DNA from: a virus | Taxonomy: Duplodnaviria; Heunggongvirae; Uroviricota; Caudoviricetes | Virus record (IMG/VR): IMGVR_UViG_3300046003_006038 | Span: 1-64,000 of that record | DNA: 64,000 nt | Direction: 5' to 3' (one strand) | In this document: positions 1-64,000 of the stretch, in pieces | How the letters are laid out: the number at the start of each line of letters is the position of its first letter | How positions within the stretch are numbered: position 1 is the stretch's first letter | Program-made: the position numbers and the translations under genes | The notes under the pieces: generated by a model | Told to the model about the DNA's origin: nothing | What the model saw: only the letters and a program-made list of their open reading frames with translations | Databases searched by the model: none

Positions 1-599
1 TACTCGTAATCTGCATCAGGAGTCCCTTCTGATCCAGTATTCTGTTTTGGTTGTGCTTGTGTTACTATTTTTGCTAGATCTGGGGATTGTTTACTACATT
101 CCTGTATTGCTAAGTCTATTGCGTTCAGTCTATTTTTTAAACTTGCTAGTGTTGTTGCTACAGAATCTACTATACCCAATATCCCCTTTCTATCTGCTTC
201 CAGTGTGTCCAGTAATTTATTTAACCTAATTAAAGCATCACTATACTTTGTTAATATTTTTATTGGAATACCCAAACCTCCCGACATTGGCGGTATGATT
301 GCGGTAGGAATTGGTATATTCGTAATAATCCTAATAATTGTCCTTACAGTACGTATAGTCGAATCAAGCCTCTTTGCTGTCGCTTTCAGTGAATTTATCC
401 TTTTTTCAAAAGAGTTTATGACTTTAAGTAGGTTGTTTCTCTGCTTTATAATACTCTCTAAATCCTTTCCCGAAGGGCATTGGTTTGTAAATTTTGATAG
501 TATTTCTAATACCCTGCCCTGTACTTGTGCTGATATTTTACCCTGTATAGCACCTACCTGTCTTGCTATTATTCCTGATATTTGCGGTACTATTGCCAT
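1..599 (-). CDS. hypothetical virion-associated protein, partial (N-terminal ~199 aa; C-terminus lies beyond window start)
   Basis: Hand translation of minus strand from ATG ~599 (MAIVPQISGIIARQVGAIQGK...) is open to position 1. TAATG stop/start overlap with the upstream gene. Plus ORFs 47..229 and 205..609 are its shadows. Confidence 0.55.
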   Translation of the reverse strand, partial: MAIVPQISGIIARQVGAIQGKISAQVQGRVLEILSKFTNQCPSGKDLESIIKQRNNLLKVINSFEKRINSLKATAKRLDSTIRTVRTIIRIITNIPIPTAIIPPMSGGLGIPIKILTKYSDALIRLNKLLDTLEADRKGILGIVDSVATTLASLKNRLNAIDLAIQECSKQSPDLAKIVTQAQPKQNTGSEGTPDADYE

Positions 600-1753
600 T
601 ATTCTGTAAATACTTTTTTAGATTGAAATATCTTAAATTGAGCTTTTAGCGACTGTACTGTTGCTTTTAGTGCCGGCCCTGTTGCGTTTAACTGGGTTAC
701 TGGCCCTGCTCCAACTGCAGAAGCTGTTGACATTGCATCTGCTACTGATGATAAGGTATCTAATAGTGCACCTAACCAATTCTCTAGCTGTTTACCTAAA
801 ACTACCGGTTGCTGTACACTTGGTGAAGCAGTCCTTGCTTTTTCTCCTAGTAGTATCTTTTTTGCATCTACACAGAAGTAATCTGTTGCGTCTAGGTTTA
901 ATGTCTTAGCATTCAATCCTACCGACTCTTTAGCTGATAGTAATATACTTTCCTCTTTTGCATTGAAGTACAGTCTTCCTCCATTAACTATTACTTGATT
1001 GCCTTTATATTGATCTGCTGTTTTAGGTTCGGTATTATAAGATTTCCTTTTTGTATTAGCAGACGTTAACGGTACTTTATGGTCTGACATCATGTAAATT
1101 GAGTTTACATCTCTATCTATATCTTCTACAATCGAATCTATACCATTTTTTGTCTTTATCTGACCGTTTCTTATTATTGTAAGGGGTTTTCCGTTATTCG
1201 ATGCTTCTGTCCACGGATTCTTTTCAGTCTTATAACCTCCCATTCGGATAGACTGCCCTTGCCTACCCTGTATTATCACATCTCCAGGAAACGGATAAAG
1301 AGGGTTAATATCTTTTAACTCTGGAATGTTCTTACCTATAGGGGATTGGAAGTCTACGCCTTGTGTTGGAAGTGCATTGTGATGTGTACTCCCCCATATA
1401 TTCACTACACTTGAGTAGTAATTTAGAACTTCACTACTATTTTCCTGGAAGTCTGGTGTTGGACCAACTACTATTACTACGATTTCATTAACAAAAGGAA
1501 AATGCTTCACTGCACTACTAAGTGGGTATGCATGTGGCAGTATTGCTTCCTTATCTACAGGTGTATTGATGTCCTGGTAGATTATTGAACCGATTGGTAG
1601 TTTATTCCCTTGAGCATCGTATAGTGTAGTAGTTTCGTCTAGTACTATATTTACAACTCTACCAAATACCGGTGTAGGTTGAGAATTACCTCCTCCACCT
1701 ACTCCTCTTCCGGCACTACTTATTGTATTCCCAAGAAAATAATTACCTGCCAT
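599..1753 (-). CDS. hypothetical protein, probable structural (tail/baseplate-like) protein, 384 aa
   Basis: Long ORF with ATG start; co-oriented and translationally coupled (ATGA overlap at 1753) with neighbours. No recognisable motif. Confidence 0.6.
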   Translation of the reverse strand: MAGNYFLGNTISSAGRGVGGGGNSQPTPVFGRVVNIVLDETTTLYDAQGNKLPIGSIIYQDINTPVDKEAILPHAYPLSSAVKHFPFVNEIVVIVVGPTPDFQENSSEVLNYYSSVVNIWGSTHHNALPTQGVDFQSPIGKNIPELKDINPLYPFPGDVIIQGRQGQSIRMGGYKTEKNPWTEASNNGKPLTIIRNGQIKTKNGIDSIVEDIDRDVNSIYMMSDHKVPLTSANTKRKSYNTEPKTADQYKGNQVIVNGGRLYFNAKEESILLSAKESVGLNAKTLNLDATDYFCVDAKKILLGEKARTASPSVQQPVVLGKQLENWLGALLDTLSSVADAMSTASAVGAGPVTQLNATGPALKATVQSLKAQFKIFQSKKVFTE

Positions 1754-2100
1754 TACTCTTCTTCTTTTTTAATATCTTTCCCGATTTCCTGACTTTGTTC
1801 CATTAGTTTAGCAAGCTCTTCTGGGTCAAAGAAATCTGCTTCAGATCCTTTTCCTCCAGATTCTAACCTCTGTACTAAAGCTACCATCTTAATAAGGTGT
1901 TCATCATTCTTTACTCCAACTTCTAAGTACTCTTTTATCATAGGAACAACTAAAGTTGCGTCTCCTATGTTTTCTACAAGAGGCTTTAACTCTCCAATGA
2001 GAGCATTAATCTGTTTTTCCTTATTTTTTGAATTATCGTAAATTTCTTTTAGAACATCAGAGACGGTCTTTTTCCCGAATATTGTAGTATCTAATCCCAT
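1753..2100 (-). CDS. hypothetical protein, acidic C-terminus
   Basis: ORF in track; start overlaps stop of downstream gene. Confidence 0.55.
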   Translation of the reverse strand: MGLDTTIFGKKTVSDVLKEIYDNSKNKEKQINALIGELKPLVENIGDATLVVPMIKEYLEVGVKNDEHLIKMVALVQRLESGGKGSEADFFDPEELAKLMEQSQEIGKDIKKEEE

Positions 2101-2133
2101 GCTGTATTTATTTTATAAATATCTTCGAATACA

Positions 2134-2856
2134 TTATTGAATTTCATACCCTGCTTCCTGATATACCTTATATGTCTTATAAAATTTTTCTTTAAGTCTG
2201 GAGATTACTCTAGTAAGAGTGGGTGTTTCGCAGTCTGTCATCTCCCGTATGTAAATGTATAAAGCTTTCTTCTTAAAAATATCTAAATCATGTCTAGTTT
2301 TAAATAACGTTAAAATTGCATCAGCGACAACCTGTTCTGTTTGTTTTTGAAAATCCTCCTCTAAAGTGTTGTAACAATTCTCAACAAACATATCTACTAC
2401 TTTAGCTAGTTTTATTTCCCTAGAGTATTCCTCAATATTACCTGTTTCATACGAATCTTCCATTTCTTCAAAAGATCCTACTTGTTTCAACTTCTTGTAG
2501 TTCTTATTACTGTAATTAATAAGCCACCTCTTCACTATTGTTTGAAAATAGGAAAACGCCTTAGCTCCGTTACTGGGGTCAAATCTGTGTAGTTTCTCCT
2601 CTACAAGCATACTTACTATATCTAACTTTAAATCCTCAATGCTATCTACATCTAGGTAGTAGAACTTAAAAGTATGTATAATGTTTTCTGCTAATTTGTA
2701 GAGCGGTAAATAAATCTCTTTTTTAAATACCTCATCCCTGTACATAGGGTCAGAGGATGCATTGTATCTTACTATTGCATCCTCTGTTCCTTGTGTAAAG
2801 TAGTAATTGTCTTTATTCTGTGGTTTTGCCATAATCATCTGGTAGACGGTAGGCAT
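2134..2856 (-). CDS. T4 gp55-like late-transcription sigma factor (putative)
   Basis: Segment LHRFDPSNGAKAFSYFQTIVKRWLINY resembles the gp55/sigma region-2-like block (LHNFDE...[21 protein letters not shown]). The true start may be a downstream Met (MAKPQNK). Confidence 0.45.
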   Translation of the reverse strand: MPTVYQMIMAKPQNKDNYYFTQGTEDAIVRYNASSDPMYRDEVFKKEIYLPLYKLAENIIHTFKFYYLDVDSIEDLKLDIVSMLVEEKLHRFDPSNGAKAFSYFQTIVKRWLINYSNKNYKKLKQVGSFEEMEDSYETGNIEEYSREIKLAKVVDMFVENCYNTLEEDFQKQTEQVVADAILTLFKTRHDLDIFKKKALYIYIREMTDCETPTLTRVISRLKEKFYKTYKVYQEAGYEIQ

Positions 2857-3106
2857 TTATAGTATCTTGTATTTCTTTCATAAAGTTAAAGAAAACTCCG
2901 ACTTCATCGTCAGACCTAAAAGTGCCTTTCTCATCTAATTGTTCAACATAAATTTTTGATTCACTAATAAGATACGCAACCTTTCTTAAATAACCTACTT
3001 GGTATTCTATAATATCTTCTTGCTTTGTCACCTTACGGTGTAAGTTCCAAGTAGTATATCCGAATACTAAAACCAATATTACTAAAATAACTGTTAATAT
3101 TATCAT
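2813..3106 (-). CDS. small membrane-anchored protein (N-terminal TM helix)
   Basis: Hydrophobic N-terminus IILTVILVILVLVFGY; ORF in track. Confidence 0.5.
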   Translation of the reverse strand: MIILTVILVILVLVFGYTTWNLHRKVTKQEDIIEYQVGYLRKVAYLISESKIYVEQLDEKGTFRSDDEVGVFFNFMKEIQDTINAYRLPDDYGKTTE

Positions 3107-3107
3107 A

Positions 3108-3845
3108 TTAAATTTCTTTTACTAATCCCATTAATCCCTGAGATCCGTTTACTTTCTTACCTGTTGAAGAGGTTGTTTTCTGCACCTTAGGTGTGGAAAT
3201 TCCTCCTGAAGATTTCCATGTATCGTATTCTACTTTAGAAGCTAGAAAGTCTGCTTGATGTAAAATATATACTAGATTTGTTCTGAATTTAGAATCTGGA
3301 TTAAAGGATAGGTAGTAGGGTTTATTTACATCGTCATATAATCCATCATGTAACTTTATAGCTAAATACTCTTTCTCATTCATAGCTATTCCATTTTGTT
3401 GAAGTATGAAAAGAGAACGGTCTTGAATAAGCATAAAAGACAAGTCTTTATTATGAACATACTCCTCACCTAACTTATCCTTCCTCCAGACATCTGTTTG
3501 AGGGAGGTAATTAGGCTGTCCTCTAAACCCTATTTTTCCTAAATCATGATTAAGAGCTGCAAATACTAATTCCTCATCTGTAAAATCAATAGTAGCTCCC
3601 ATAGCCTCCCATAACTCTTTTGACTTAAAAGCACAATGAACAACACGGTTTACGTGGTCAATATACCCTCCGGGAAAAGCATTATGAAAGGAAGGTTTAC
3701 CGGAAGCAGGAGCAAGTATCATTTCCTCCGCCAAAGACTCATAAAGAGATTTTAACTTCTCTTTACGATCTCCGGTGATAAAAGTATCTAATATTCTTAG
3801 ATGCTTATCCCAATTACTTTGTATCTGTTCTGCCGAAAGATTCAT
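3108..3845 (-). CDS. HD-domain metal-dependent phosphohydrolase
   Basis: H...HD...H...D pattern (DHVNRVVH, ALNHDLGK, IKLHDG, LHQADF). Confidence 0.6.
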   Translation of the reverse strand: MNLSAEQIQSNWDKHLRILDTFITGDRKEKLKSLYESLAEEMILAPASGKPSFHNAFPGGYIDHVNRVVHCAFKSKELWEAMGATIDFTDEELVFAALNHDLGKIGFRGQPNYLPQTDVWRKDKLGEEYVHNKDLSFMLIQDRSLFILQQNGIAMNEKEYLAIKLHDGLYDDVNKPYYLSFNPDSKFRTNLVYILHQADFLASKVEYDTWKSSGGISTPKVQKTTSSTGKKVNGSQGLMGLVKEI

Positions 3846-4018
3846 TAGTCTTGGTGCTCTGTGTTTAGTAATGTTTGAATATCACTTACCATTCCTAAAA
3901 GCTCCTCTACTTTTGTATAAGCGATAGCTTGTTCGTTCCTATGGATATGATATCCCATTTTTTTAATCTCTGCTTCTAATCGTTCCAACTTTTGTTGAAA
4001 TAAGTCTTTATTTCTCAT
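3845..4018 (-). CDS. small coiled-coil protein (57 aa)
   Basis: Hand-translated MRNKDLFQQKLERLEAEIKKMGYHIHRNEQAIAYTKVEELLGMVSDIQTLLNTEHQD. TAATG overlap with the HD gene; promoter-like motif upstream (4040-4110). Confidence 0.45.
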   Translation of the reverse strand: MRNKDLFQQKLERLEAEIKKMGYHIHRNEQAIAYTKVEELLGMVSDIQTLLNTEHQD

Positions 4019-4114
4019 CTTTTCTTTTTTTATTAATATTAGTTATTTTTATTTATTATATTATTAATTATCTAATAATGGCTAAGTTATGAACTTTTTT
4101 TTTAAGAAGCAACT

Positions 4115-4768
4115 TTACTGCTCAAACACTACTTTTAACTCTTTAACTACTGTCTGCTTATTCTCTCCGAAAGTGACATTAATATATATAGTTGCTGACT
4201 CCCCTATAAAATCTTCAAAAAACGCCATTGATTGCTGAGGGGTGTAGGTGTATCTGGAATTAGTGCAGAAGTAGGACTGTACTACCGACTGATTGGCATA
4301 GTAATCTGTATGGGGTTGAATTGTGTAACCTACTAAATTCATTATGGTAGTCTGTCCTGAAAGTTGCGGAAATGTGTAGGTTTGTGTACCTACTGCGATA
4401 GGTGTATCCATCTGATTACTTGACCACAACCCTTGGTAGGAATATACAGGGTATGTCCAGGTTACATTTCCCGGCAAGTAGAAGAAATTAGAATCAAAAG
4501 ATGTAATAACTAACGGGACATTGTTAATTACATACCGAGAATCTAAAGGAGATAATTGCCCTTTCACTGTAAAATAGTTTAATCCAGCATGTTTTATATG
4601 CCAAACCCCTTGCCCATCTTGGTAAGTTCCAGGATGCCCTTGAGTATCTACCCAGAAAGTGCCGTAACAATCCCCGGATAAGCACACACTAGGCTCTATT
4701 TCAGGAGTGGAACAACTAAGTACGAATAAAGAAAGTAATAAAAGGAATAAAGTTTTTAACTGTTTCAT
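4115..4768 (-). CDS. secreted lipoprotein (signal peptide + lipobox VLSC)
   Basis: MKQLKTLFLLLLSLFVLSCSTPE signal/lipobox. The track start 4822 lies inside the upstream promoter element, so the ATG at 4768 was chosen. Confidence 0.6.
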   Translation of the reverse strand: MKQLKTLFLLLLSLFVLSCSTPEIEPSVCLSGDCYGTFWVDTQGHPGTYQDGQGVWHIKHAGLNYFTVKGQLSPLDSRYVINNVPLVITSFDSNFFYLPGNVTWTYPVYSYQGLWSSNQMDTPIAVGTQTYTFPQLSGQTTIMNLVGYTIQPHTDYYANQSVVQSYFCTNSRYTYTPQQSMAFFEDFIGESATIYINVTFGENKQTVVKELKVVFEQ

Positions 4769-4787
4769 AACATTTTTATTTTGATTG

Positions 4788-4824
4788 TACCTAAATATAT
4801 GAAGAAAGACGGAGAGGAGCAACT
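4788..4824 (-). promoter_or_regulatory. phage-family promoter element (TTG / TATATTTAGG type)
   Basis: tacctaaatatatgaag...gcaact copy of the conserved intergenic element. Confidence 0.5.
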
Positions 4825-4895
4825 ATTTTATAAGTTATTTTCAAAGAATCGCCGCGCAATTATTTTATATATCCTACCCGGATACCTATTAAGTT

Positions 4896-5528
4896 TTAGT
4901 AAATTATGCATTCCCCAACGGTAAACAATGCACCTACCTCTCGAATCTTATCAAAAGCCTCAAAAGGAGTAACCTTAAAAAATTCTCTTTTACCTCCTCT
5001 ATCGGAAGAAACCCTTACAGAACTAAAATGCTTGTGAACGGCCTTCTCCACTTTTAAAGCCGAACCTTTTTTCAAAGGAAGAGCAAATTTTGGAACCCAC
5101 TCTTCAACCGTAGCTGTAGCGTTTATTGCCGTGACTCTCCTAGGAACGTCATGAATGGTCATTCCTATCTTAACGAGTGAAGTATACCCGGGATTAACCA
5201 GAACGTAAACATACTCTATATCATCGGTAGATTTCTCTTTTATCTTAGAATTCTCTATACCGTGGAAATACCTCCAGGAATATGTATTGGTATCTTGATC
5301 TACCTGTCCTTCGGATACCTCTATAAGGTATCTTGCCGAAAGAAAATCAAGGAGTTTACCTGGGGATATATGTCTGTGTTTGGATTGAAGGGTAGTAAAT
5401 GCTTCTTTCCATTTTTTTCCTACCTTGGGGTAGGCTAGAACAGACTCTGGTGAAGAATCAACAATTGTAATCTCTCCTACTAATTCAAGAGACATGGCCT
5501 CTGTCATACTTATCTTATCTCTAAACAT
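4896..5528 (-). CDS. T5orf172 (GIY-YIG-like) domain protein
   Basis: YVYVLVNPGYTSLVKIGMT ... REFFKVTPFEAFDKI motifs typical of T5orf172/DUF4041. Start moved to the internal Met to avoid overlap. Confidence 0.55.
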   Translation of the reverse strand: MFRDKISMTEAMSLELVGEITIVDSSPESVLAYPKVGKKWKEAFTTLQSKHRHISPGKLLDFLSARYLIEVSEGQVDQDTNTYSWRYFHGIENSKIKEKSTDDIEYVYVLVNPGYTSLVKIGMTIHDVPRRVTAINATATVEEWVPKFALPLKKGSALKVEKAVHKHFSSVRVSSDRGGKREFFKVTPFEAFDKIREVGALFTVGECIIY

Positions 5529-5542
5529 AATTGTTTTGAATT

Positions 5543-5740
5543 TTAGTTGAAAAAATCCCTTACCGCTAAGTTGATAACACTCCCTGCAATTATAGGCCAT
5601 ACGACAATTGTCACTAGTATTTCGCCAAAAGTCATTGTAGTACTAGAACGAGTAGCCCATATAATGGCATCCCCTATTGCTGCACAAATAAATCCTACAA
5701 TAAAGTAATCTAATAAGATATCTAAAATTAAACTTTCCAT
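5543..5740 (-). CDS. small two-TM membrane protein
   Basis: 65 aa ORF with two hydrophobic helices. Confidence 0.5.
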   Translation of the reverse strand: MESLILDILLDYFIVGFICAAIGDAIIWATRSSTTMTFGEILVTIVVWPIIAGSVINLAVRDFFN

Positions 5741-5784
5741 AACCTTTTTGTTTTTAAATTATACATAAAGATAAGTGTTTATTC

Positions 5785-6210
5785 TCACTCTACCAACTGA
5801 TTTAGTAAAAAAAGTTGTTGAAATTTAGATAAAATAATACATTTTTCATAATACTCTTCTTCTATAAATAGATCAAGTATTTCCTGTAGGGCGTAGTTAA
5901 TGGATTGTAATCCAAATTCATCCTGTAGTGATACAATAGTAACTTCCGGTATCTCTTCAATTCTCTCAAGGTATCTCATAAGTCCTATAAAGTACTTTAG
6001 TTTAATAGAATCCCTTACGCAGTCATATTGCTGGCCGTATCTTTTTTCATATAACTGATCTATTATGTAATAATTCTCCACCCCCTTCACCACCGTCCCA
6101 AATAAAACAAAAGTGTTATCCAACACATTCTCGGATTGGTGTTCTCTATACACTTCTTCATCTCCTATCTGGAATATGTTGAAGAGTTGATTTGTATCTA
6201 ATTTTTTCAT
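5785..6210 (-). CDS. hypothetical protein
   Basis: ORF in track, ATG start. Confidence 0.55.
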   Translation of the reverse strand: MKKLDTNQLFNIFQIGDEEVYREHQSENVLDNTFVLFGTVVKGVENYYIIDQLYEKRYGQQYDCVRDSIKLKYFIGLMRYLERIEEIPEVTIVSLQDEFGLQSINYALQEILDLFIEEEYYEKCIILSKFQQLFLLNQLVE

Positions 6211-6270
6211 ATTATCTTTTATATAAATATATAATGTTGATGTAATGAAAAATTTTCCGGAAAAATTCCT

Positions 6271-6537
6271 ATGAATTTCTGGAAATTATACGGAAAAGGT
6301 GATTTGGAATTATTTATTAGTATGGAAGTATATAAAAACTTTAGCGGGAAATCATCTGTATATGCATATATTATAGGAGCAGATTACATATCCATACAGT
6401 TTAAGAATTTAAAAGTTTACAACTACACATACTCTAGGGCAGGGGCAGGTAATGTAGAGAGAATGAAAACTTTAGCCAAACAGGGGTTGGGGTTGAATAC
6501 TTTTATTAAGAGGTATGTCAATAGTAATTATAGTTAA
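6271..6537 (+). CDS. KTSC-domain protein (only plus-strand protein gene accepted)
   Basis: YISIQFKNLKVYNYTYSRAGAGNVERMKTLAKQGLGLNTFIKRY matches the KTSC pattern (..V.FKNG.VY.Y..V.......SKG...N..I...Y). The start could be the internal Met at ~6322. Confidence 0.5.
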   Translation: MNFWKLYGKGDLELFISMEVYKNFSGKSSVYAYIIGADYISIQFKNLKVYNYTYSRAGAGNVERMKTLAKQGLGLNTFIKRYVNSNYS

Positions 6538-6695
6538 ACTTATATAAATATATATTACCATAGTCTAAAAATCATCAGAAATATCTCTCTCAACTAAACC
6601 CGAGAGACCCGACTGTGATACCCGTTAGGGAAACATACTAGCAGTTTTCTCTCAACTTGACATCACCGTGACGTCACCTTGACCATCCACAAAAA

Positions 6696-6716
6696 AAAAA
6701 GAGGCCTAAGCCTCTT
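6696..6716 (-). terminator. rho-independent terminator (bidirectional hairpin GAGGC-CTAA-GCCTC with A10 / T-run flanks)
   Basis: aaaaaaaaaagaggcctaagcctcttgttt; on the minus strand the hairpin is followed by T10. Confidence 0.7.
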
Positions 6717-6981
6717 GTTTAAATTCTACCAAACTTTCAAATCGATATGTTACTACAACCTTCTTACCCATCACAAAGGTAAATCCAGTAAAACTAACTC
6801 TACCTACCCTATCTACATTACATTCGTAATCATTTAATACTATTCTACCATCTAAGGAAGATCTTACTTGTCTTGTAATACATTTACCTGCATCCTCTTT
6901 ATAGGAGTAAGTTGAATCTCCTTTGTAAGTTGATTGTCCGATTGTAAAAGGTGTTCCGTTTAAAAATTGTTCTCTTGTCAT
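6706..6981 (-). CDS. hypothetical protein
   Basis: ORF in track; promoter element upstream (6994-7045). Confidence 0.55.
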   Translation of the reverse strand: MTREQFLNGTPFTIGQSTYKGDSTYSYKEDAGKCITRQVRSSLDGRIVLNDYECNVDRVGRVSFTGFTFVMGKKVVVTYRFESLVEFKQEA

Positions 6982-6993
6982 AATGTTATCTTG

Positions 6994-7045
6994 TTTTAAT
7001 TATTGATACCTAAATATAAGAACTATTCTAATCAAAGGCAACTAT
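6994..7045 (-). promoter_or_regulatory. phage-family promoter element
   Basis: ttttaattattgatacctaaatataagaac...gcaact. Confidence 0.6.
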
Positions 7046-7261
7046 TTTTAAACTATTTTTATCTACTGAGGTTAATTTATTTTCTACTGTCCTTAAGACT
7101 GCTTCATCATTCTGATCAAACATCTCTAATAAGACTCCTATAACTCTCTTTCCAAAGAACTTATCTGTGCCTTCATAAACCATTCCAATCATTGGAGAGG
7201 AAGTCTTAGCGACTTTCCTCCCTTTGACCTTCCATGTTCCTCTTAAATCTCCATCACTCAT
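7028..7261 (-). CDS. hypothetical early protein
   Basis: ORF in track. Confidence 0.55.
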   Translation of the reverse strand: MSDGDLRGTWKVKGRKVAKTSSPMIGMVYEGTDKFFGKRVIGVLLEMFDQNDEAVLRTVENKLTSVDKNSLKIVAFD

Positions 7262-7458
7262 TAGGATGCCTTTGCTAACTCTTCTTGAACATTCTCTAAT
7301 GCGATCTTATAACCAAAGTTGATTGCCATCTGCATTAATAAAATATCCATTGAACCATTATTGGCTTTAGCAAATGCTTCAAGATCTTCTCTTGTGTTAG
7401 GAGTTGCTACAATACCTCTTGATAACATTTTGAACTGCTCTTCGAAAAACTTTTCCAT
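7261..7458 (-). CDS. hypothetical early protein
   Basis: ORF in track; ATGA overlap with downstream gene. Confidence 0.55.
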   Translation of the reverse strand: MEKFFEEQFKMLSRGIVATPNTREDLEAFAKANNGSMDILLMQMAINFGYKIALENVQEELAKAS

Positions 7459-7466
7459 AACTTATT

Positions 7467-7518
7467 TGTTTTAATTATTGATACCTAAATATAAGAAATA
7501 TAATTGTAACTAGCAACT
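7467..7518 (-). promoter_or_regulatory. phage-family promoter element
   Basis: Conserved motif copy. Confidence 0.6.
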
Positions 7519-7519
7519 T

Positions 7520-7879
7520 TTATTCATCATCTCTTTCTTCATCATTTGCTCTTTCTAGCTCAACTAAATCATCTGCTTCTCCAAAGTCCATAAAGGTATT
7601 CTCTAAAGCTTCTCTAACATAATCTAAATTCAATCCAATACTTTCTACTTCCAATCTATTACCATAACTGATATTAAATTCAACTGAAGTATAATCTACA
7701 ATCTCTTCTGTATTCCTTTCAAAGCTACCGATAACTTTATCAATTGCTCTTTCAATATCATCTACTGAGATTACTCTTCCTCCTCCTTCAATTGAATTGA
7801 TAAGATTGATAACATCTTCTTTTGAAAAGATTGAAGATGCTGAATTCTGAACTGACTGTAATACTAATTCTTTTTTCAT
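7520..7879 (-). CDS. hypothetical acidic protein
   Basis: ORF in track. Confidence 0.55.
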   Translation of the reverse strand: MKKELVLQSVQNSASSIFSKEDVINLINSIEGGGRVISVDDIERAIDKVIGSFERNTEEIVDYTSVEFNISYGNRLEVESIGLNLDYVREALENTFMDFGEADDLVELERANDEERDDE

Positions 7880-7889
7880 AATGTTATAT

Positions 7890-7940
7890 GTTTTAATTAT
7901 TGATACCTAAATATAAGAACTTTATCTTTATGAGGCAACT
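7890..7940 (-). promoter_or_regulatory. phage-family promoter element
   Basis: Conserved motif copy. Confidence 0.6.
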
Positions 7941-7948
7941 TTATTTTA

Positions 7949-8218
7949 CTAAGCTTTTTTTATTTCTTTTAAAAATTCCTCTAACATATCTTCATCTGAA
8001 TTATGATACCCTAACTGACTGAAGAAGTTAGTTTCTAATTTTGAAATCAAATCTGTAAAAGATTCTATTGAATCAATTTCAAATAACATTTCCCCAAGAT
8101 TTGAATAATGATTTCTAAATTCTTCTTTCTCTAAAGGAAGATCATCTGCAAAGATGTTGTACATTTCAATTGCAGATTCTTTCAATACTTGTTTTGCTGT
8201 ATATAATAAATTTGACAT
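7949..8218 (-). CDS. hypothetical protein
   Basis: ORF in track. Confidence 0.55.
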   Translation of the reverse strand: MSNLLYTAKQVLKESAIEMYNIFADDLPLEKEEFRNHYSNLGEMLFEIDSIESFTDLISKLETNFFSQLGYHNSDEDMLEEFLKEIKKA

Positions 8219-8227
8219 AATATATTG

Positions 8228-8277
8228 TTTTAATTATTGATACCTAAATGTATGAACTTTAATTCAATTGAGCAACT
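8228..8277 (-). promoter_or_regulatory. phage-family promoter element
   Basis: Conserved motif copy (variant ..aaatgtatgaac..). Confidence 0.55.
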
Positions 8278-8280
8278 TTT

Positions 8281-8538
8281 TTAAACTAAACATTTAAAAG
8301 AAGTTTCAAAATAAACACTACTTTTTACAGCTTGTCTAACAGCATAGATAGCATCCAATAATTCTTCATACTCAAAGACATACATAGGAAGTTTTGTTTG
8401 CATATTGCTGATTGAGAAACTTGTCCTGTTGTGGTTAATTAGAGTGTAATCTAAAGTTTCTCCATTTGAGCGTACTTCAAGATTTTTTTTATTACCCATG
8501 TAATCACTAACTCCGATAACTGCTACTAATTTTGACAT
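8281..8538 (-). CDS. hypothetical protein
   Basis: ORF in track. Confidence 0.55.
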   Translation of the reverse strand: MSKLVAVIGVSDYMGNKKNLEVRSNGETLDYTLINHNRTSFSISNMQTKLPMYVFEYEELLDAIYAVRQAVKSSVYFETSFKCLV

Positions 8539-8549
8539 AATATATACTG

Positions 8550-8600
8550 TTTTAATTATTGATACCTAAATATACGAAATAGATTAGTAACTAGCAACTA
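8550..8600 (-). promoter_or_regulatory. phage-family promoter element
   Basis: Conserved motif copy. Confidence 0.6.
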
Positions 8601-8611
8601 TTTCACAAACT

Positions 8612-8642
8612 ATTTTAACCCAAAAAGGCCCCTAATAGGAGC
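8612..8642 (-). terminator. rho-independent terminator
   Basis: Minus strand: GGGCUCCUAUUAGGGGCC hairpin followed by UUUUUGGG. Confidence 0.5.
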
Positions 8643-8667
8643 CCTTTCTTCGATCAATAATTAAAAA

Positions 8668-9456
8668 CTATTCAGCTAAAGTGTGCTGAACAATATTTTC
8701 TCGTAGTCCATAAACTTGATCAATTATAGAACTAACGTTTACATTTTCTTCACTTGATGTACTACCTCCATGAGCAAAAGTAAGTACTGCAGTACCTTTC
8801 TTACCTGACTTAGAAACATCAATCAACTTAATATTAATTACAGTTGGAGTGTAGTTGTACTTCAATTGAATACCTTTTCCTTTGACAAACTCAACTCCAC
8901 CATTCTTTAAATCGAATTCAATTTTTTCTCTTTCTATAACTCTAATTAACTCTTGAACTTCTCTAACCTCTCTTCCTACTTGTTCCATTTCTTTATACAC
9001 TGCACTATATTCTTCTCTGAAAGAAAGCACAGCTTCATTTGCAGCATCAATTATTTTATCTTGATCATTCAAAACAATCTCTGCTAAATCTCCTAACATT
9101 CTTAATCTTTTTAATTCGAAAGAGTCAACTCCTTTTGTAGAAGTAGTATAGTAAGATAAATCAATTCCACTATAACACTTGTTACTTTTCACTCCATCAA
9201 AATTCCAATTCTCTCTTAAATTTAAACTAAATAATTCTTTCTTGTAAGAGTAATCTGGATGATCTGCTTTGAAGTAAACAGACCCTCTAGTTACTTCAAT
9301 GTAAGCATAAGGACTAAATCCTGAGAAGAAAGGAAGTAAAGCATCTGAAATTGCTTGTTGCTCTCTTACGTAAATGTCCCCTCTTTTGTTTTCTATTAAT
9401 TCTTTTTGAGCTGTAAGGATTGCTCTTTGATCCTCTAATAAACTTAATCTTGTCAT
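8668..9456 (-). CDS. hypothetical protein (262 aa)
   Basis: ORF in track. Confidence 0.6.
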   Translation of the reverse strand: MTRLSLLEDQRAILTAQKELIENKRGDIYVREQQAISDALLPFFSGFSPYAYIEVTRGSVYFKADHPDYSYKKELFSLNLRENWNFDGVKSNKCYSGIDLSYYTTSTKGVDSFELKRLRMLGDLAEIVLNDQDKIIDAANEAVLSFREEYSAVYKEMEQVGREVREVQELIRVIEREKIEFDLKNGGVEFVKGKGIQLKYNYTPTVINIKLIDVSKSGKKGTAVLTFAHGGSTSSEENVNVSSIIDQVYGLRENIVQHTLAE

Positions 9457-9464
9457 GATGTTAT

Positions 9465-9515
9465 ATGTTTTAATTATTGATACCTAAATATATGAACATT
9501 GATCCTAATAAGCAA
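9465..9515 (-). promoter_or_regulatory. phage-family promoter element
   Basis: Conserved motif copy; the ~80 bp region is duplicated at 10021-10100. Confidence 0.6.
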
Positions 9516-9548
9516 CTATTTTAACAACTTTTTTTAAACTTTTTTTAG

Positions 9549-9635
9549 TAGTCAGGACAGGATTTGAACCTGTATCTTTATGTTGCCTAGTATTTTTACC
9601 GTACAACTTGCGTCTACCAATTCCGCCACCTGACT
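9549..9635 (-). tRNA. tRNA-like gene, type II (tRNA-Leu-like D-arm), non-canonical anticodon region; possible pseudo-tRNA
   Basis: Minus strand AGTCAGG-TG-GCGGAATTGGTAGACGC...ACAGG-TTCAAAT-CCTGT-CCTGACT-A. It has a perfect 7-bp acceptor, a Leu-type D-arm and a canonical T-arm. No 5-bp/7-nt anticodon stem-loop can be drawn in the 36-nt middle segment. No encoded CCA. Confidence 0.5.
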
Positions 9636-9649
9636 GTTTTAAAAACCTA

Positions 9650-10012
9650 CTACGATAATTTTCGTAGTAAGTACTTGTAAATATCCTCTGAAGTAATGTC
9701 TAACTTCATATCAGTACAGAATGCTTTAATAACATCAAACTGATCTTCAGGATCTGAAACTAAATCAATGCCGTCTACATTTATCAAACATTGATTACCT
9801 TGAGCATCTTGAACTGCATACAAAGTGTCATTAGGCCAGTTTAGATGATTCTCTACTGCAAATACAGTACCTTGCATACCTACTAAAAATGCCTCATTGT
9901 GCTCAGTATTCTTAAAACCTAACAATCTGAACATGTCATCGTAAGTTGTATAAGTTCTTCCTGGATTAGTAATTACTACTTTGCTTCCTACTTTAATTTT
10001 TGAATTTGCCAT
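9650..10012 (-). CDS. hypothetical protein
   Basis: ORF in track. Confidence 0.55.
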   Translation of the reverse strand: MANSKIKVGSKVVITNPGRTYTTYDDMFRLLGFKNTEHNEAFLVGMQGTVFAVENHLNWPNDTLYAVQDAQGNQCLINVDGIDLVSDPEDQFDVIKAFCTDMKLDITSEDIYKYLLRKLS

Positions 10013-10024
10013 GATTTTTATTGT

Positions 10025-10075
10025 TTTAATTATTGATACCTAAATATATGAACATTGATTCTAATAAGCAACTAT
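10025..10075 (-). promoter_or_regulatory. phage-family promoter element
   Basis: Conserved motif copy. Confidence 0.6.
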
Positions 10076-10108
10076 TTTAACAACTTTTTTTAATTTATTT
10101 TTAAACCC

Positions 10109-10408
10109 TTATTTCAGGGCTTTTAATATTTCTCTCTCAGCATCATTTGAAACTGATTTACTTTTTGATCCGATATGCCATGTTACATACTGATCCCTTT
10201 CTAACGGACGACCTTCCTTCCAGTCGTAAATACAAAATACTTCCCCTTCGTTTGTTTCCATTTCCCATTCGAAATTCGTTTTGTCCTCTCCCGTATTATA
10301 TTCCATGGTCGGCTCTCCGAATGCTGAAATTAATTGATCAACTGTTGCTCGAATTACAACTCCGTGAAATGATGTCCCGTCAGTGTTTTGATAAGTCTTT
10401 TTTGCCAT
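10109..10408 (-). CDS. hypothetical protein
   Basis: ORF in track. Confidence 0.55.
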   Translation of the reverse strand: MAKKTYQNTDGTSFHGVVIRATVDQLISAFGEPTMEYNTGEDKTNFEWEMETNEGEVFCIYDWKEGRPLERDQYVTWHIGSKSKSVSNDAEREILKALK

Positions 10409-10414
10409 GATTTT

Positions 10415-10475
10415 ATATGTTTTAATTATTGATACCTAAAGATAAGAAAAAGGCCCCGAAGGGCCAACCCTTTTG
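10415..10475 (-). promoter_or_regulatory. terminator-promoter unit (GGCCC-UUCG-GGGCC hairpin + U-run, then family promoter)
   Basis: aaaaaggccccgaagggccaaccctttt on the plus strand. On the minus strand the hairpin is followed by UUUUUCUU and TATCTTTAGGTATC. Confidence 0.6.
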
Positions 10476-10479
10476 TCAA

Positions 10480-10737
10480 TTATTTTTTAAAAGTTTTTCT
10501 ATTGGCTGTAAATGAGATAACCTCGTTTAAGTTAACAAATCTGAAGTCTCTTTTCTGCATATCGTATACAGTTAGTAAATTCTTTTCGGAAGGACTGAAA
10601 GAATGTCCAACTCCTTTAACTCCTTTTCTAACCCCTCTCATGGCATTCATTTTTCTAAGACTCCCATCTTTTTTAACAAAAGTTACAGAGAAGATTTTCT
10701 TGTTAGCAGTTTCTTGTAATAGATTTTCTACGATCAT
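10480..10737 (-). CDS. hypothetical basic protein
   Basis: ORF in track. Confidence 0.55.
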   Translation of the reverse strand: MIVENLLQETANKKIFSVTFVKKDGSLRKMNAMRGVRKGVKGVGHSFSPSEKNLLTVYDMQKRDFRFVNLNEVISFTANRKTFKK

Positions 10738-10744
10738 GATTTTA

Positions 10745-10800
10745 TATGTTTTAATTATTGATACCTAAATATAAGAAGAAGCCTCCGAAGAGGCAACTTT
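10745..10800 (-). promoter_or_regulatory. terminator-promoter unit (GCCUC-UUCG-GAGGC hairpin overlapping the -33 TTG)
   Basis: gcctccgaagaggcaacttttttt; same arrangement at 23843 and 61985. Confidence 0.6.
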
Positions 10801-10802
10801 TT

Positions 10803-11099
10803 TTAGATATTTTTTATAACTAATTTCAAATAGATTGGACGAATCTTACCACACTTTAATCTAGAAGCCCACCCCTCTTCTTCCAAAGCTGACTGTATAT
10901 CCTTTACAGATAATCCTTCTCTATGGAGAGCTACGATTCTAATTTTCATAGAATCCTCTTTTGGTTTCTTTTCTACAGTAGCTCCTTTGATATTTTTTTC
11001 AACAAGTGCTTGAAGATCTTCAGTCTTCATCATGTGAGCTGGTTTAGCAGTTTGAACATTTAAACTTTTTACTTGTGCAATTAATTCTGATCTTGTCAT
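10803..11099 (-). CDS. hypothetical protein
   Basis: ORF in track. Confidence 0.55.
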   Translation of the reverse strand: MTRSELIAQVKSLNVQTAKPAHMMKTEDLQALVEKNIKGATVEKKPKEDSMKIRIVALHREGLSVKDIQSALEEEGWASRLKCGKIRPIYLKLVIKNI

Positions 11100-11104
11100 G
11101 ATTT

Positions 11105-11160
11105 TATATGTTTTAATTATTGATACCTAAATATATGAACTTTAATAATGTGATGCAACT
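11105..11160 (-). promoter_or_regulatory. phage-family promoter element
   Basis: Conserved motif copy. Confidence 0.6.
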
Positions 11161-11345
11161 TTTTTTACAACTTTTTTTGAAAAATAAATTTGATAGTCAC
11201 AAATTAATTCAATAGCCTCATCTTCATCTAACTCTCCAAACTCTTCTTCATAGTTGTAAAGTATATCAGATAAGTAATCAAAATCTTCCACTTCTTTCTG
11301 AGTTAGGTTGTGAGCATCTAACCATTTGAAAACTTGTACTTTCAT
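11142..11345 (-). CDS. hypothetical acidic protein
   Basis: ORF in track. Confidence 0.5.
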   Translation of the reverse strand: MKVQVFKWLDAHNLTQKEVEDFDYLSDILYNYEEEFGELDEDEAIELICDYQIYFSKKVVKKVASHY

Positions 11346-11349
11346 AATA

Positions 11350-11405
11350 TATTGTTTTAATTATTGATACCTAAAGATAGTAAATTATATAACGTGAGAC
11401 AACTT
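11350..11405 (-). promoter_or_regulatory. phage-family promoter element
   Basis: Conserved motif copy. Confidence 0.55.
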
Positions 11406-11562
11406 TTTTTCAATTAATTTAATCCCATCCCTTGCTGGGCCATTAATACTACTAGATCTTGAGGATCAAAAGACATGTGAGTGATTCCTCTTAATGTGAC
11501 TGAATAATATACCAATCCTCCTAATGCTACTGTTTTTTCCATAACCTTTTATTTTTTTAGAA

Positions 11563-11784
11563 TTAATCTTCTTGAACTGTGAAAATATAAGTACCTACCT
11601 GAACCCTCTTACCTATCAAATCTTCTATATAGTAACTTCCTTCATCTGTCATGAATAATTGGTCATCAGTCCAATCCTCAGGAGTAGTAAGTAATTTAAA
11701 CAAGTCAACATCTTTGTACTGCTCTGTATTACCCCAATTGTCTACTACCTCTTCACATTTATTGATTTTAATTAAATCTTCCAT
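11563..11784 (-). CDS. hypothetical protein
   Basis: ORF in track. Confidence 0.55.
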   Translation of the reverse strand: MEDLIKINKCEEVVDNWGNTEQYKDVDLFKLLTTPEDWTDDQLFMTDEGSYYIEDLIGKRVQVGTYIFTVQED

Positions 11785-11789
11785 AATCT

Positions 11790-11845
11790 ATATTGTTTTA
11801 ATTATTGATACCTAAATATAAGGAGAAATATTATTACTAGCAACT
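11790..11845 (-). promoter_or_regulatory. phage-family promoter element
   Basis: Conserved motif copy. Confidence 0.6.
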
Positions 11846-12232
11846 TTTTTCTAAGTTATTTTCATTAATAACAAATACTTTATCAGCCCATGTCTTAGCA
11901 TTGACAGATCTATACTGTGCCTGGTCCATTAGATTTGTATTATAGAATAAACCATTAACTGTCCCTACAGTAAGATCCTCAGCTATCTTTTCATCTAATA
12001 TAATTACTTTAGTTCCTTTCTTAGCAAATACTGTCATCCAATGATTAGTTCCTTCAGCTTTGAATTGAATAGTCTGAAGAGCTCCTTTCTTCCATCTAGT
12101 AAGGCTAGGTAATTCAGAACCTATCTCAGATGCTATCATAAAGCCTGCTTGTACCTTTACTATGGCCTGAAATCTACCTTTTCTTTCTCCAATGAAATTT
12201 ACTAACTGTAATCCTTTGATGTTGTTTACCAT
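11837..12232 (-). CDS. hypothetical protein
   Basis: ORF in track. Confidence 0.55.
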   Translation of the reverse strand: MVNNIKGLQLVNFIGERKGRFQAIVKVQAGFMIASEIGSELPSLTRWKKGALQTIQFKAEGTNHWMTVFAKKGTKVIILDEKIAEDLTVGTVNGLFYNTNLMDQAQYRSVNAKTWADKVFVINENNLEKSC

Positions 12233-12237
12233 GATAT

Positions 12238-12290
12238 ATGTCGTTTTAATTATTGATACCTAAAGATAAGGAATTGTATAATATGAACCA
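12238..12290 (-). promoter_or_regulatory. phage-family promoter element
   Basis: Conserved motif copy. Confidence 0.55.
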
Positions 12291-12365
12291 ACTATTTACT
12301 ATAATATTTTCCTATTAAAAGTATACCTGCCATAAATAAAATATATTAAAAAAACTTTGTGAATT

Positions 12366-12400
12366 AGTTGCTGGATAGAATCATTCTTCATATCTTTAGG
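12366..12400 (+). promoter_or_regulatory. plus-strand copy of the family promoter (AGTTGC-N20-TATCTTTAGGTAT)
   Basis: Same -33/-7 spacing as the ~25 minus-strand copies, but oriented rightwards. Confidence 0.55.
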
Positions 12401-12404
12401 TATG

Positions 12405-12548
12405 TTAGAAGGGAATACAGGGGCCTGGCTTTGAGAGATAGTCGGAAGAGTGGACGGTCCGGTACGCCTGTTTCTGTAGTCGGTAATACCTAGTACCTGG
12501 TGATAAAAAAAGAAGGACCCTGATTGGAGTCCTTTTTCTTGTGCTTGT
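12405..12548 (+). ncRNA. candidate small non-coding RNA (~145 nt) bounded by a promoter and an intrinsic terminator
   Basis: Promoter at 12366-12400; GC-rich transcript body with no ORF longer than 10 aa; terminator AGGACCCUGAUUGGAGUCCUUUUUCUU at 12517-12548. Confidence 0.45.
12517..12548. terminator. bidirectional rho-independent terminator
   Basis: aaaaaaagaaggaccctgattggagtcctttttctt; the hairpin has a T-run after it on both strands. Confidence 0.6.
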
Positions 12549-12632
12549 CCTTCCTGGTGTAGGATTTCTTTGACTTGTGTACTAGGTGCTTGGAAGCAGC
12601 CCACCTCTCCTGGAGGGTAACTTGAATTGTTT

Positions 12633-12854
12633 TCATGGTGTATTATTAATAAAGAATATAGAGTAGACATAAGGAGTATTTAGTTTAAAGGTTTTACCTA
12701 CCTTAGCCTGTACCCTGTTAGATATAAATATTGAAGGAGGAGTTACCTCTACAGTACTCCATATAGGCCCTACCTCAACTAACTTCACTCTTCTAGAAGG
12801 TGATTCAGGACACCAGCAATCCCTCCCTATAACCGTATTTAATTCTTTTATCAT
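12633..12854 (-). CDS. hypothetical small protein (73 aa)
   Basis: ATG follows the promoter element at 12860-12905. The track start 12944 lies upstream of that promoter, so it was trimmed. Confidence 0.4.
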   Translation of the reverse strand: MIKELNTVIGRDCWCPESPSRRVKLVEVGPIWSTVEVTPPSIFISNRVQAKVGKTFKLNTPYVYSIFFINNTP

Positions 12855-12859
12855 AACCC

Positions 12860-12905
12860 TTACTGTTTTTAGATACCTAAAGATAAGAACAATAAGCCTT
12901 ATAAG
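12860..12905 (-). promoter_or_regulatory. phage-family promoter element (variant)
   Basis: agatacctaaagataagaac...gcaact. Confidence 0.5.
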
Positions 12906-12944
12906 CAACTTTTTATTAATCTTTTTTTTAACCCCCTCCTGCAA

Positions 12945-13540
12945 GGGGGGAAGAGATGGGGAGAGGTAACGGGTAGCTAGAACGGGTCTCTATCGGGTCT
13001 CTAGACGGGTAACAAAACGGGTTACTAGCCCGGGTTACCAAACGGGTAGCTAGAACGGGTATCTCCTTACACTCTCTCCCTGTCCCCTATAGGTACCGGT
13101 ACCAAACGGGTATCATAACCGGGTATCTCCTTACACTATAAGACAGTATATTACCTCTTATATAGAAAAAAACTATTAGGGAGGCACATACCCCTCATTT
13201 TCCTTATACTTATTTTACCTAGCCTTTTACCTTCTTCTACACATCGTATATACTATACAGTACCTTTTCATACCTACTACCATATGTCTTTATACTCTTT
13301 ACTAGGTTTTACTACTCTTTATGTTTAATCAGAGTCCTTAACCTTTTATTATGTATCTCAGCAGTTCTCCCTATGTCTCTCCTTATATCTCTCCAGCTCT
13401 ATATGTATGTATATTCGGGTAATGGGCCGGGACAGAAACGGGTAATTGAATGGGTATCGGACCGGGTCGCAGACCAAGGAGCCTGCTTAGGCTTCGCCGT
13501 TGGTAGACGGGTCTCTTAACGGGTTTCTCTATAGGATTGT
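12945..13540. repeat. iteron region: at least 15 copies of (A)ACGGGT-type heptamer in two clusters flanking a pyrimidine/AT-rich 280-bp core; candidate replication origin or pac region
   Basis: aacgggtagctagaacgggt occurs twice; gggtatctccttacact occurs twice. More ACGGGT/CCGGGT copies at 13437-13530. No credible ORF. Confidence 0.55.
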
Positions 13541-13627
13541 CCATTGTCCTTATAACGTCTTCTTTATTATCCTATATAGTATTCTTATTTATTATATTGC
13601 TGGAGATATTATTTCTTTCTATAGTAT

Positions 13628-13846
13628 TTACCCCTCTACGGATATTTTCTTTATTCTTATTTGCCAAACTTCTTTTACTTTTATGTATCCATTCTCGTCT
13701 GGCTTTCCTACATACTTTAGTAAGGTCATATGACTATTCTTTTTTATTAGATTGAATGTCTTTGGATCATAATAGTCTCTAAGGGTAATAATATAACCTA
13801 TCCTTCTACATATTCTCCAATAAAGATTTCCTATTAGCTTTTTCAT
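13628..13846 (-). CDS. hypothetical basic protein
   Basis: ORF in track. Confidence 0.45.
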   Translation of the reverse strand: MKKLIGNLYWRICRRIGYIITLRDYYDPKTFNLIKKNSHMTLLKYVGKPDENGYIKVKEVWQIRIKKISVEG

Positions 13847-13847
13847 A

Positions 13848-14036
13848 TTATTCGTCCATTGACATAAAGAATGATACTATAAGAGCCATTACCATATACA
13901 ACCTAACATAGGCCCATTCAATATTTGGTTCAAGAATACTCCATGTTATAAAACATCCTATTGCATACAATACTATACAAAGTGCTAACGGTAATGCTAT
14001 AAAAAATCCTAAATAAATTTCTAAAAACTTTTTCAT
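13848..14036 (-). CDS. small membrane protein
   Basis: ORF in track, trimmed to the MKKFLEIYLG start; two TM helices. Confidence 0.5.
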   Translation of the reverse strand: MKKFLEIYLGFFIALPLALCIVLYAIGCFITWSILEPNIEWAYVRLYMVMALIVSFFMSMDE

Positions 14037-14230
14037 ATCTCTTCCAATGTTAATATTGATATACAATGTGGAAAGTTATCATAGTCTCTTAGGATGATTA
14101 ATCCACCTGCTTCCTTTACCACCTGTACAGCTATTCCTTCTATAACCTTTCCTGCTCCTTTTCTAGAGTTAAAGGTTACTTTATTACCTCTATACTTCTT
14201 ATGATATAATACTACGTCTTCAATTTTCAT
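14033..14230 (-). CDS. hypothetical protein
   Basis: The track start is TTG; the ATG (MKIEDVV) was chosen. Confidence 0.5.
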   Translation of the reverse strand: MKIEDVVLYHKKYRGNKVTFNSRKGAGKVIEGIAVQVVKEAGGLIILRDYDNFPHCISILTLEEI

Positions 14231-14384
14231 CTTGTACAACTAAATAAGGTTTATCATTCTCTGTCTTTTTTATTGTACCCCTTTGTATTAATTCCTGAGT
14301 ACCTTGAGGATCTTTCTGAGACATTATTAGGATTGTCTCCTCCATGTAAATTACTTTCATACTACTTTTATTTAGCTTTTTAAC

Positions 14385-14460
14385 CTCCTACAACTCGGAG
14401 GGTTGGGAGAATTTGCGCGTGACACCTTCGGTAAGGAGAGAGAAGCGCCCCTCCTTCCCT
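14385..14460. repeat. GC-rich structured element, copy 1 (core 14409-14454, shared with 49972-50017)
   Basis: gaatttgcgcgtgacaccttcggtaaggagagagaagcgcccctcc is ~88% identical to the second copy. It has an internal dyad CACCTTCGGTG flanked by C-rich and G-rich tracts. Confidence 0.6.
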
Positions 14461-14466
14461 AAGTCT

Positions 14467-14565
14467 CTAGATTGAATCAATCTGTTCCTGTGTTAAACTA
14501 TCTCTCCATTCTTGTACATACTTCTCATCTTCGTCAAGTAATGCCTGTAATTCTTCTTCTGTCAT
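14467..14565 (-). CDS. acidic micro-ORF (32 aa)
   Basis: Hand translation MTEEELQALLDEDEKYVQEWRDSLTQEQIDSI; lies between the mini-HTH gene and element copy 1. Confidence 0.3.
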   Translation of the reverse strand: MTEEELQALLDEDEKYVQEWRDSLTQEQIDSI

Positions 14566-14580
14566 AACCTTTATTTTTTA

Positions 14581-14703
14581 TTAAGAATTAATAACCCTAC
14601 AAACCCATGCTTGAGAAACATTAAGTCTTTGTGCAATAATAGAAGTTGTTAAATTTTCATTAAAGAATAAATCCTTTGCCATTTGTGTTTTTGTAATTTT
14701 CAT
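14581..14703 (-). CDS. mini helix-turn-helix DNA-binding protein (40 aa)
   Basis: Hand translation MKITKTQMAKDLFFNENLTTSIIAQRLNVSQAWVCRVINS; classic HTH (TTSIIAQRLNVSQAWVCRVI). Family promoter immediately upstream. Confidence 0.5.
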   Translation of the reverse strand: MKITKTQMAKDLFFNENLTTSIIAQRLNVSQAWVCRVINS

Positions 14704-14705
14704 AA

Positions 14706-14760
14706 CCTTTATTGTTTTTAATTATATCTAAATATACGAAAAAAGAGCTGCGCTAGCAAC
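14706..14760 (-). promoter_or_regulatory. terminator-promoter unit (GAGUUGC-UAGC-GCAGCUC hairpin + U-run, family promoter)
   Basis: aaaaaagagctgcgctagcaactcttttatt; near-identical copy at 15485-15515. Confidence 0.55.
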
Positions 14761-14771
14761 TCTTTTATTAA

Positions 14772-15452
14772 TTATTTACTAAATGTTTCGCTGTAGTATT
14801 GTTCTGCTGTTTCAAAATGTTTTCTACTCTTTTCGGGCAATCCGTAGATATTACATTGTAGCCAACCCTCATTAAACGAATCAATAATCTGTTTCTTTTC
14901 CATTTCTTTGGCTTGGTAAAAATCAACTGGTGTTAATTTACCATTAGAGTTGTATTGATTCTCTAAAAATTCTACTGCTGTTTGTTTAGTTCCTACTGGT
15001 TGTAATAATGCAGTGTAATCTTTTTCTTGTTTAGGTTCTTCTTGTGGAATTATAATTTCGTATCTATAATAAGCAAACCTTTTCATGTGGTCAGATATAC
15101 CTTTCTTTTTAACCTCAACCTCCTCACAACTTGGATTATTAACGAACCATTCTAAAAACTCATCATCAATACCTTGTACACCATCTTTGATTAAGTCTTG
15201 GTCTGTTGTAAGTATGATTTTTTTACCATTTTTATCAGCATCAACCCACATAGAATCTATTTTACCTTTATCTCTATGAATTATTTCATTTTTGTAAATA
15301 AACCAATCACCTTCTTTAATTTCTTCATCATTAGTGATGGAGATGTGTTGGGTATTCTTTCTCCATTGAAGTCTATGTAATTCTAATACACCATCTTTGT
15401 TGTAAGATAACCTACTTGAATTTTCCGTTGGTAATACGTGAATATTTTTCAT
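14772..15452 (-). CDS. hypothetical protein (226 aa)
   Basis: ORF in track. Confidence 0.6.
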   Translation of the reverse strand: MKNIHVLPTENSSRLSYNKDGVLELHRLQWRKNTQHISITNDEEIKEGDWFIYKNEIIHRDKGKIDSMWVDADKNGKKIILTTDQDLIKDGVQGIDDEFLEWFVNNPSCEEVEVKKKGISDHMKRFAYYRYEIIIPQEEPKQEKDYTALLQPVGTKQTAVEFLENQYNSNGKLTPVDFYQAKEMEKKQIIDSFNEGWLQCNIYGLPEKSRKHFETAEQYYSETFSK

Positions 15453-15454
15453 AA

Positions 15455-15520
15455 TCTTTTTATTTAATTACTATATCTAAATATACGAAAAAAGAGCTGC
15501 GTAAGCAACTCTTTTACTAA
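15455..15520 (-). promoter_or_regulatory. terminator-promoter unit
   Basis: Conserved motif copy with gagctgcgtaagcaactc hairpin. Confidence 0.55.
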
Positions 15521-15539
15521 TTATTTTTAAAATATTTTA

Positions 15540-16376
15540 CTATTTTATATTCATCATGAAGTTACCTCCACCACTTGTGATGTATTGTGGTACCTTAGAT
15601 CCACCTCTTCTCCATGCTTCAATCCATTGTTGTTGTAATAGCATCGGTGTTAATGTTCTTTGCTTCAAAGTATTTGCTTCAGCTTCAGCTCTTGCTCTTG
15701 TAAGTGTTGATTGAGCATCTCCTTCTGCTTCTGCTACTTTAATCTTTGCTTCAGCTTCGGCTTGCTTAACTCTATTCTCAGCCATTAAAGCTTTCTGTAC
15801 TGCATTGTTTTTGGCATTAATAGCATTCTTAAATGATTTTGGATATTCTAAATTAGTTGTAAATTGATCCAATACAAATCCTTCTGGCTCTAATTGTTTT
15901 CTTAGTGTAGCTTTTACTTTATTATCAAATGCCTCTCTACTTGAGATTAATTGATCAGCAGTATAACTATTTGTAACAATTCTGAATGCTTCTGTTACCG
16001 CTGTCTTTAAGAATCCATTTTCAATACCATCTAAGTCTTTTCTATATTTTGCAAAGATCTGTGTGGCTTTGTCTGGATTAATTCTATAGTTTACAATTGG
16101 GCTAACATGAAACTCTGATCCATCCTTACTATTCACTACAAATGAACCCTCGTCTGTATATTCTTTATGACGAATATTGATTGGAAATTCATAAATTGTA
16201 GTTGTGATTGGATTATAAAACACTGTACCTGTACATTCTGTTACTCCACTCACCCCTCGTCCTGTACCAAACTTGTTTACTTTGATACCAATGTTACCTG
16301 AGTCAATATTTTCACATGACATTGTAACTGCAAAAATTGTTAGGATTAATCCTACTGCTACTAAAATTCTGTTCAT
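15540..16376 (-). CDS. SPFH/band-7 (prohibitin/HflKC-like) domain lipoprotein
   Basis: Signal peptide plus VTMSC lipobox. Ala/Glu-rich coiled segment AKNNAVQKALMAENRVKQAEAEAKIKVAEAEGDAQSTLTRARAEAEA typical of band-7 proteins. Confidence 0.6.
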   Translation of the reverse strand: MNRILVAVGLILTIFAVTMSCENIDSGNIGIKVNKFGTGRGVSGVTECTGTVFYNPITTTIYEFPINIRHKEYTDEGSFVVNSKDGSEFHVSPIVNYRINPDKATQIFAKYRKDLDGIENGFLKTAVTEAFRIVTNSYTADQLISSREAFDNKVKATLRKQLEPEGFVLDQFTTNLEYPKSFKNAINAKNNAVQKALMAENRVKQAEAEAKIKVAEAEGDAQSTLTRARAEAEANTLKQRTLTPMLLQQQWIEAWRRGGSKVPQYITSGGGNFMMNIK

Positions 16377-16411
16377 AACTTGTTGTTTAAATTTGATTTA
16401 TAATTAATTGT

Positions 16412-16891
16412 TTATTTTTTAATTTTAATTGATTCTACACTAACACCAAACTTCTCTGCTATTTGTTCTAATGTAAGTTCTATGTCTTTAGGTCCTTCTA
16501 TTTCTTTGGCGTATTTCCAATCACAAGTACTGAAAACTTCTTCAACATGTTGATTTATTTCAGATCCATTCCAAGCTATAAATTTACCATTCTTTTTCAT
16601 AAACACTTTCCTTCTCTTCCATGTTTCTTCATTATCTGAAACCATCATCCATCGTTCTTGAAACCCTATGTTCTCAAAAGGGTTTCTAATAAAAGCTGAT
16701 GGGTATTTATCATAATGTTGGTATTTACCATCTAATGTATAAGTTGTATAAGTGACTTTACCTGTCCTAATGGGAAAGAAGTCCTCTAGTTTTACATTAG
16801 TAACTTCTATTTCACCATCAGATATAGTCCAAATAGTATCTCCCACTTTTACACCACTAAGGTCTGCTAATTTTAAAATTTCTTCGTTCAT
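16412..16891 (-). CDS. hypothetical protein
   Basis: ORF in track. Confidence 0.55.
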   Translation of the reverse strand: MNEEILKLADLSGVKVGDTIWTISDGEIEVTNVKLEDFFPIRTGKVTYTTYTLDGKYQHYDKYPSAFIRNPFENIGFQERWMMVSDNEETWKRRKVFMKKNGKFIAWNGSEINQHVEEVFSTCDWKYAKEIEGPKDIELTLEQIAEKFGVSVESIKIKK

Positions 16892-16894
16892 ATT

Positions 16895-17386
16895 TTATTT
16901 TTCTAAAATTACTTTTGCGAATGTAGAATCTACTTTCATCTTCTCCATCAACTCTTTAGCTGACATATTCTTAGCTTCGTCTAAGATCTTTTGTTTTTGA
17001 TCTTTGATATTCAAATCTACTTTAGCTTCTGATGCCATGTTCTTTAACTCTGTTACTACAAAGTTGGATAACTCATGTGGGATTTGTTTAGCAGTTGAAT
17101 CTGTTGTTAAGAAATTCATTGTTTGACCTCCTGCTACAATTAGTAATGCATCTTTCTTACTTGGAGTAAAGATAAATAAACTCCAGAATAAAAATGCAAA
17201 TGGATAGGACCACCACATCCACTTTCTAGCTTGTACAGCTGAATCATCTTCACCATTACCTCGGCAAATAAAATTAACTACTGTTGAAATAACTACTACA
17301 GCTGTAAAAATAAATAATCCTACTTTAAACATGTCCCTTGCATTGTCTGCAACTGTTAACCAATAAAATAATTCTGTGTAATTCAT
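16895..17386 (-). CDS. membrane protein (2 TM)
   Basis: ORF in track; hydrophobic helices. Confidence 0.55.
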   Translation of the reverse strand: MNYTELFYWLTVADNARDMFKVGLFIFTAVVVISTVVNFICRGNGEDDSAVQARKWMWWSYPFAFLFWSLFIFTPSKKDALLIVAGGQTMNFLTTDSTAKQIPHELSNFVVTELKNMASEAKVDLNIKDQKQKILDEAKNMSAKELMEKMKVDSTFAKVILEK

Positions 17387-17389
17387 AAC

Positions 17390-17450
17390 TTATTTGTTTT
17401 TATTATTATAACTAAATATACGAAATATATTCTTAGGAGGCAACTATTTT
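17390..17450 (-). promoter_or_regulatory. phage-family promoter element (variant)
   Basis: ataactaaatatacgaaat...ggcaact. Confidence 0.5.
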
Positions 17451-17794
17451 AGCCCTAATTTTTTTCTTTTCCAATTTTCTTTTGAAGCGGTTGCAAACAT
17501 ATCATCAATTCTTTTCTTATTTTTGCTCCATATAGGAATAACACCTACATATTCTATATAGTAAGGAAACAGCCAATGAATTCTCCAAGATTTTTCTATA
17601 TCCTTCTTTAAGTATTTTGGTTCTATTTTATAACAATACTCTGATTGATATACCTCGTACTCATCTGATATCTTATTTAGATATTCTTCTAAAAGATTGT
17701 CATTAAGTATACCTTTGTTTTCAAGAATGAAAAAACTTGACAATATAACTGTTAATATAACTGCTAGAATTGTTAAAATTAATAAAAATACCAT
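17444..17794 (-). CDS. membrane-anchored protein
   Basis: N-terminal TM helix; ORF in track. Confidence 0.55.
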   Translation of the reverse strand: MVFLLILTILAVILTVILSSFFILENKGILNDNLLEEYLNKISDEYEVYQSEYCYKIEPKYLKKDIEKSWRIHWLFPYYIEYVGVIPIWSKNKKRIDDMFATASKENWKRKKLGLK

Positions 17795-17796
17795 AA

Positions 17797-18030
17797 CTAC
17801 TCCTGTTTTTCTTGTTTTACTTCTTCTGTTGATTCTTCCTCCGGCTTGAGTACTTTCAACAAATACAATCCTAAGAATGCAAACGCTACACCTACTATTG
17901 CAAGTACCACTATTCCTAAGTTGAATAAATAACTATCTGGTCTATTCATTAAGTATAATCCTAAGTCCATTAATTGCACTAACCCAAAGGCTAGTATCAA
18001 TCCTGCTAAAATTTTAATAACTGTTTTCAT
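17797..18030 (-). CDS. small two-TM membrane protein
   Basis: ORF in track. Confidence 0.55.
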   Translation of the reverse strand: MKTVIKILAGLILAFGLVQLMDLGLYLMNRPDSYLFNLGIVVLAIVGVAFAFLGLYLLKVLKPEEESTEEVKQEKQE

Positions 18031-18133
18031 ATCAACTATCGTTTATCGTTTATTAGTTCATACAGTACTATGCAAAATCCAATAGTAGCTGCTATTAATA
18101 TAATATTAAGGCAAATTTCAAATACACTTTCCA

Positions 18134-18334
18134 TTACTTACTTGAATTATTGTTTCTAAATAAAATTCCACATAGGATATTAATTCCTAATGCTTGCCAA
18201 AAGCCGATTGGATTGAATCCATCTGCTGCCCCTACTAAAGTATTGTTCCAAAGCCATTGTGTTGGCCATGCTAATACAATTGCTACTACAACTAGCATTC
18301 CTAATGCTGCTAATACTATTCCTAATTTTTCCAT
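18134..18334 (-). CDS. small two-TM membrane protein
   Basis: ORF in track. Confidence 0.5.
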   Translation of the reverse strand: MEKLGIVLAALGMLVVVAIVLAWPTQWLWNNTLVGAADGFNPIGFWQALGINILCGILFRNNNSSK

Positions 18335-18336
18335 AA

Positions 18337-18549
18337 TTACAATTCGTTTTCTTTTGTCCCTGAAAGTGCATCTACGTCTGCATACTTAGCATTTACTTGC
18401 TCAGCTAATACCTCTCTCAGCATTTTAATATTTTCTGATCCTACTTCCCGTAAAGCTCTCAAAGGTGATTTGTAGAGCTTAGGATGTATTTTTCCATTTT
18501 TCAGCACTACCTGAAAATAGTTTTTTGACTTCTCTGCTGCTTTTGTCAT
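18337..18549 (-). CDS. hypothetical basic protein
   Basis: ORF in track. Confidence 0.5.
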   Translation of the reverse strand: MTKAAEKSKNYFQVVLKNGKIHPKLYKSPLRALREVGSENIKMLREVLAEQVNAKYADVDALSGTKENEL

Positions 18550-18555
18550 TGTATT

Positions 18556-18792
18556 CTAGTCTATGTATATTAATTTTCCTTGTTCATCTTCTATTTTTGT
18601 TACTTGCATTTTCTTATCCAAATTCTCCAGCACTACTCGTCCGTTCATTTGGAAGTACATATTGAAGGCTTGTGCAAATGTTTGAAAGTCATGTGTCAAG
18701 TAGGCTCCCTTGTGCTGAAGGTAGTATTCGTAAAACCAAGCCAGATCATACTGGCCTGATTTTCTCATCTGTATGTATTTTTCCCTATCCAT
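18556..18792 (-). CDS. hypothetical protein
   Basis: ORF in track. Confidence 0.5.
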   Translation of the reverse strand: MDREKYIQMRKSGQYDLAWFYEYYLQHKGAYLTHDFQTFAQAFNMYFQMNGRVVLENLDKKMQVTKIEDEQGKLIYID

Positions 18793-19616
18793 TAGTTAAT
18801 GAATGCTGTTGCTAATTTAAAAAGCTTTTGATTAACTTCTAAATCTTTTTCGAATGACTTAATCTTTCTAACCTTTCTTACTTTAGCACCATTTAATGCT
18901 GCTGAATATCCTCCTTGAGTAATCTTCTCCTGGATTACATTAAATACTTTCCAAAGGTCATTTCCTTTATCTTCCTCTCTTGTAGGAGTTAAAACGTCTT
19001 GAATAGTTTCTTCATCCCATACAGCATCGATTCTATTAGTTCTCAACTGCATTGCATCGATAGCTAATTGTCTCTGCTCTACAGGGGTTAATTCTCTTAA
19101 CTGCATTTTGTTAAGAATCTGTACCTTATTAGGAAGATCAGCTACTGCTTGAGATACTACACCTCTTAATTCTTCGAAGGTATACCCTTTGTGACGGATT
19201 TTAAATGCTGAGAATTCCTCATCAGCTACTACAAGTCCATTTGAGCATACTAATCTGTAGATACCAACTCTAAATTGAAATGAATTAAATCCATCATGAG
19301 AGTTAGTTAAAATGATTCTCGGAAAAGCATCATCACCATTCTTACCTTTAATCATAAGATCTGGATTCTGAAATGATATCATGTGCTTGGAGAAGATTGT
19401 AGTCTTATCAGACTTTCTAGCCTTTCTTTGAGAGGCTGTTACTGGTAACCATCCTAACTTTTCTAAGTCATCGATGATAGTTTCAGTATTAACATGTAAG
19501 TATTTATCACTTACTTTGTTGCTTGTCGGCTCTGTAGCAAATGCTACTGGTGCTAAAGCTTTTACTTGATCTTTTGAAAGGTAAGAATCTAAACCTGTGT
19601 TGAATTTTGATAACAT
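18792..19616 (-). CDS. DUF932 (phage/plasmid-like) family protein
   Basis: LTNSHDGFNSF matches the conserved NSHDGS motif of DUF932. Confidence 0.55.
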   Translation of the reverse strand: MLSKFNTGLDSYLSKDQVKALAPVAFATEPTSNKVSDKYLHVNTETIIDDLEKLGWLPVTASQRKARKSDKTTIFSKHMISFQNPDLMIKGKNGDDAFPRIILTNSHDGFNSFQFRVGIYRLVCSNGLVVADEEFSAFKIRHKGYTFEELRGVVSQAVADLPNKVQILNKMQLRELTPVEQRQLAIDAMQLRTNRIDAVWDEETIQDVLTPTREEDKGNDLWKVFNVIQEKITQGGYSAALNGAKVRKVRKIKSFEKDLEVNQKLFKLATAFIN

Positions 19617-19619
19617 AAC

Positions 19620-19690
19620 TTTTTGTTTTTAATTGATTTCTATACCTAAATATACGAACAAAGATTCGTTCTAGCAACTAACTCACAAAC
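19620..19690 (-). promoter_or_regulatory. phage-family promoter element (variant)
   Basis: tatacctaaatatacgaac...agcaact. Confidence 0.5.
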
Positions 19691-19706
19691 TTTTTTTAAT
19701 TTATTT

Positions 19707-20042
19707 TTACAGAACTTCAGTTAATATCCTCCAACTCTTTAACATATTACCATCAAGAGTTACCTCAACCGGTTTTCCTTTTAATCTATCCACGGAGTCC
19801 ACCTTAGCTTCCTTTAATAACTTTGAAACATATCTCATGATTTCAGCATACCATCCATCTCTATCCTCTTCTGACCATTTTGTATGTTCTGACCATTTTA
19901 TTTGCTCTGCATCCCAATTAGCTTTTGAATCGCCAACTCCCCAGCTTCCAGCACTTAATGTAACATGAAGTCCTAACATTGCTCCTTGATAACCGCCAAG
20001 GCCAAAACTTACTGATTCAATTTTTCCTAACTTCTTTTCCAT
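19707..20042 (-). CDS. hypothetical protein
   Basis: ORF in track. Confidence 0.55.
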   Translation of the reverse strand: MEKKLGKIESVSFGLGGYQGAMLGLHVTLSAGSWGVGDSKANWDAEQIKWSEHTKWSEEDRDGWYAEIMRYVSKLLKEAKVDSVDRLKGKPVEVTLDGNMLKSWRILTEVL

Positions 20043-20052
20043 AACTTTTAAT

Positions 20053-20304
20053 TTAATCTACAAGACCTAACGTCTTGGCCCTATAGTAACTTACTTCTTT
20101 ACCTGTTTTAGGATTTAAGAACATTTGTTTTGTTTTAGGAAGATTGGCCTTAATCTTTTCCTTTTTAGCAAATTCTTCTAAATAACCTTTAGGGTATTCG
20201 AACTCTGCCTTCTCTATACCAGATGTAATACTATGTGTCCTATATGTATAAGTTGTAATAATTCCAGTATGCTCACAAGTGAAGATTGATACTAATTTTT
20301 TCAT
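20053..20304 (-). CDS. hypothetical protein
   Basis: ORF in track; ATGA-coupled operon 20929-20053. Confidence 0.55.
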   Translation of the reverse strand: MKKLVSIFTCEHTGIITTYTYRTHSITSGIEKAEFEYPKGYLEEFAKKEKIKANLPKTKQMFLNPKTGKEVSYYRAKTLGLVD

Positions 20305-20603
20305 AAACTTTTATCTTTTAGTTCCTTAATCAGCAGGAATGTATCAATAGCTTCATCTGACATCTCCCACTCTTCGTAATGCTTCAGGCAATTCTCTAGA
20401 GCTATTATCCACTCTTTTGATGTAAGTGAGATTTCAAAAGATGTATCTATTCCCTCCATCTCTATTTCAAATAAGAGAGCTGTCTTCTTACCGCTCTTCA
20501 TAGCTTCCTCAATGCCCTCTCGAATATTGTTTGTCATATCGACTGACTTTTCTCTGAAGATTTGTTCTAACTCCTGTAGGTCTTCTATCTCTAATTTCCT
20601 CAT
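20301..20603 (-). CDS. hypothetical protein
   Basis: ORF in track. Confidence 0.55.
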   Translation of the reverse strand: MRKLEIEDLQELEQIFREKSVDMTNNIREGIEEAMKSGKKTALLFEIEMEGIDTSFEISLTSKEWIIALENCLKHYEEWEMSDEAIDTFLLIKELKDKSL

Positions 20604-20929
20604 ATACGATTGCTATTTGATAATGATTTTTGATTGACTGGCATCTCTGGATTTGTTACGATTGTTTCTGTATCCATTCTGATTACTTCTACATTTGATT
20701 GTACAATATAGACTGGACCATTATACTCGTATGTATGCATTGGTACATTGAACATACTATCTCCTAAGCCTGGCTGTTTGATAGGCTCAGTTATTCTTCT
20801 CTTTCCGTCAAATGATCTGAATTCTCTAGCTGTAGTACGGTACCAATTACCTTTTATACAAACCTCACATACTCCTGAGGTATTAAAGTCGTATATTAAT
20901 TTTGCGGTATTCCCTGTCTTCTCTGCCAT
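20600..20929 (-). CDS. hypothetical protein
   Basis: ORF in track. Confidence 0.55.
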   Translation of the reverse strand: MAEKTGNTAKLIYDFNTSGVCEVCIKGNWYRTTAREFRSFDGKRRITEPIKQPGLGDSMFNVPMHTYEYNGPVYIVQSNVEVIRMDTETIVTNPEMPVNQKSLSNSNRI

Positions 20930-20931
20930 AA

Positions 20932-20985
20932 CCTTTATTTTTTTATTTACCTAAATATATGAATAAAATCTCTACTAGGCAACTT
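20932..20985 (-). promoter_or_regulatory. phage-family promoter element (variant)
   Basis: tttacctaaatatatgaat...ggcaact. Confidence 0.5.
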
Positions 20986-20986
20986 T

Positions 20987-21361
20987 TTATTGAAGAAGTT
21001 TTATTCTTGTATACCCGTCAATATGTATTTGATTTTCACCTTCACCAGATGCTCCTTTAATAGGAATAAATAAATGCTCATGCTCTATTCTTAGCCTACG
21101 TACAATATTCTCAAACAAATACTTTTGTACATGTCTGTTATCTACAGGAAAATCGTATGCAAAAATATCATCATTACAATACCCTCTCATAGTCTCTATT
21201 GTAGGTACTTTAAAGATCAGTACTTTATTTTTAAAGAGCTTCTGAATGTAATAGTCAATTGCTCTTGTAGTATTTCCATACCTTCTAATACTACAATACC
21301 CTACCTCCTTAGCTCTTCTGTTAATGAAGTCTTCTACGTCTGCATTTATTAAATATTCCAT
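20987..21361 (-). CDS. hypothetical protein
   Basis: ORF in track. Confidence 0.55.
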   Translation of the reverse strand: MEYLINADVEDFINRRAKEVGYCSIRRYGNTTRAIDYYIQKLFKNKVLIFKVPTIETMRGYCNDDIFAYDFPVDNRHVQKYLFENIVRRLRIEHEHLFIPIKGASGEGENQIHIDGYTRIKLLQ

Positions 21362-21398
21362 AACCTTTATCTTTTTATTTATACCTAAATATATGAAC

Positions 21399-21947
21399 TT
21401 AATTTCTATTCTGCAACAGATTTAATAATTTATTTACATCACCTATCATTATTTTTTTGTGAAGCTCTCCTTGTATCTCTCTTGTGTAGTGGTATCCATC
21501 AGGATCAAGGGACTCTACAGGCTTCCCTAAGATATCGCTAACCAGTGTGTTGGGTATTGGTACTCCACCTTTTTTAAGCATTATATGTTCCATTGCACCT
21601 GAGAATTCTCCCCAAGCTCTGTTCATCTTAATATCCTCTTGGCTCATCTTTATTAGCCCTTCCTTTCCTTGTATACTTCCGTCTGTTCCTGCGGCAATAG
21701 ATTTTCTCCCCAGTTCGTCCTTGTAGATCTTTACTGTTACAATCCTACCATCCCTTCTAACAAGTTTTGCTAATCCTGTCTTGTTAATTAAATCTTCTTT
21801 AGATTTTGCAGATTTGAATCCTCCTATAGATGCATAACTTTTCTGTAACATGTCCCATATTTCATCTATGTATGGAGCTAGTTGCTGGCTTGTATGTAAA
21901 TTTACATATCTCTCAAACAGTATATTTGCTATTGTTAATTGCTGCAT
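21399..21947 (-). CDS. hypothetical protein
   Basis: ORF in track. Confidence 0.55.
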   Translation of the reverse strand: MQQLTIANILFERYVNLHTSQQLAPYIDEIWDMLQKSYASIGGFKSAKSKEDLINKTGLAKLVRRDGRIVTVKIYKDELGRKSIAAGTDGSIQGKEGLIKMSQEDIKMNRAWGEFSGAMEHIMLKKGGVPIPNTLVSDILGKPVESLDPDGYHYTREIQGELHKKIMIGDVNKLLNLLQNRN

Positions 21948-21968
21948 GTATGTTTTTTTATATAAATA

Positions 21969-22571
21969 CTACCCTATCATGTTTTCCTTAATTGCTCGTA
22001 CAACATCTGATATGTCTTGAAATCTATGATCTTGTTGTGAGTATGATAACCTGTAGGGTACTTCAAAACTTCTAATAAACATTATTACTTCTTTAAAATC
22101 TAATAACTCATCTTGTGTTGATAAGAAAAAGGAACTACTGTTAATACTCTGTGCAGTGTAGTTTTGAATCATTGCTTGGTATATTGTTCGTAGTTCATTC
22201 AGAAACTCGTAAGTAACTTTAAACTGCTCCTGAGTCTTATAGTTTGTAACAGTCTCTCCATTGTGTCGAGTAAGAGTAAGATGAGGTGTGAACGAAGGAT
22301 TTATTATATAAAAATAGTAAGACATCTGATCACAATATATAGTGCTCAGGTACATTGCATAGAACCCACCTAGAGACGTTCCTACTATATGTACTTCATG
22401 TCCCTTGTACAGATCTAAAATTGTACGCAAATGCTCAATAGCCTTCTCAGGCTGGTATGATAGTTGAGGTGCATGTATGAGTACGCTGTCAGGAAACTGT
22501 ATCGATAACTCTACAGCTTTTTGCCCTGGTCCTGAATTGAATCCATGAATATTTATGATAACCTTTTTCAT
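21969..22571 (-). CDS. alpha/beta-hydrolase fold esterase (YqiA-like)
   Basis: IHGFNSGPG ... GTSLGGFYA (GxSxG nucleophile elbow); ~200 aa. Confidence 0.5.
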   Translation of the reverse strand: MKKVIINIHGFNSGPGQKAVELSIQFPDSVLIHAPQLSYQPEKAIEHLRTILDLYKGHEVHIVGTSLGGFYAMYLSTIYCDQMSYYFYIINPSFTPHLTLTRHNGETVTNYKTQEQFKVTYEFLNELRTIYQAMIQNYTAQSINSSSFFLSTQDELLDFKEVIMFIRSFEVPYRLSYSQQDHRFQDISDVVRAIKENMIG

Positions 22572-22574
22572 TGT

Positions 22575-22625
22575 AATTTTTCTATACCTAAATATATGAA
22601 TATGTATTTATATAAGCAACTACTT
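22575..22625 (-). promoter_or_regulatory. phage-family promoter element (variant)
   Basis: ctatacctaaatatatgaat...agcaact. Confidence 0.5.
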
Positions 22626-22731
22626 TTTAAACAATTTAAAAAAATCTGTACTTATATTTTTCTCTCTTAATTTTTCATTCAACTCATGCTGTTTGACTAA
22701 TTGATTGGCAACTATTCTTTCTCTGGAAGGT

Positions 22732-23397
22732 TTAGTCTTCTTCTTCTTTCCCATAGTTATTATAATTTTCTGAGATATAGTTTCTAGGGTCGGTAGGGTT
22801 GATTTCTTCTTTCCAGAGTCCTAATGATTTTAAATGCTCTTTCATTGTATCATCCACCTCCCAGTCAAAACTACCAACCTGTCTATCAACAGAATCTTCC
22901 ATTGCAAGGACTTGCCTGTCAGTAATGGGAGATACCGAGTATAGAAAAGAACAGTTATAGCACATAAGTTCTATATTAGAAAGCTCGTAATTTGTTTTGT
23001 TTTTATCTTTGAACTGAAGTATCAAAGGTATTTTATGATCTGTTAACCTCTCTTCGTGAAAGCCGCATTTACAGCATTCCTCCTTTAAGTACCCTTCAAA
23101 GATTAACCTCTGTTTAATTTTAGCCGGTTCAAAGCTATTAACCGGAATCTTTCCTTCTATTAGTTCTTTGAGAGGAGCTTGTTTACCCTTGTTAGGTAAG
23201 TATTTAGGTATACCAATACCTGATTGATTTTTATGAGCCTCCCATAAAGTTACCCCTTCCTCATTTACATATGTTCTAGCAAACTTCTTATAATGTACAA
23301 AGCTACATCTAAGGAAGCGAGCAGCTCCTCTATTACTTTTAGAGTTCTGCATCGCTCTTAGACAATCATCTTTTGTTATAAATTTAGCTTTTGGCAT
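22732..23397 (-). CDS. HNH-like zinc-binding nuclease-domain protein (putative homing endonuclease)
   Basis: ECCKCGFHEERLTDHKIPL...NYELSNIELMCYNCSF (Cys/His/Asn pattern of HNH). Confidence 0.4.
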   Translation of the reverse strand: MPKAKFITKDDCLRAMQNSKSNRGAARFLRCSFVHYKKFARTYVNEEGVTLWEAHKNQSGIGIPKYLPNKGKQAPLKELIEGKIPVNSFEPAKIKQRLIFEGYLKEECCKCGFHEERLTDHKIPLILQFKDKNKTNYELSNIELMCYNCSFLYSVSPITDRQVLAMEDSVDRQVGSFDWEVDDTMKEHLKSLGLWKEEINPTDPRNYISENYNNYGKEEED

Positions 23398-23802
23398 CTA
23401 TTCGTCGTCTTCTTCTAATTCTAATTCTTCAATACCTTCCAGATCTTCTTCTTCCTCTTCGATGATCTCTTCCTCTAGGTCATCATCCAAGGCTTTACCT
23501 ACAACTGCTACAAGTGCTTTAGCATCATCAGCTAATTCATCTTCATCATAGTTTAACACCTCTAAAGTAACATTTCGTACTCCTCTGGAGGTATTTTCTA
23601 GCTCTTGAAGTTTTCTAGCAACATCTTGATCTAGTACGTCTAATTCTGTTACTGTGTGGTCTCCTTCTCCTATTACTCTAATACGTCCTACCTTTGGCTT
23701 AACATCTGAGCAGTTAACGCAAAAGTCATATCCGAATTTATCTAATCGGAGTTTTGGCATATCATTGCCACATCTTGTACAAGGAATCATTTCTAAATTC
23801 AT
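23398..23802 (-). CDS. DksA/TraR-type C4 zinc-finger protein with polyacidic C-terminal tail
   Basis: CTRCGNDMPKLRLDKFGYDFCVNC fits CxxCG..(I/M)P..RL....P.....CxxC of TraR/DksA. The C-terminal 35 residues are almost entirely D/E. Confidence 0.55.
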   Translation of the reverse strand: MNLEMIPCTRCGNDMPKLRLDKFGYDFCVNCSDVKPKVGRIRVIGEGDHTVTELDVLDQDVARKLQELENTSRGVRNVTLEVLNYDEDELADDAKALVAVVGKALDDDLEEEIIEEEEEDLEGIEELELEEDDE

Positions 23803-23805
23803 AAC

Positions 23806-23870
23806 CGTTTTTATTTATTAATTATATCTAAAGATATGAAATTGCCTCCGAAGAGGCAACTTTTATCTAC
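23806..23870 (-). promoter_or_regulatory. terminator-promoter unit (GCCUC-UUCG-GAGGC)
   Basis: atctaaagatatgaaattgcctccgaagaggcaact. Confidence 0.55.
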
Positions 23871-24271
23871 TATTTTTTTAAACTAGTTATAACATTCCAT
23901 ACCTGCTCAGGTGTTTCAAAGTCTACTGTAATCATATCCTTTCCATCTGAGAGATCTATCTTACCGTCCCAGTTATCTAGGGTAGGTACTTGGTAAATGT
24001 AGTACTGTATTAAAGCGAACTGTTCTTTACTAAAATGTATTTTAAATAGATTCTCTATAATCTGCAGGAACTTCTCTTCATAGACTGACATATCTAATCC
24101 AAGTTCTTCCTCCATAAAGTCTCTCCTGTCCTCTATTTCTCTTAAAAGGATAATATTTTCTATAAAAAGCTTCTTTTCCACTACCTCCCTAGCCATATCC
24201 TTTTCTTTTATCTGAACACTACCCTTTAAGTAGTTGTTTAGTGTTTTCCTTAATTCCTTCTTGAGCACCAT
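23870..24271 (-). CDS. hypothetical protein
   Basis: ORF in track; the start may be a later Met because of the 50-nt overlap with the upstream ORF. Confidence 0.5.
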   Translation of the reverse strand: MVLKKELRKTLNNYLKGSVQIKEKDMAREVVEKKLFIENIILLREIEDRRDFMEEELGLDMSVYEEKFLQIIENLFKIHFSKEQFALIQYYIYQVPTLDNWDGKIDLSDGKDMITVDFETPEQVWNVITSLKK

Positions 24272-24431
24272 ATGTGTAGTTTTTTACTTCAAAAATTATT
24301 AAAAAATCATTCACCGGCAGCATTTTACTTAGTGAGAAGAATTTAACTGCTTCTTCTTTGCTCAATGCCTCTACCACCCCTACTGGTTCTTGTGTTGGGT
24401 CGTTCTTACTGTAAAAACAAAACTTACTCAT
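24219..24431 (-). CDS. hypothetical protein
   Basis: ORF in track. Confidence 0.45.
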   Translation of the reverse strand: MSKFCFYSKNDPTQEPVGVVEALSKEEAVKFFSLSKMLPVNDFLIIFEVKNYTYGAQEGIKENTKQLLKG

Positions 24432-24449
24432 GTTATAATTTATTTATGG

Positions 24450-24791
24450 TTATCCTTTAGCTGCTTGACTTAAAGCATTTATTATTATTTTATTAAGATA
24501 TTCAATGTATATAAAGAAGCCTATAACTGTCTTATCCTTTAGTTCTCTGTCTCTCTCAACAGATAACCCCAGTGAGGATAGTCCTTGATTTAACTTCTGT
24601 TGTAGTTCCATAGCGATGTCATCCTGTTGCTGTCTTGACATGCCTGTAAATGTAGTTGGAAGGAATTGTACCTTCACTCCTTTTTTATTCGGATCTTCAT
24701 TAACATCAATCTTAAGTACAAACTTATGTCCTTTGAAGTTTACTTTTGTTACTTCTGAAAGTATTTGTTTTATTTCGTTTAGTAAAGTCAT
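24450..24791 (-). CDS. hypothetical protein
   Basis: ORF in track. Confidence 0.55.
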   Translation of the reverse strand: MTLLNEIKQILSEVTKVNFKGHKFVLKIDVNEDPNKKGVKVQFLPTTFTGMSRQQQDDIAMELQQKLNQGLSSLGLSVERDRELKDKTVIGFFIYIEYLNKIIINALSQAAKG

Positions 24792-24813
24792 ATTGGTTTT
24801 TTATATAAATAGT

Positions 24814-26040
24814 TTAGTTCTTACATACTATTAGATTATTCTGATATTCTTCTAAAGAGTTAATAGTTAACTTAAATATATCTAGTTCAAACTCTCCTAC
24901 CTCTCCACTCTCTTTTATTATTTCCGGCAATTGTTGAATAATATTAAAGGATTGTTGAGTGAATTGTTTTGCATCAAACTCTAATACAATATCATTTTCT
25001 AACTTAGGATCGTTATACTCTATAGTATATATTCTCTTTGATAAGTCAAATTTAGTATTTAACTGCTCCTTGTCAATATAATGTGAGGTAATAACCTGCA
25101 TAGTATCGTCTATGTATATTCTATCGCACCAAGGTTCTAATACTTCTAGTACCTGTAAATTAGAGTTTTTAATTACATAGGCTATGTTATATTTCGGCGG
25201 AACTTTTGGCATCATAAGTTCATCATGTAGTACATTACTTCCCCATTTTCTCCACCACTCTCTGAATTTAATTGCTCTTAATGCTTTGTATTCTTCAGAG
25301 TCTTTTGGCTTATACCAAATTGTCCCATCTGGTAAAGGAATCTCAGCCTCTATCTCTAATCCATCTTTAAACCTACTTCCTCTACAAGTCATATGGTATG
25401 TCAAAGAATCTCTTGATTGTATTAAATCATATCCGGCTAAGTACATTCTATTGAAGATATCCGAGTCTTCTAATTCCATTGGAGCAAATAACTTGTCATG
25501 TCCTCCTATGGCTTGAAAGTCTTCTTTATTCATACACCATGGAGCAAAGATTCCATTTGTTGTTTGATCTTTGTATACAGTTTGACTCTCTTTTACAAAT
25601 TGTAAGAAGTCTTCTTTCTTAAACTCTTCCGGCTCTGTTCCAAACAGTCTTACAAACTTCTCAGGCCCTGGAGGATGTAGAGGCGGTTCAACTCTAGTAG
25701 CTGCTACAACTGTTTTATCTTTTAAATGCTTAAGTAAGTTCTCTACATATCCTGGAGCTACAACCATATCGGCGTGAAGTATGCTGAATACTTCTGTCTT
25801 AGATATCTCAACTCCTTTGTCATATAGAATGGTATGTCCTTGTCTTTCTGGACCTTCGTTTCTGTATTTAATTATGTTATCTCCTTTTAAGGATTGAATC
25901 CAATCCCAAGTACCATCTGTTGATGCATCGTCTAATAAAACAATATCATGCTGAGTTCCGTAATGCTCTTGTATAGAACCAACTGCTTGTTTTAAGTATT
26001 TTAAATTATTCCTGGAAGGAATTATAAAACTTATTCTCAT
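24814..26040 (-). CDS. glycosyltransferase family 2 (GT-A) with C-terminal extension
   Basis: RISFIIPSRNNLKYL...LLDDASTDGT (GT2 N-terminal signature, DxD-type). Confidence 0.65.
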   Translation of the reverse strand: MRISFIIPSRNNLKYLKQAVGSIQEHYGTQHDIVLLDDASTDGTWDWIQSLKGDNIIKYRNEGPERQGHTILYDKGVEISKTEVFSILHADMVVAPGYVENLLKHLKDKTVVAATRVEPPLHPPGPEKFVRLFGTEPEEFKKEDFLQFVKESQTVYKDQTTNGIFAPWCMNKEDFQAIGGHDKLFAPMELEDSDIFNRMYLAGYDLIQSRDSLTYHMTCRGSRFKDGLEIEAEIPLPDGTIWYKPKDSEEYKALRAIKFREWWRKWGSNVLHDELMMPKVPPKYNIAYVIKNSNLQVLEVLEPWCDRIYIDDTMQVITSHYIDKEQLNTKFDLSKRIYTIEYNDPKLENDIVLEFDAKQFTQQSFNIIQQLPEIIKESGEVGEFELDIFKLTINSLEEYQNNLIVCKN

Positions 26041-26807
26041 TTTAATTTATTATATACATTTTCAATTCCTTGCTCTAATCCGATAAAAGCTATTGGAAGC
26101 TCGGTAAAGGTCCCTATATAATTCTCTCCTGGTAGAGGATCTTCTATGTTAATTGGTACTTTATTTATTGATAAATGGTTATTTATGTAATTAGCTATTT
26201 TGCTTAATGATACTGTATCTTCATATATGCAGTCTACTTCTTTTAAAAGATCTTTACCCTCCATGTAATATACTATTGTAGAGATTAGATCAGGCATGTA
26301 TATAAAGTCCATTAACCTATCTTGGTATACTACCATAGGTTCGTTGTTAAGAACCTTTCTAATACTGGATTTAATAAATCGAGTATCGTTTTCATTTTCA
26401 TCAAACACTGCAAATACTCTTAAGGTATAGAAATCATCATACTTGTGAACTAGTTTATTGATAATATTTTTGCTATGACCATATGGAGTGTCCGGCAAAT
26501 ACCTTTCTGCTCCCGAACCTATATTGATTAGCTTCTTAAAGTGATCTTTTTTTGATAGTAAGTTATAGAACATAACTAAATTCCAGAACGATATAGTCTC
26601 ATCAGGATCTCTAGTATTAGCTACTCCTTTTATAGCAGTATGTATAACAACATCGAACTGCTTATTCTCAAAAAATTTATCTACAGAAGATTTATCAGTT
26701 AAGTCTAATTCATCTTTCCCAGGAGCTATTATATGGTACCTACTCCATAAAGTATTAGTAATACTTTTAGCAATATACCCTTTTCCTCCTGTAACTAATA
26801 TTCTCAT
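26037..26807 (-). CDS. NAD-dependent epimerase/dehydratase (SDR) family protein
   Basis: MRILVTGGKGYIAKS Rossmann GxxGxxG; start trimmed to MRILVTGG. Confidence 0.55.
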   Translation of the reverse strand: MRILVTGGKGYIAKSITNTLWSRYHIIAPGKDELDLTDKSSVDKFFENKQFDVVIHTAIKGVANTRDPDETISFWNLVMFYNLLSKKDHFKKLINIGSGAERYLPDTPYGHSKNIINKLVHKYDDFYTLRVFAVFDENENDTRFIKSSIRKVLNNEPMVVYQDRLMDFIYMPDLISTIVYYMEGKDLLKEVDCIYEDTVSLSKIANYINNHLSINKVPINIEDPLPGENYIGTFTELPIAFIGLEQGIENVYNKLK

Positions 26808-26808
26808 A

Positions 26809-27345
26809 TTACTTCTCTTTACTAAAATCCCCAAATTCAACTAAGATAGTATTTATGCCATCTACTCTATTTAGAGCTTTTTTATAAGCAGGTACAATAT
26901 CTTCAGGTTCAAATAACTCTACAACTTCTATATTACGATTCATCTGCCTGAAAGCCTCCGAGAAGTTTCCTTTGTGTTGACATTGAGGGTCAACTGGTCT
27001 TTCGCTACCTACTGCTACTCGTATAATAACTTTAGGATCTAACTTACCATTAGACATTTCAATAAACTTATCCAGGTGATTAACTATTTGATCAACTCCC
27101 ATAAGTAGGAAATTCCATCTAGGATATGTTGATACAGGTATCATGCCTTCAATTGCCATTCCATTTGCTAGTCCTGTTTGAAAATATTCGGCCACTGGAA
27201 GTTCTAATTTCTTTTCAGCTGGTAGGTGAGACATGGTATCAAATAGTCCAGTTCCTTCGTACTCTACTGCTTGACCTATAAAGAACGTCTTAGGATGTTC
27301 TGCTAACAAGCTCATTGCTTTCTGTAACTCTTCAAAGTATTTCAT
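26809..27345 (-). CDS. TPP-dependent enzyme, beta (pyrimidine-binding, transketolase/E1-beta-like) subunit
   Basis: FFIGQAVEYEGTGLFDTMSHL...AEYFQTGLANGMAIEGMIPV matches the transketolase Pyr-domain pattern. Confidence 0.55.
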   Translation of the reverse strand: MKYFEELQKAMSLLAEHPKTFFIGQAVEYEGTGLFDTMSHLPAEKKLELPVAEYFQTGLANGMAIEGMIPVSTYPRWNFLLMGVDQIVNHLDKFIEMSNGKLDPKVIIRVAVGSERPVDPQCQHKGNFSEAFRQMNRNIEVVELFEPEDIVPAYKKALNRVDGINTILVEFGDFSKEK

Positions 27346-27354
27346 ATCTCTATA

Positions 27355-27981
27355 TTAAAATTGAACTCTCATTCCTGCTCCGGCGTGAGGGTATTTATTA
27401 TTAGTATACTGATAGTATATTAAATTCTTCTGTCTTAACAGCCCTCCTGTATACTCTGATTCAAGATAATACGGTCTTTCTCTCTTCCAGATATCCGGTG
27501 TAGGAGTGCACACTGATTTTTTATTATCCTCTACAACAAAAGTTATTGGTAGGTCATGATTCAAACTGTACTTATAAGCTTCGTGAAATGCTCCTGTTTC
27601 GGCTGACATATCTCCTACCCAGCACCAAACTCTATTTGATTTTCCTTGAAGTTTAATTGCTAATGCAATACCTGCTGCTATGGAAGGAATACCTCCTACA
27701 ATAGAGCTGCATACAAATTTATACTCTGGAAGATTAACCACCATAGATTTCCCTTCTAGAATATTCTTTTTCATTACTTCAGCTGGAATTCCTTTTAATA
27801 ATCCTTGGTAATGGTTTCTCCAGGTACAGCACACCCAGTCATTTTCTACATCGACATCTTTAAACAATTCTATCATTAAATCCTCATTACCCGAATAGAG
27901 GTGTATAGGTGCTTTAATTTCACCCCTATTGAATGAATCCCCAATTTCTGTTTCAAATTGGATTAATTGTTCTCTTACCAT
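27355..27981 (-). CDS. TPP-dependent enzyme, alpha (PP-domain, transketolase/E1-alpha-like) subunit
   Basis: GDMSAETGAFHEAYKYSLNHDLPITFVVEDN is a TPP-binding GDG-X(25-30)-N motif. Confidence 0.6.
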   Translation of the reverse strand: MVREQLIQFETEIGDSFNRGEIKAPIHLYSGNEDLMIELFKDVDVENDWVCCTWRNHYQGLLKGIPAEVMKKNILEGKSMVVNLPEYKFVCSSIVGGIPSIAAGIALAIKLQGKSNRVWCWVGDMSAETGAFHEAYKYSLNHDLPITFVVEDNKKSVCTPTPDIWKRERPYYLESEYTGGLLRQKNLIYYQYTNNKYPHAGAGMRVQF

Positions 27982-28931
27982 ATAAATTTTTCTCTATAAT
28001 ATTCTACAATATACTTTAATTCAGTATCAAAATTAATTTGAGGCTTCCATCCTAATGCTCTCAACTTATCATCATTTAAAGCATATCGAACATCCTGCCC
28101 TTGTCTATCGTATGAGAAGTCTACAAAGTCTTCTAACATATAATCTTGATCTTTATTGTACAATATAAGAACTTTTTTGATAGTATCCAAATTACTTTGC
28201 TCAAATCCTCCACAGATATTAAAGATTTCATTCTGCACTCCTGATTCGATTATCTTCACAACAGCATTGGCTGTATCCTGAGCATGAAGCCAAGTTCTGA
28301 TTGGAGTACCGTTATTGTGTAAAGGAATCTTTTTGCCTAGCTTTAAATGCTTCAATGTTTTTGGAATTAGTTTTTCAGTATACTGCCCAATTCCGTAGTT
28401 GTTAGTTGGACGAACAATTACATATGGAAGGTTGTAAGTCCTACCCCATGCTGTTACAAGCATATCTGCTGCAGCTTTTGTAGCTGAATATGGATTGGAA
28501 GGTTTAAGTAAATCTGTTTCAACATGCTCTCCTTCTTCAATATCGCCATATACTTCATCTGTGCTAAAGTGGAGTAGTGTAGGTTTTGTTGAATGTTCTC
28601 CTCTATGATTCTTAATTAACTCTAATAGGTTATGAACTCCATTTACATTCGAAGATACAAACTCATCTGAATTAGCAATTGAATTACCTACGTGAGTCTC
28701 AGCTGCTGTATTGATTATATAATCACAATCATATAGAAACTTCAAATCGTTAATATCACAATCAACAAAAGAGAAGTTACTGTATTCTTTAAATTCTTTT
28801 AATAGAGTTTTATTGGCTGCATATGTTCCTTTATCAACTCCTTTAACATACCATCCTCTATCAAGGCATACTCTTGTTACATAGGATCCTATAAACCCTA
28901 GACAACCTGTTACGTAAACTACTTTCGTCAT
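27975..28931 (-). CDS. NDP-sugar 4,6-dehydratase (RfbB/dTDP-glucose 4,6-dehydratase-like SDR)
   Basis: VVYVTGCLGFIGS Rossmann; YSATKAAADMLVTAWGRTYNL (YxxxK); ~318 aa. Confidence 0.65.
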   Translation of the reverse strand: MTKVVYVTGCLGFIGSYVTRVCLDRGWYVKGVDKGTYAANKTLLKEFKEYSNFSFVDCDINDLKFLYDCDYIINTAAETHVGNSIANSDEFVSSNVNGVHNLLELIKNHRGEHSTKPTLLHFSTDEVYGDIEEGEHVETDLLKPSNPYSATKAAADMLVTAWGRTYNLPYVIVRPTNNYGIGQYTEKLIPKTLKHLKLGKKIPLHNNGTPIRTWLHAQDTANAVVKIIESGVQNEIFNICGGFEQSNLDTIKKVLILYNKDQDYMLEDFVDFSYDRQGQDVRYALNDDKLRALGWKPQINFDTELKYIVEYYREKFIW

Positions 28932-28932
28932 T

Positions 28933-29604
28933 TTATTCTTTATATAAGTGTTGTGAAAAATCTACTGCATCTACATAGTCCTGATACAGATTAAATACAC
29001 TCTTGTACTTTGAATCTATACCTGTGCCGATCCAAAATTCACATTGATGGCGTTCATCAAATATTAACGGCATCTCTTTTGGATGTTGTAATTTATTAAT
29101 GTGGCTTGCTCTTGTCCACCAAAAGTTCTGTGAGAAATGACGTACTGGGTTATATATCAGTTCAGCACCTACTACATCGTATTCTTTTAAGAACTCTAAA
29201 CTCTCCCTGTACCTAGTTACATTCCAGTGTAGTTGATATTTTCTGACATCTTCAATCCATTTATATTCTGGAACTTGTGTTGAATTGCTAGATCCTTTTG
29301 TATGTAGGTACAATATATTATCTGTTGGATTATACTTACAGTGTTTAATTATTTTATCTAGTGTTGGAAATTCCCAAGCATGTACATTTGTTCCGTTGTA
29401 ATTTATTTTACCCTTAGGTACATTAAACCTAATATTTGGATCCCCTAATAGTTCTAAATTAATTTCATCGACATCTGTATATATTTTTGAATCTAATATA
29501 TGTTGAGCTATTTCATCAACTATTGCTTGACATCTTCCATGGTTATTGTATCCATTCTTGTCTATCAGTAGGTTTGCTGCATGAATAAATATAATGTTTC
29601 TCAT
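28933..29604 (-). CDS. hypothetical protein in glycan locus
   Basis: ORF in track, translationally coupled. Confidence 0.55.
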   Translation of the reverse strand: MRNIIFIHAANLLIDKNGYNNHGRCQAIVDEIAQHILDSKIYTDVDEINLELLGDPNIRFNVPKGKINYNGTNVHAWEFPTLDKIIKHCKYNPTDNILYLHTKGSSNSTQVPEYKWIEDVRKYQLHWNVTRYRESLEFLKEYDVVGAELIYNPVRHFSQNFWWTRASHINKLQHPKEMPLIFDERHQCEFWIGTGIDSKYKSVFNLYQDYVDAVDFSQHLYKE

Positions 29605-30413
29605 ATTGCAGTCCAGGTATTTGGATAGTAATTTTTATTTATAAATTGACTTTCTTTGTCAGAAGGTCCAATATAGTCTTCCGGGCAAACAACTATTTTA
29701 TTTGGATTGTTGTTTAAATAAGCACCCCACCAACTAAAGCTAGAATTTGCAATTATGTTATGATCACATAAAGACATCATACACATATCTACATAATTTG
29801 AATTACCTTCACTAAAGTGTATATTATCCCCTACTAGTACTTCTTTACACCATTCTATATCGTCTGAGAATACTAATAGTTTAAAGTATGTAAATTTTTC
29901 TAAGAATATATTTATAGCTTCATTATAGTAATCTAGTGTAAGATTTAGTGAAGAAACTTCTAAATAATCTCCTCTTCTAAAATGTACAGAAACTATAGGG
30001 TAGTTCTCACCTTCTTTTACCTCTTCTACCTTACTAATAGCTTCAGCTAATATACTCTCCTTAAATTTAAAAGCATCCTTAATAAGATTTTCATACTTAT
30101 CCCAGTAGTGGTATAGGTGGAACCATCCCTGTATATCCCAATTAGTATTTGGATCTAGATTAAAAACTTCTTTATCACATATTTTCTCTTTAAGAGTGTA
30201 TATAGAGTGAGTTCCTTCTGAAATACTTTTGATTGGATGTTTCAAATCAAACGCTTCAAATAACCTTACTCCTCTAAACAGTTCCATATATTCTTTGAAG
30301 AATACAATATCACTACCTAAGTGTTTTGAGAGTGCCAGCAAGCCAGCGTACTGGCTCATCTGCGAACCAAACTGAGGCCCTATTGAGAGGTTTGTTTTTG
30401 TTATATAGTTCAT
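29601..30413 (-). CDS. GT11-family alpha-1,2-fucosyl/colitosyltransferase
   Basis: IVSVHFRRGDY and SSFSWWGAYL motifs are diagnostic of GT11 (FutC/WbsJ/WbgN). Start trimmed to MNYITK after the internal promoter at 30424-30462. Confidence 0.7.
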   Translation of the reverse strand: MNYITKTNLSIGPQFGSQMSQYAGLLALSKHLGSDIVFFKEYMELFRGVRLFEAFDLKHPIKSISEGTHSIYTLKEKICDKEVFNLDPNTNWDIQGWFHLYHYWDKYENLIKDAFKFKESILAEAISKVEEVKEGENYPIVSVHFRRGDYLEVSSLNLTLDYYNEAINIFLEKFTYFKLLVFSDDIEWCKEVLVGDNIHFSEGNSNYVDMCMMSLCDHNIIANSSFSWWGAYLNNNPNKIVVCPEDYIGPSDKESQFINKNYYPNTWTAI

Positions 30414-30423
30414 TATTATTTTA

Positions 30424-30462
30424 TCTTTTATTAATATACGAAATACTCTTCTACTATACAAC
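30424..30462 (-). promoter_or_regulatory. internal family-type promoter within glycan locus
   Basis: aatatacgaaatactcttctactatacaact (TTG-N20-TATATTAA on the minus strand). Confidence 0.4.
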
Positions 30463-31299
30463 TTTATAGTGATCGATAAGTTTTTGCACAATTTCATCAA
30501 TACTATATTCACAGTTGTATCCAAAATTTCTTAACTTTGTTGTATCCAAGTATGAATTTTTTACCTGTACGATATTGTGAAAATGTGTAGGTTCTATATT
30601 AATAATCTGAGAGTTTGAATTAGCTTTTTTAATTGCTTTTTTAATAATGTTTAAGAATAAGTAAGGTTTTCCGCTTCCTATATTTATAATCTCGTCTACA
30701 GGTGCATTCTCTATACAGTGGTGTATTGCTTTACATACATCATCTACGTAAATATAATCTCTAAGTACATTTCCTCCGTAATATAATTCTACGTCTCTAC
30801 CTTCAACAATTTCTTTAATTAAGAACTGTAGTGCATTTTTCTTTTTAGAAATTTTTTGATCTCCTTCTCCTAGTACATTTGCTAGTCTAAATATTCTGTA
30901 CTTTACATTATACGTATTACAAAAACTTATAATTAACTGTTCTGCACATCTCTTTGTAATAGAGTAAAAGCCTGTAGGATTACAGCTTAGGTCATCTTCT
31001 TTAAAAGGAGTCTTATCATTTTGTCCGTATACAAACCAGGAGCTAATAAAATTAAAAGTTGTATCTGGATTATCTTTTATATGCTCTAGAACATTTAATA
31101 AAACTTTTAAGTTTGTATCTACATCTACGTGTAGGTCTTTGTGTATATTATAATTGTCAATCGTACTAATAAAATACAATACTTCTTTTGATTGTGGCTT
31201 ATAGTCTAATCTTTCATTTATAATAACTTCATCTGAATATAATGAACAGTACCTGCTTCCTATGAATCCTGTTCCTCCAAAAATATTTACTTTTTCCAT
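30454..31299 (-). CDS. NAD-dependent epimerase/dehydratase (SDR) family protein
   Basis: VNIFGGTGFIGS; YSITKRCAE (YxxxK). Confidence 0.6.
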   Translation of the reverse strand: MEKVNIFGGTGFIGSRYCSLYSDEVIINERLDYKPQSKEVLYFISTIDNYNIHKDLHVDVDTNLKVLLNVLEHIKDNPDTTFNFISSWFVYGQNDKTPFKEDDLSCNPTGFYSITKRCAEQLIISFCNTYNVKYRIFRLANVLGEGDQKISKKKNALQFLIKEIVEGRDVELYYGGNVLRDYIYVDDVCKAIHHCIENAPVDEIINIGSGKPYLFLNIIKKAIKKANSNSQIINIEPTHFHNIVQVKNSYLDTTKLRNFGYNCEYSIDEIVQKLIDHYKVV

Positions 31300-31371
31300 A
31301 TAACTATTGTATTAAGTTTGCTTTACTAACATGTTGTAGAGGTTACCTCTATGTCTGGTAATTCTATTTTA

Positions 31372-32016
31372 CTATTCATATTGTTCTAATTTTGATATTT
31401 CGGTGCGTGCTGCTTCGTATAACTTTCCATGAAAGCCAAAAGTATTTTTTAAATTATATTCACATTCAGGTATTGCATGTTCTAGTGAAAATCTAGCTGC
31501 TACTTCAACCGGTGCATACTTACATCCATTCTGTTTAAAGTAGCCGTAATACGTGTTTGTTACTAGTACGTCGTTATGTGCTTCTGTATAAGGAATACTT
31601 TCTTCTAAGTTTAAAAATTTTTTACTCTTTAGTACAAATCCTCCATTACCTACTCTGTTCCTTTTACACCATTCTAATCCATCAGGCCAAGGTGCTCCTA
31701 TATAGTCGTATTTGAGAAAATCATCATCCCAGTTATGTGGATTAATAATAAATCCATCATCATGAATAGATAACATATACTCGTTATCAATATACTTAGG
31801 AAGAGTGTTTAAATGAAACCAATTCATTGTATTATGAGATTGCTTCTCTATTTCTATATACTCTATATGATCTGGAAGATTGGAAGGCCTGTAATGTGCA
31901 AGTAATTTTATAGAACCAAACTTTATCTGTTTTGAGCTATACAAAAGAGCTTTTACAGACTCCTCTGGGTTAACACAATTTACTGATATTAGATCTATTT
32001 TTGAAAGGTCTTTCAT
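31372..32016 (-). CDS. hypothetical protein in glycan locus (possible novel glycosyltransferase)
   Basis: ORF in track. Confidence 0.5.
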   Translation of the reverse strand: MKDLSKIDLISVNCVNPEESVKALLYSSKQIKFGSIKLLAHYRPSNLPDHIEYIEIEKQSHNTMNWFHLNTLPKYIDNEYMLSIHDDGFIINPHNWDDDFLKYDYIGAPWPDGLEWCKRNRVGNGGFVLKSKKFLNLEESIPYTEAHNDVLVTNTYYGYFKQNGCKYAPVEVAARFSLEHAIPECEYNLKNTFGFHGKLYEAARTEISKLEQYE

Positions 32017-32990
32017 TATATTGTCTTAAATAAGTTTTCTATATAATAATTCTCTATTTCCTTCTGTTTAACTGTACATCCATATGCCATATGAATTCCG
32101 TAACAGTTTCTTACGTATACTGGAGATCTATCAGTAATGTTTGCGTACATTGTTAACTGTCCTTCATCCCAATTATCAAAGAAAACTTTCTGTGCTTCTA
32201 AATAAAATTCTGTTTTTGCTATAAATAAATTATTACAGAAGTAAGGTGTTAGGTATTTTTCTAAAAAAAGTTCTGAGTTATTCAGTACAAGTTCTTTCTT
32301 CTCTGCTGCATGTCTAGCAATGTACATGTTGTAGTCGTAAGAGAATCTGGCAGGATGTACCCCTTTAACTATGCTGTAGAACCATGGTAGCCCTTCCCTT
32401 CCTTTTACAGGATTAATCCTATCTACTAACTTCCAATAGTCTTCTCCATTCCATGCACTTAATCCCTCTATGTACCTAAACACTTCAGAATAATTACATC
32501 CAAAAATATTCGGATCTATATTATCTTTCAGAAAAATTTTATATACATCCTCTTTTTCTTGTTCTGTTAAAAAATCTTGTAGAAATAACTCTACAGAAGG
32601 CATTCCATTTGATAATGTAGGAGCTAACACTGACACGGTAGGGTCATTTAGTATACCTCTATTTTCAATCATATAGTCCCAGACATGTCGATTTACAAAA
32701 ACATCATCATCCCATTTACAGAAATATTCTGTTGTTGTTTGTTGAGCTACTTGCATCTTATGTTCGTAGGCATCTGTTGGCATACTAGCTAGAGTAGCCT
32801 CTATGCCTGCTTCTACTACTGGGTATAATATTTCTTCCCAAAGTCTGTTATCATTTTCATGACAGTACACGTAAAGCTGTATTTCTTTCTTGTTACCTTC
32901 TTTAATGTTTACAAGTTCTTTTAAAGCTGCTTTTACTAAAGGTAGTCTGTATTTATTCTGTGAACTGTTAAATAAGTTAATCTGTATCAT
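32016..32990 (-). CDS. hypothetical protein in glycan locus
   Basis: ORF in track; ATGA overlap. Confidence 0.55.
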   Translation of the reverse strand: MIQINLFNSSQNKYRLPLVKAALKELVNIKEGNKKEIQLYVYCHENDNRLWEEILYPVVEAGIEATLASMPTDAYEHKMQVAQQTTTEYFCKWDDDVFVNRHVWDYMIENRGILNDPTVSVLAPTLSNGMPSVELFLQDFLTEQEKEDVYKIFLKDNIDPNIFGCNYSEVFRYIEGLSAWNGEDYWKLVDRINPVKGREGLPWFYSIVKGVHPARFSYDYNMYIARHAAEKKELVLNNSELFLEKYLTPYFCNNLFIAKTEFYLEAQKVFFDNWDEGQLTMYANITDRSPVYVRNCYGIHMAYGCTVKQKEIENYYIENLFKTI

Positions 32991-33777
32991 CTGGTAGTAA
33001 TTTGTACTGTAAATCTGTATTTAGAACTCTAGCAAAATAGTTTACATTAGAGTTAGTGCAACATAGTAACATGTTAGCTTTGGATAGTAAGTATGCTTCT
33101 ACAATTACATCTTCGCCTACATAGTACTTACTACATTTATAGTCATTAGCATAATGTAACGGGATATCATTATTGCTTCTAAAAGTTGCAGGATACTCCA
33201 CTACTTTATCGCCAAAAGCTTTCTTTATTGCATCTACTCTATTCTGCTCATCAGATGCTATGAAAAGCACATCGTACTCATCTATGTACTTTTTAATACG
33301 TTGAATATAGAAATCCATAGAAAGTTTATCTGGATGATCTGTACCTCTACAATGTACTCCTAATACTCTTTTTCCTTTAAAGTGAGTATTGTAAAAACTG
33401 TTAATTTTAGACTCTACATGAGGAAGAAGTTTTACGTACTTTTTTACTATTTCTCCATACTCTTTACGTTTAACTTTATAGTCTTCCGGGGTGGTGTATA
33501 TGTCCCTAAATTCACTAAACTCATCATGAAGTAATCCTACCTCTGATAAAATTTCAGAAGAAGTAGGCTTAGTGTCTGTGTGAGGTTGTTCAAAGTAGTA
33601 TTCCCAAACGTTCTCTATTTCTTGTTGACGGTACATTTCTTCATCGAAGTAGCAAGATTCTCTACCAAAATGTATGTAGTACTTATCGTTAGGGTAGTGG
33701 TACATTCCTCTTATTGTTTGCCAAATAAAAGCAAACATCCCTGAGTTGTGTTGTGTGGGGTGTAAATATCTGTACAT
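32977..33777 (-). CDS. putative fucosyltransferase-like glycosyltransferase (GT23/NodZ-like motif)
   Basis: GVHCRGTDH resembles the H(V/I)RRGD motif of GT-B fucosyltransferases; weak. Confidence 0.35.
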   Translation of the reverse strand: MYRYLHPTQHNSGMFAFIWQTIRGMYHYPNDKYYIHFGRESCYFDEEMYRQQEIENVWEYYFEQPHTDTKPTSSEILSEVGLLHDEFSEFRDIYTTPEDYKVKRKEYGEIVKKYVKLLPHVESKINSFYNTHFKGKRVLGVHCRGTDHPDKLSMDFYIQRIKKYIDEYDVLFIASDEQNRVDAIKKAFGDKVVEYPATFRSNNDIPLHYANDYKCSKYYVGEDVIVEAYLLSKANMLLCCTNSNVNYFARVLNTDLQYKLLPDDTD

Positions 33778-35432
33778 TAATTAATTAATTTTTTAAAATA
33801 CTTATTAAATAACTGATCATTGTCGTAAGCGTACTGTTTAGCTTTTTCAAAATTCTCTTTAATATATTCCTCTCTGGAGAGGTAATCCTGTTCTGTTAGG
33901 TTGTTAATTATTTCAAGAAGCTCTTCCTCTGTATTAAATATAAGAAAACCTTTTGTATTAAAAAACTCACTAATATTTTTACAACCTCTGTAAATTGGAA
34001 TAACCCCTGTTAGAAAACAGTCTAATATTTTTTCTGTAAAATAATTATCATGTACTCCATTTTCAATTGCTATAGAAAATTTATAATCTCTTAGCCCTTC
34101 AATTTTACCTTGAACTTCTCTTATGCCCACTCCGTATAGATCTACATTAGGTATTTTAAGGTCAATAATCTTTTGAGCACATCCTACCCTAAACCTATGC
34201 CCCTCTGTCATTCCTTTGTTAGAAGTAATAAAAGAGATATGTTTCGGTTTATCTCTGTATATCTGAATTAAGGTACTATCCTGAAGAAGTGGATGTTCTG
34301 CTCTGTGTACATTTTTATTTAAAACAGCTTCGTAACCTCCATTTCTAAACACGGCATTCGGTAACTTAAGTAACTCTTTATCGAAAGTTAGTATTAGGTC
34401 AAACATTTGGCTATTCTCTTGCACAGCAGTATATACTTCGTTCTGGGAGAGTAGGTGTGGAGCTTCATGTACATCTGCTACAATCAGTCCCCTATTTATT
34501 TTTATCTCACCTTTTACAAATCTTAGTATTTCTGTATCTTCAATAAGAGTTATGTCAAATTCCCCATCTTGTAAATTATACGTATAAGAAAATGTCTGAG
34601 GTATACTATTCTTTTCTCTAAAGCTACCTACTATGTTTATTTGAGGTAATTTTTCACCTGACAGGTTCTCCTTATACTTCTTTCTATTTCTAATTTCTAT
34701 TTCGTACTTACTGTTATCAATACTTTCTCTTTCGTGAGTACGTACTTGATTAGCCTTACTGTGGTTGTACACACAGTCGTAAAAATCTACTACTTGAATC
34801 TTCTCTTTAGGGCACATCTCCATACACGGATATTGGAAAGCTAAATCTGCTGCATGCCAATAATACTCCCCATCTTGTAAAGACCTTAAATCCTCTAGCT
34901 TAACTGCTTGCAATAGAAATGCCCTATAGGTCCTTAAGTGAGAAGCTCTCCAGTGATCTTGACGGTACATTTTATATTTATGTACAAAATCTGAATGCTC
35001 TGTTGATTGAGGATATGGTAGTGTTGATTCTGCTTCTGGTCCATTCCATACAATGAATCCTCCATATGTCATCCAGCAGTCTTTTTCATTATAAAAAGCA
35101 TTAAGCTTTTCTAAAACTGTTTCATCATATAACCAGTCATCCCCATCTAAGTGAATTACTATCTCTTCAGGATCCTCTATATAATCGTTTAGGTTATGGA
35201 AGTAGTTATACATAGCTCCTTTATTTTGAGAATTTTTTATAACATTCCAATTAGGAAGCTCTCCTACAACTTCTTTTACTTTTTCATAAGTATTATCTGT
35301 AGAAGCATCATCTATATAGGTAACTTTGTAGTTTGTATATGTTTGGTTTAGAATACTTGCAAGATTGTATTCAATCCACTCTTCATTGTTATAGGAGGGT
35401 GTTATTATTCTAAACTTATTTTGCTTTTCCAT
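33777..35432 (-). CDS. two-domain glycosyltransferase: N-terminal GT2 + C-terminal GT10-like (alpha-1,3-fucosyltransferase motif)
   Basis: N-terminus IITPSYNNEEWIEYNLASILNQTY...IDDASTDNT (GT2). C-terminus YKFSIAIENGVHDNYFTEK matches GT10 (YKFxLAFENS..DYVTEK). Confidence 0.6.
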   Translation of the reverse strand: MEKQNKFRIITPSYNNEEWIEYNLASILNQTYTNYKVTYIDDASTDNTYEKVKEVVGELPNWNVIKNSQNKGAMYNYFHNLNDYIEDPEEIVIHLDGDDWLYDETVLEKLNAFYNEKDCWMTYGGFIVWNGPEAESTLPYPQSTEHSDFVHKYKMYRQDHWRASHLRTYRAFLLQAVKLEDLRSLQDGEYYWHAADLAFQYPCMEMCPKEKIQVVDFYDCVYNHSKANQVRTHERESIDNSKYEIEIRNRKKYKENLSGEKLPQINIVGSFREKNSIPQTFSYTYNLQDGEFDITLIEDTEILRFVKGEIKINRGLIVADVHEAPHLLSQNEVYTAVQENSQMFDLILTFDKELLKLPNAVFRNGGYEAVLNKNVHRAEHPLLQDSTLIQIYRDKPKHISFITSNKGMTEGHRFRVGCAQKIIDLKIPNVDLYGVGIREVQGKIEGLRDYKFSIAIENGVHDNYFTEKILDCFLTGVIPIYRGCKNISEFFNTKGFLIFNTEEELLEIINNLTEQDYLSREEYIKENFEKAKQYAYDNDQLFNKYFKKLIN

Positions 35433-36376
35433 TTATCTATACTGTAATATTTCTTGTAATTTTCCTTAGACGTTGTACTACATTTCTGATAAAACTCTTT
35501 ATCATCTCTTAACCTTTCAGCCAGCATTACTGCTTTCTCTACATCCTCTACATCTACTGCTAGGTCTGGATGACAAAGTCTTTGTGTGTCTACTTTCTCA
35601 TTTCCTATACAAGGTATACCGAAGTAAGCACAATTCAAACTAAATGTACCAGCTGCAACGGTTGGCATAAGGTGTACAGCGTATTTGAATGAACTTAACT
35701 GTTCCATCCAATCTGTCCACATAACTCTTGGTAAATGATTTATCAACTGATCCTCTCCCTCTCTCATTGCATGAGAAGTCTGTCCCCATATTGGAACATC
35801 AAACCTCTGTGCTACTGTAAAGCTTTCCATACCTCCATACCATCTAGCAAAATTACCTCCTATAATAACTTTTTCTTCTCTAATAGGTTGAATATCTTCT
35901 ACTATAGAATCAATCATTAGAGTAGGAATAACGTGCACAGGTACGTTAGTAAACATTCCTTTATAGTATTTTACATCGTGTTGGTTATGTGCAAAGATAC
36001 CGTCTGAGGAGATGAGCATATTATAGAATAATACTTGATCGATCATTTTATAATCATTCCACCACCAGTGAGGTCCTTCCTGAACTATATACACTTTTTT
36101 ATTGGTAAGCTTTAATCTCTCTACTGGCTCTTTTATTAAAAGTTCACTTACTGGATTCTGATCATCTGCAAGTTGACTTCCTTCTGCACTTAAGTATAAC
36201 TTTCCTTTAGGAAAAATAATAAAGACATGATCATATCCCTCTACTTCTTGAAAGTGATGTATGTACCTATGATCGGCATTTAAAGCATGCATCCAAGCAA
36301 ACTCTGTTCGCATATTAGAGTGGTTAGAGGGAATCTTTCCCTCAAAACCCATCTCTGTTAGGAATGCTATCTTCAT
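35405..36376 (-). CDS. hypothetical protein in glycan locus
   Basis: ORF in track. Confidence 0.55.
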   Translation of the reverse strand: MKIAFLTEMGFEGKIPSNHSNMRTEFAWMHALNADHRYIHHFQEVEGYDHVFIIFPKGKLYLSAEGSQLADDQNPVSELLIKEPVERLKLTNKKVYIVQEGPHWWWNDYKMIDQVLFYNMLISSDGIFAHNQHDVKYYKGMFTNVPVHVIPTLMIDSIVEDIQPIREEKVIIGGNFARWYGGMESFTVAQRFDVPIWGQTSHAMREGEDQLINHLPRVMWTDWMEQLSSFKYAVHLMPTVAAGTFSLNCAYFGIPCIGNEKVDTQRLCHPDLAVDVEDVEKAVMLAERLRDDKEFYQKCSTTSKENYKKYYSIDKWKSKISLE

Positions 36377-36377
36377 A

Positions 36378-37688
36378 TTATTTATTGAAGAACTTATCTA
36401 CGATTGTTTCTATATATTCAATTTGCTCTAAAGTAATAACTGGAGAGCATCCTAAGAAGAAAGTATCTGTTGTTACTTTTCTTGATACTGGATATTTTTC
36501 AATTACTTCTTTAGGGTCAATTAAATGAGAGTATCCTGGCTGAAGCATAATGTTACCTGCAAAGTAAGGTCTTGTTTGAATCTTATTTGCTTCTAAGTAT
36601 TGACAGAACTCAGCTCTTGTAAAGTCCATTCCATCTTTAACTGTTAATGCAACTGCAAACCAATCTGGATCTGATTTATCAGTAGCTTTAGGAAGGATAA
36701 ACTTATCTTCATACTTTTTAAAGATGTCAACAATTGCTTTATGATTTCTTCTTCTTATTACTCCAATCTCTTCTAACTTACCTAACTGAACATTACCCAT
36801 TGCAGCTTGTAATTCAGTTGGTTTTAAATTGTAACCAATTTCTTCATAAGTATATTTATGGTCAAATATTTCATTAGGCAAACTTGGTAACCAATTGCTG
36901 AATCTTATTCCGCATGAACCGCACTCTAAAGCATTTGCCTTACCTTGACAGTAACATCCTCTACCCCAGTCTCTAAAACTTCTTAAGATTTTTTCTAGCT
37001 GTGGATCACTACATGCTACAAATCCTCCTTCACCCATCGTAATGTGATGTGCTGGATAGAATGAACATGAGGACATTTTACCGAATGATCCTAACATCTT
37101 ACCATTATAAGTTGTTCCTAAAGCATCACAGCAATCTTCTAATAAGATTAAATCGTATTTGTTTACAATTTCCATCAATCGATCCATGTTAGGTGGATTA
37201 CCTAATACGTGAGCAAATGTAACCACTTTAGCATCTGGATGATCAATACATGCTTGCTCTACTTGATCTAAATCTAAGTTTAAAGATTCTAATTCAATAT
37301 CAACAAAGATTGGTGTAAAGCCTGCTTGAATGGTAGGACTTAAAGTAGCTGGGAATCCAGCAATTGGAGTAATTACTTTCGTACCTTTTGGTAAGTTCAT
37401 TCCTCTTTTAGATGTTAAAGCTAACATCATTAGTAGATTAGCACTAGAACCGCTATTAACAATAACTCCGGTCTTGTGTCCTAGTTTTTTAGGAAACTTT
37501 CTTTCGAACATTGCTCCTTCTTTTCCTAAAACCAACCAACCTTCTAGCATAGTCTTAACTACAGCTTGATATTCTTTTTCGTCAAAATAAGGTCCGGCAT
37601 ACTGAACTAAGTCCTCTCCTGCTACCCACTTTTTTTCACTGTTCTTTTTTGTAATGTGCTCTTGTACTAAGCTTAAAATTTGATCCAT
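36378..37688 (-). CDS. NDP-4-keto-6-deoxyhexose 3-dehydratase (ColD/E1 family, DegT/DnrJ/EryC1 fold)
   Basis: SFYPAHHITMGEGG has His where aminotransferases of this fold have the PLP-Lys. CC...57 aa...CYC-X8-C-X2-C cysteine pattern as in E1-type [2Fe-2S] dehydrases. Start trimmed to MDQILSL after the promoter at 37698-37745. Confidence 0.6.
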   Translation of the reverse strand: MDQILSLVQEHITKKNSEKKWVAGEDLVQYAGPYFDEKEYQAVVKTMLEGWLVLGKEGAMFERKFPKKLGHKTGVIVNSGSSANLLMMLALTSKRGMNLPKGTKVITPIAGFPATLSPTIQAGFTPIFVDIELESLNLDLDQVEQACIDHPDAKVVTFAHVLGNPPNMDRLMEIVNKYDLILLEDCCDALGTTYNGKMLGSFGKMSSCSFYPAHHITMGEGGFVACSDPQLEKILRSFRDWGRGCYCQGKANALECGSCGIRFSNWLPSLPNEIFDHKYTYEEIGYNLKPTELQAAMGNVQLGKLEEIGVIRRRNHKAIVDIFKKYEDKFILPKATDKSDPDWFAVALTVKDGMDFTRAEFCQYLEANKIQTRPYFAGNIMLQPGYSHLIDPKEVIEKYPVSRKVTTDTFFLGCSPVITLEQIEYIETIVDKFFNK

Positions 37689-37697
37689 ATAACTGAT

Positions 37698-37745
37698 TTT
37701 ATTTGTTTTATTAATATATGAAATTATCTTATTGCTGGCAACTAT
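37698..37745 (-). promoter_or_regulatory. internal family promoter
   Basis: aatatatgaaattatcttattgctggcaact. Confidence 0.5.
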
Positions 37746-38721
37746 TTTTATAATAATTCTCCCAGTATTCAATCATTTCATCCAACATACTTTCAAAAGT
37801 ATATTCATGCTTCCATCCTGTTGTTTCAACTAACTTAGAGCAATCTCCTTTCAAGTCATGTAATTCTTCTGGACGTAAGAATTTTTCATCCTGCTTAACA
37901 TATTCCTTCCAATCTAATCCTAGCTTACTAAATACATATTCACATAACTCTTGTACCGAATGTGATACTCCTGTTGAGCAGATAAAATCATCTGGCTTGT
38001 CTTGTTGAAGTATTAACCACATTGCATAAACATAGTCCTTAGCATGACCCCAGTCTCTTGTGGCATCTAAGTTCCCTAGCTTTAATTCATTCGATAGACC
38101 TAATTTAATCTTAACTGCTTCTTTACATACTTTATTTGTAACAAAGTTTGTACCTCTGCGAGGTGATTCATGATTAAATAGGATACCGTTTGATACAAAC
38201 ATACCATAAGAGTTACGGTAATTTCTACTAATGTTATATGCAAATACCTTAGCACATCCGTAAGGTGATACTGGATTGAGTGGTGTAGTTTCTCTTTGAA
38301 ATCTATCCTCATCAATACTATTTCCAAACATTTCTGAAGATGATGCTTGGTATATTTTTGTTTTAGGGGATACAAGCCTTACTGCTTCAAGGATATTTAA
38401 TGTACCTATTCCTGTTGTATTGGCTGTATATAGGGGTTGGTCGAAGGATATTCTAACATGCGATTGTGCTGCTAAATTATATAATTCATCTGGCTGTACC
38501 TTTGCAACAACCCTTACCAGTGATGCTAGGTCTGTAAGGTCAGCGTACTCTAGCTTGATACTACTGTATACTGCATCTAATCTTGCTGTTTGATTTTCAG
38601 CTACAGAATTCCTCTTTACTGTTCCCCATACTTCATATCCCTTTTCTAGGAGTAATTCAGCTAAGTATGATCCGTCTTGTCCGTTTATTCCTGTTATAAG
38701 TGCTACTTTATTTTCTCGCAT
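37729..38721 (-). CDS. gmd: GDP-mannose 4,6-dehydratase
   Basis: KVALITGINGQDGSYLAELLLEKGYEVWG and NGILFNHESPRRG; near-collinear with E. coli Gmd. Confidence 0.85.
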   Translation of the reverse strand: MRENKVALITGINGQDGSYLAELLLEKGYEVWGTVKRNSVAENQTARLDAVYSSIKLEYADLTDLASLVRVVAKVQPDELYNLAAQSHVRISFDQPLYTANTTGIGTLNILEAVRLVSPKTKIYQASSSEMFGNSIDEDRFQRETTPLNPVSPYGCAKVFAYNISRNYRNSYGMFVSNGILFNHESPRRGTNFVTNKVCKEAVKIKLGLSNELKLGNLDATRDWGHAKDYVYAMWLILQQDKPDDFICSTGVSHSVQELCEYVFSKLGLDWKEYVKQDEKFLRPEELHDLKGDCSKLVETTGWKHEYTFESMLDEMIEYWENYYKNSCQQ

Positions 38722-39616
38722 TATCGTAATTTTCTATAAACCATTTAACTGTTTCTTTTATCCCTTGTTCAATTGAAGTGTACTTAAAGTCTGGAAGATA
38801 TCTTTTTACCTTTTCATTTGAAGAAGGTTTTCTAAATTGTCCATCTGGCTTATCTGTTTCAAAAATAATATTTCCTTTATAATTAAACTCCTCAGCTATT
38901 AGCCCTACCAAGTTTTTAATACTTATTTCCTCTGAGGTTGTAAATATGATTGGTTCTTCTTCGTCGTAATTCTCAACAGCCCATTTAGCTAATTCAGCTA
39001 CATCTTTAGAGTAGATAAATTCTCTTAAAGGCTTCCCCGTACCCCATACTTTGAAGTCTGTTTTATTTTGTATTGCTAAATACATTTTATGTAGAAGCAT
39101 CGGAACTACATGTCCATGTTCTAAAGAGAAGTTATCATTTGGTCCGTATATGTTTGTTGGAATTACAGAAGTATATTTCAATCCATACTGCTCTCTATAG
39201 GCTCTAATTTGTATATCTGCTAGACGTTTAGCATAGGCATAAGGATAGTTTGAACTGTGAGGAAATCCATTATGTACTTGGTCTTCTGTTAGAGGATAGT
39301 TTACTTTGTCTGGAAATACGCAGGTAGATAAAAATGATACTAGATTTGTAACTCCAGCCAATCTAGCTGATTCAATAACATTTGTATTGATCATTACATT
39401 ATCATATAAGTACTCTCCTTTGTACTTCATATTTCCTCCAAGACCTCCTACCTTTCCTGCACAGTGAATAACGTGAGTTGGTTTATGCCATTCAAACGCC
39501 TTTAGAGTTTCTTCTGGGTTGGTTAAATTATACTCTCTTCCTAATTTTACATCAGCATCAATAGCCGATCCTACCAATCCTTTTCCTCCTGTTACTAATA
39601 GTTTAGAGTGTGTCAT
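38708..39616 (-). CDS. GDP-L-fucose synthase-like 3,5-epimerase/4-reductase (Fcl/ColC family)
   Basis: LLVTGGKGLVGSAI; SNYPYAYAKRLADIQIRAY; IPTNIYGPNDNF; VWGTGKPLREF - collinear with E. coli Fcl. Confidence 0.8.
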   Translation of the reverse strand: MTHSKLLVTGGKGLVGSAIDADVKLGREYNLTNPEETLKAFEWHKPTHVIHCAGKVGGLGGNMKYKGEYLYDNVMINTNVIESARLAGVTNLVSFLSTCVFPDKVNYPLTEDQVHNGFPHSSNYPYAYAKRLADIQIRAYREQYGLKYTSVIPTNIYGPNDNFSLEHGHVVPMLLHKMYLAIQNKTDFKVWGTGKPLREFIYSKDVAELAKWAVENYDEEEPIIFTTSEEISIKNLVGLIAEEFNYKGNIIFETDKPDGQFRKPSSNEKVKRYLPDFKYTSIEQGIKETVKWFIENYDNARK

Positions 39617-40217
39617 AGTAATTATTTTGTTTTTCTTGTCTGTCGATTGTCTTTGGATGGTATAAGGCCCATTCCTCTTCTACCGGAAGCATACCATGTA
39701 TCTTAAATCCTTCTAATACTTCGTGTACTTTATTTTTCCATCTTATATGAGGAGCATTCTTATAGATTCTCATTTGCCAATCAGCCCAGTTGACCCATCC
39801 TTTTTCATTCACATGCCATCCCCACTTCTGAATATGTTCTTGAGTTAAACCCTCTACAGTATTTACTCTAGGGATTCTAAGCATATCGACATCATTAGTC
39901 TTCAGCATTTCAGGAAGATTTTGTATCAAATTGATATGAGGAATTTCATCAGCATCTATATTGAAGATATAATCTCCTGTACAGTATGATGTTAGTAAGT
40001 TTTTCCAATTAGCAAAATGATTTTCAAAATCATGAACTGCTACTGTAGTTTGGTGTGCTATTGAGGTTAGGTAGTCTTTTACTATCTGTGTTCCGTTCTT
40101 CTCATCAAATAGGATTACTATCTCATCTTCTGTACGTTTGTTGGAAAGGAGGAAAGAAACTAAACGTTTAATTTCCTCCAATTCATTACAAACTGTTATT
40201 GCATAACTAATTTTCAT
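39603..40217 (-). CDS. glycosyltransferase family 2 (small)
   Basis: ISYAITVCNELEEI...DADE (GT2-like, DxD). Confidence 0.55.
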   Translation of the reverse strand: MKISYAITVCNELEEIKRLVSFLLSNKRTEDEIVILFDEKNGTQIVKDYLTSIAHQTTVAVHDFENHFANWKNLLTSYCTGDYIFNIDADEIPHINLIQNLPEMLKTNDVDMLRIPRVNTVEGLTQEHIQKWGWHVNEKGWVNWADWQMRIYKNAPHIRWKNKVHEVLEGFKIHGMLPVEEEWALYHPKTIDRQEKQNNYYDTL

Positions 40218-40258
40218 ACTTAAATATATGAAATTTATTCTTTATCTGCAACTTCTAC
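40218..40258 (-). promoter_or_regulatory. family promoter heading the glycan locus
   Basis: cttaaatatatgaaatttattctttatctgcaact. Confidence 0.5.
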
Positions 40259-40693
40259 ATCAAAAAATCCTATTACTTCTAAGGCATCCATAAAATCTCT
40301 TTGACCAAATATTTGAAGGTTTCCCATATCCATCTTATGTGTTTGCCCTTTAGGGAAGTTTGCTTTTTCTTCCTCTACAATTTCGATAGCTTTTACTGCA
40401 GACCACATCCAATTATCTTTTGATGTACCGTCTAAGAATACCATTCCTTTACCTGGGATAGTGATTGTGGCTGGAAGCCATACCTTACCTGAATCATCTG
40501 TGTATAAGAGATCTTTGTATAGTTCCGGTGATGCTTCTAAGGTTTTGTTTACCAAATCTCCTCCCTCAACCATTAAGGTTGAAGTTGAATATCCGCAACC
40601 AAAGCAAAAGCTTGTTGTTACTTCTTCTGTTACTGCTTGTTCATAGCAAGCATTTCCTCCACAGTGTGGACAGTCTACCATTTTTTCTTCCAT
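40235..40693 (-). CDS. zinc-ribbon protein
   Basis: CPHCGG...C..FCFGCG cysteine pairs. Confidence 0.5.
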   Translation of the reverse strand: MEEKMVDCPHCGGNACYEQAVTEEVTTSFCFGCGYSTSTLMVEGGDLVNKTLEASPELYKDLLYTDDSGKVWLPATITIPGKGMVFLDGTSKDNWMWSAVKAIEIVEEEKANFPKGQTHKMDMGNLQIFGQRDFMDALEVIGFFDVEVADKE

Positions 40694-41235
40694 TATACTT
40701 TTTTAGTTATATACCAGGTATCATCATCTTCAGAGTACCCTTTATTAAATTCAAACTCACTACTATTTAATTTTCTAAACATGTTTTGAAAATAACTTAA
40801 TCTATCATCTTCAAGACCATCTCCATCATAAGGTTCAAATTTTATACCCTCACTATCAGTATTATTTAAAAAAGGAATGATTTCACTATTCATTACTTTT
40901 TGTAAAAATATTGCTTTAGGTAATCGATTTGGATCATTATCATCCCACTTAAACTGCTCTTCAGGAGTAGGTGCATTTAGATTTCCAAATTTCAATTCCC
41001 AAAAATTATCACTTGGATCATATACTAACCTAACTTCAAAAGGAGAACTATCATTAGTTCCTCTAAATTCTTTTGGTTTGAATATTATAATATTACCTTG
41101 GTTTAATTTTCTTACCCCCCATTGAGATATTTCAGTAAGGATGTATTGTTTTGTAGCTTCTTTCTTTTCTGTTAAGTTTGTATACTTACCTAATGACTGA
41201 TAAACTTCAGTTGCTAGTATTGTTAAAGCTCTCAT
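40693..41235 (-). CDS. hypothetical protein
   Basis: ORF in track. Confidence 0.55.
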   Translation of the reverse strand: MRALTILATEVYQSLGKYTNLTEKKEATKQYILTEISQWGVRKLNQGNIIIFKPKEFRGTNDSSPFEVRLVYDPSDNFWELKFGNLNAPTPEEQFKWDDNDPNRLPKAIFLQKVMNSEIIPFLNNTDSEGIKFEPYDGDGLEDDRLSYFQNMFRKLNSSEFEFNKGYSEDDDTWYITKKV

Positions 41236-42531
41236 TTATTGTATTTTCTTTAATTTTGGTAATTCTATTTTCTTAAGCTGTGGTAGCTTTAATTGAACTT
41301 GTTTTGGGAACTCAGGTACATACTGTGTTAGAAAAGAATCTAACGTCTCTCTCATCTTTTCGTATGAGAACTGTGTTCTACTCTTATGTCCTTGTCTCTT
41401 AGCAAGAGGTTTCCACTTTTCATAGTTGTCGTAGATGTCCTTAAATGCCTGACCTACCTGCACTGGATCTGCTGAGAACCATTGACTGTCGGTTAATATC
41501 ATATTAGGAACTGCCGCTGAAGGATGTACATTTGTAAGATTACCTCCTATGTATTTTACAAATTCTTTATCAAGAAAATCTACATGACCTGACCAAGCTG
41601 ATGCTATAATTGGTTTGTTTACTAGACTAAACTCTAATAGAGGTCTTCCAAACCCTTCTCCTTTTGTTAGAGAAACCATTGCTTTTACTTTACCGTAGTT
41701 GTATAGTTCGTTAATCTCTGTATCAGTCATGTCACCATGGAGTAGGTATACGTTAGGTAAATCACCTTTAACTGTCTTTCTTATTGCATCTATCCTGTCT
41801 AGCAGTTCTTCCCTATCCATAATAGATGTTCCTGATCCTGCTTGTACTTTCAGTAGTAGTGCCGGCCTTTTTCCTTTAGGTTTATTTTTAAATGTCTCCA
41901 GGAAAGTCTTAATGGTATACCCTATATTCTTCCTATCCTCTCCCATGATTCCAGGTAACCAATGTCCTACTGCTAAGAAGCAAAACATTTCATCTATCTC
42001 ATCAAATTTTAACTCTACAGGAAATGCAAGTGGGGAGTATTTTGTAATATCAGCTCCTTCAAACAACACCTCTACTTTTGACTTTAATACAAGTTCTCCC
42101 GTTACTTGACCTGTATTACTGTCCTGCATATTAAATTTTGAATCTTCAAATACTTTTTTTGCATGCTCAGAAGATACTAATACCAAGTCCATGTTATTAC
42201 ATCCCTGTATCCAGGTAGGATCACATACTGTAGTCTCAATTCCGGCTGTTACTCCTATATTATATTTACCTACTTTTTGAAATTCATTCGGTACTGTGAT
42301 CTGAATCCATATATCAGGCTGTTGTGTTAGTTGTGGTATGATTCTAGAGACTAAGGATTCGTTATTATGGTCTTTTAAGTATCCGAATCTAGTTCCTCCC
42401 CATCTCTGTGATAATATTTTTACATCATACTTATCTGTATCGATAATTGATTGTACAAAGTCTCTTGCTCTTGCTCCATATCCTGAGTAAGTATCAACTG
42501 GACAGCTTACTACTAATGTAGGTTTACTCAT
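41236..42531 (-). CDS. glycosyltransferase family 4 (GT-B, GT1-like)
   Basis: EGFGRPLLEFSLVNKPIIAS (E-X7-E region of GT4). Confidence 0.65.
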   Translation of the reverse strand: MSKPTLVVSCPVDTYSGYGARARDFVQSIIDTDKYDVKILSQRWGGTRFGYLKDHNNESLVSRIIPQLTQQPDIWIQITVPNEFQKVGKYNIGVTAGIETTVCDPTWIQGCNNMDLVLVSSEHAKKVFEDSKFNMQDSNTGQVTGELVLKSKVEVLFEGADITKYSPLAFPVELKFDEIDEMFCFLAVGHWLPGIMGEDRKNIGYTIKTFLETFKNKPKGKRPALLLKVQAGSGTSIMDREELLDRIDAIRKTVKGDLPNVYLLHGDMTDTEINELYNYGKVKAMVSLTKGEGFGRPLLEFSLVNKPIIASAWSGHVDFLDKEFVKYIGGNLTNVHPSAAVPNMILTDSQWFSADPVQVGQAFKDIYDNYEKWKPLAKRQGHKSRTQFSYEKMRETLDSFLTQYVPEFPKQVQLKLPQLKKIELPKLKKIQ

Positions 42532-42533
42532 AA

Positions 42534-43976
42534 CTAGTATATTAATTTATGTGTTATACGTTTTTTAGGTCTGTCTGTAATTTTATGTAATTCGAATCTT
42601 TCTCTTGGAACAAACTTCTCAAATGATTCATCCATTGCATCAATTACATTCTCACACATCTGTCTTGCTGACATTCCTGATTCATCAGATATTACCCATT
42701 CTCTTGCTTTCAATCCTTTAGCATCTCTTTCTTCTTTTGACATCTCATATGCCTTTAAAATAGCTTTTGCTACATCTTCTGGTGCACATCTATCGTCAAA
42801 AATATAAGGAGTTGGAACTGAACCTACCAGTGAAATGTTTGAAGGGAATACCGGGATGGCCCATTCACCACACTCCCTATATGTTCCTCTATGGTTAGAA
42901 GGAAAGTCTGAACTGAAGTCAATCCACTTACCATTCTCATCCGTAAATCTCATTTGATCCTGCATACCTCCAGTTACATTTGCAATGATCATTCTACCTG
43001 CCATCATAGTTTCAGTTAGAGATAGTCCCCATCCTTCGTTTGAAGTAATAAGTAATCCTACATCTGCTACATTGTAAAGTAAGTTCATTTGTGGAGTATC
43101 CAGTTTATCCTGAGAGAAGAATACATTTACATTTTCATCACATAGAGCTTCTCTTACCGCATAAAGATCTGTTCCATTTTCATCTACAGCTTGAGTATGC
43201 ATTACAAGTGCACATCTCTTTGCTCTCTCTTCTCCGATTAAATCACAGAATAATTTGTATGAAAGGATGACATCTCCTGGAGATTTTCTTCTAATGTTTC
43301 TTGAATTAAAGAGAACTACAAAGTCGATTTGTTTTTCTCCAAACATATTGTTCTTAAACTCTTGTAATAGTTCAAAATTTTCATGACCTTCTCTAATAGG
43401 AAAGAAGTGTTTATCATTTATTCCATGAGGAACGTACTTGATAATTTTACCCTTAGTAGACTCTCCTAAAACTATTTCATTAATATTTTTAGTTTGTTTT
43501 GAGATTGCCATTAATAAGTCACATGATTCGTAGTATGCTTTATTGTATAACGGTGCTGGAAGATCATCCCAAATGTTTAGGTACATTAGTGGGATTTCAT
43601 TTCTAATTTCTCTCTCTATCTCAAACAACCAAGTCCAATATCTTGGATCTGTGAATATAAAAATTGCATCAGGCTTTTCCTGCTGCATAAGTGAACGTAT
43701 AAGCATTGCATCTCCATATCCATTGCTAGGCAATACTCTTACCCAAGCATCTTCAATATCTGCAAACTTATTTACCTCCGAGGATATATCAAGTCCTTTT
43801 CCTGCATCAGGATGATTAATGGCTGCTCCTACATTAAGCCAATTGAAATGGTGGGCTGTTCCTACAACAATCTCTCTTGCCATAGTTGCGATACCGGAAT
43901 GCATCCTAATATCATCGCATAACAGAAGAATCTTCTTTCGATCTTCTCTCTTTACATAACGAAATTTTTCTTTCAT
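42534..43976 (-). CDS. glycosyltransferase family 4 (GT-B)
   Basis: EGWGLSLTETMMAGRMIIA. Confidence 0.65.
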   Translation of the reverse strand: MKEKFRYVKREDRKKILLLCDDIRMHSGIATMAREIVVGTAHHFNWLNVGAAINHPDAGKGLDISSEVNKFADIEDAWVRVLPSNGYGDAMLIRSLMQQEKPDAIFIFTDPRYWTWLFEIEREIRNEIPLMYLNIWDDLPAPLYNKAYYESCDLLMAISKQTKNINEIVLGESTKGKIIKYVPHGINDKHFFPIREGHENFELLQEFKNNMFGEKQIDFVVLFNSRNIRRKSPGDVILSYKLFCDLIGEERAKRCALVMHTQAVDENGTDLYAVREALCDENVNVFFSQDKLDTPQMNLLYNVADVGLLITSNEGWGLSLTETMMAGRMIIANVTGGMQDQMRFTDENGKWIDFSSDFPSNHRGTYRECGEWAIPVFPSNISLVGSVPTPYIFDDRCAPEDVAKAILKAYEMSKEERDAKGLKAREWVISDESGMSARQMCENVIDAMDESFEKFVPRERFELHKITDRPKKRITHKLIY

Positions 43977-43980
43977 GTAA

Positions 43981-44163
43981 CTACTTTAATTTTAAATTTG
44001 TTTGGTTGTGTAACTTTTGCTTAAAGCTCTCCTCTGTAAGGTATAAGTAAATTGCTCTATCTACAAGTTTCTGTAAGGAAAATTTATACCTCACACATTC
44101 TTCTTTAAATTCTTGAAACAATTCTTGTTCTACCTTTACGCTGGTTAATTTTTTTGTGTCCAT
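43981..44163 (-). CDS. hypothetical small protein
   Basis: ORF in track. Confidence 0.4.
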   Translation of the reverse strand: MDTKKLTSVKVEQELFQEFKEECVRYKFSLQKLVDRAIYLYLTEESFKQKLHNQTNLKLK

Positions 44164-44208
44164 TGTAAGTGTGTTTTTACTGTTATTATATATAAATATA
44201 TACAGTTT

Positions 44209-45144
44209 TTAAAAAGTCGATCCACAATGCTCTGTTCCTCTGTATTCACAGAACATACAATTTGACTTGGAAGGTTTCTTTTCATACTCCTTGTCAATAT
44301 ACTGTCCTTGCTCATCAAAAGCATCGTCAATAAATTTTGCAAGAGCTGTTGTTGCTTGCCCTCTTTTTATCTTTCCTGAAGGTGGTATAAATTCTTGAAC
44401 TCTTCTTCCCATTGCTGGGTATTCTGGATTGGTAGGGACTTTTCTCTTTACAATAAAATACTTTACATCTACCTTGTCAACATCGATATTAAACTGTCTT
44501 GCAAGGAATTCCTTATACAGTAGTAATTGTGCCAGCTTTTTATCATCCTTCTTTGCATAATCATTCCACCCTGAGGTTGATGTTTTAATGTCTAAAATAA
44601 TATACTTGTCATCTTGCTCATCGTATAAAACGATATCGATATACCCTTTAAAAAATACATTATCGGCTATCTTATGTACTAAGGGAATTTCTACTCCTAC
44701 CAACTTATAGTACTTGGTACCAAAGTAATTAGCACGTTTCTTACGGACGTAATTTAATATTTCAACACCATCATTATGAAACTCAGATAACTCCTCAGAA
44801 CTAGAAAAATGTTTTCCATACTTTTCTTTCTCTTCAGTGTAAATACTGAATAGTTTTTGTTCAAGCATTGCACCAAGATCCATTTCATTGGACTTCTTTA
44901 CTGTTCCGTCATAAAGTTCTGTTAACCATTCCTGCATTACCTCATGTACTGCTGTACCAAATACTGTGTGAATGGAAGGTCTATACTCCTGTAGCCCTTT
45001 TACGTACTTCAATGCCCATTGGTGTGGACATGTATTGTATGCTAAAGTTTGACTGTATGAAATTGATTTTTGAGTAGTATAATCTAGTTCAGGTTTACAA
45101 AAGTCTCTAATTAGGCTTACTTGTTTAAGAATCTTCTTTGCCAT
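44209..45144 (-). CDS. Cas4-like PD-(D/E)XK nuclease with Fe-S cysteine cluster
   Basis: N-terminal CPHQW...Y plus C-terminal CMFCEYRGTEHC (the 1+3 Cys arrangement of Cas4/AddB nuclease domains); ILDIKTS (D..K catalytic). Confidence 0.65.
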   Translation of the reverse strand: MAKKILKQVSLIRDFCKPELDYTTQKSISYSQTLAYNTCPHQWALKYVKGLQEYRPSIHTVFGTAVHEVMQEWLTELYDGTVKKSNEMDLGAMLEQKLFSIYTEEKEKYGKHFSSSEELSEFHNDGVEILNYVRKKRANYFGTKYYKLVGVEIPLVHKIADNVFFKGYIDIVLYDEQDDKYIILDIKTSTSGWNDYAKKDDKKLAQLLLYKEFLARQFNIDVDKVDVKYFIVKRKVPTNPEYPAMGRRVQEFIPPSGKIKRGQATTALAKFIDDAFDEQGQYIDKEYEKKPSKSNCMFCEYRGTEHCGSTF

Positions 45145-45394
45145 CTTTTAATTTTCTAAGTTCTCTTTTCAAGTACCACAATGCTTTTTCAAGCTCCTGA
45201 ATTGTGTCGTCTTTCTTACCTGCTCTGGAAATATATTTTATAGTATTTCCTAAGCAGAATCCTAAGTTCCATGCTTCTATAACTTTAATTGCTTCGTAAG
45301 GATTGTCCTTTCCTCCATAGTGTTGAGGGTGGTTAACTAATTCCTTTTTCCTCTTTTGTTTGTCAACAGTATACTTTACCTCTCTTGGATTCAT
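45125..45394 (-). CDS. DUF3310 family protein
   Basis: HYGGKDNPYEAIKVIEAWNLGFCLGNTIKYISRAGKK pattern; start trimmed to MNPREV. Confidence 0.55.
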   Translation of the reverse strand: MNPREVKYTVDKQKRKKELVNHPQHYGGKDNPYEAIKVIEAWNLGFCLGNTIKYISRAGKKDDTIQELEKALWYLKRELRKLKDGKEDS

Positions 45395-45420
45395 ATTATA
45401 ACATTTATATAAGTATAATA

Positions 45421-45455
45421 TAAGAAAAAAGGCTTGCAAAAGCAAGCCTGGTTTT
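45421..45455 (-). terminator. rho-independent terminator
   Basis: ggcttgcaaaagcaagcc hairpin, followed by a T-run on the minus strand. Confidence 0.65.
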
Positions 45456-45856
45456 TATTTTATTAGAAGGTATATACTGAGAAATGTTGCTATACCTGTT
45501 GTTACTTTATAAAATACACTAGCAGTTTTAGCTGATCTTACTTCTTTATGAAGATCATCTGTTAGATGTTCATATTGTCCTATTTGTAATTCTTGTTGAC
45601 GAATGATGAATTTGTTATTCTCATCCTTATCATTTAGTAATTTTATAATCGTATCTTTGTGTGCTTCCCTTTCCTGAAGTTTTGATATCTTTTCTTTAGT
45701 AAGTTCTAATTCAAATTTACATCCATCGTATCTAATAAGATCTGCTACTATAAGTCTAGCAGTCTTAGTTGGAATTATTACTTTGGTTGTATCTGTTTGA
45801 GAAAAACTGCTCAAGCTCAGCATTAGAAAACTTATTAGTACTACTAACTTTTTCAT
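45455..45856 (-). CDS. secreted coiled-coil protein (spanin-like candidate)
   Basis: Signal peptide MKKLVVLISFLMLSLSSFSQ; coiled coil; hydrophobic C-terminus. Confidence 0.45.
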   Translation of the reverse strand: MKKLVVLISFLMLSLSSFSQTDTTKVIIPTKTARLIVADLIRYDGCKFELELTKEKISKLQEREAHKDTIIKLLNDKDENNKFIIRQQELQIGQYEHLTDDLHKEVRSAKTASVFYKVTTGIATFLSIYLLIK

Positions 45857-46145
45857 CTGTTTGTTTTTTTATTATGTTTATATTTTTATCAATATAGTGA
45901 ATTTCTTTTGAAATTCCAAATACTCTTTGTTGGACTGAGTCAATTTTTACTGTTATAGTCTTGTCTATAGTTTTTGCAGAATCAACTTTGGTTTCTATTA
46001 GTTCTATCTGCTTTTTATATTGTTTAATATCAGTAGAAATTCCTTTAGTATTGATAAGGTTCCATATTAATAGTCCTGCAACTAATGCTAGTACTATGTT
46101 TTGCTTGTTAATTGCTGTTATCTCTTTCACCTTTATGTTTATCAA
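45765..46145 (-). CDS. type-II membrane coiled-coil protein (i-spanin-like candidate)
   Basis: N-terminal TM helix IVLALVAGLLIWNL then coiled coil. Confidence 0.45.
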   Translation of the reverse strand: MINIKVKEITAINKQNIVLALVAGLLIWNLINTKGISTDIKQYKKQIELIETKVDSAKTIDKTITVKIDSVQQRVFGISKEIHYIDKNINIIKKQTDEKVSSTNKFSNAELEQFFSNRYNQSNNSN

Positions 46146-46533
46146 GTTTATCTAAAATTTGTATAAGTAACTCATTCTTTACTATACCTACCATTGAAGC
46201 ATTTTTAAAAATAGAAATTAATTGAAATACTAGAAATGGAGCTATAATAGTTTCACTTAACCATGATGTTCCAGTAAACCCTTTCTCTATAGTTAGTATA
46301 GCAGATAGCATTACCACCCAGAATCCAAAGGTTCTTAGTACTTTTAATGCTTTACAAGTTTGGAAACCTTTTGCTTTTGTACCTGCCCATACACCAAAAA
46401 AACCATCAGCAAATACTACAAATGCTACTGAAAGGTATTGTTCGATGTTATCTGCTGTAAGTTCCATAAAGTAGGAACCTATAAATGCACAAGCTGTTGT
46501 CAATGTTAATAGGATTATAAGTGATGTTTTCAT
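46108..46533 (-). CDS. holin candidate (multi-TM membrane protein)
   Basis: 3-4 hydrophobic helices; immediately downstream of the endolysin. Confidence 0.5.
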   Translation of the reverse strand: MKTSLIILLTLTTACAFIGSYFMELTADNIEQYLSVAFVVFADGFFGVWAGTKAKGFQTCKALKVLRTFGFWVVMLSAILTIEKGFTGTSWLSETIIAPFLVFQLISIFKNASMVGIVKNELLIQILDKLDKHKGERDNSN

Positions 46534-46544
46534 GCTATATGTAA

Positions 46545-47156
46545 CTATTTTACAAATTCGTAATACTTTTTAGTTTTTTGATTTCTGTCTTCTAATCCGT
46601 GAGTACCACCGTTAATTCTTTTCGTAAGAGCTAATATGGCTGCATCGTTAATTCCTTTATCGCATATCTCCCACAATTTATTTTTGTCAAAGAAGAACAT
46701 TGCTGATTCGAAAGAATAAGTCGTTGCTACTAGATCTGGATTGGTCATAATTTCTGGCTTGTTTAAGTACTTAGCAAATGCTGCGTAGTTGTCTTTACCA
46801 GTTAATTGAAGAGCTCCTCTTCCTCTAAATTTAAAACCGTCTCCTGATTTTTCATCTCCGTTACCCATTCTTGATGCGTAAACTCTATTAGCAATCTTTT
46901 CAGGATTTCTAGCATATGATTCTTCTAAATTACCTGGGAAGTATTTTCCAAAGATACCTTGAAGTCCTTGTGCTGAATAGTTTAAGTTTTCAGAAAATGC
47001 TTTAAATCCTCCTGTTTCATGAGATGTTTGCGCAAAGAAATGTGCTGCTCTAACTGGAGTTAATTTGTAAAACTCCATTGCTTTTTTCATTGTTCCTGGA
47101 CCAAAAGCACCATCGGCTGTTACTCCGATCTTAGTTTGTAATGCTGCTAAGCTCAT
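46545..47156 (-). CDS. endolysin, glycoside hydrolase family 19 with N-terminal peptidoglycan-binding motif
   Basis: FFAQTSHETGG and RGRGALQLT (GH19 catalytic signature); N-terminal GVTADGAFGPGT PG-binding-like. Confidence 0.8.
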   Translation of the reverse strand: MSLAALQTKIGVTADGAFGPGTMKKAMEFYKLTPVRAAHFFAQTSHETGGFKAFSENLNYSAQGLQGIFGKYFPGNLEESYARNPEKIANRVYASRMGNGDEKSGDGFKFRGRGALQLTGKDNYAAFAKYLNKPEIMTNPDLVATTYSFESAMFFFDKNKLWEICDKGINDAAILALTKRINGGTHGLEDRNQKTKKYYEFVK

Positions 47157-47187
47157 ACTGTACTGTTTTTATTTATAATAAATAGTA

Positions 47188-47628
47188 CTAGAAATCCTTA
47201 TTTAATCCTATACAGAAAGCTTGTGTAGTTGCCCCAAAAGCACTTTGAGTGTTATACGTTACGATAAGTGATAGATTGTCTTTAAGAGGAAAAGCATAAT
47301 TGATGTCATACTCCATTGTAATTTCTTTTTGAAAATAGAACCATCCTATTCCTGCAGATACTGTAATTGGTATTTCTTTACTAATGGGTACAGTTATAAT
47401 TGCCTCTGAGTAAAGTGAATTGCTTTGCAAAGAGAATAATCCTGTGCTTATTCCTATTGCACTATCTCCCACATACTTCCCTACTTCTACAGTACATCCC
47501 AATAAGTTATTAGGATCTCTAACTGTGGAATTAAAAGCCACATTTGGTGCAACACATATGTAATACTTAGCTTGAGAATAACTCATCATAGACACAAGTA
47601 ATATAAGGGATATCAATAGTTTTTTCAT
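47188..47628 (-). CDS. secreted protein (signal peptide)
   Basis: MKKLLISLILLVSMMSYSQA. Confidence 0.5.
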   Translation of the reverse strand: MKKLLISLILLVSMMSYSQAKYYICVAPNVAFNSTVRDPNNLLGCTVEVGKYVGDSAIGISTGLFSLQSNSLYSEAIITVPISKEIPITVSAGIGWFYFQKEITMEYDINYAFPLKDNLSLIVTYNTQSAFGATTQAFCIGLNKDF

Positions 47629-48443
47629 TACTTCTTAACTGTTCTTCTAGTTGTTGTAGGTTTTTTTGCTGCAGGCTTTCTAGCTGCAGGTTTCTTTGCA
47701 GGAGCCTTTCTTCTTGTCTTTGGTTGTTCTTTTGGTTTTTTTATCATTGGATACACAATAGAACCTAGCAATACAACCGCTAGAGCTAAGGCACCTACCA
47801 TAAAATTTGAGAAGTTTTTAAGTAGGCCAATCATCTTTACAGTTTCTTGCCTACCTACTTCAGTTTGTAAATCCATTAAAGCATTTGTGTCATCAAGTAC
47901 AGGAGTAATCTTTTCATTTAGTATTCCTGTTTTTAAAATACTGTCAACAGCTTTCCTATCGGTAACTGCCTTTTCAAGTAACATACTAACCATAGCATCT
48001 ACCTCATCCATTCCTTCTTGGGCATGGTCTACAAGTTTTGCTTCCTCTGGAGTCAGATATGTTGTTTTATAGCTTTCCCACCCCTTTTCAGTTTCTTTTT
48101 TAACTCTCTCTATTTCTCCTCTATTAGCTAGTAGTTGTTCATAGTTAACTACATTACTTGAAAAATTATCCTGAATGGTAGTTCCGTAGTAATCAAATCT
48201 ATGAGAGATAAGAGGTACTGGTTTTAATCTGTCTTCTAATATTGTTGTAGCAGAAGCTTTTATACTTTTCTCTACATAAATTCCATAACCCGCAATAAGT
48301 AAAACTATTGAGGTTAAAACTAACATAAATGTTTTTTGATTATTCATATGACTATTTTCTTTTAACTGGCTTTTTAACAGCTCTAGTAGCTCGTTTAGGT
48401 GGAGTTTGTACCTTTCCTGATTTGATATTTGATAGGAATTCAC
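47628..48443 (-). CDS. membrane protein with basic K/R/P-rich C-terminal tail
   Basis: TM helices; C-terminus KPKEQPKTRRKAPAKKPAARKPAAKKP. Confidence 0.55.
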   Translation of the reverse strand: MNSYQISNQERYKLHLNELLELLKSQLKENSHMNNQKTFMLVLTSIVLLIAGYGIYVEKSIKASATTILEDRLKPVPLISHRFDYYGTTIQDNFSSNVVNYEQLLANRGEIERVKKETEKGWESYKTTYLTPEEAKLVDHAQEGMDEVDAMVSMLLEKAVTDRKAVDSILKTGILNEKITPVLDDTNALMDLQTEVGRQETVKMIGLLKNFSNFMVGALALAVVLLGSIVYPMIKKPKEQPKTRRKAPAKKPAARKPAAKKPTTTRRTVKK

Positions 48444-48747
48444 CAGGATTATTTGAGAAGGATGTGGATATTTTTAAGATACCGCTTAGTATTTCAGGTG
48501 AATTTAAACCTCCCAGGCCATATATCAATGCTTTGTATATAGAATCAATTTCAAATTGTTCTAATATAAACCAAGCCAATAGCGAAGTAATCATAGCTGC
48601 CATAATATTCTTAACAATACTACTAACACTAGTCTCCTCTGGGGAGGTCGAGGTAACCAACCGAGCAATCATTCCTGCTGCACCGATTAACAATACCACC
48701 CAACCCCCATTTATAAATGCAGGTATAAATTCATTTAAGTTCTTCAA
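48352..48747 (-). CDS. membrane protein with basic C-terminus
   Basis: ORF in track; overlaps the downstream gene start, so the true start may be later. Confidence 0.45.
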   Translation of the reverse strand: MKNLNEFIPAFINGGWVVLLIGAAGMIARLVTSTSPEETSVSSIVKNIMAAMITSLLAWFILEQFEIDSIYKALIYGLGGLNSPEILSGILKISTSFSNNPGEFLSNIKSGKVQTPPKRATRAVKKPVKRK

Positions 48748-48758
48748 CGGCTTCAGTT

Positions 48759-49001
48759 TTATTCCGGTTTATTACCCCCTCTGAAGTTGGCGAACTTTTC
48801 GATTACGTCTGGAAGAAAGCTACCTAAGGTTATGTACATGAATGCATCGAAAATGTATTCGTTTAGCTCAAGAGCCTTACCCATATAACCTGTAACAAGG
48901 TCTACTACAATGGCAATTACCATTACCATAAATGACATGAATCCAATTACAACTTTTTCGTTATAATCATTTGACTTTTTAAAAATGCTGAAAAATCCCA
49001 T
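48759..49001 (-). CDS. small membrane protein
   Basis: ORF in track. Confidence 0.5.
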   Translation of the reverse strand: MGFFSIFKKSNDYNEKVVIGFMSFMVMVIAIVVDLVTGYMGKALELNEYIFDAFMYITLGSFLPDVIEKFANFRGGNKPE

Positions 49002-49089
49002 AAAATATTTTTTAAGTTAGTTAGGGTATAACTAATTAGTAATAACAAAATTTTATAGTAACTTATTCAATTTATAATAAATAGGCATA

Positions 49090-49125
49090 AAAAAAAGAGG
49101 CACAAGGCCTCTTTGGTGTTTAAGT
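49090..49125 (-). terminator. rho-independent terminator
   Basis: aaaaaaaagaggcacaaggcctctttggtgttt; the hairpin is followed by U8 on the minus strand. Confidence 0.65.
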
Positions 49126-49135
49126 AAAGTCTGTT

Positions 49136-49393
49136 TTACTCTCCTATGTTCATATGTTTTAATTCCTTTGGTAGGAACTCAGTATTGACATGGCCGCAGG
49201 CCTTGCACGCGAATACCGGAATAGGCATGTAAGTGGTTTGGCCGGTACCTGTTAAAAGTCCCGATGCCTTTCTAATGTGAAGAGCTTCTTCAAAAAATGT
49301 ATGATTACATTTCTCGCATTCTACCGGAAGTGTTTGATCAATCGATAGGTTTAATCTTGGTTGTTCCATTGTTTTTGTTTTTGTGGTGTACAT
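49136..49393 (-). CDS. zinc-ribbon protein
   Basis: CEKCNH...CKACGH. Confidence 0.5.
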   Translation of the reverse strand: MYTTKTKTMEQPRLNLSIDQTLPVECEKCNHTFFEEALHIRKASGLLTGTGQTTYMPIPVFACKACGHVNTEFLPKELKHMNIGE

Positions 49394-49626
49394 AGTTCAT
49401 CCACCTTAGCCTCAACACTGACAATGCTGAATACTGTTGCAGGTGACATTTCTGGGTTTTGTAACGAAAGTGATACTACCTTTTTCAACACTACGTCTAG
49501 ATTTTGTGCAACCATTGCTGCACGAACAATCTCCACTATTGTACCAATTGACTTTTGGTGTGGACTATTCTGCAATAGTCTACCTTCTTGTAATAATTCG
49601 TGATACTTTGCTACTGAATCTGACAT
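49351..49626 (-). CDS. hypothetical protein
   Basis: ORF in track. Confidence 0.5.
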   Translation of the reverse strand: MSDSVAKYHELLQEGRLLQNSPHQKSIGTIVEIVRAAMVAQNLDVVLKKVVSLSLQNPEMSPATVFSIVSVEAKVDELCTPQKQKQWNNQD

Positions 49627-49629
49627 GTG

Positions 49630-49929
49630 TTATTTCTTCTTAGGGTAGTACTTTCTCTTCTTCTTAGTAGGTGTTGTTACTATGTCTACAAGATCTTTTG
49701 CCAACTGCTGTGACTCTTCCTGTGTGGTAGGTGTATTTGTTACCTTGTCAATTTCTTTGATAAGTTCTTTTGCCGACTCTGTAAGACGGGCTTTTGTAGT
49801 ATCCGGGGTAGTTGGAGTATCCTCTTCCATACTCTTTAACGTAGGCTGGTCTTTTGTTAGATAGTACCCAACTCCTGCCGACATTAACACTATAGATACA
49901 ATTAGGATGATAATTTCAATTCCGTTCAT
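49630..49929 (-). CDS. membrane-anchored protein with Thr/Pro-rich and basic C-terminal tail
   Basis: N-terminal TM helix; TPTTQ repeats; KKKRKYYPKKK. Confidence 0.55.
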   Translation of the reverse strand: MNGIEIIILIVSIVLMSAGVGYYLTKDQPTLKSMEEDTPTTPDTTKARLTESAKELIKEIDKVTNTPTTQEESQQLAKDLVDIVTTPTKKKRKYYPKKK

Positions 49930-49940
49930 ATTGCTTTGTT

Positions 49941-50025
49941 TTGTCCCCCCTCCTTGGGTGGGGTGTTAGTAAAATTTGCGCGTGGCACCTTCGGTGAGGA
50001 GAGAAAGCCCCCTCCCCCCCTGCCG
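49941..50025. repeat. GC-rich structured element, copy 2 (core 49972-50017)
   Basis: aaatttgcgcgtggcaccttcggtgaggagagaaagccccctcccc; paired with the copy at 14409-14454. Confidence 0.6.
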
Positions 50026-50225
50026 GTCCTTACTTTGCTTTTGATTCTTCTGTTGAAGCTTTTCTATATTCTGTGATTAATTTCTTAACCTCTCCAATTG
50101 CTTTACGTGCATTGGCTTGTGACTTCTTAGTTGTTCCGTTGTGTTGTGCAACGAATTCTTCATACAACCCATCAATCTTTTCGAATAACTCTTGTTTGTT
50201 CATTTTGTTTGATTTTAAATTAGTA

Positions 50226-51860
50226 TTACATGAACATGCTAGGATCTACTCCTGCGTCTTGTCCATCTTTCTCTTTTATACTTGTGATAATACATTCTGT
50301 AATTAACATTGTTCCTGCTACTGATGCTGCATTCTCTAAAGCCAGTCTTGTTACTTTAGTTGGATCGATGATTCCTTCTGTGAGCATATTTACATACTCT
50401 CCAACTCTAGGATTAAACCCTTGCCAAATATCTCCGTCTACTAACCTTACCATTCTTTCGTTAATAGTGTCTTGAGTTTCACCTGCATTTAAAAGTATCT
50501 GTTCGAATGGCTTTGTAATTGCTCTCCTTACGATATCGAATCCTTTTTGTTGATCTGGATGAGAAGCTACTGATGGATTGTTGTATAGGTATGCTGCTGC
50601 ATTTAGTAAAGCGATACCACCACCTGGTAAGATTCCTTCTTGAAGTGCTGCTTTAGTTGCATGAAGAGCATCATCTACTCTATCTTTCTTCTCTTTCATT
50701 TCAACTTCCGTATGACCTCCGACATGAATCATAGCTACTCCTCCTATAAGTTTTGCCAATCTGTCCTGTAAGATTTCTTTCTCGTAAGGTGAAACTGTAT
50801 TATCGATTTGTTCTTTTAACTCTTCGATTCTTTTTGTAATAGCTTCTTCAGATCCTTTCCCATCTACAATGGTAGTATCATCTTTACCTACTGTTACTTT
50901 TCTAGACTTACCAAACCATTCTAAGTTGAATTTGTCTAGCTTCATTCCTTTCTCTTCTGATACAACTGTACCCCCTGTCAAAGCTGCAATGTCTTCTAGC
51001 ATAGCTTTCTTCTTGTCTCCAAATTCAGGAGCTTTAACTGCTACTACTCTCAAGATACCTCTCATCTTGTTTACAACAAGTGTTGATAAAGCCTCTCCAT
51101 CAATATCGTCTGCAATGATAAGCAAGTCTTTATTTTGTTGTGATACTGATTCTAATAATGGAAGCATCTCTTTTACATGTTGGATTCTTTTATCTGTGAT
51201 AAGAATTAAGGGATTGTTTAGCACTGAAGTCATGGTACTATTATCTGTAACAAAGTATGGAGATTTATATCCTCTATTGAATTGCATACCCTCTACAGTT
51301 TCAAGATAAGTCTCTCCTGTTTTAGATTCTTCAATAGTTACTAATCCATCTCTACCAACTTTATCCATTGCTGTTGCAATAAGATTTCCTACCTCTGGAT
51401 CGTTGTTACCTGAGATTGTTGCTACTTGTTTGATTTGCTCTTCATCTGTGATGTCCTTCGAGTATTGATCTCTCAAGTAGTTGACTACTGCTTTAGTTGC
51501 AATGTCGATACCTCGCTTTACTTCTACTGCATTTGAGTTATCCAACTCGGCTAAACCTTGTTTGTAAATCTCTCTTGCAAGTAATGTTGCTGTTGTAGTT
51601 CCATCCCCAGCCAATCTTGCTGATTCGATTGCAACTTGTTTTACAGCTTGTGCTCCAGTATTTTCGATTGGATCTTCCAATACTACTTCTTTTGCTACTG
51701 TTACACCATCCTTTGTTGATGTTGGATTACCTCCCTGTTGTTGAATGAATACATTCCTACCTGAAGGCCCTAATGTACATACAACTGCGTCCGCTAACTG
51801 GTCTACTCCTGAAAGTAGCTTCTCTCTGGCTTCTTTTGAAAAACTAATTTGTTTACTCAT
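50226..51860 (-). CDS. groEL: chaperonin GroEL (Cpn60)
   Basis: TLGPSGRNV, AGDGTTTATLLA, C-terminal ...GGMFM-like tail; collinear with bacterial GroEL. Confidence 0.9.
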   Translation of the reverse strand: MSKQISFSKEAREKLLSGVDQLADAVVCTLGPSGRNVFIQQQGGNPTSTKDGVTVAKEVVLEDPIENTGAQAVKQVAIESARLAGDGTTTATLLAREIYKQGLAELDNSNAVEVKRGIDIATKAVVNYLRDQYSKDITDEEQIKQVATISGNNDPEVGNLIATAMDKVGRDGLVTIEESKTGETYLETVEGMQFNRGYKSPYFVTDNSTMTSVLNNPLILITDKRIQHVKEMLPLLESVSQQNKDLLIIADDIDGEALSTLVVNKMRGILRVVAVKAPEFGDKKKAMLEDIAALTGGTVVSEEKGMKLDKFNLEWFGKSRKVTVGKDDTTIVDGKGSEEAITKRIEELKEQIDNTVSPYEKEILQDRLAKLIGGVAMIHVGGHTEVEMKEKKDRVDDALHATKAALQEGILPGGGIALLNAAAYLYNNPSVASHPDQQKGFDIVRRAITKPFEQILLNAGETQDTINERMVRLVDGDIWQGFNPRVGEYVNMLTEGIIDPTKVTRLALENAASVAGTMLITECIITSIKEKDGQDAGVDPSMFM

Positions 51861-51862
51861 AA

Positions 51863-52168
51863 CTACTCTTGTGATTCTTTAATTGTTGCTAAGATCTCTC
51901 TGTCTGGTGTAATAAAGTATTCCTCTCCTTCAAAATCAATTCGTAACGAACCGATCTTAGGTACTAGTATTACATCTCCTACTTTAGCTTTGACTTCTAT
52001 CCATGTACCGAACTCTGATTGTCGACCTGGACCTACTGCGATAACTTCTCCCATTTCTGGTTTTTCTTTTCCCATGTCCGGAATAATAATCGTTCCGTAC
52101 ATCTCTTCTCCTGTCTGTACAGGTTTGATAAGAACTCTATCGTTCTGTGGTAATAACTTTTTTGGCAT
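51863..52168 (-). CDS. groES: co-chaperonin GroES (Cpn10)
   Basis: RVLIKPVQ...GEVIAVGPGR...KVGDVILV; ~100 aa; immediately upstream of groEL. Confidence 0.85.
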   Translation of the reverse strand: MPKKLLPQNDRVLIKPVQTGEEMYGTIIIPDMGKEKPEMGEVIAVGPGRQSEFGTWIEVKAKVGDVILVPKIGSLRIDFEGEEYFITPDREILATIKESQE

Positions 52169-52238
52169 AAACTAATTTTAATTTTATAACTTATTTCTAT
52201 TAATATAAACTATTTTTTTCTAATATGCAACTATACTG

Positions 52239-52508
52239 CTAAAACTTATTGTCTAGATACGGTACACCCATAAAACCATGTATCCCTTCGTTTTCTAATT
52301 GTATCTCATACTGCTGCCAGTCTTCAGGTGATTGTGTTAAATCTCGCCAAGCAACATCGACACTGTATTTATCTGAGATTATAAAACCCTCTTCGTCCTG
52401 TATAATATGCCCTATTTCTACTATACTATGTAAATGGTACCCCAACTGTTGTATCTTTTGTTGAGCTTGTTGTTGTGTATCAAATTCGTATTTTGCAATT
52501 CTTATCAT
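52239..52508 (-). CDS. hypothetical protein
   Basis: ORF in track. Confidence 0.55.
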   Translation of the reverse strand: MIRIAKYEFDTQQQAQQKIQQLGYHLHSIVEIGHIIQDEEGFIISDKYSVDVAWRDLTQSPEDWQQYEIQLENEGIHGFMGVPYLDNKF

Positions 52509-53869
52509 GATGTTATTTCTGCTAATTGTGAGTCTGTTAGTCTAGTTTTCCATAGTGCTGCGTAGTCAATACTAGCATCACCTTGTTGCCCTGAGTACCA
52601 GCTTCCTATGTCAATTCTACTAAGCGAATTCCCAAAAGTCAACGTGCTCGTATTTGTTGCTACTTGTGCTCCATTTATATATAATTTAGAGTTACTTGAG
52701 CTGTATGCTACAGCTACTCTAACACTGCCAGAGTATGATAGTGGACTTGTAAGTATTACTGTATCTCCTGTAGGTGTTGAACCTGATACGTGCACTGCTA
52801 TTTGTGAATTTTCTTCTCTACTAACATATAGAAAAGGACCTACACCACCTGCCGGTATTGGGTATGACAGCCCTAGAATAATCGAATTTGATGCCGATAT
52901 TGGAGCTGTAGGTAGATTTGCTTGAACGTAAATGGTACCCTCCTGCTGTCCTATTAAATTACTTGACGATGTTCTGAACAGTAAGTCGGCTGCTCTTGTT
53001 ACTGATTCACTGTTAGGTGTTTCGATATAACTTGTAGAGCCAAAGCCTCGTTCAAGTTGCAGGTACGCTATGTCGTGGTAAAAACTTGCACTCTGGTATC
53101 TTCGGGTATTTAGTGTACCTGACCCTGTGGTCGGTACCATTCGTATAAAACGTGCTGTACCACTGCCACTATGGTTAAACGTTATATCTAGTTTGTAACT
53201 TCCTGTATTATCGAGTTGCCTATAAGATGCTGTATAGTAGTCATCACTTATTGAGCTTGTAAATATTCTACTTTCAAAATCAAATGCTATTTGCGGGTTT
53301 GATAGACCTGTTGTAGCAGATCCTGTGGCCCATACAAAACTGCTAAGATACATCCACAAATTACGTACATTACCTTGTCTGACTACTGTGGAAAGTGTGT
53401 AGTACCCCGATCCTGATAGTGGCCCTAATCGGTAGGCGAGGCTTCCTGTTACATCACTTCCCCCTGTTCCCGCTGTTCCCGCTCTACTTCCTGTGTAGGT
53501 AAATCTTGTTGCAGGCAACCCTGCTATAGGTGTAATACTTTGTGTCTGCAGTAAGTAGTCTATACCGTCTCTCCATGCTTTGTTTGCAGACGAAGCAGTC
53601 ACATACGGTGTTCCTGACAGCCCTATTTCGTTCAAGCTCTGTCTTTCTATCAATGTAGATGGGTAGGTACTTCCGGAATTATATGTCAACCTAGGTACAT
53701 CTAGTGATCGTGTCACAAATTGGCTCTGACTTGTAAATACATACCCTGAGGAGTTTCTTACAAATTGAAAATCCCCAGAGGTTGTGTTGTTAGGTATAGC
53801 TGTATAGATGTCTCCTACTTTAAACCCTGTAGGAGTTATTAATAAACTTGCACTCTGTATTAATGTCAT
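52505..53869 (-). CDS. Ser/Thr/Gly-rich hypothetical protein (possible fiber/adhesin-like structural protein)
   Basis: 454 aa; low-complexity S/T/G-rich, beta-rich composition; no motif recognised. Confidence 0.5.
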   Translation of the reverse strand: MTLIQSASLLITPTGFKVGDIYTAIPNNTTSGDFQFVRNSSGYVFTSQSQFVTRSLDVPRLTYNSGSTYPSTLIERQSLNEIGLSGTPYVTASSANKAWRDGIDYLLQTQSITPIAGLPATRFTYTGSRAGTAGTGGSDVTGSLAYRLGPLSGSGYYTLSTVVRQGNVRNLWMYLSSFVWATGSATTGLSNPQIAFDFESRIFTSSISDDYYTASYRQLDNTGSYKLDITFNHSGSGTARFIRMVPTTGSGTLNTRRYQSASFYHDIAYLQLERGFGSTSYIETPNSESVTRAADLLFRTSSSNLIGQQEGTIYVQANLPTAPISASNSIILGLSYPIPAGGVGPFLYVSREENSQIAVHVSGSTPTGDTVILTSPLSYSGSVRVAVAYSSSNSKLYINGAQVATNTSTLTFGNSLSRIDIGSWYSGQQGDASIDYAALWKTRLTDSQLAEITS

Positions 53870-53909
53870 ATAATTTCGTATATATTATAAATAGTACATA
53901 GTATGGCTT

Positions 53910-56243
53910 TTAATGACCCTCGGCGAAGTTGTTTGCTATCTGCGGTGGTGCTTTTAAGGTTACTCCTGGAAGTTGTGTTGTGTTTTCCATTAATTCTTGG
54001 ACATAAGGCATGAACATTTCTGCTTGATCTTCTCTTACGTTTATAATTAACTGGTCATGAATCTGAGCTTGTACTCTGGCATCTACTCCTAGTTCTTTTG
54101 CTTTCCTGTTAATTTGAATTGCTGCTCTGTTTACAACCGCTGCTGCAAGTGATTGTAGTTGGAAATTTAAACAGTTGTTGATTCCATTTCGATAATCCAT
54201 ATACATTCTGTTCACAGGATCTTTTCCGTATTTGGTTTCTAGATCTTTTCTAAATCTCCAATCTAATACTTGGTCTCCAAACTTTTCAAAGATCTGTTTT
54301 ACTTTTGGTAAGTGACGAATACGTCCTACTTTATTTGTAACAAACCCATGAGTCTTTGCTTGATTGCGTGAAGCAATCATCCACTCTCTTAATTGTGGAA
54401 ACCCACTTAAATATCCTTCAACTAATTTGTCTCCTTCCTTAGCAGGTATTCCCAATGTCATTGCTAATGCATATCCTGACATTCCGTATGCTACTCCTAG
54501 TGAATACGACTTTGCTTGTTGTCTCTTAACTGGATCTAGTTTCTTTAGGAATATTGGTGACTTGGTGTCTGGTGATACTCCGTTTGGATATTTCACAGTA
54601 TCTTGGTCCAACTTTTCTGTCTTGATGGCAATAGTGGAGTAAAAATCCCATCCATTGTTAAAAATGTCTTGTAATCCCTTATCTCCCGATACTGATGCAA
54701 AGCAGTGAGGTTCTAGAGAAGTGTAGTCATTATCAATTAATTTTCTTCCTTGTCCTGCAATTAGGAACTCTCTTACTACGTTTGTGTAATGTACTAGTAG
54801 TGGAGATTCTTCTCCTTCTTCTTTTGGTTTAGGAAGTTGTTGAGCATCTGAACCATACCTTCCTGATACCGTACCATTTTGTTTGTAGTAGAAGTAGTAT
54901 CGTCCATCCTCTTGTCCATCTAAGAATCTATCGATGTATGTTGATTTAATCTTAACTAATTTGTTATATGTTCTAAGATTATTTGCCCACTCGTATGTTT
55001 TAGAAAGCTCCTCCAACATATCCATATCAAATTGATCCTGCCCTTTCTTAGTTTGTGTAAGAGGTTTGATTCCCATATACTTGAAAGCAATCTCACCTAA
55101 GTGTTTCTTAGATTGAATGTTCAAATAGTCACCATCATTCTCATCCTTCCACATCGACATAGAAATTCTAACAACTTCCATTTCATCCAATAGAGAAATA
55201 TCTCCTGTCTGTAAAAATTGTTTAACATTACTATCTTCTAAGTTGTCAATATCTTTTTTACCTAAAGAATACTTTCCAGTCTTTTCACTTCTTGGTAATG
55301 GTAGTGAATGCATGATTGCTAAATTCTGAGCCCAGTTACCTCTGTGTGATGGTGGATAGTTGTGTAATGCTGTATCCACTACCCATTCCTTTGCTTCTGG
55401 AATGCTTAGGATGCTGTCTATTACAATCTTCTTGTTTGCTTGTAGATCTCTTATGATATCTTGTTTTGTTTTTTCTAATAGTGGAAGATCTAAAGCTACT
55501 CCAAACTCCTCCATTGGAACAGTTACTTCTCTGTAGAGAGGCATCACTTCTTCCTCAAAGAAGAACTTTTCTAGTTCTTCCTCTTTTAGTACTTTTATAA
55601 AGTGATTACAAACTCTTAAAGTTAAGTCCGTATCAGCAGCAGCATACTTGGAAAGGATTGCCATATCTGCTTTAAAGATTTCGTAAAGATCTTTTGTAGT
55701 CGATCCACCATTCTTCTTTATCGATTCCTTCAACTCCAACTGCTCTTGGTTGGCTGCTTTTTCAACATCTAACCCTATGTGCTGCTGGATGGAGATTGCT
55801 AAAGGCTTTAGTCCAAACACACCCATACCGGCACCCTCTTCCTGTACTGTATGCACAAGGAGCGCTGTATCTACCCAAAGATCTTCCAGTAATGATACTC
55901 CATAGAAGTTCTTAGTAATACGGCAGTCAAAAGAAGCATTGTGCATTACTAGCCTCTTACCCTTTAACATCGGTAGTAGCTTTTTAGTAATACCATGTGC
56001 TCCTTTTCCGCCAATGGTACATTCCTCCAATTGATTTGTTTCTGTATTCCATTTCTGAGTTGGAAGGTAAAATCCTATTCCTTCCTCGCCTGATACAGAC
56101 CATCCTACAACTTGATCTTTTCTTACGTTCAATCCTGTTGTTTCAGTATCGTAAGCAAGAACTTCTGATTGATTAATATGTTCGATAAGGAGGTTGACAG
56201 TCTCAATACTGTCGACGTGGTAGTACCTCTTTTCTATTTGCAT
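53910..56243 (-). CDS. DNA polymerase I family A with 3'-5' proofreading exonuclease domain
   Basis: Exo I LAYDTETTGL; motif A DNDYTSLEPH; motif B RQQAKSYSLGVAYGMSGYALA; motif C IHDQL. The track start is TTG inside the upstream terminator, so the ATG (MQIEK) was chosen. Confidence 0.85.
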   Translation of the reverse strand: MQIEKRYYHVDSIETVNLLIEHINQSEVLAYDTETTGLNVRKDQVVGWSVSGEEGIGFYLPTQKWNTETNQLEECTIGGKGAHGITKKLLPMLKGKRLVMHNASFDCRITKNFYGVSLLEDLWVDTALLVHTVQEEGAGMGVFGLKPLAISIQQHIGLDVEKAANQEQLELKESIKKNGGSTTKDLYEIFKADMAILSKYAAADTDLTLRVCNHFIKVLKEEELEKFFFEEEVMPLYREVTVPMEEFGVALDLPLLEKTKQDIIRDLQANKKIVIDSILSIPEAKEWVVDTALHNYPPSHRGNWAQNLAIMHSLPLPRSEKTGKYSLGKKDIDNLEDSNVKQFLQTGDISLLDEMEVVRISMSMWKDENDGDYLNIQSKKHLGEIAFKYMGIKPLTQTKKGQDQFDMDMLEELSKTYEWANNLRTYNKLVKIKSTYIDRFLDGQEDGRYYFYYKQNGTVSGRYGSDAQQLPKPKEEGEESPLLVHYTNVVREFLIAGQGRKLIDNDYTSLEPHCFASVSGDKGLQDIFNNGWDFYSTIAIKTEKLDQDTVKYPNGVSPDTKSPIFLKKLDPVKRQQAKSYSLGVAYGMSGYALAMTLGIPAKEGDKLVEGYLSGFPQLREWMIASRNQAKTHGFVTNKVGRIRHLPKVKQIFEKFGDQVLDWRFRKDLETKYGKDPVNRMYMDYRNGINNCLNFQLQSLAAAVVNRAAIQINRKAKELGVDARVQAQIHDQLIINVREDQAEMFMPYVQELMENTTQLPGVTLKAPPQIANNFAEGH

Positions 56244-56285
56244 AACTGATTTTATTATTGTGTAAAGGTAATAAAAGAGCTGCAA

Positions 56286-56768
56286 TTAAGCAACTCTTTC
56301 TTCAAACTTTTTTATAATTACATTTGTTTCTACAGGTAACCATACCCCAATTGCTCCGTTCCTCAGGTATGACATCTTTATATTACTCTTTGATACTCTG
56401 TCATTAATGTAATTTCTCATCTGATTTACATTATAGTAGTATACTTTTTCGGTAACTAAGCTGTAACATATAATCCAATCCGACTTAGTTGTGTGAAACC
56501 ATCCTAATACCCCTTCTTTCTTATATAGTTCTAAAAAAGTTAGACCTGTTTCTGAGATATTTGTTTTAATATCCGCCCTATCCCAGGCATTAGTTTCTGT
56601 GTTTAAAAACTCTATATCTAAGCCTTTTTGTTGGTAGGCTTTGTTTTCGGTATAGTCTGTTAAATCCCGTACCTGTAACTTTTTGGATAAAATCTCAATA
56701 ACGGCTTGTTCACCAAGACCTCCCTTTTTTAGATTCTCCAGGAAGGTCTGTTGTGTACCTGCCTCCAT
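56286..56768 (-). CDS. hypothetical protein
   Basis: ORF in track. Confidence 0.55.
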   Translation of the reverse strand: MEAGTQQTFLENLKKGGLGEQAVIEILSKKLQVRDLTDYTENKAYQQKGLDIEFLNTETNAWDRADIKTNISETGLTFLELYKKEGVLGWFHTTKSDWIICYSLVTEKVYYYNVNQMRNYINDRVSKSNIKMSYLRNGAIGVWLPVETNVIIKKFEERVA

Positions 56769-57694
56769 TATTGTCGTAATGTTTTTGACATTCTACATTT
56801 AATGTCTGTAAAGAAGCTTGGAATTAATTCTTTATGTGAAGCTCTAATTGGATTAATATCTAATCCTCCTCTACGAGTATAAAGACAAGCTACCATTAAT
56901 TCTTCTGGACTGTAAGCTTCTTTTAAGTGCATATAAATCATCTCACAAATTTCTTCATGGAAGTGACTTACTTGTCTATGACTTACAATATACTTTGCTA
57001 ATGATTGTAGGTTAGGAACAACTCCTGCTTTTGGCTTAATGTGAATAAATACATCACCCCAGTCTGGTTGATTTGTTACTCTACAATTCGATCTTAGTAA
57101 ATTTGATTGTATTTTTATTTCATTTAATTGGAAGTCTTCGTCTACTTCTTCTGTCTCTAATTGAGAGGCATCTGAATGATAGGAAGTAAATTCAATAGCA
57201 TCTAAGTCTACTAATGCTCCTAATTCAGCATACCCTTTAAATGAGTATGTTGGAGTAAAGTCTGAGGTAAACATTACCACCTTTACGTCTGTTTGTAGTA
57301 ATTCTGATAAATCTTTTGATACTTTTTTCTCCAACAATTCAATACATTCTTGAGCTGTATCTCCTAATTGAGTCATATTGAATGAATTCAAATACAATTT
57401 GATAGATTTAGACTCTACGTGTAATTTTGAATCCGCTGAATACCAAATCTTCAACATTCCAACCACTGGAAGCCCTTTTGTGGTAATTGCAGATACTTCG
57501 TACGCATTCCACACATCTCCTCCTACGAAGGGTAGGTTATCTTCTTTGATTCCGTACGCTTCTCTATTCAAGTAACGTGGAATTTCTACCAATAGGCTTG
57601 GATCATAAGTATCGCTATAGCCTGCTCCACCTATTTGTCCTAGATGCTTTCCTGCAATCTTTACAACTTCTGCTTGATTTAATTCTTGTGTCAT
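56768..57694 (-). CDS. queF: QueF-like NADPH-dependent 7-cyano-7-deazaguanine (preQ0) reductase
   Basis: ESKSIKLYLNSF matches the QueF motif E(S/L)K(S/A)hK(L/Y)(Y/F/W). C-terminal YTRRGGLDINP. Length ~300 aa (YqcD type). Confidence 0.65.
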   Translation of the reverse strand: MTQELNQAEVVKIAGKHLGQIGGAGYSDTYDPSLLVEIPRYLNREAYGIKEDNLPFVGGDVWNAYEVSAITTKGLPVVGMLKIWYSADSKLHVESKSIKLYLNSFNMTQLGDTAQECIELLEKKVSKDLSELLQTDVKVVMFTSDFTPTYSFKGYAELGALVDLDAIEFTSYHSDASQLETEEVDEDFQLNEIKIQSNLLRSNCRVTNQPDWGDVFIHIKPKAGVVPNLQSLAKYIVSHRQVSHFHEEICEMIYMHLKEAYSPEELMVACLYTRRGGLDINPIRASHKELIPSFFTDIKCRMSKTLRQ

Positions 57695-57696
57695 GT

Positions 57697-58224
57697 TTAT
57701 TTTATATAGTTTAATATTTGTTCAACTCTTTGTTTAGGACTTCCTGTTACTGTTAGGTAATCTTTCCCTTGTACTTTCTTTATACTTGTTAAAGCTGATC
57801 TAAATTGATTATCGATTTTAGTTCTCCACTCTTCGTCTACACTTCTTACTCCATCATCTACTGATGGGAATTCTATTGGAAAGTAAATAAAATGTGTATA
57901 CTGATTCATAACTCTCATCCAAGTATCTAAGATACAGTTATATGCACTATTTGACATCTTATCCATATAAGTAGAATATACTACAAGATCTAAATAACAT
58001 CTATCAAGTATTACATCTTTCGGACATAGTAGAGCTTCTAAATGGAAAGAAGAGATAGCAAGCTGTGTTTCAGAAGTACCTGCCTTATTGATGGGAAATC
58101 CGTATTTACCAACCGTTCTTGTTGATTCATTTATAAATTCATACTCTGGAATGTATTGTTTTAGTAATTCATATACAGTAGTCTTTCCTACTGATGATGC
58201 TCCTACAAGTGCTATTCTTTTCAT
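57697..58224 (-). CDS. P-loop NTPase (putative nucleoside/nucleotide kinase)
   Basis: Walker A IALVGASSVGKTT; start trimmed to MKRIALVG. Confidence 0.5.
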   Translation of the reverse strand: MKRIALVGASSVGKTTVYELLKQYIPEYEFINESTRTVGKYGFPINKAGTSETQLAISSFHLEALLCPKDVILDRCYLDLVVYSTYMDKMSNSAYNCILDTWMRVMNQYTHFIYFPIEFPSVDDGVRSVDEEWRTKIDNQFRSALTSIKKVQGKDYLTVTGSPKQRVEQILNYIK

Positions 58225-58226
58225 AA

Positions 58227-58769
58227 CTAATTTTTTAAGAAGTCTACCCAAAGACTTACTGATATACTATGTAATATATGGAATAATTCCCCAATTTCCA
58301 ACCCCGTTATTGATACCTTTCTACTACGAAGTATCTCTCCTTCATCAACTCCTTCTGTTACTCTATGAATAACACATCCTGAAGATTCTAATCCTAAATC
58401 AAAAGCTTTTTGCTGAGGATCTTTTCCTTTTAGTTCTGGATATTCAGTTATAAGTCCTGGATGTCCGTTGTAGATCTCAAATCGATTACAGATATCTGGA
58501 GGCATAATTCTCAACCATCCATGTAGAGTTACAACTGGATTGATATAAGAACCTAAAGCTAAACCTATTTCTTCTTCTGAAGGTTTATTATCTAGAAAAA
58601 TTAAATGCTTATTCTCCAAAGCCGGGTGAATCTTTCTAAGATGCTCTGGTCTTTCGTTTGTAACTATCATATCAGGCCATCTTCCTAAAAGCTTTGACAC
58701 TTCTACGATCTCTGATCCTGTTTGTGAAAAAAAAAAAACTATCCAAGGTCTTTTTGGAATATTACTCAT
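58227..58769 (-). CDS. PurN-like formyltransferase domain protein
   Basis: YNGHPGLIT ... GCVIHRVTEGVDEGEIL aligns with PurN NIHPSLLP ... HFVTDELDGGPVI (catalytic His/Asp). Confidence 0.6.
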   Translation of the reverse strand: MSNIPKRPWIVFFFSQTGSEIVEVSKLLGRWPDMIVTNERPEHLRKIHPALENKHLIFLDNKPSEEEIGLALGSYINPVVTLHGWLRIMPPDICNRFEIYNGHPGLITEYPELKGKDPQQKAFDLGLESSGCVIHRVTEGVDEGEILRSRKVSITGLEIGELFHILHSISVSLWVDFLKN

Positions 58770-59541
58770 TTTTATTTTTTCTTTTTAAATTATTATACGT
58801 TGTCCAATCTGATTTACTTCGTTTTATATTTAGTTCTTCTATTACTTTTAATATAGGACTTTCGCTTTTAAATCCCAACTCTTTAGCAATCTGTTTACAT
58901 CCTATCCACTCTTTTAAGTACCTATTCTTAATATATTCTTTCTGTTCTTGAGAAAAATTTGGATTTCTTGAACCTAGTAAGATTCCTGCTTCACGTAGGG
59001 CTTTTTGTGATTCGTGCCTATCTTTAACATCCTCTCCTGCTCTTAAAAGTACTCTTTTACAAAGGTATTTAGATAGGCCTGATTGATTAGAGACTTCTTT
59101 TAAAGTCTTTATTTTAAGACTTTTCCAAATACTTAGTAGAACTTCTTGCTGCTCTACAGATACTTTTTTATAATTTGGACTAGCTTCTCCTTTAGGAGGG
59201 GAATATTGTTCAGACCTCTTCTTAAAAATCTCTTCTTTGTTAGGGTGAGTAGATATTGTATCCCCTCCTTCTCCTCCTTTTGCAATATTAAATACCCCTT
59301 GTTCTGCTATATACATTACCTCTTTTCGATTTAACTCCTGTAAGCAGTCTATATGTTCTTCTATAATCCGAAAGGATATCCTTTTTGCATCTTTATTAAA
59401 AATATTTTGCAGATATGGATTGTGATGCCTATTATGTAGGAGTAACGTTAAGTGCTCCTTTACTCTTTGTCTAAAAGGTCTTTCTGTTTTTCCAATATAC
59501 CCTTTTCCTGTTTCATTATCAACTATCTTATAAATTATCAT
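58762..59541 (-). CDS. GIY-YIG homing endonuclease (I-TevI-like) with C-terminal DNA-binding region
   Basis: IIYKIVDNETGKGYIGKT...RVKEH GIY-YIG motif. Confidence 0.75.
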   Translation of the reverse strand: MIIYKIVDNETGKGYIGKTERPFRQRVKEHLTLLLHNRHHNPYLQNIFNKDAKRISFRIIEEHIDCLQELNRKEVMYIAEQGVFNIAKGGEGGDTISTHPNKEEIFKKRSEQYSPPKGEASPNYKKVSVEQQEVLLSIWKSLKIKTLKEVSNQSGLSKYLCKRVLLRAGEDVKDRHESQKALREAGILLGSRNPNFSQEQKEYIKNRYLKEWIGCKQIAKELGFKSESPILKVIEELNIKRSKSDWTTYNNLKRKNKNE

Positions 59542-59589
59542 ACTAATCTTTATTATAAATAGTCATTTTTCTCCTAAACAGGATGTGAG

Positions 59590-59793
59590 TTATATATCTG
59601 GCTTTTCTAATATACCTATTTCGTACTGTATTATGTCATCTTCATCTACAAAGAAGAATCGTTTACCAACTCTTAGGCTGTATGCTGATTTTCTCCCTAA
59701 ATCTAAATTAATGTATGCAAATACTTCTGCATCTACTATTTCATTATCAGAATTTAAAAGCACTTTTTCTCCTATCTTATACTTTCTTTCCAT
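59590..59793 (-). CDS. hypothetical small protein
   Basis: ORF in track. Confidence 0.45.
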   Translation of the reverse strand: MERKYKIGEKVLLNSDNEIVDAEVFAYINLDLGRKSAYSLRVGKRFFFVDEDDIIQYEIGILEKPDI

Positions 59794-60580
59794 TTACAAG
59801 CCAATTGAACTTATGTATATTCCCCTGAACTTTGTTTAAATCTACCTGGTCTGCAGGGTAGTTTATAAGTTCGAATAGTTTTTGAGAGTCTTTATGCCAT
59901 AGTCCCATTTCTCCGTAAGATGTCCCTTTTATAGCTGCTACTACCGGATTTGATGTATCAATAGAGTATATCCATTTGTAATCCGAATAGAAAGAGAATT
60001 CCAAGGCAATCGAACATCCTAATAAATGGTGTTTCTTCTCCTCGTTTATAACACCGTCTCTCAATAGATCTCCCAGTAGCTTAACCCTTCCCATAGCCCA
60101 GCTTACCAGTTTATTAGGATGTGGAAAAGTCTGCGTATAGTACGAATAGTCAAATGAAATTGCAATCATATCTACATTTGCAATCTTATCCATATACTCA
60201 TAACAGATTTTAATCTGCTCGTAAGTCTTTCCTTGAACAACTCCTATTTTCTTTCCTGGAAGATTTTTATACTTGTTATTCCATTCTGTCATTTGCTGTA
60301 CAGTCTTCTTTGCATCTTCTAAAGCATCTGGAACTATATACCAGTCTGGTTTTAGTTCCAATACCCATCCTGCAAACTTCTCTGCATCGAAAGCTTCCTC
60401 TAATTCAAAAATAGAATTATCTAAGATAATTTCTCTACCTGCTTCTTTAGCATCTTGAAATTGCTTTAAGTACTCTGGATCTTCTTCCAGCAAATGTACC
60501 AAACAGTAATCATAGTCTGTAAGAGATTGTACTGTTTTAAAAATTGATTTTGGAGCCTCATGGGCTATACGTATCGCCAT
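59777..60580 (-). CDS. putative DpdA-like 7-deazaguanine DNA transglycosylase (TGT-fold); tentative
   Basis: ILDNSIFEL and SIDTSNPV resemble the two catalytic-Asp segments of TGT (LTDSGGFQ / MFDCVLPTR). Context: queF, folE and formyltransferase neighbours. Confidence 0.35.
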   Translation of the reverse strand: MAIRIAHEAPKSIFKTVQSLTDYDYCLVHLLEEDPEYLKQFQDAKEAGREIILDNSIFELEEAFDAEKFAGWVLELKPDWYIVPDALEDAKKTVQQMTEWNNKYKNLPGKKIGVVQGKTYEQIKICYEYMDKIANVDMIAISFDYSYYTQTFPHPNKLVSWAMGRVKLLGDLLRDGVINEEKKHHLLGCSIALEFSFYSDYKWIYSIDTSNPVVAAIKGTSYGEMGLWHKDSQKLFELINYPADQVDLNKVQGNIHKFNWLVNGKKV

Positions 60581-61181
60581 AGATTTTTTTAATTTTATTA
60601 ACCCAGTGTTGAAGGGCTGCGTTGGTTATGTTTTTTAGTACACAAATTTCTTTCCTACTATATAACTTTAATAGTTCTTTGTATTCTTCAAGTTGACAGT
60701 TAGCTTCATGCCACCTTACGTTAAGGTCTCTTGCGGTCATTTCCCCGCACCTGCTGCACTGCACTTTAGTTTTTTCCCATTTTTTTCCAGAATTCCAATT
60801 TGGCTTACCTGTTCTTGCATTATTCTTTACTATTTTATCAATAGTTTCTTGTCGTAACTTTTTTCCTTTTTGACCAAAAGCTGCTGCTTCTCTAGCTTCT
60901 TGAAAACCTCTTGAAGAAGTTACCCTTTTTTGACCTCTTCCTACCCGTAACATAGCGTTAAATGCTAAGGCAGTTTGCCTGTCTCTATACATTCTCCATA
61001 AAAGCCAGTGAGCTAGAAAATGCTCTCTTGCTGTCAAGATTATTAGATTTTCTTTATCACCAGTTCCTCCTTTGCATCTAGGTATTATATGATGTATTTC
61101 ATAATAGTTACTGTCTTGCTTTGATCTAGATAGTAATTTTCTTGTTTCGATTAACCTATCGTAATGCCATTTATAATCCAT
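60558..61181 (-). CDS. HNH homing endonuclease
   Basis: YYEIHHIIPRCKGGTGDKENLIILTAREHFLAH (HNH motif). Confidence 0.75.
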   Translation of the reverse strand: MDYKWHYDRLIETRKLLSRSKQDSNYYEIHHIIPRCKGGTGDKENLIILTAREHFLAHWLLWRMYRDRQTALAFNAMLRVGRGQKRVTSSRGFQEAREAAAFGQKGKKLRQETIDKIVKNNARTGKPNWNSGKKWEKTKVQCSRCGEMTARDLNVRWHEANCQLEEYKELLKLYSRKEICVLKNITNAALQHWVNKIKKIYGDTYSP

Positions 61182-61227
61182 CTCTTTTTATTATAAATAG
61201 TTTACTTTAACCTATACATGAGCTATC

Positions 61228-61428
61228 TTAATCATTTTCTTGGTTTAAATTACTTATATCCTGAAATATACCTTCTATTTGTGAAGAAATACTCTCTACA
61301 CTGTCTTCTAGTTGTTTGTTTACAGACATTTCTAAAGCCTTATACGCTACTGTCAACGGTACTACCTCTGTCTGCAAAGTGTCGAAGTATATTTTATTCT
61401 TTTCTAAAAGATCAACTGCTTCTTGCAT
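61228..61428 (-). CDS. hypothetical small protein
   Basis: ORF in track. Confidence 0.45.
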   Translation of the reverse strand: MQEAVDLLEKNKIYFDTLQTEVVPLTVAYKALEMSVNKQLEDSVESISSQIEGIFQDISNLNQEND

Positions 61429-61429
61429 A

Positions 61430-61954
61430 CTACTCTCCTGTTATTTGTTTTAAATAAGACTTCTGAAGTTCTTTATCTGTGAATAATTGTCTTAAGTCAG
61501 GTTTGAAATAATTAACATTCTTCATTACTTTTCTATCTCTTGTTCTATAAACGACGTAATAGTCCCCAACTTTTTCGTAATGACACTCCTCACCTTGCTC
61601 ACTCGATCTTTGAATGACAGTTGCTTTAGCGTCTTCTTCAGTTTGGCAAGCTTTCGATAAATTTGATGCTTGAACTTCTTGATATGCTGGCCATATCTTA
61701 TCCTTAAGGCCATGTAACATAGTACCGTTCCCAGTGGCAACATAAGTAATATCGCACAAAGCATCCAGAACCTCAACGATGTCTCCTCTTTCGCAAGCTT
61801 CTCTATATTCTTCAAGTTCTTCAAGGATGAAATCGTATACGAACTCCCACTCTTTTCTCTCTGGTACTGTTGGTTCATAGTTATTAGGTTTGCCCATTAC
61901 GGCATTAAATTCTTCTACCTCGTCAATAAAGGGTACTTTTGGATCTGTTATCAT
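61430..61954 (-). CDS. MazG-like all-alpha NTP pyrophosphohydrolase (putative)
   Basis: ILEELEEYREACERGDIVEVLDALCDITYV resembles the EExxE...E..D metal-binding helices. Confidence 0.4.
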   Translation of the reverse strand: MITDPKVPFIDEVEEFNAVMGKPNNYEPTVPERKEWEFVYDFILEELEEYREACERGDIVEVLDALCDITYVATGNGTMLHGLKDKIWPAYQEVQASNLSKACQTEEDAKATVIQRSSEQGEECHYEKVGDYYVVYRTRDRKVMKNVNYFKPDLRQLFTDKELQKSYLKQITGE

Positions 61955-61959
61955 AACTT

Positions 61960-62010
61960 TACTTTTTATTTAATATAGGAAATTGCCTCCGAAGAGGCAA
62001 CTTTTTTTAT
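61960..62010 (-). promoter_or_regulatory. terminator-promoter unit (GCCUC-UUCG-GAGGC)
   Basis: taggaaattgcctccgaagaggcaacttttttt. Confidence 0.5.
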
Positions 62011-62207
62011 TCTTCAATTACTTTTAGAATTTTAGATTGATTAACTCCTACTACTGAAAAGTTAGACTCTCCGTCGAATTCTTTATAGATTTTTGCTTCT
62101 GCTTCTGTAGCTGAAACTGCATCTACTAGATATAATTCTTTTACTCTTTGGATACGACCTCTGTCGTTTTCGTGCTCCAATTGCACGGTTACTTGCCAAT
62201 AATTCAT
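62007..62207 (-). CDS. hypothetical small protein
   Basis: ORF in track. Confidence 0.5.
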   Translation of the reverse strand: MNYWQVTVQLEHENDRGRIQRVKELYLVDAVSATEAEAKIYKEFDGESNFSVVGVNQSKILKVIEE

Positions 62208-62218
62208 AGTGTTTAATT

Positions 62219-62926
62219 TTAGTTTTTATAACCTTTTGTGAACTGATAGAACTCTGCTCTTGCTGAATCTTCATCTAAGAAACATCCAGTTAACTTTGCA
62301 GTCTTCATTGAAGCTCCTTCATGCTTTACTCCTCTACAGCTTACACAATTGTGACCTGCTTCAATCATAACTGCTACTCCTAGATTACCTTCACAGATCT
62401 TATCTACTGCATTATGAATTGCAACTGTTAATTGTTCTTGGATTGCTCCTCTACGGGCAAACTGCTCTACAATTCTATTTAGTTTTGAAAGCCCTACTAC
62501 CTTTCCATCTGGTGAAGGAACATATCCAATGTGAACTTTTCCTGTAATAGTCTGGTGGTGGTGAGAGCACATTGAGGTAAGAGGAATATTTCCTTCGAAT
62601 ACAATTCCATCATAACCATCTGAAGGGAATGCTGTAACTCTTGTTAATGGTTCAAATCGTCCGGCCCATAAATCGTTTACATAAGCCTTTGCAACTCTTT
62701 TAGGAGTATCAGAAGAGTTCGGATCATTACTCCAATCGCATCCTAAAGCTGAAAGGAATTCACCAAATGCTACTGCTGCTTTGTCGATAATATCCTGCTT
62801 TTCTTCTTGAGTTAACCTTGCTTCTGGTCCTTCTATTAATTGCTTTTTAGCCAATTGAGAGGAGATACCATTTGCGAATCCGGCTTGTACTAGTTCTGTA
62901 CCGTCGATAAATTTTTTACTTGACAT
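62219..62926 (-). CDS. folE: GTP cyclohydrolase I (FolE)
   Basis: DTPKRVAKAY, MCSHHH, QEQLT, HNCVSCRGV - collinear with E. coli FolE signature blocks. Confidence 0.85.
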   Translation of the reverse strand: MSSKKFIDGTELVQAGFANGISSQLAKKQLIEGPEARLTQEEKQDIIDKAAVAFGEFLSALGCDWSNDPNSSDTPKRVAKAYVNDLWAGRFEPLTRVTAFPSDGYDGIVFEGNIPLTSMCSHHHQTITGKVHIGYVPSPDGKVVGLSKLNRIVEQFARRGAIQEQLTVAIHNAVDKICEGNLGVAVMIEAGHNCVSCRGVKHEGASMKTAKLTGCFLDEDSARAEFYQFTKGYKN

Positions 62927-62997
62927 ATAAGATTGTTTTTATGGAGGTTCTACGACTCCGTTTCTATTAATATAACACTTTTTATTTTACTATACAA

Positions 62998-63393
62998 CTA
63001 CTTTTTTAAATAATCCTGTATACTTTCACTATCACTTCTCTCCCAAGGATAAACAATCCACTCTGTTCCTGTTTCCTTTGCATAAAAGTCAGGAGTAAAT
63101 GATGCTGTAGGTTTGTAGTGAAGTGTTGCTGTAAATCCTCCTACTGCTCTTTTTAGTGTTTCTCCTGTGTCGCAAATGTCATCCACTACCAAAGTATCCT
63201 TATTTGTTTTACTTACGTAAGGTATGTTTAATTTATGTGAGATCATTACTGCTGGTATCAGTCCTCCTCTTTGTATTCCTGTAATAGATTTGATCTGTGC
63301 GCCTGATTGCTTTATTGTATTGCATAGGTCTTCAACTAAAATGTTAATATCATCCCAGCTTAAATAAACCTTGTTTCCTACTTTTAGTGCCAT
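62998..63393 (-). CDS. type I phosphoribosyltransferase (small Gpt/Hpt-like PRTase)
   Basis: PRPP-binding motif LVVDDICDTGETL; 131 aa. Confidence 0.65.
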   Translation of the reverse strand: MALKVGNKVYLSWDDINILVEDLCNTIKQSGAQIKSITGIQRGGLIPAVMISHKLNIPYVSKTNKDTLVVDDICDTGETLKRAVGGFTATLHYKPTASFTPDFYAKETGTEWIVYPWERSDSESIQDYLKK

Positions 63394-63674
63394 TATATTC
63401 TCGCTACTGTTATACCTTCTGCTCCTACAATTTTCATCTGCGAAATCATATCATCTGTTGGTTGTTGTGGATCTGTTTCCTCCAACACGTAGTTGATAAG
63501 TTCATCTATTGATACCTTGTCTTTGAATCCTGTCTTACCTGAGTCGCTTACTATTAATTCTAAATCTCCCTCTTTGGTTAATTTATAGTCCCAAATATAA
63601 AGCCCATCTGCTTTTGGGTAACTTTTTGAAAGCTCTCTGTCTCCTGCTAAATCTATTAAATCTTTTAATGTCAT
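63393..63674 (-). CDS. hypothetical protein
   Basis: ORF in track; ATGA overlap. Confidence 0.55.
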   Translation of the reverse strand: MTLKDLIDLAGDRELSKSYPKADGLYIWDYKLTKEGDLELIVSDSGKTGFKDKVSIDELINYVLEETDPQQPTDDMISQMKIVGAEGITVARI

Positions 63675-63689
63675 AACTGTGTTTTTTAT

Positions 63690-63881
63690 TTACTTAATTG
63701 AATACTTGGTTTTACCGTCTGGTGATTGTGCTGCTATTTCTCCGTTTGCTAGAACTGTCAGTTGTAGGAAGTAGGTTGTTAGTAGTAGGTGCTTTACTTG
63801 TGCTGCTTCTATCTGTCCTTTCTTCCATAATGTATGAAGTACTGTCAATGTTTCAAACTGTGTTGCGTTTCTTACTGCCAT
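63690..63881 (-). CDS. hypothetical small protein
   Basis: ORF in track. Confidence 0.45.
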   Translation of the reverse strand: MAVRNATQFETLTVLHTLWKKGQIEAAQVKHLLLTTYFLQLTVLANGEIAAQSPDGKTKYSIK

Positions 63882-63888
63882 TTTACTT

Positions 63889-64000
63889 TTACTTTACTAC
63901 CATTCTAACCATACATGCTCTACTTGCCTCAGGCATATATTCATCTGGGGTTGATAAGACTTTCTCAAGTTTATCACGAAGAGATTGTTTCATCATTTCG
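63889..64000 (-). CDS. hypothetical protein, partial (C-terminal 37 aa; start beyond window end)
   Basis: Minus strand open from the window end to TAA ~63889 (...EMMKQSLRDKLEKVLSTPDEYMPEASRACMVRMVVK). Confidence 0.4.
   Translation of the reverse strand, partial: EMMKQSLRDKLEKVLSTPDEYMPEASRACMVRMVVK

Follow-up and report, generated by a model that had tools for sequence, protein, structure and literature searches.

The window, by which we mean the whole stretch of 64,000 nucleotides analysed here, was taken to be of phage origin, and this is borne out. Its DNA polymerase and that of Flavobacterium phage vB_FspM_immuto share 88% identity, and the PHROG matches of the window also include GroEL and exonuclease families. 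At the DNA level it matches cyanophage Gmd genes only. The minus strand from about 24.8 to 40.2 kb, on which all genes discussed below are located, is best read as a hypervariable glycan-synthesis cassette of an Immutovirus-like Flavobacterium phage. A conserved GT2 glycosyltransferase of 204 aa (39603..40217; Pfam Glycos_transf_2, 48.7 bits) marks where the variable part begins on its upstream side; phage immuto has it too, and in 50 of 87 loci it immediately precedes the variable genes. At the downstream end there is a GT2 glycosyltransferase of 408 aa (24814..26040; Glycos_transf_2, 69.6 bits), homologues of which follow the reductase gene in a number of loci. For comparison, some 200 related phage contigs were used; the loci are metagenomic and kin by descent, and the counts given below are, therefore, not independent events.

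An earlier note had singled out three adjacent, co-oriented genes in this cassette and had read them as one GDP-colitose pathway. The open reading frames and their fold assignments hold in Pfam. The gene at 36378..37688, here called E1A, encodes a predicted E1/RfbH-type NDP-4-keto-6-deoxyhexose 3-dehydrase of 436 aa that depends on PMP and a [2Fe-2S] cluster. Mechanically, the frame extends over 36378-37772 and starts at TTG; translation most probably begins with the ATG at 37688, because the homologues are 433-438 aa long and their alignments cover the whole protein (100%). E1A scores 262.8 bits on Pfam DegT_DnrJ_EryC1 and 461.9 bits on the NCBIfam RfbH equivalog (cut-off 423). It matches Yersinia E1 (PDB 3bcx) over the full length with 345 bits and 41.5% identity, as opposed to 177 bits and 28% identity for ColD, which lacks all four cluster cysteines. 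Judged by these scores, E1A is of the E1/RfbH type and not, as had been considered, of the ColD type.

The substitution of histidine for the PLP-binding lysine had been recognised correctly: H214 (37047-37049) in the motif SFYPAHH aligns with His220 of E1, and the alignment reveals no conserved PLP lysine. Correct was also the cysteine arrangement, C187-X57-C245-Y-C247-X8-C256-X2-C259, which is that of the [2Fe-2S] site of E1. C187 (37128-37130), C245 (36954-36956), C247 (36948-36950) and C259 (36912-36914) align with the cluster ligands C193, C251, C253 and C261. These four and the active-site histidine do not vary among 64 distinct phage homologues of 63-100% identity, which argues that the cluster has been kept by selection; C256 is unconserved (37 of the 64 homologues). 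The proposal of a phage-encoded 3,6-dideoxyhexose-type chemistry is well supported. Cellular E1 relatives, at 45-46% identity, are found in two Clostridium species and in a Nanoarchaeota SAG, where an ALS-type ThDP enzyme is likewise encoded a few kb away.

The second gene (37729..38721) encodes a GDP-mannose 4,6-dehydratase (Gmd) of 330 aa. It covers the full Pfam profile GDP_Man_Dehyd (398.4 bits), reaches 399.5 bits on TIGR01472 (cut-off 415), matches the solved GDP-mannose 4,6-dehydratases of the PDB with 1e-99 and shares 47% identity with the E. coli O55 Gmd. The third (38708..39616) encodes a GDP-L-fucose synthase-like epimerase/reductase of 302 aa (Pfam Epimerase, 1.5e-46), which with 229.6 bits remains below the NCBIfam Fcl cut-off of 500. 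Among solved structures, phmmer ranks human GDP-L-fucose synthase first (4e5y, 321.7 bits), the E. coli Fcl structure yielding 172 bits; with the E. coli O55 ColC it shares 29% identity (BLASTP, 144 bits). By these measures the protein appears closest to the eukaryotic enzyme, and its resemblance to human GDP-fucose synthase far exceeds that to ColC.

A further group of genes occupies 26037-28931. DH46 (27975..28931, 318 aa) is an RmlB-like NDP-hexose 4,6-dehydratase with the catalytic motifs STDE and YSATK. It scores 304.7 bits on the NCBIfam dTDP-glucose 4,6-dehydratase model, below the cut-off of 365, and 75 and 46 bits on those for CDP-glucose dehydratase and Gmd, respectively; its top solved structures are all dTDP-glucose 4,6-dehydratases. 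Two genes encode a small split ThDP enzyme of the PDH-E1-like kind. Its ThDP-binding PP-domain subunit (27355..27981, 208 aa; Pfam E1_dh, 58.1 bits) has a GDM-X27-N motif from residue 123 and co-occurs with E1A and DH46 in related loci; its 77.7 bits on NCBIfam PDH E1 alpha are far under the cut-off, and human PDH E1 alpha in the PDB yields 30 bits. The pyrimidine-binding Pyr-domain subunit (26809..27345, 178 aa) adjoins the alpha-like subunit in every related locus; it scores 27.7 bits on Pfam Transket_pyr (cut-off 27) and 49.3 bits on NCBIfam PDH E1 beta. An SDR of 256 aa, counted from the ATG at 26807 (26037..26807; Pfam Epimerase 74.7 bits, RmlD_sub_bind 53 bits), is a putative YerF-like branch-carbonyl reductase, likened to YerF by its proposed role.

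Between these groups lies first a two-domain glycosyltransferase of 551 aa (33777..35432) with an N-terminal GT2 (Glycos_transf_2, 70.4 bits) and a C-terminal GT10 domain of the fucosyltransferase family (Glyco_transf_10, 42 bits; cut-off 23.9). A trio at 29601-32016 follows: a DUF5672 protein (31372..32016, 214 aa, 59.6 bits), whose gene co-occurs with the other two, an SDR reductase or epimerase here called Epi281 (30454..31299, 281 aa; Pfam Epimerase, 111.2 bits) and a GT11-family glycosyltransferase (29601..30413, 270 aa from the ATG at 30413). The latter had been assigned correctly (PF01531, Glyco_transf_11, 96.8 bits; cut-off 23.9) and is 46% identical to WbgN of E. coli O55 over 114 residues. 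The GT11 enzymes characterised so far take GDP sugars; here, either GDP-fucose or a 3,6-dideoxyhexose may serve as donor. GT11-like genes come after Fcl-Gmd in three loci (L092-L094), and the co-occurrence of GT10/GT11 genes with Gmd and Fcl is not clean. Epi281 has a YSITK motif and SSW at the position of the 4,6-dehydratase TDE; none of the specific family models tried, NCBIfam among them, matched it. Possibly, it is a 4-ketoreductase yielding an unbranched 3,6-dideoxyhexose.

E1A is inherited together with DH46, the ThDP enzyme and the reductase, not with Gmd and Fcl. We compared 86 loci with an E1A of 63-100% identity. Where at least 9 kb downstream were available, DH46 was present in 49 of 52 and the ThDP enzyme in 50 of 52 loci; where both flanks were available, Gmd was found in 13 of 43 and Fcl in 4 of 43. 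Dereplication at 95% E1A identity left 23 groups (21 for the Gmd/Fcl counts), with DH46 in 22/23, the ThDP carboligase in 23/23 and the SDR reductase, which comes after the ThDP enzyme, in 21/23, as opposed to 6/21 for Gmd and 3/21 for Fcl. L002 has the branched-sugar module without Gmd or Fcl. Fcl and Gmd adjoin each other in 26 of the 30 viral loci that have an Fcl homologue, only 4 of which contain E1A, and the sister phages L093 and L094 read GT2-Fcl-Gmd-GT11 without a dehydrase in the available sequence. A reverse scan of 41 well-flanked DH46 loci revealed the ThDP enzyme in all 41 and E1A in 30. Upstream of DH46, adjoining or within ~1 kb, some of the remaining ones have a third E1-type orthogroup (L235, L252, L253), and a cluster-less His-type DegT protein takes such a position in L203, L225 and L263. 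The ThDP enzyme occurs in three architectures: split and PDH-like, as in the window, single-chain and of the ALS/YerE type, or split and transketolase-like. One 95%-identity E1A group holds all of them. Sister loci also contain an acetylating acetaldehyde dehydrogenase and a 4-hydroxy-2-oxovalerate aldolase, both above the NCBIfam cut-offs, an HpcH/HpaI aldolase and a NeuB-like synthase. In the window, E1A is 7.4 kb away from DH46 but only 40 bases from Gmd; operon logic alone would therefore favour grouping it with Gmd and Fcl.

Sister phages harbour an E1-type paralogue, E1B, that scores 364.7 bits on NCBIfam RfbH, so that by this model E1A represents the orthogroup nearest to canonical RfbH. 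The full Gmd-Fcl pair precedes E1B in 13 of 61 loci, and no close DH46 homologue was found near E1B. A reductase comes after E1B, accompanied in roughly one locus out of three by a GT11-like gene. Epi281 homologues (46-55% identity) follow E1B directly in 29 of the 61 loci, in 14 of these along with GT11-like and DUF5672 genes. The context of E1B suggests that E1-type enzymes may have moved to GDP sugars in this phage group. The hybrid envisaged in the earlier note, an E1-type enzyme acting on a GDP sugar, may thus suit E1B better than E1A.

Gene identities, catalytic motifs and co-inheritance are established directly. From the gene content, the cassette probably comprises two independent sugar-nucleotide modules, one for GDP-L-fucose and one for a yersiniose-like, C4-branched 3,6-dideoxyhexose; substrates, step order, nucleotide carrier, electron donor and glycan target are what we infer. 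In the former, Gmd would turn GDP-mannose into GDP-4-keto-6-deoxymannose, from which the eukaryote-like Fcl-type synthase would make GDP-L-fucose for the fucosyltransferase-family enzymes of the cassette, the GT10 domain and GT11. In the latter, DH46 would form an NDP-4-keto-6-deoxyhexose. E1A would strip off the C3 hydroxyl via a PMP Schiff base, with His214 as acid/base catalyst and the [2Fe-2S] cluster passing two electrons. The split ThDP enzyme (26809-27981) would then put an acyl group on the C4 ketone, an acetyl from pyruvate being the simplest choice, and the SDR would reduce the side-chain carbonyl to give the yersiniose-like sugar. An E3-type reductase, for which the earlier note had proposed to look elsewhere in the genome, was sought by a motif scan without positive control: neither E3 nor ferredoxin genes showed up in the window or the 86 related E1A loci. 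Nor was a nucleotidyltransferase gene found. Host factors are therefore presumably used, i.e., ferredoxin/flavodoxin systems as electron source for E1A and the starting NDP-hexose. This kind of pathway is already known in bacteria, and the phage version is a variant of it; in the literature we came across no viral example.

That the three adjoining genes constitute a single GDP-linked route appears quite improbable. Its start would be GDP-mannose, its intermediates GDP-4-keto-6-deoxymannose and GDP-4-keto-3,6-dideoxymannose, and its product GDP-L-colitose or a sugar of that kind, with an E1-style iron-sulfur enzyme in the place of ColD and GT11 transferring the product. The direct neighbourhood and common orientation of the genes would fit, as would the relationship of GT11 to the colitosyltransferase WbgN and the E1B loci with Gmd-Fcl upstream. 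Yet E1A keeps company with DH46 and ThDP enzymes, Fcl-Gmd pairs do without it, the Fcl-like protein resembles the human synthase rather than ColC, and E1A, not E1B, is nearest to canonical RfbH. There is a modest chance that E1A serves two end products, Epi281 also providing an abequose- or paratose-type 3,6-dideoxyhexose that the adjacent GT11-like enzyme would move; this would supplement the two-module reading, not replace it. It is suggested by the E1B-Epi281 neighbourhoods, by the trio in the window, by the YxxxK motif of Epi281 without the dehydratase TDE, and by the block travelling with E1A in L032, L034, L043, L053 and L055. The GDP-sugar preference of characterised GT11 enzymes speaks against it, since the partner dehydratase of E1A is RmlB-like, and Epi281, matched by no specific family model, could serve another pathway.

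Highly improbable is a reductase-free E1-like protein, a ColD-like hydrolytic dehydratase or an aminotransferase, whose cysteines would be relics. The outcome of the E3/ferredoxin scan would agree with it; in sister phages the place next to DH46 is taken by a cluster-less His-type DegT protein, which implies that a reductase-free route is workable here, and SpnQ transaminates without a reductase (PMC8987622). Against it stand the invariance of the four ligands and the replacement by histidine of the lysine that catalytic transamination requires. The two-module reading has its own difficulties: the partner dehydratase is RmlB-like instead of the CDP-glucose dehydratase usual for E1, the ThDP subunits are short, the beta-like one scoring only at the Pfam cut-off, and E3 was not found, although the only well-studied E1 depends on it.

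The E1 of Yersinia and Salmonella (DdhC/AscC/RfbH; CDP-6-deoxy-L-threo-D-glycero-4-hexulose 3-dehydrase) shares with E1A the fold, the length, the histidine, the four [2Fe-2S] ligands and the C-X57-C-X1-C spacing. The final ligand, however, comes after X11 in E1A and after X7 in E1, and E1A is phage-encoded, has no accompanying E3 gene and is paired with an RmlB-like dehydratase instead of CDP-glucose 4,6-dehydratase. To our knowledge, no E1-family enzyme takes dTDP- or UDP-4-keto-6-deoxyglucose that retains the C2 hydroxyl. The GDP-colitose pathway of E. coli O55 and Yersinia likewise combines an adjoining Gmd, a DegT-fold enzyme with histidine, an adjoining Fcl-family enzyme and a GT11 gene in the cluster, but ColD lacks the Fe-S cysteines and the trio of the window is not inherited together.

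Yersiniose A, erwiniose and caryophyllose are built in turn by a 4,6-dehydratase, E1/E3, a ThDP enzyme, a reductase and, in some cases, an aldolase (DdhA-D, YerE/ErwE, YerF/ErwF, ErwI/ErwJ; PMC9306805). Of these enzyme functions the phage module has the 4,6-dehydratase, the E1-type 3-dehydrase, the ThDP carboligase and the NAD(P)H reductase, and an ErwI/ErwJ-type pair of aldolase and dehydrogenase occurs in sister phage loci. Unlike these pathways, the window lacks E3 and the cytidylyltransferase, its dehydratase belongs to another subfamily, and a small split PDH-E1-like pair replaces the single-chain YerE. Split PDH-like enzymes, AviB1/AviB2 and Pau11/Pau12, have been proposed to attach C4 acetyl branches to antibiotic sugars (PMC4753412). 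As far as their description goes, they resemble the phage pair in being two-subunit PDH-E1 alpha/beta-type ThDP enzymes in a deoxysugar cluster with a ketoreductase neighbour; the phage subunits (208 + 178 aa) are much shorter, and the known examples stem from Gram-positive antibiotic producers. SpnQ, the dTDP-4-keto-2,6-dideoxyglucose 3-dehydrase of spinosyn synthesis, uses general ferredoxin/flavodoxin reductases (PMC8987622). Like E1A, again as far as its description goes, it bears a [2Fe-2S] motif, lacks a dedicated E3 and belongs to a dTDP-type pathway; its substrate is 2-deoxy, and no 2,3-dehydratase is seen in the window. As to the GDP-fucose module, Gmd of cyanophages and GMD-GMER of chlorovirus are also virus-borne and lie near glycosyltransferases. 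The chlorovirus pair we take to be a case of virus-encoded GDP-fucose synthesis. What sets the window pair apart from other viral GDP-fucose genes is that a Flavobacterium myovirus carries it in a swap-in cassette, with a second pathway, for a rare sugar, alongside.

The window is phage DNA. In its family A DNA polymerase it shares 88% identity with the Flavobacterium phage vB_FspM_immuto (Immutovirus), and the genes that its relatives have in common upstream of the glycan-synthesis cassette are a clamp loader, an exonuclease and two GT1 genes. When the region 24814-40217 is compared with immuto itself (L087, MW353176.1, 52362-59944), the flanking GT1-GT1-hypothetical-GT2 genes turn out to be kept, while the cassette at the same position is wholly different and encodes WecE-type aminotransferases, a methyltransferase and a mannosyltransferase. 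This marks the locus as a hypervariable glycan island. A DNA-level search among isolated phages yielded cyanophage Gmd fragments as the sole matches. Elsewhere the phage encodes a full-length GroEL-like chaperonin (50226-51860; phrog_5725, 2e-162), and a GTP cyclohydrolase-like gene (phrog_5949) is found near a formyltransferase-domain gene and an AAA_28 gene (56768-57694 and 58227-58769). Since immuto phages figure in a paper on 7-deazaguanine DNA modifications (PMC10516641), the latter region may be a DNA-modification module.

Within the cassette, three co-oriented genes lie on the minus strand just where the earlier note had placed them: an Fcl-like SDR of 302 aa (38708-39616), Gmd (37729-38721) and a DegT-fold protein of 436 aa (36378-37688), the E1/RfbH-type dehydrase E1A, here simply called the dehydrase. 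The closest solved relative of the Fcl-like protein is human GDP-L-fucose synthase (321.7 bits over the full length; E. coli Fcl, 172 bits). For Gmd, the Pfam profile GDP_Man_Dehyd gives 398.4 bits, and solved Gmd structures are hit at 1e-99. The mechanical ORF of the dehydrase begins at a TTG at 37772; we take the ATG at 37688 as the start, because the homologues span 433-438 aa. Exact-sequence look-ups with this protein returned no matching record. Its SFYPAHH motif and its C-X57-CYC-X8-C-X2-C pattern are exactly those described before, yet one cysteine of the pattern, C256, is an extra one that is not conserved among homologues.

On the NCBIfam RfbH equivalog NF011936 the dehydrase scores 461.9 bits, above the cut-off of 423, and end to end it aligns with E1 of Yersinia (3bcx) at 41.5% identity and 345 bits. 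The score against ColD is 177 bits, and with the ColD protein of E. coli O55 the dehydrase shares 28% identity. Alignment with E1 and ColD, proposed as a check in the earlier note, shows a His, not a Lys, at the active-site position: H214, in the place of the PLP-binding Lys, corresponds to His220 of E1. The residues C187, C245, C247 and C259 align with C193, C251, C253 and C261, which are the [2Fe-2S] ligands of E1; the spacing is C-X57-C-X1-C-X11-C, E1 having X7 at the last gap. All four positions lack a cysteine in ColD. The four cysteines and the His are invariant in 64 distinct phage homologues of 63-100% identity, which argues for an E1-type enzyme with a cluster site kept by selection. 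The dehydrase does not belong to the ColD type, i.e., to the His-type DegT enzymes that lack an iron-sulfur cluster and are regenerated by glutamate.

E3 enzymes are [2Fe-2S] flavoprotein reductases, e.g., AscD, DdhD or RfbI. In the ColD mechanism the intermediate is hydrolysed and no reductant is needed, whereas E1 needs two electrons, which are delivered through E3; SpnQ receives its electrons via general ferredoxin or flavodoxin reductases (PMC8987622, a review). The search for an E3-type reductase that the earlier note had called for found none in the window and in 86 loci encoding an E1A homologue. A motif scan, run without a positive control, detected no plant-type ferredoxin motif in any ORF of the window and these loci, a scan of the same kind detected no 4Fe-4S, adrenodoxin or rubredoxin motif in the ORFs of the window, and no E3-type Pfam domain was seen among the neighbour genes of the E1A loci. 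No dedicated partner of the AscD, DdhD or RfbI type was detected in the set.

The supply of the sugar nucleotide also appears to depart from the E1/RfbH scheme, in which CDP-4-keto-6-deoxyglucose comes from a CDP-glucose 4,6-dehydratase. The partner here is DH46, the RmlB-like 4,6-dehydratase encoded in the window at 27975-28931, which scores 304.7 bits on the dTDP-glucose model versus 75 bits on the CDP-glucose model and has exclusively RmlB-type matches in the PDB. Nucleotidyltransferases of two types occur in sister loci, and neither type has a homologue in the window. These are unusual fused proteins (L003:16782-18158 and L002:7117-8982), one with a beta-phosphoglucomutase-like HAD domain in front, the other of 621 aa and including a capsule-phosphatase-like domain. 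Their NCBIfam and PDB matches are weak and generic and did not permit a call on the nucleotide carrier. The simplest answer would be that electrons and the nucleotidyltransferase function come from the host; for the electrons, SpnQ would be a precedent. Epi281, the 281-aa SDR at 30454-31299, was considered as a second 4,6-dehydratase and rejected, as it is without a TDE motif.

Which pathway the dehydrase serves was read from its company. The cassette proteins of the window were mapped onto the 86 loci mentioned (6 loci from metagenome assemblies and 80 from IMG/VR; E1A homologues at 63-100% identity). Among the 52 loci with at least 9 kb downstream, a close DH46 homologue is present in 49 and a ThDP enzyme in 50; where both flanks are available, Gmd occurs in 13 and Fcl in 4 of 43. 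Dereplication at 95% identity left 23 groups. DH46 occurs in 22 of these, the SDR reductase in 21, and not one is without a ThDP enzyme; for Gmd the count is 6/21 and for Fcl 3/21. One locus (L002) contains the dehydrase, DH46, the ThDP pair and the reductase, and both Gmd and Fcl are absent. In the relatives the usual layout is the dehydrase followed by the 4,6-dehydratase, often directly. In the window, about 7.4 kb of glycosyltransferase genes stand between the two, and Fcl-Gmd stands in front of the dehydrase. Because the usual layout is interrupted by inserted genes, the adjacency of dehydrase and Gmd is regarded as a product of cassette shuffling.

These counts, in which the three genes do not behave as one inherited unit, speak against the view of the earlier note that Gmd, the dehydrase and the Fcl-like protein form one GDP-colitose route. 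The reverse scan points in the same direction: in 30 viral loci with an Fcl-like homologue, Gmd is the direct neighbour of Fcl in 26, and only 4 have the dehydrase. ColC-type synthases and GDP-fucose synthases perform the same chemistry, and the Fcl-like enzyme may for this reason take a 3-deoxy substrate. Its identity to ColC of E. coli O55 is 29% (144 bits), to be compared with 321 bits for the human GDP-fucose synthase by phmmer. The observation of the earlier note was right, its pathway assignment mostly wrong.

By homology and by a pattern of inheritance of its own, the Gmd and Fcl-like pair is a predicted GDP-L-fucose module, made up of Gmd and a 3,5-epimerase/4-reductase. Both proteins match solved enzymes over their full length (1e-95 to 1e-99), and both stay under the strict NCBIfam equivalog cut-offs (Gmd 399.5 vs. 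415, Fcl-like 229.6 vs. 500). Three Immutovirus-like loci (L092-L094) have GT2, Fcl, Gmd and a GT11-like gene, with no dehydrase in the sequenced part; L092 stops about 400 bp past GT11. Among the glycosyltransferases of the window's cassette are a GT10 domain and a GT11 gene that exceed their Pfam cut-offs; there is also a weak NodZ-like match. A clean co-occurrence or statistical link of GT10/GT11 with Gmd/Fcl was not seen across the related loci, partly because of incomplete flanks, and these transferases are not counted as evidence. The affinity of the Fcl-like protein (38708-39616) to human and other eukaryotic enzymes (321 bits versus 172 for E. coli Fcl) is unusual for a gene of a bacterial virus.

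Related arrangements deserve mention. In some sister cassettes (L035:12308-13540) a C-methyltransferase with a Methyltransf_14 domain, as found in sugar C-methylases, adjoins a divergent Gmd-like gene (47% identity) without an Fcl partner, which hints at another branched or methylated deoxysugar in cassettes of this type. In Clostridium aestuarii (L187, 1752-11278) Gmd, a DegT-family gene and an Fcl-like gene form a trio in colitose-like layout, and the same cluster has an ALS-type ThDP enzyme adjoining an E1-type dehydrase. The two modules are thus found together outside phages as well. Two Clostridium species and a Nanoarchaeota SAG have cellular E1 relatives of 45-46% identity, and there too an ALS-type ThDP enzyme is encoded a few kb away at most. 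A recent host donor, which close cellular homologues would have marked, was rejected, the single genome scan having yielded relatives of no more than 45-46% identity.

If one starts from DH46 instead, 41 loci with good flanks show a ThDP enzyme in every case and E1A in 30, and in some of those lacking E1A a different 3-dehydrase is encoded upstream of DH46. In three loci (L235, L252, L253) this is a member of a third E1-type orthogroup, which has both the His and the cysteines. In three others (L203, 8859-9998; L225; L263) a 380-aa DegT protein is found there, in which the catalytic His (SFYASH) is kept and all four cluster cysteines are absent. Its identity to the window enzyme is 34%, that to ColD 29%; the predicted mechanism resembles that of ColD, and it may have arisen within the module or been swapped into it. 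The slot is conserved while its occupant changes, and the role assigned to the dehydrase is therefore strongly supported.

A dehydrase acting on a GDP sugar may have to be sought in the sister phages. The paralogous orthogroup E1B shares 43% identity with the window dehydrase and has retained the His and the cluster cysteines; with 364.7 bits it stays below the cut-off of the RfbH model. It was found in 61 sister loci (L091:7963-9249 and 60 among L117-L181); L178-L180 of the same scan, which carry an E1A-like gene beside DH46, are left out of this count. An SDR reductase follows E1B almost everywhere, and GT11-like and DUF5672 genes do so in about one third of the loci. A close DH46 homologue is not seen nearby, a ThDP enzyme is seen in L171 only, and the full Gmd-Fcl pair precedes E1B in 13 loci. 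E1B is a better candidate than the window dehydrase for an E1-style 3-dehydrase working on a GDP sugar. Because the window holds homologues of E1B's usual followers (the SDR at 30454-31299, GT11 at 29601-30413 and DUF5672 at 31372-32016), a second, unbranched 3,6-dideoxyhexose branch could start from its dehydrase.

For the dehydrase itself we prefer the branched-sugar route. In the biosynthesis of yersiniose A, erwiniose and caryophyllose, the E1 product CDP-4-keto-3,6-dideoxyglucose is the acceptor for the ThDP carboligase YerE or ErwE, the reductase YerF or ErwF comes after the carboligase, and an aldolase together with a dehydrogenase (ErwI/ErwJ) makes longer donors (PMC9306805). The 4,6-dehydratase and the E1-type 3-dehydrase are both present in the window and co-inherited, and the cluster contains a putative ThDP carboligase. 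From these partners and the match to the published gene logic we assign the dehydrase to a four-step route. The product of 27975-28931, in which the STDE and YSATK motifs are present, would perform the 4,6-dehydration, that of 36378-37688 the deoxygenation at C3; the products of 26809-27981 would then acylate C4 in a ThDP-dependent manner, and that of 26037-26807 would reduce the carbonyl. We infer the substrates and products of all these enzymes from homology and gene neighbourhood. In 21 of 23 dereplicated groups the SDR comes immediately after the ThDP enzyme; it is a candidate for the NAD(P)H-dependent side-chain reductase of the YerF/ErwF kind.

The ThDP slot holds three unrelated architectures across the loci: a small split E1_dh and Transket_pyr pair in the window, a YerE-like, acetolactate-synthase-like single chain of 580 aa in sister loci, and a split transketolase-like pair. 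All three adjoin nearly identical dehydrases. The window pair is unlike YerE in architecture, and its ThDP motif lies in the alpha-like subunit, at residue 123. Split PDH-like proteins, AviB1/AviB2 and Pau11/Pau12, have been proposed to attach acetyl at C4 of antibiotic sugars (PMC4753412). An ALS-type ThDP enzyme together with an acetylating acetaldehyde dehydrogenase and a 4-hydroxy-2-oxovalerate aldolase, i.e., an ErwE/ErwJ/ErwI set, was seen in L183:15559-20898, L014:15878-17730 and a 29-kb contig of P0089, the latter two enzymes exceeding the NCBIfam cut-offs. Other sister cassettes have an HpcH/HpaI aldolase (L021:12265-13065) or a NeuB-like synthase. Such genes suggest that some branches may be longer than two carbons.

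Yersiniose, erwiniose and caryophyllose are rare, strongly antigenic branched 3,6-dideoxyhexoses. To our knowledge, acyl-branched 3,6-dideoxyhexoses have so far been found only in a few bacterial surface glycans and antibiotics, and what is known of their enzymology comes from a small number of bacterial cases. In the open-access literature we met no report of phage-encoded genes for 3,6-dideoxyhexoses or yersiniose-type sugars. ThDP carboligases attacking ketones are sought biocatalysts for tertiary alcohols. If our reading is true, a phage lineage with many recombined versions offers a natural library of 3-dehydrases and ketone-attacking carboligases, and viruses spend resources on exotic sugars that they make themselves. 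What these phages glycosylate, how E1 operates without E3 and whether E1-type enzymes accept dTDP or GDP sugars are the questions raised. A warning to annotators is added: in a mosaic phage cassette, adjacency does not define a pathway.

A joint reading, which we consider possible rather than probable, would go further. A lineage of Flavobacterium myoviruses would own an exchangeable set of genes for acyl-branched 3,6-dideoxyhexoses: Fe-S E1 types and a cluster-less His type would replace one another in the 3-dehydrase slot, the ThDP carboligase would have three architectures, and the donor keto acid could come from several aldolases or synthases. Working without E3, the E1-type enzyme would draw on host electron carriers, and its substrate would be a non-CDP nucleotide sugar. 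E1B would have moved onto GDP sugars in a sister cassette, and decoration of the virion or remodelling of the host surface would be the role of the glycans.

In comparison with known systems, the phage module follows the same published gene logic as yersiniose A, erwiniose and caryophyllose. It is best read as a variant of the route by which bacteria make acyl-branched 3,6-dideoxyhexoses, here borne by a phage and without E3. From the bacterial route it appears to differ in the dehydratase subfamily and in the ThDP enzyme, and this branched-sugar module sits beside an ordinary GDP-fucose module in a freely recombining cassette of related phages.

Follow-up and report, generated by a model that had tools for sequence, protein, structure and literature searches.

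An orthologue of the fdPreQ1 DNA-hypermodification gene cluster in a probable new Immutovirus-type phage

The window (the whole stretch of DNA analyzed, 64,000 nucleotides) is part of the genome of a Flavobacterium-type phage with a gene set that very probably swaps the guanine of its own DNA for a formylated 7-deazaguanine (fdPreQ1). The cluster at 56768-63393 is read, with a probability of about 0.85, as an orthologue of the published fdPreQ1 DNA-hypermodification cluster in a new Immutovirus-type phage. The system is not new, as it was chemically demonstrated in 2023 in a phage that shares about 84% identity with this region. By megablast, only the immuto phages matched, at 84% nucleotide identity over 72% of positions 56000-64000, and the proteins were found to be identical to those of immuto at 97% (MazG-like, immuto26A_63), 91% (FolE), 89% (DpdN, immuto26A_67), 88% (PolA, immuto26A_72), 84% (DpdA3, annotated DpdA in immuto 2-6A), 82% (kinase, immuto26A_68), 81% (QueF, immuto26A_69), and 80% (PRTase) of residues. 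The fold, the gene identities, the catalytic motifs, and the orthology and synteny with this chemically characterized phage are established. The DNA of immuto 2-6A is refractory to restriction enzymes whose sites contain G, gives no dG peak, and contains fdPreQ1 in place of dG at 345,000 per 10^6 nucleotides, as determined by LC-MS/MS against a synthetic standard, in the study that named DpdA3 and DpdN (PMC10516641). Judged from its genes, the phage of the window would carry the same modification, with 7-(formylamino)methyl-7-deazaguanine replacing G in the virion DNA and resistance to restriction enzymes that have G in their sites. The formyl-preQ1-type base proposed in an earlier note on this DNA is supported by the orthology of its formyltransferase to immuto DpdN, and all of the open reading frames named there are present at the coordinates given below, on the minus strand like every other feature described here.

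Synthesis of the base would begin with the conversion of GTP to preQ0 by FolE in the window together with QueD, QueE, and QueC just outside it, followed by reduction of preQ0 to preQ1 by QueF. The earlier calls of FolE and QueF held up, with family matches and catalytic motifs in both: (i) FolE, a GTP cyclohydrolase I (62219..62926; GTP_cyclohydroI, 1.2e-44), has the zinc-ligand motifs C120-SHH and H192-NC-VSCRG and is 69% identical to the FolE of Cellulophaga phage phiST; and (ii) QueF, an NADPH-dependent preQ0 reductase of the two-domain type (56768..57694), matches Pfam QueF_N (3.2e-33) and QueF (6.9e-21), scores 260 bits against TIGR03138 (under the equivalog cut-off of 293), and contains E94-SKSIKLY and Cys204 in CRVTNQPD. 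QueD, QueE, and QueC were not found within the 64,000-nucleotide window, whose own continuation was followed 506 bp past its end. Their expected position beyond 64000, as had been suggested, is supported by synteny, since L098, a contig with 96% identity to the window, has QueE directly upstream of the gene cut by the window end, and QueD, QueE, and QueC come next in immuto and many related contigs.

The formyl group would be added by DpdN (58227..58769), a trimmed PurN-like formyltransferase with an Asn-His-Asp set, which is predicted to act on the aminomethyl group of preQ1 or dPreQ1; a formyl-folate would presumably serve as donor to the aminomethyl nitrogen, and formylation may come before or after insertion of the base. 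The protein matches Formyl_trans_N (2.1e-13; 50.9 bits, cut-off 26.1) and reaches 53.5 bits with the PurN equivalog, far under its cut-off of 150.1. The PurN catalytic residues N106/H108/D144 correspond to N101/H103/D142 of DpdN and are conserved at 98% or more in 58 distinct homologues, and a natural DpdA3-DpdN-like fusion protein is known (P0145).

Exchange of guanine for the 7-deazaguanine base would be performed by DpdA3 (59777..60580), a minimal TGT-fold guanine transglycosylase of 267 amino acids that is devoid of the zinc subdomain. The earlier suggestion of a TGT-fold, DpdA-like candidate at this position was upheld by homology, profile, and predicted structure: Pfam and NCBIfam profile searches gave no match, yet the protein is 38% identical to gp056 of Campylobacter phage CP220, phiST CGPG_00065 is matched by the profile of its family (hhalign, 98.6%, E 7.5e-16), and its AlphaFold model (pLDDT 95, pTM 0.92) retrieved tRNA-guanine transglycosylases at the top of a Foldseek search (E 1.3e-8, prob 1.0). 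The closest structural match is the DNA insertase DpdA. The CxCxxC...H zinc site of TGTs was not found in the 267 residues. Compared with its nearest relative, the dpdA3 gene shows unusual divergence (nucleotide identity of 81% versus 93-96% in the flanks), and its reading frame is intact with all of the family-invariant residues retained. The order DpdA3 > DpdN > kinase > QueF is repeated at dozens of loci in IMG/VR, with DpdA3 identity down to 47%. In E. coli, tests of DpdA3 by the authors who named it failed (PMC10516641).

Three further enzymes lie in the cluster, and family A DNA polymerase (53910..56285) is directly downstream of it, following QueF in 28 related loci. The P-loop kinase (57697..58251; AAA_28, 2.1e-14) is deoxynucleoside-kinase-like, and its true start is probably the ATG at 58224, where an identical protein of 175 aa in the database (P0241) begins. 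It shares 33% identity (E 3e-20) with CP220 gp057, encoded right behind DpdA3 in that phage, and its model (pLDDT 84) was best matched in Foldseek by deoxyadenosine kinase, the NadR ribosylnicotinamide kinase domain, dCK, and dGK (TMq 0.68-0.73), with thymidylate kinases ranking lower (TMq 0.54-0.61). The MazG-like all-alpha NTP pyrophosphohydrolase (61430..61954; PRA-PH 1.5e-10, phrog_671 nucleotide pyrophosphohydrolase 2.1e-28) has the ExxE...ExxD motif and was detected in 36 related loci. The short 6-oxopurine-type phosphoribosyltransferase (PRTase, 131 aa, 62998..63393; Pribosyltran 5.2e-8, xanthine PRT NF006613 3.3e-15) carries the PRPP motif LVVDDICDTG, has archaeal purine PRTs and E. 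coli XGPRT as its closest solved structures, and most likely recycles released guanine to GMP and hence to GTP for FolE. The MazG-like protein and the kinase, both conserved, are putative accessory nucleotide enzymes. The earlier proposal that these three genes could supply extra nucleotide-pool steps is backed, short of proof, by linkage conserved in many independent loci.

Two homing endonuclease genes within the span are not part of the pathway. A GIY-YIG gene (58762..59541; weak match, 6.4e-4) lies between dpdA3 with its adjoining 67-aa frame (orf67) and dpdN; no counterpart was found in immuto or L098, and L096 has a 99% identical copy at the equivalent site though its DpdA3 is only 91% identical. 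An HNH gene with NUMOD3 (60558..61181; 1.1e-4 and 8.7e-4) is upstream of dpdA3 and is missing from immuto and L098. The small frames include: (i) the 67-aa frame downstream of dpdA3 (59590..59793), which has no Pfam match, is 57% identical to a short immuto frame at the equivalent place, and was seen in only 4 loci; (ii) a conserved 66-aa frame between the MazG-like gene and dpdA3 (61228..61428), 67% identical to immuto26A_64 and found at the equivalent position in 31 loci; (iii) a DUF4494 protein (62007..62207; PF14902 4.7e-12, 94% to immuto26A_62); and (iv) conserved frames of 93 aa (63393-63674, 81% to immuto26A_59) and 63 aa (63690-63881, 65% to immuto26A_58), neither with a Pfam match, whose immuto counterparts sit between QueE and the PRTase gene.

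The substrate of DpdA3 may be DNA, as in the published view, or a nucleoside or nucleotide. The latter is a tentative alternative in which the gene set and final base are unchanged and the swap precedes replication, with a logic like that of T4 hydroxymethyl-cytosine: dGTP would be hydrolyzed by the MazG-like enzyme (a role that other lineages would give to HD, DCD-like, or NUDIX enzymes), DpdA3 would replace guanine by (formyl-)preQ1 in deoxyguanosine or dGMP, the deoxynucleoside-kinase-like enzyme would phosphorylate the product and cellular kinases finish the triphosphate, PolA would incorporate it, and the PRTase would return the freed guanine to GMP and FolE. In its favor, G replacement was complete in all tested DpdA3 phages versus at most about 30% with other DpdA subfamilies, the ADG nucleoside was reportedly observed in infected cells, and DpdA3 by itself did not work in E. 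coli (PMC10516641); a modified-dGTP route had earlier been proposed for Campylobacter phages (PMC6884629). DpdA3 is also a bare barrel and acidic in 89 of 89 homologues (median pI 5.3, net charge -11), across lineages it is accompanied by NTP pyrophosphatases with four or five different folds, and the kinase, structurally nearest to deoxynucleoside kinases and the NadR domain, follows it on the same strand, no more than 2.5 kb downstream, in 62 of the 72 loci that could be evaluated and in 12 of the 17 DpdA3 clusters, CP220 included. However, all characterized TGT-family enzymes act on a polynucleotide, the best structural match of DpdA3 is a DNA insertase, and an overall acidic charge still permits DNA binding. 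Moreover, the kinase is not nearby in 5 of the 17 clusters (phiST among them), DpdN abuts QueF in 9 loci with no space for it, members of its family are also found in Streptomyces phages away from any deazaguanine genes, and phage replication modules often hold MazG-like genes.

Less likely is a PRTase that serves as the nucleotide entry point by joining the free 7-deazaguanine base to PRPP, with the kinase, a phage ribonucleotide reductase, and PolA delivering the product and DpdA3 clearing residual G. ToyH and TubE join a 7-deazaguanine-type base to PRPP in toyocamycin and tubercidin biosynthesis, the PRTase with its intact motif adjoins FolE, its homologues occur in 42 DpdA3 loci, in phiST beside a dNMP-kinase-like gene, and within the L009 and L011 clusters, and NrdA and NrdB are encoded by immuto. 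Against this, roughly half of the DpdA3 loci and the 24.8-kb CP220 region examined (L003) yielded no PRTase, and the kinase resembles a nucleoside kinase rather than an NMP kinase. A PRTase-like N-terminal domain is fused to FolE in Vibrio phage VpKK5 (Queuovirinae) and similar phages, and VpKK5 has a TGT-like protein of 307 aa that carries the annotation queuine tRNA-ribosyltransferase; a Pseudomonas Queuovirinae phage reportedly had only about 16.5% of its G replaced, at a GA motif (PMC10484667). This agrees better with salvage of guanine to GMP feeding FolE than with a modified-nucleotide route. Very improbable is an auxiliary metabolic role apart from phage DNA, in which FolE and QueF, members of ordinary queuosine-pathway families, raise host queuosine-tRNA and the formyltransferase, labeled cyanobacterial-type PurN in PHROGs, is a purine enzyme as in cyanophages. 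Against it, that protein falls far short of the PurN cut-off, dozens of loci keep it locked in place between DpdA3 and kinase/QueF, and one lineage has it fused to DpdA3; the type of the transglycosylase is that of DpdA and not of a tRNA enzyme, and the DNA of a close relative is fully modified (PMC10516641).

The fdPreQ1 cluster of the chemically characterized immuto 2-6A has the same gene set and order beside PolA and GroES/GroEL, with 80-97% protein identity. It differs in that, in the window, the two homing endonuclease genes flank dpdA3 and another gene (orf160) separates QueF and PolA; an additional 194-aa gene separates orf63 and QueE. Phages phiST (dDG) and CP220 (dADG) share the DpdA3 family, with G replacement reported complete (PMC10516641), and have a MazG-like or HD pyrophosphohydrolase near DpdA3, as in the window. 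CP220 has the same kinase family directly after DpdA3, whereas in phiST the kinase does not adjoin it and the decarboxylase DpdL is used; unlike the window, both stop at CDG-derived bases and have neither QueF nor DpdN. Compared with the preQ0 insertase DpdA of the bacterial Dpd system (PDB 7UI4) and tRNA-guanine transglycosylases, of 375-413 residues, DpdA3 is shorter at 267, lacks the zinc site and a Pfam TGT match, and goes with complete rather than trace or partial G replacement (PMC10516641). DpdN has the Formyl_trans_N fold and catalytic set of PurN (GAR transformylase) in 180 rather than 212 residues, with a family-specific YPxLKGKDPQ insert and a conserved Glu in place of the phosphate-loop Asn13. 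In the T4 hydroxymethyl-cytosine pathway, the modifying enzyme, dCMP hydroxymethylase gp42, is homologous to thymidylate synthase and has dCMP as its known substrate, whereas that of the window is TGT-like with a nucleotide as one candidate substrate; in T4, this enzyme, an NTP pyrophosphatase (dCTPase gp56), and a kinase (dNMP kinase gp1) beside replication genes give 100% replacement, and a like trio lies beside the replication genes of the window.

The relevant open reading frames of 50000-64000 were all found on the minus strand and were tightly packed, with intergenic gaps of -23 to 71 nt. In order of transcription these were: orf63 (63690-63881), orf93 (63393-63674), a purine-type phosphoribosyltransferase (PRTase; 62998-63393), FolE (62219-62926), a DUF4494 protein (62007-62207), a PRA-PH/MazG-like pyrophosphatase (61430-61954), orf66 (61228-61428), an HNH endonuclease (60558-61181), the DpdA candidate (59777-60580), orf67 (59590-59793), a GIY-YIG endonuclease (58762-59541), a PurN-like formyltransferase (58227-58769), a P-loop kinase (57697-58251), QueF (56768-57694), orf160 (56286-56768; a weak KGK match) and DNA polymerase A (PolA; 53910-56285). 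The FolE, QueF, formyltransferase, PRTase, kinase and MazG-like assignments of the earlier note were confirmed by Pfam/NCBIfam at E-values of 1e-8 to 1e-77, with the formyltransferase matching Formyl_trans_N and the kinase AAA_28. Catalytic motifs were intact, including: (i) ESKSIKLY and Cys204 of QueF; (ii) the zinc-ligand motifs of FolE; (iii) ExxE...ExxD of the MazG-like protein; and (iv) the PRPP loop of the PRTase. QueF scored 260.3 bits against TIGR03138, which is under the curated cut-off of 293.45, yet both Pfam domains passed and the QueF motif and catalytic Cys204 were present; it is thus viewed as a divergent phage QueF that makes preQ1. A scan for sigma-70 promoters returned sites at chance level (25 found versus 27 expected), and most terminator-like sites fell on the non-coding strand.

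A megablast comparison of 56000-64000 with 50,697 phage records gave no matches other than to the Flavobacterium phages vB_FspM_immuto_2-6A, 3-5A and 13-6C (84% identity, with 72% of the query aligned). Most of the 28% left unaligned was accounted for by orf160, which lacks a counterpart in the part of immuto compared, and by the two endonuclease genes. In immuto, the same genes stand in the same order between PolA, GroES and GroEL at one end and QueE and QueD at the other, with QueC 12 kb beyond. Protein identities to immuto were 81% for QueF, 82% for the kinase, 89% for the formyltransferase, 84% for DpdA, 97% for the MazG-like protein, 94% for DUF4494, 91% for FolE, 80% for the PRTase and 88% for PolA. 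GroEL (544 aa) and GroES (101 aa) were also encoded in the window (50226-52168), and were 89% and 71% identical to the immuto proteins, respectively. Near PolA, two further open reading frames were also without a counterpart in that part of immuto: one (52505-53869) encodes 454 aa and carries a Laminin_G_3 lectin-like domain at its C-terminus, and the other (52239-52508) encodes 89 aa. The DNA of immuto 2-6A is resistant to restriction enzymes with G in their sites and gives no dG peak (Hutinet et al. 2023, PMC10516641); replacement of dG by fdPreQ1 in virion DNA has been shown only for this phage (PMC10516641). The proposal of a formyl-preQ1-type base, made from the sequence alone, was supported, and such a base was already published for immuto (PMC10516641), of whose cluster the present one is the orthologue by identity and gene order. 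According to the published account, which is the best supported, GTP would be converted to preQ0 by FolE, QueD, QueE and QueC, preQ0 would be converted to preQ1 by QueF, preQ1 would be formylated by the formyltransferase, and the formylated base would be exchanged for guanine by the DpdA protein. For the end product, we place the probability of this account at about 0.85.

The TGT-like nature of the DpdA candidate was borne out, and the protein was placed in the DpdA3 subfamily, which was introduced for the TGT-like protein common to immuto, the Cellulophaga phage phiST (dDG) and the Campylobacter phage CP220 (dADG) (PMC10516641). It was 84% identical to immuto DpdA3 and 38% identical to CP220 gp056, and a 62-sequence family profile matched phiST CGPG_00065 at 98.6% probability. 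About 3,600 metagenomic homologues were found. Neither PF01702 nor any other Pfam/NCBIfam family matched the candidate, the DpdA3 family profile returned nothing from PDB sequences at E-values up to 10, and hhalign gave only a weak match (E = 0.028) to the one E. coli TGT sequence compared; for the phiST member, an HHpred value of 98.8% is reported (Hutinet et al., PMC10516641). Since the sequence and profile searches were empty or weak, fold searches were needed for the TGT assignment. The AlphaFold model (pLDDT 95, pTM 0.92) was compared with the PDB by Foldseek and the best 50 matches were all tRNA-guanine transglycosylases, with E-values from 1.3e-8; the model has the TIM-barrel TGT fold. 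Residues invariant in the family included D54 (LDNS), D85 (VPD), Q116-G117 (GVVQG), H185-LLG and D208 (DTSNP); the order of D54, D85, GVVQG, HLLG and D208 parallels D89 (TDSGG), D143, GIIQG, LMGVG and D264 (FDCV) of E. coli TGT, an equivalence at the level of motifs rather than of superposition; D89, D143 and D264 are the catalytic and base-binding aspartates of the E. coli enzyme. The C-terminal CxCxxC...H zinc-binding subdomain was absent from DpdA3, as the protein ends 59 residues past D208 and its only cysteines are C26, C126 and C189. The family was uniformly acidic (median pI 5.3, net charge -11; n = 89 sequences).

Of the preQ0 pathway, FolE was encoded in the window, while QueD, QueE and QueC were absent within the 64 kb and all present in immuto and related loci. 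The suggestion that these three genes lie just beyond 64000 was supported by synteny: QueE was found as the next gene past the cut gene in a relative contig (L098; 96% identity to the window across PRTase-MazG), with the window's own continuation followed for 506 bp only. This continuation was provided by a Logan contig (L006) that is 100% identical to 62934-64000 and 506 bp longer. QueE was considered as the identity of the gene interrupted at the window end, and was rejected; this gene lies between orf63 and QueE (63889-64000, continuing in L006 1-618; L098 505-1089) and encodes a 194-aa protein that has no Pfam match, is not found in the 50,697 phage records, and is absent from immuto. In L098, the C-terminus of QueE (93% identical to immuto QueE) was directly upstream of this gene. 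In relatives with a 91%-identical DpdA3, QueD and QueE were likewise no more than a few kb away. A 51-mer of the window end had no exact match in IMG/VR or in the JGI metagenome contigs, and exact-protein look-ups returned only Logan contigs of 1.5-8 kb. In one of the relatives with a 91%-identical DpdA3 (L097 7886-8884), FolE gives way at its position to a GCHY-1 (FolE2, type IB) GTP cyclohydrolase, a non-orthologous displacement inside the cluster. On one phage contig, a Vut_1 (YhhQ-type queuosine-precursor transporter) gene is located two genes upstream of DpdA3 (L013 8857-9483), which suggests uptake of extracellular preQ0 or preQ1.

The GIY-YIG and HNH genes, both free-standing homing endonuclease genes, bracket dpdA3 in the window and are missing from L098. 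The GIY-YIG gene was 99% identical at the same site in another relative (L096 11040-11819), though the DpdA3 of that contig was only 91% identical. In the comparison with L098, the dpdA3 segment displayed only 81% nucleotide identity versus 93-96% for its flanks. These patterns look like endonuclease-driven mosaicism or co-conversion.

A comparative survey covered 80 loci of IMG/VR, whose DpdA3 homologues were 47-82% identical, together with five other metagenomic contigs; their open reading frames were searched with HMMs from window and reference proteins. The order DpdA3, DpdN (the name given to the formyltransferase in PMC10516641), kinase and QueF, often then PolA, was recurrent in most loci. 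Fifty-eight distinct DpdN sequences were identified in the 80 IMG/VR loci, compared with only four found by Hutinet et al. (PMC10516641); this count is of first-round HMM matches only, as the second round drifted after a DpdA3-DpdN fusion entered the seed alignment. The survey shows that the DpdA3-DpdN-kinase-QueF block is widespread in environmental viromes. The DpdN of the window, encoded between dpdA3 and the kinase and queF genes, was aligned with E. coli PurN together with these sequences, and N101, H103 and D142 (PurN N106, H108 and D144) were found to be kept in at least 98% of the 58. An insert, YPxLKGKDPQ, was shared among them, and the phosphate-loop Asn13 of PurN was replaced by a conserved Glu with the loop shape retained; our idea is that DpdN may have kept the PurN phosphate loop and hence act on a nucleotide substrate. 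Identity with PurN was ruled out, since the protein scored 53.5 bits against the GAR transformylase model TIGR00639 (cut-off 150.1) and matched only over residues 58-155, leaving membership of the Formyl_trans_N fold family only.

In one metagenomic lineage, DpdA3 and a DpdN-like domain at its C-terminal end (E = 1e-15) form a single 427-aa protein (P0145, L009 5185-6468). Such a fusion speaks for DpdA3 and DpdN being linked, physically or functionally. The DpdN-like domain has lost the catalytic Asn, with ACHKG instead of NGHPG, and may serve as a partner without catalytic activity; QueF was not found in the 14.5 kb read of this contig. Seven loci (L036, L069, L072, L080-L082 and L086) had DpdA3, kinase and QueF in order without DpdN, an arrangement which predicts that plain dPreQ1 would be introduced there by a DpdA3-type enzyme. 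In some DpdA3/kinase/QueF loci that lack DpdN, GNAT acetyltransferase-domain proteins are encoded between DpdA3 and QueF (L011 11738-12865 and 13528-13977; L017 3327-4853), and the base in these may be an acylated (e.g., N-acetyl) preQ1 that is not listed in the 2023 paper (PMC10516641). A clean exchange of GNAT for DpdN was rejected for L017, where the protein is 508 aa and other open reading frames are interposed.

Post-replicative insertion was inferred by Hutinet et al. because every such phage has a DpdA (PMC10516641). The alternative, which we hold to be possible but rather unlikely, is that DpdA3 is a TGT-fold enzyme that would swap the base on deoxyguanosine or dGMP instead of finished DNA, after which the product would be passed into the dNTP pool, with dGTP held back from it, by the adjacent deoxynucleoside-kinase-like enzyme and an NTP pyrophosphatase; guanine set free in the swap would be turned by the PRTase into GTP for use by FolE. 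Such an exchange is favored by the stripped-down and acidic character of DpdA3 and by complete replacement being confined to DpdA3 phages; against it, the known TGT-family enzymes all act on polynucleotides and the best structural match of DpdA3 is a DNA insertase. Also in its favor, a modified-dGTP route was earlier proposed for Campylobacter phages (PMC6884629), and DpdA3 activity could not be demonstrated when the protein was placed alone in E. coli (PMC10516641). The conservation of a nucleoside-kinase-like gene and an NTP pyrophosphatase next to DpdA3 likewise speaks for exchange before replication. In 62 of 72 evaluable loci, and in 12 of 17 DpdA3 clusters (60% identity), the kinase gene was at most 2.5 kb downstream of DpdA3 and on its strand. 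In CP220, DpdA3 is preceded by an HD-plus-P-loop protein and immediately followed by a kinase homologue (33% identity, E = 3e-20); counter to this, five clusters were without a kinase near DpdA3. The kinase model (pLDDT 84) best matched deoxyadenosine kinases, the NadR ribosylnicotinamide kinase domain, dCK and human dGK (TMq 0.68-0.73), with lower values for thymidylate kinases (TMq 0.54-0.61). Also counting against exchange before replication, the kinase family occurs outside deazaguanine systems: its carriers among cultured phages are the DpdA3 phages and a Streptomyces phage group, and in the latter no deazaguanine genes were detected near the kinase. An NTP pyrophosphatase was found near DpdA3 across lineages with a varying fold (MazG-like, a second MazG type in phiST, HD, DCD/dUTPase-like or NUDIX), although MazG-like genes are common in phages.

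PRTase homologues were identified in 42 survey loci and in phiST, where the gene adjoins a dNMP-kinase-like gene. In the Queuovirinae Vibrio phage VpKK5, gp32 (L100 4998-5900), annotated as a GTP cyclohydrolase, is a 300-aa protein with a PRTase-like N-terminus followed by FolE; the N-terminal domain of ~115 aa resembles the PRTase of the window (tblastn E = 2e-6), and fusions of this kind recur in similar Vibrio, Pseudomonas, Stenotrophomonas and Sphingomonas phages. One Queuovirinae phage replaces only about 16.5% of its G (PMC10484667). This fusion to FolE, in phages of which one has such limited replacement, favors a role of the PRTase in salvage of guanine into GTP that would be used by FolE. 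Phosphoribosylation of a preQ base by the PRTase, in the manner of the toyocamycin-biosynthesis enzyme ToyH, is improbable and less likely than this salvage.

Overall, the locus is a further member of the published fdPreQ1 system with minor structural differences, and its value is that of confirmation because the system was already published in 2023. The part that may surprise a specialist is limited to the linkage data: phosphoribosyltransferases are not mentioned in PMC10516641, nor is the kinase, NTP pyrophosphatase and PRTase company of DpdA3 discussed there. Given this linkage and the reduced, acidic form of DpdA3, a few purified proteins would be enough to test directly how every G of a 160-kb genome is replaced, and whether this takes place before or after replication. 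In pre-replicative pathways of the T4 hmC type, an NTP pyrophosphatase and a kinase are encoded with the base-changing enzyme; the window likewise encodes a MazG-like protein and a deoxynucleoside-kinase-like protein, in conserved linkage with DpdA3.
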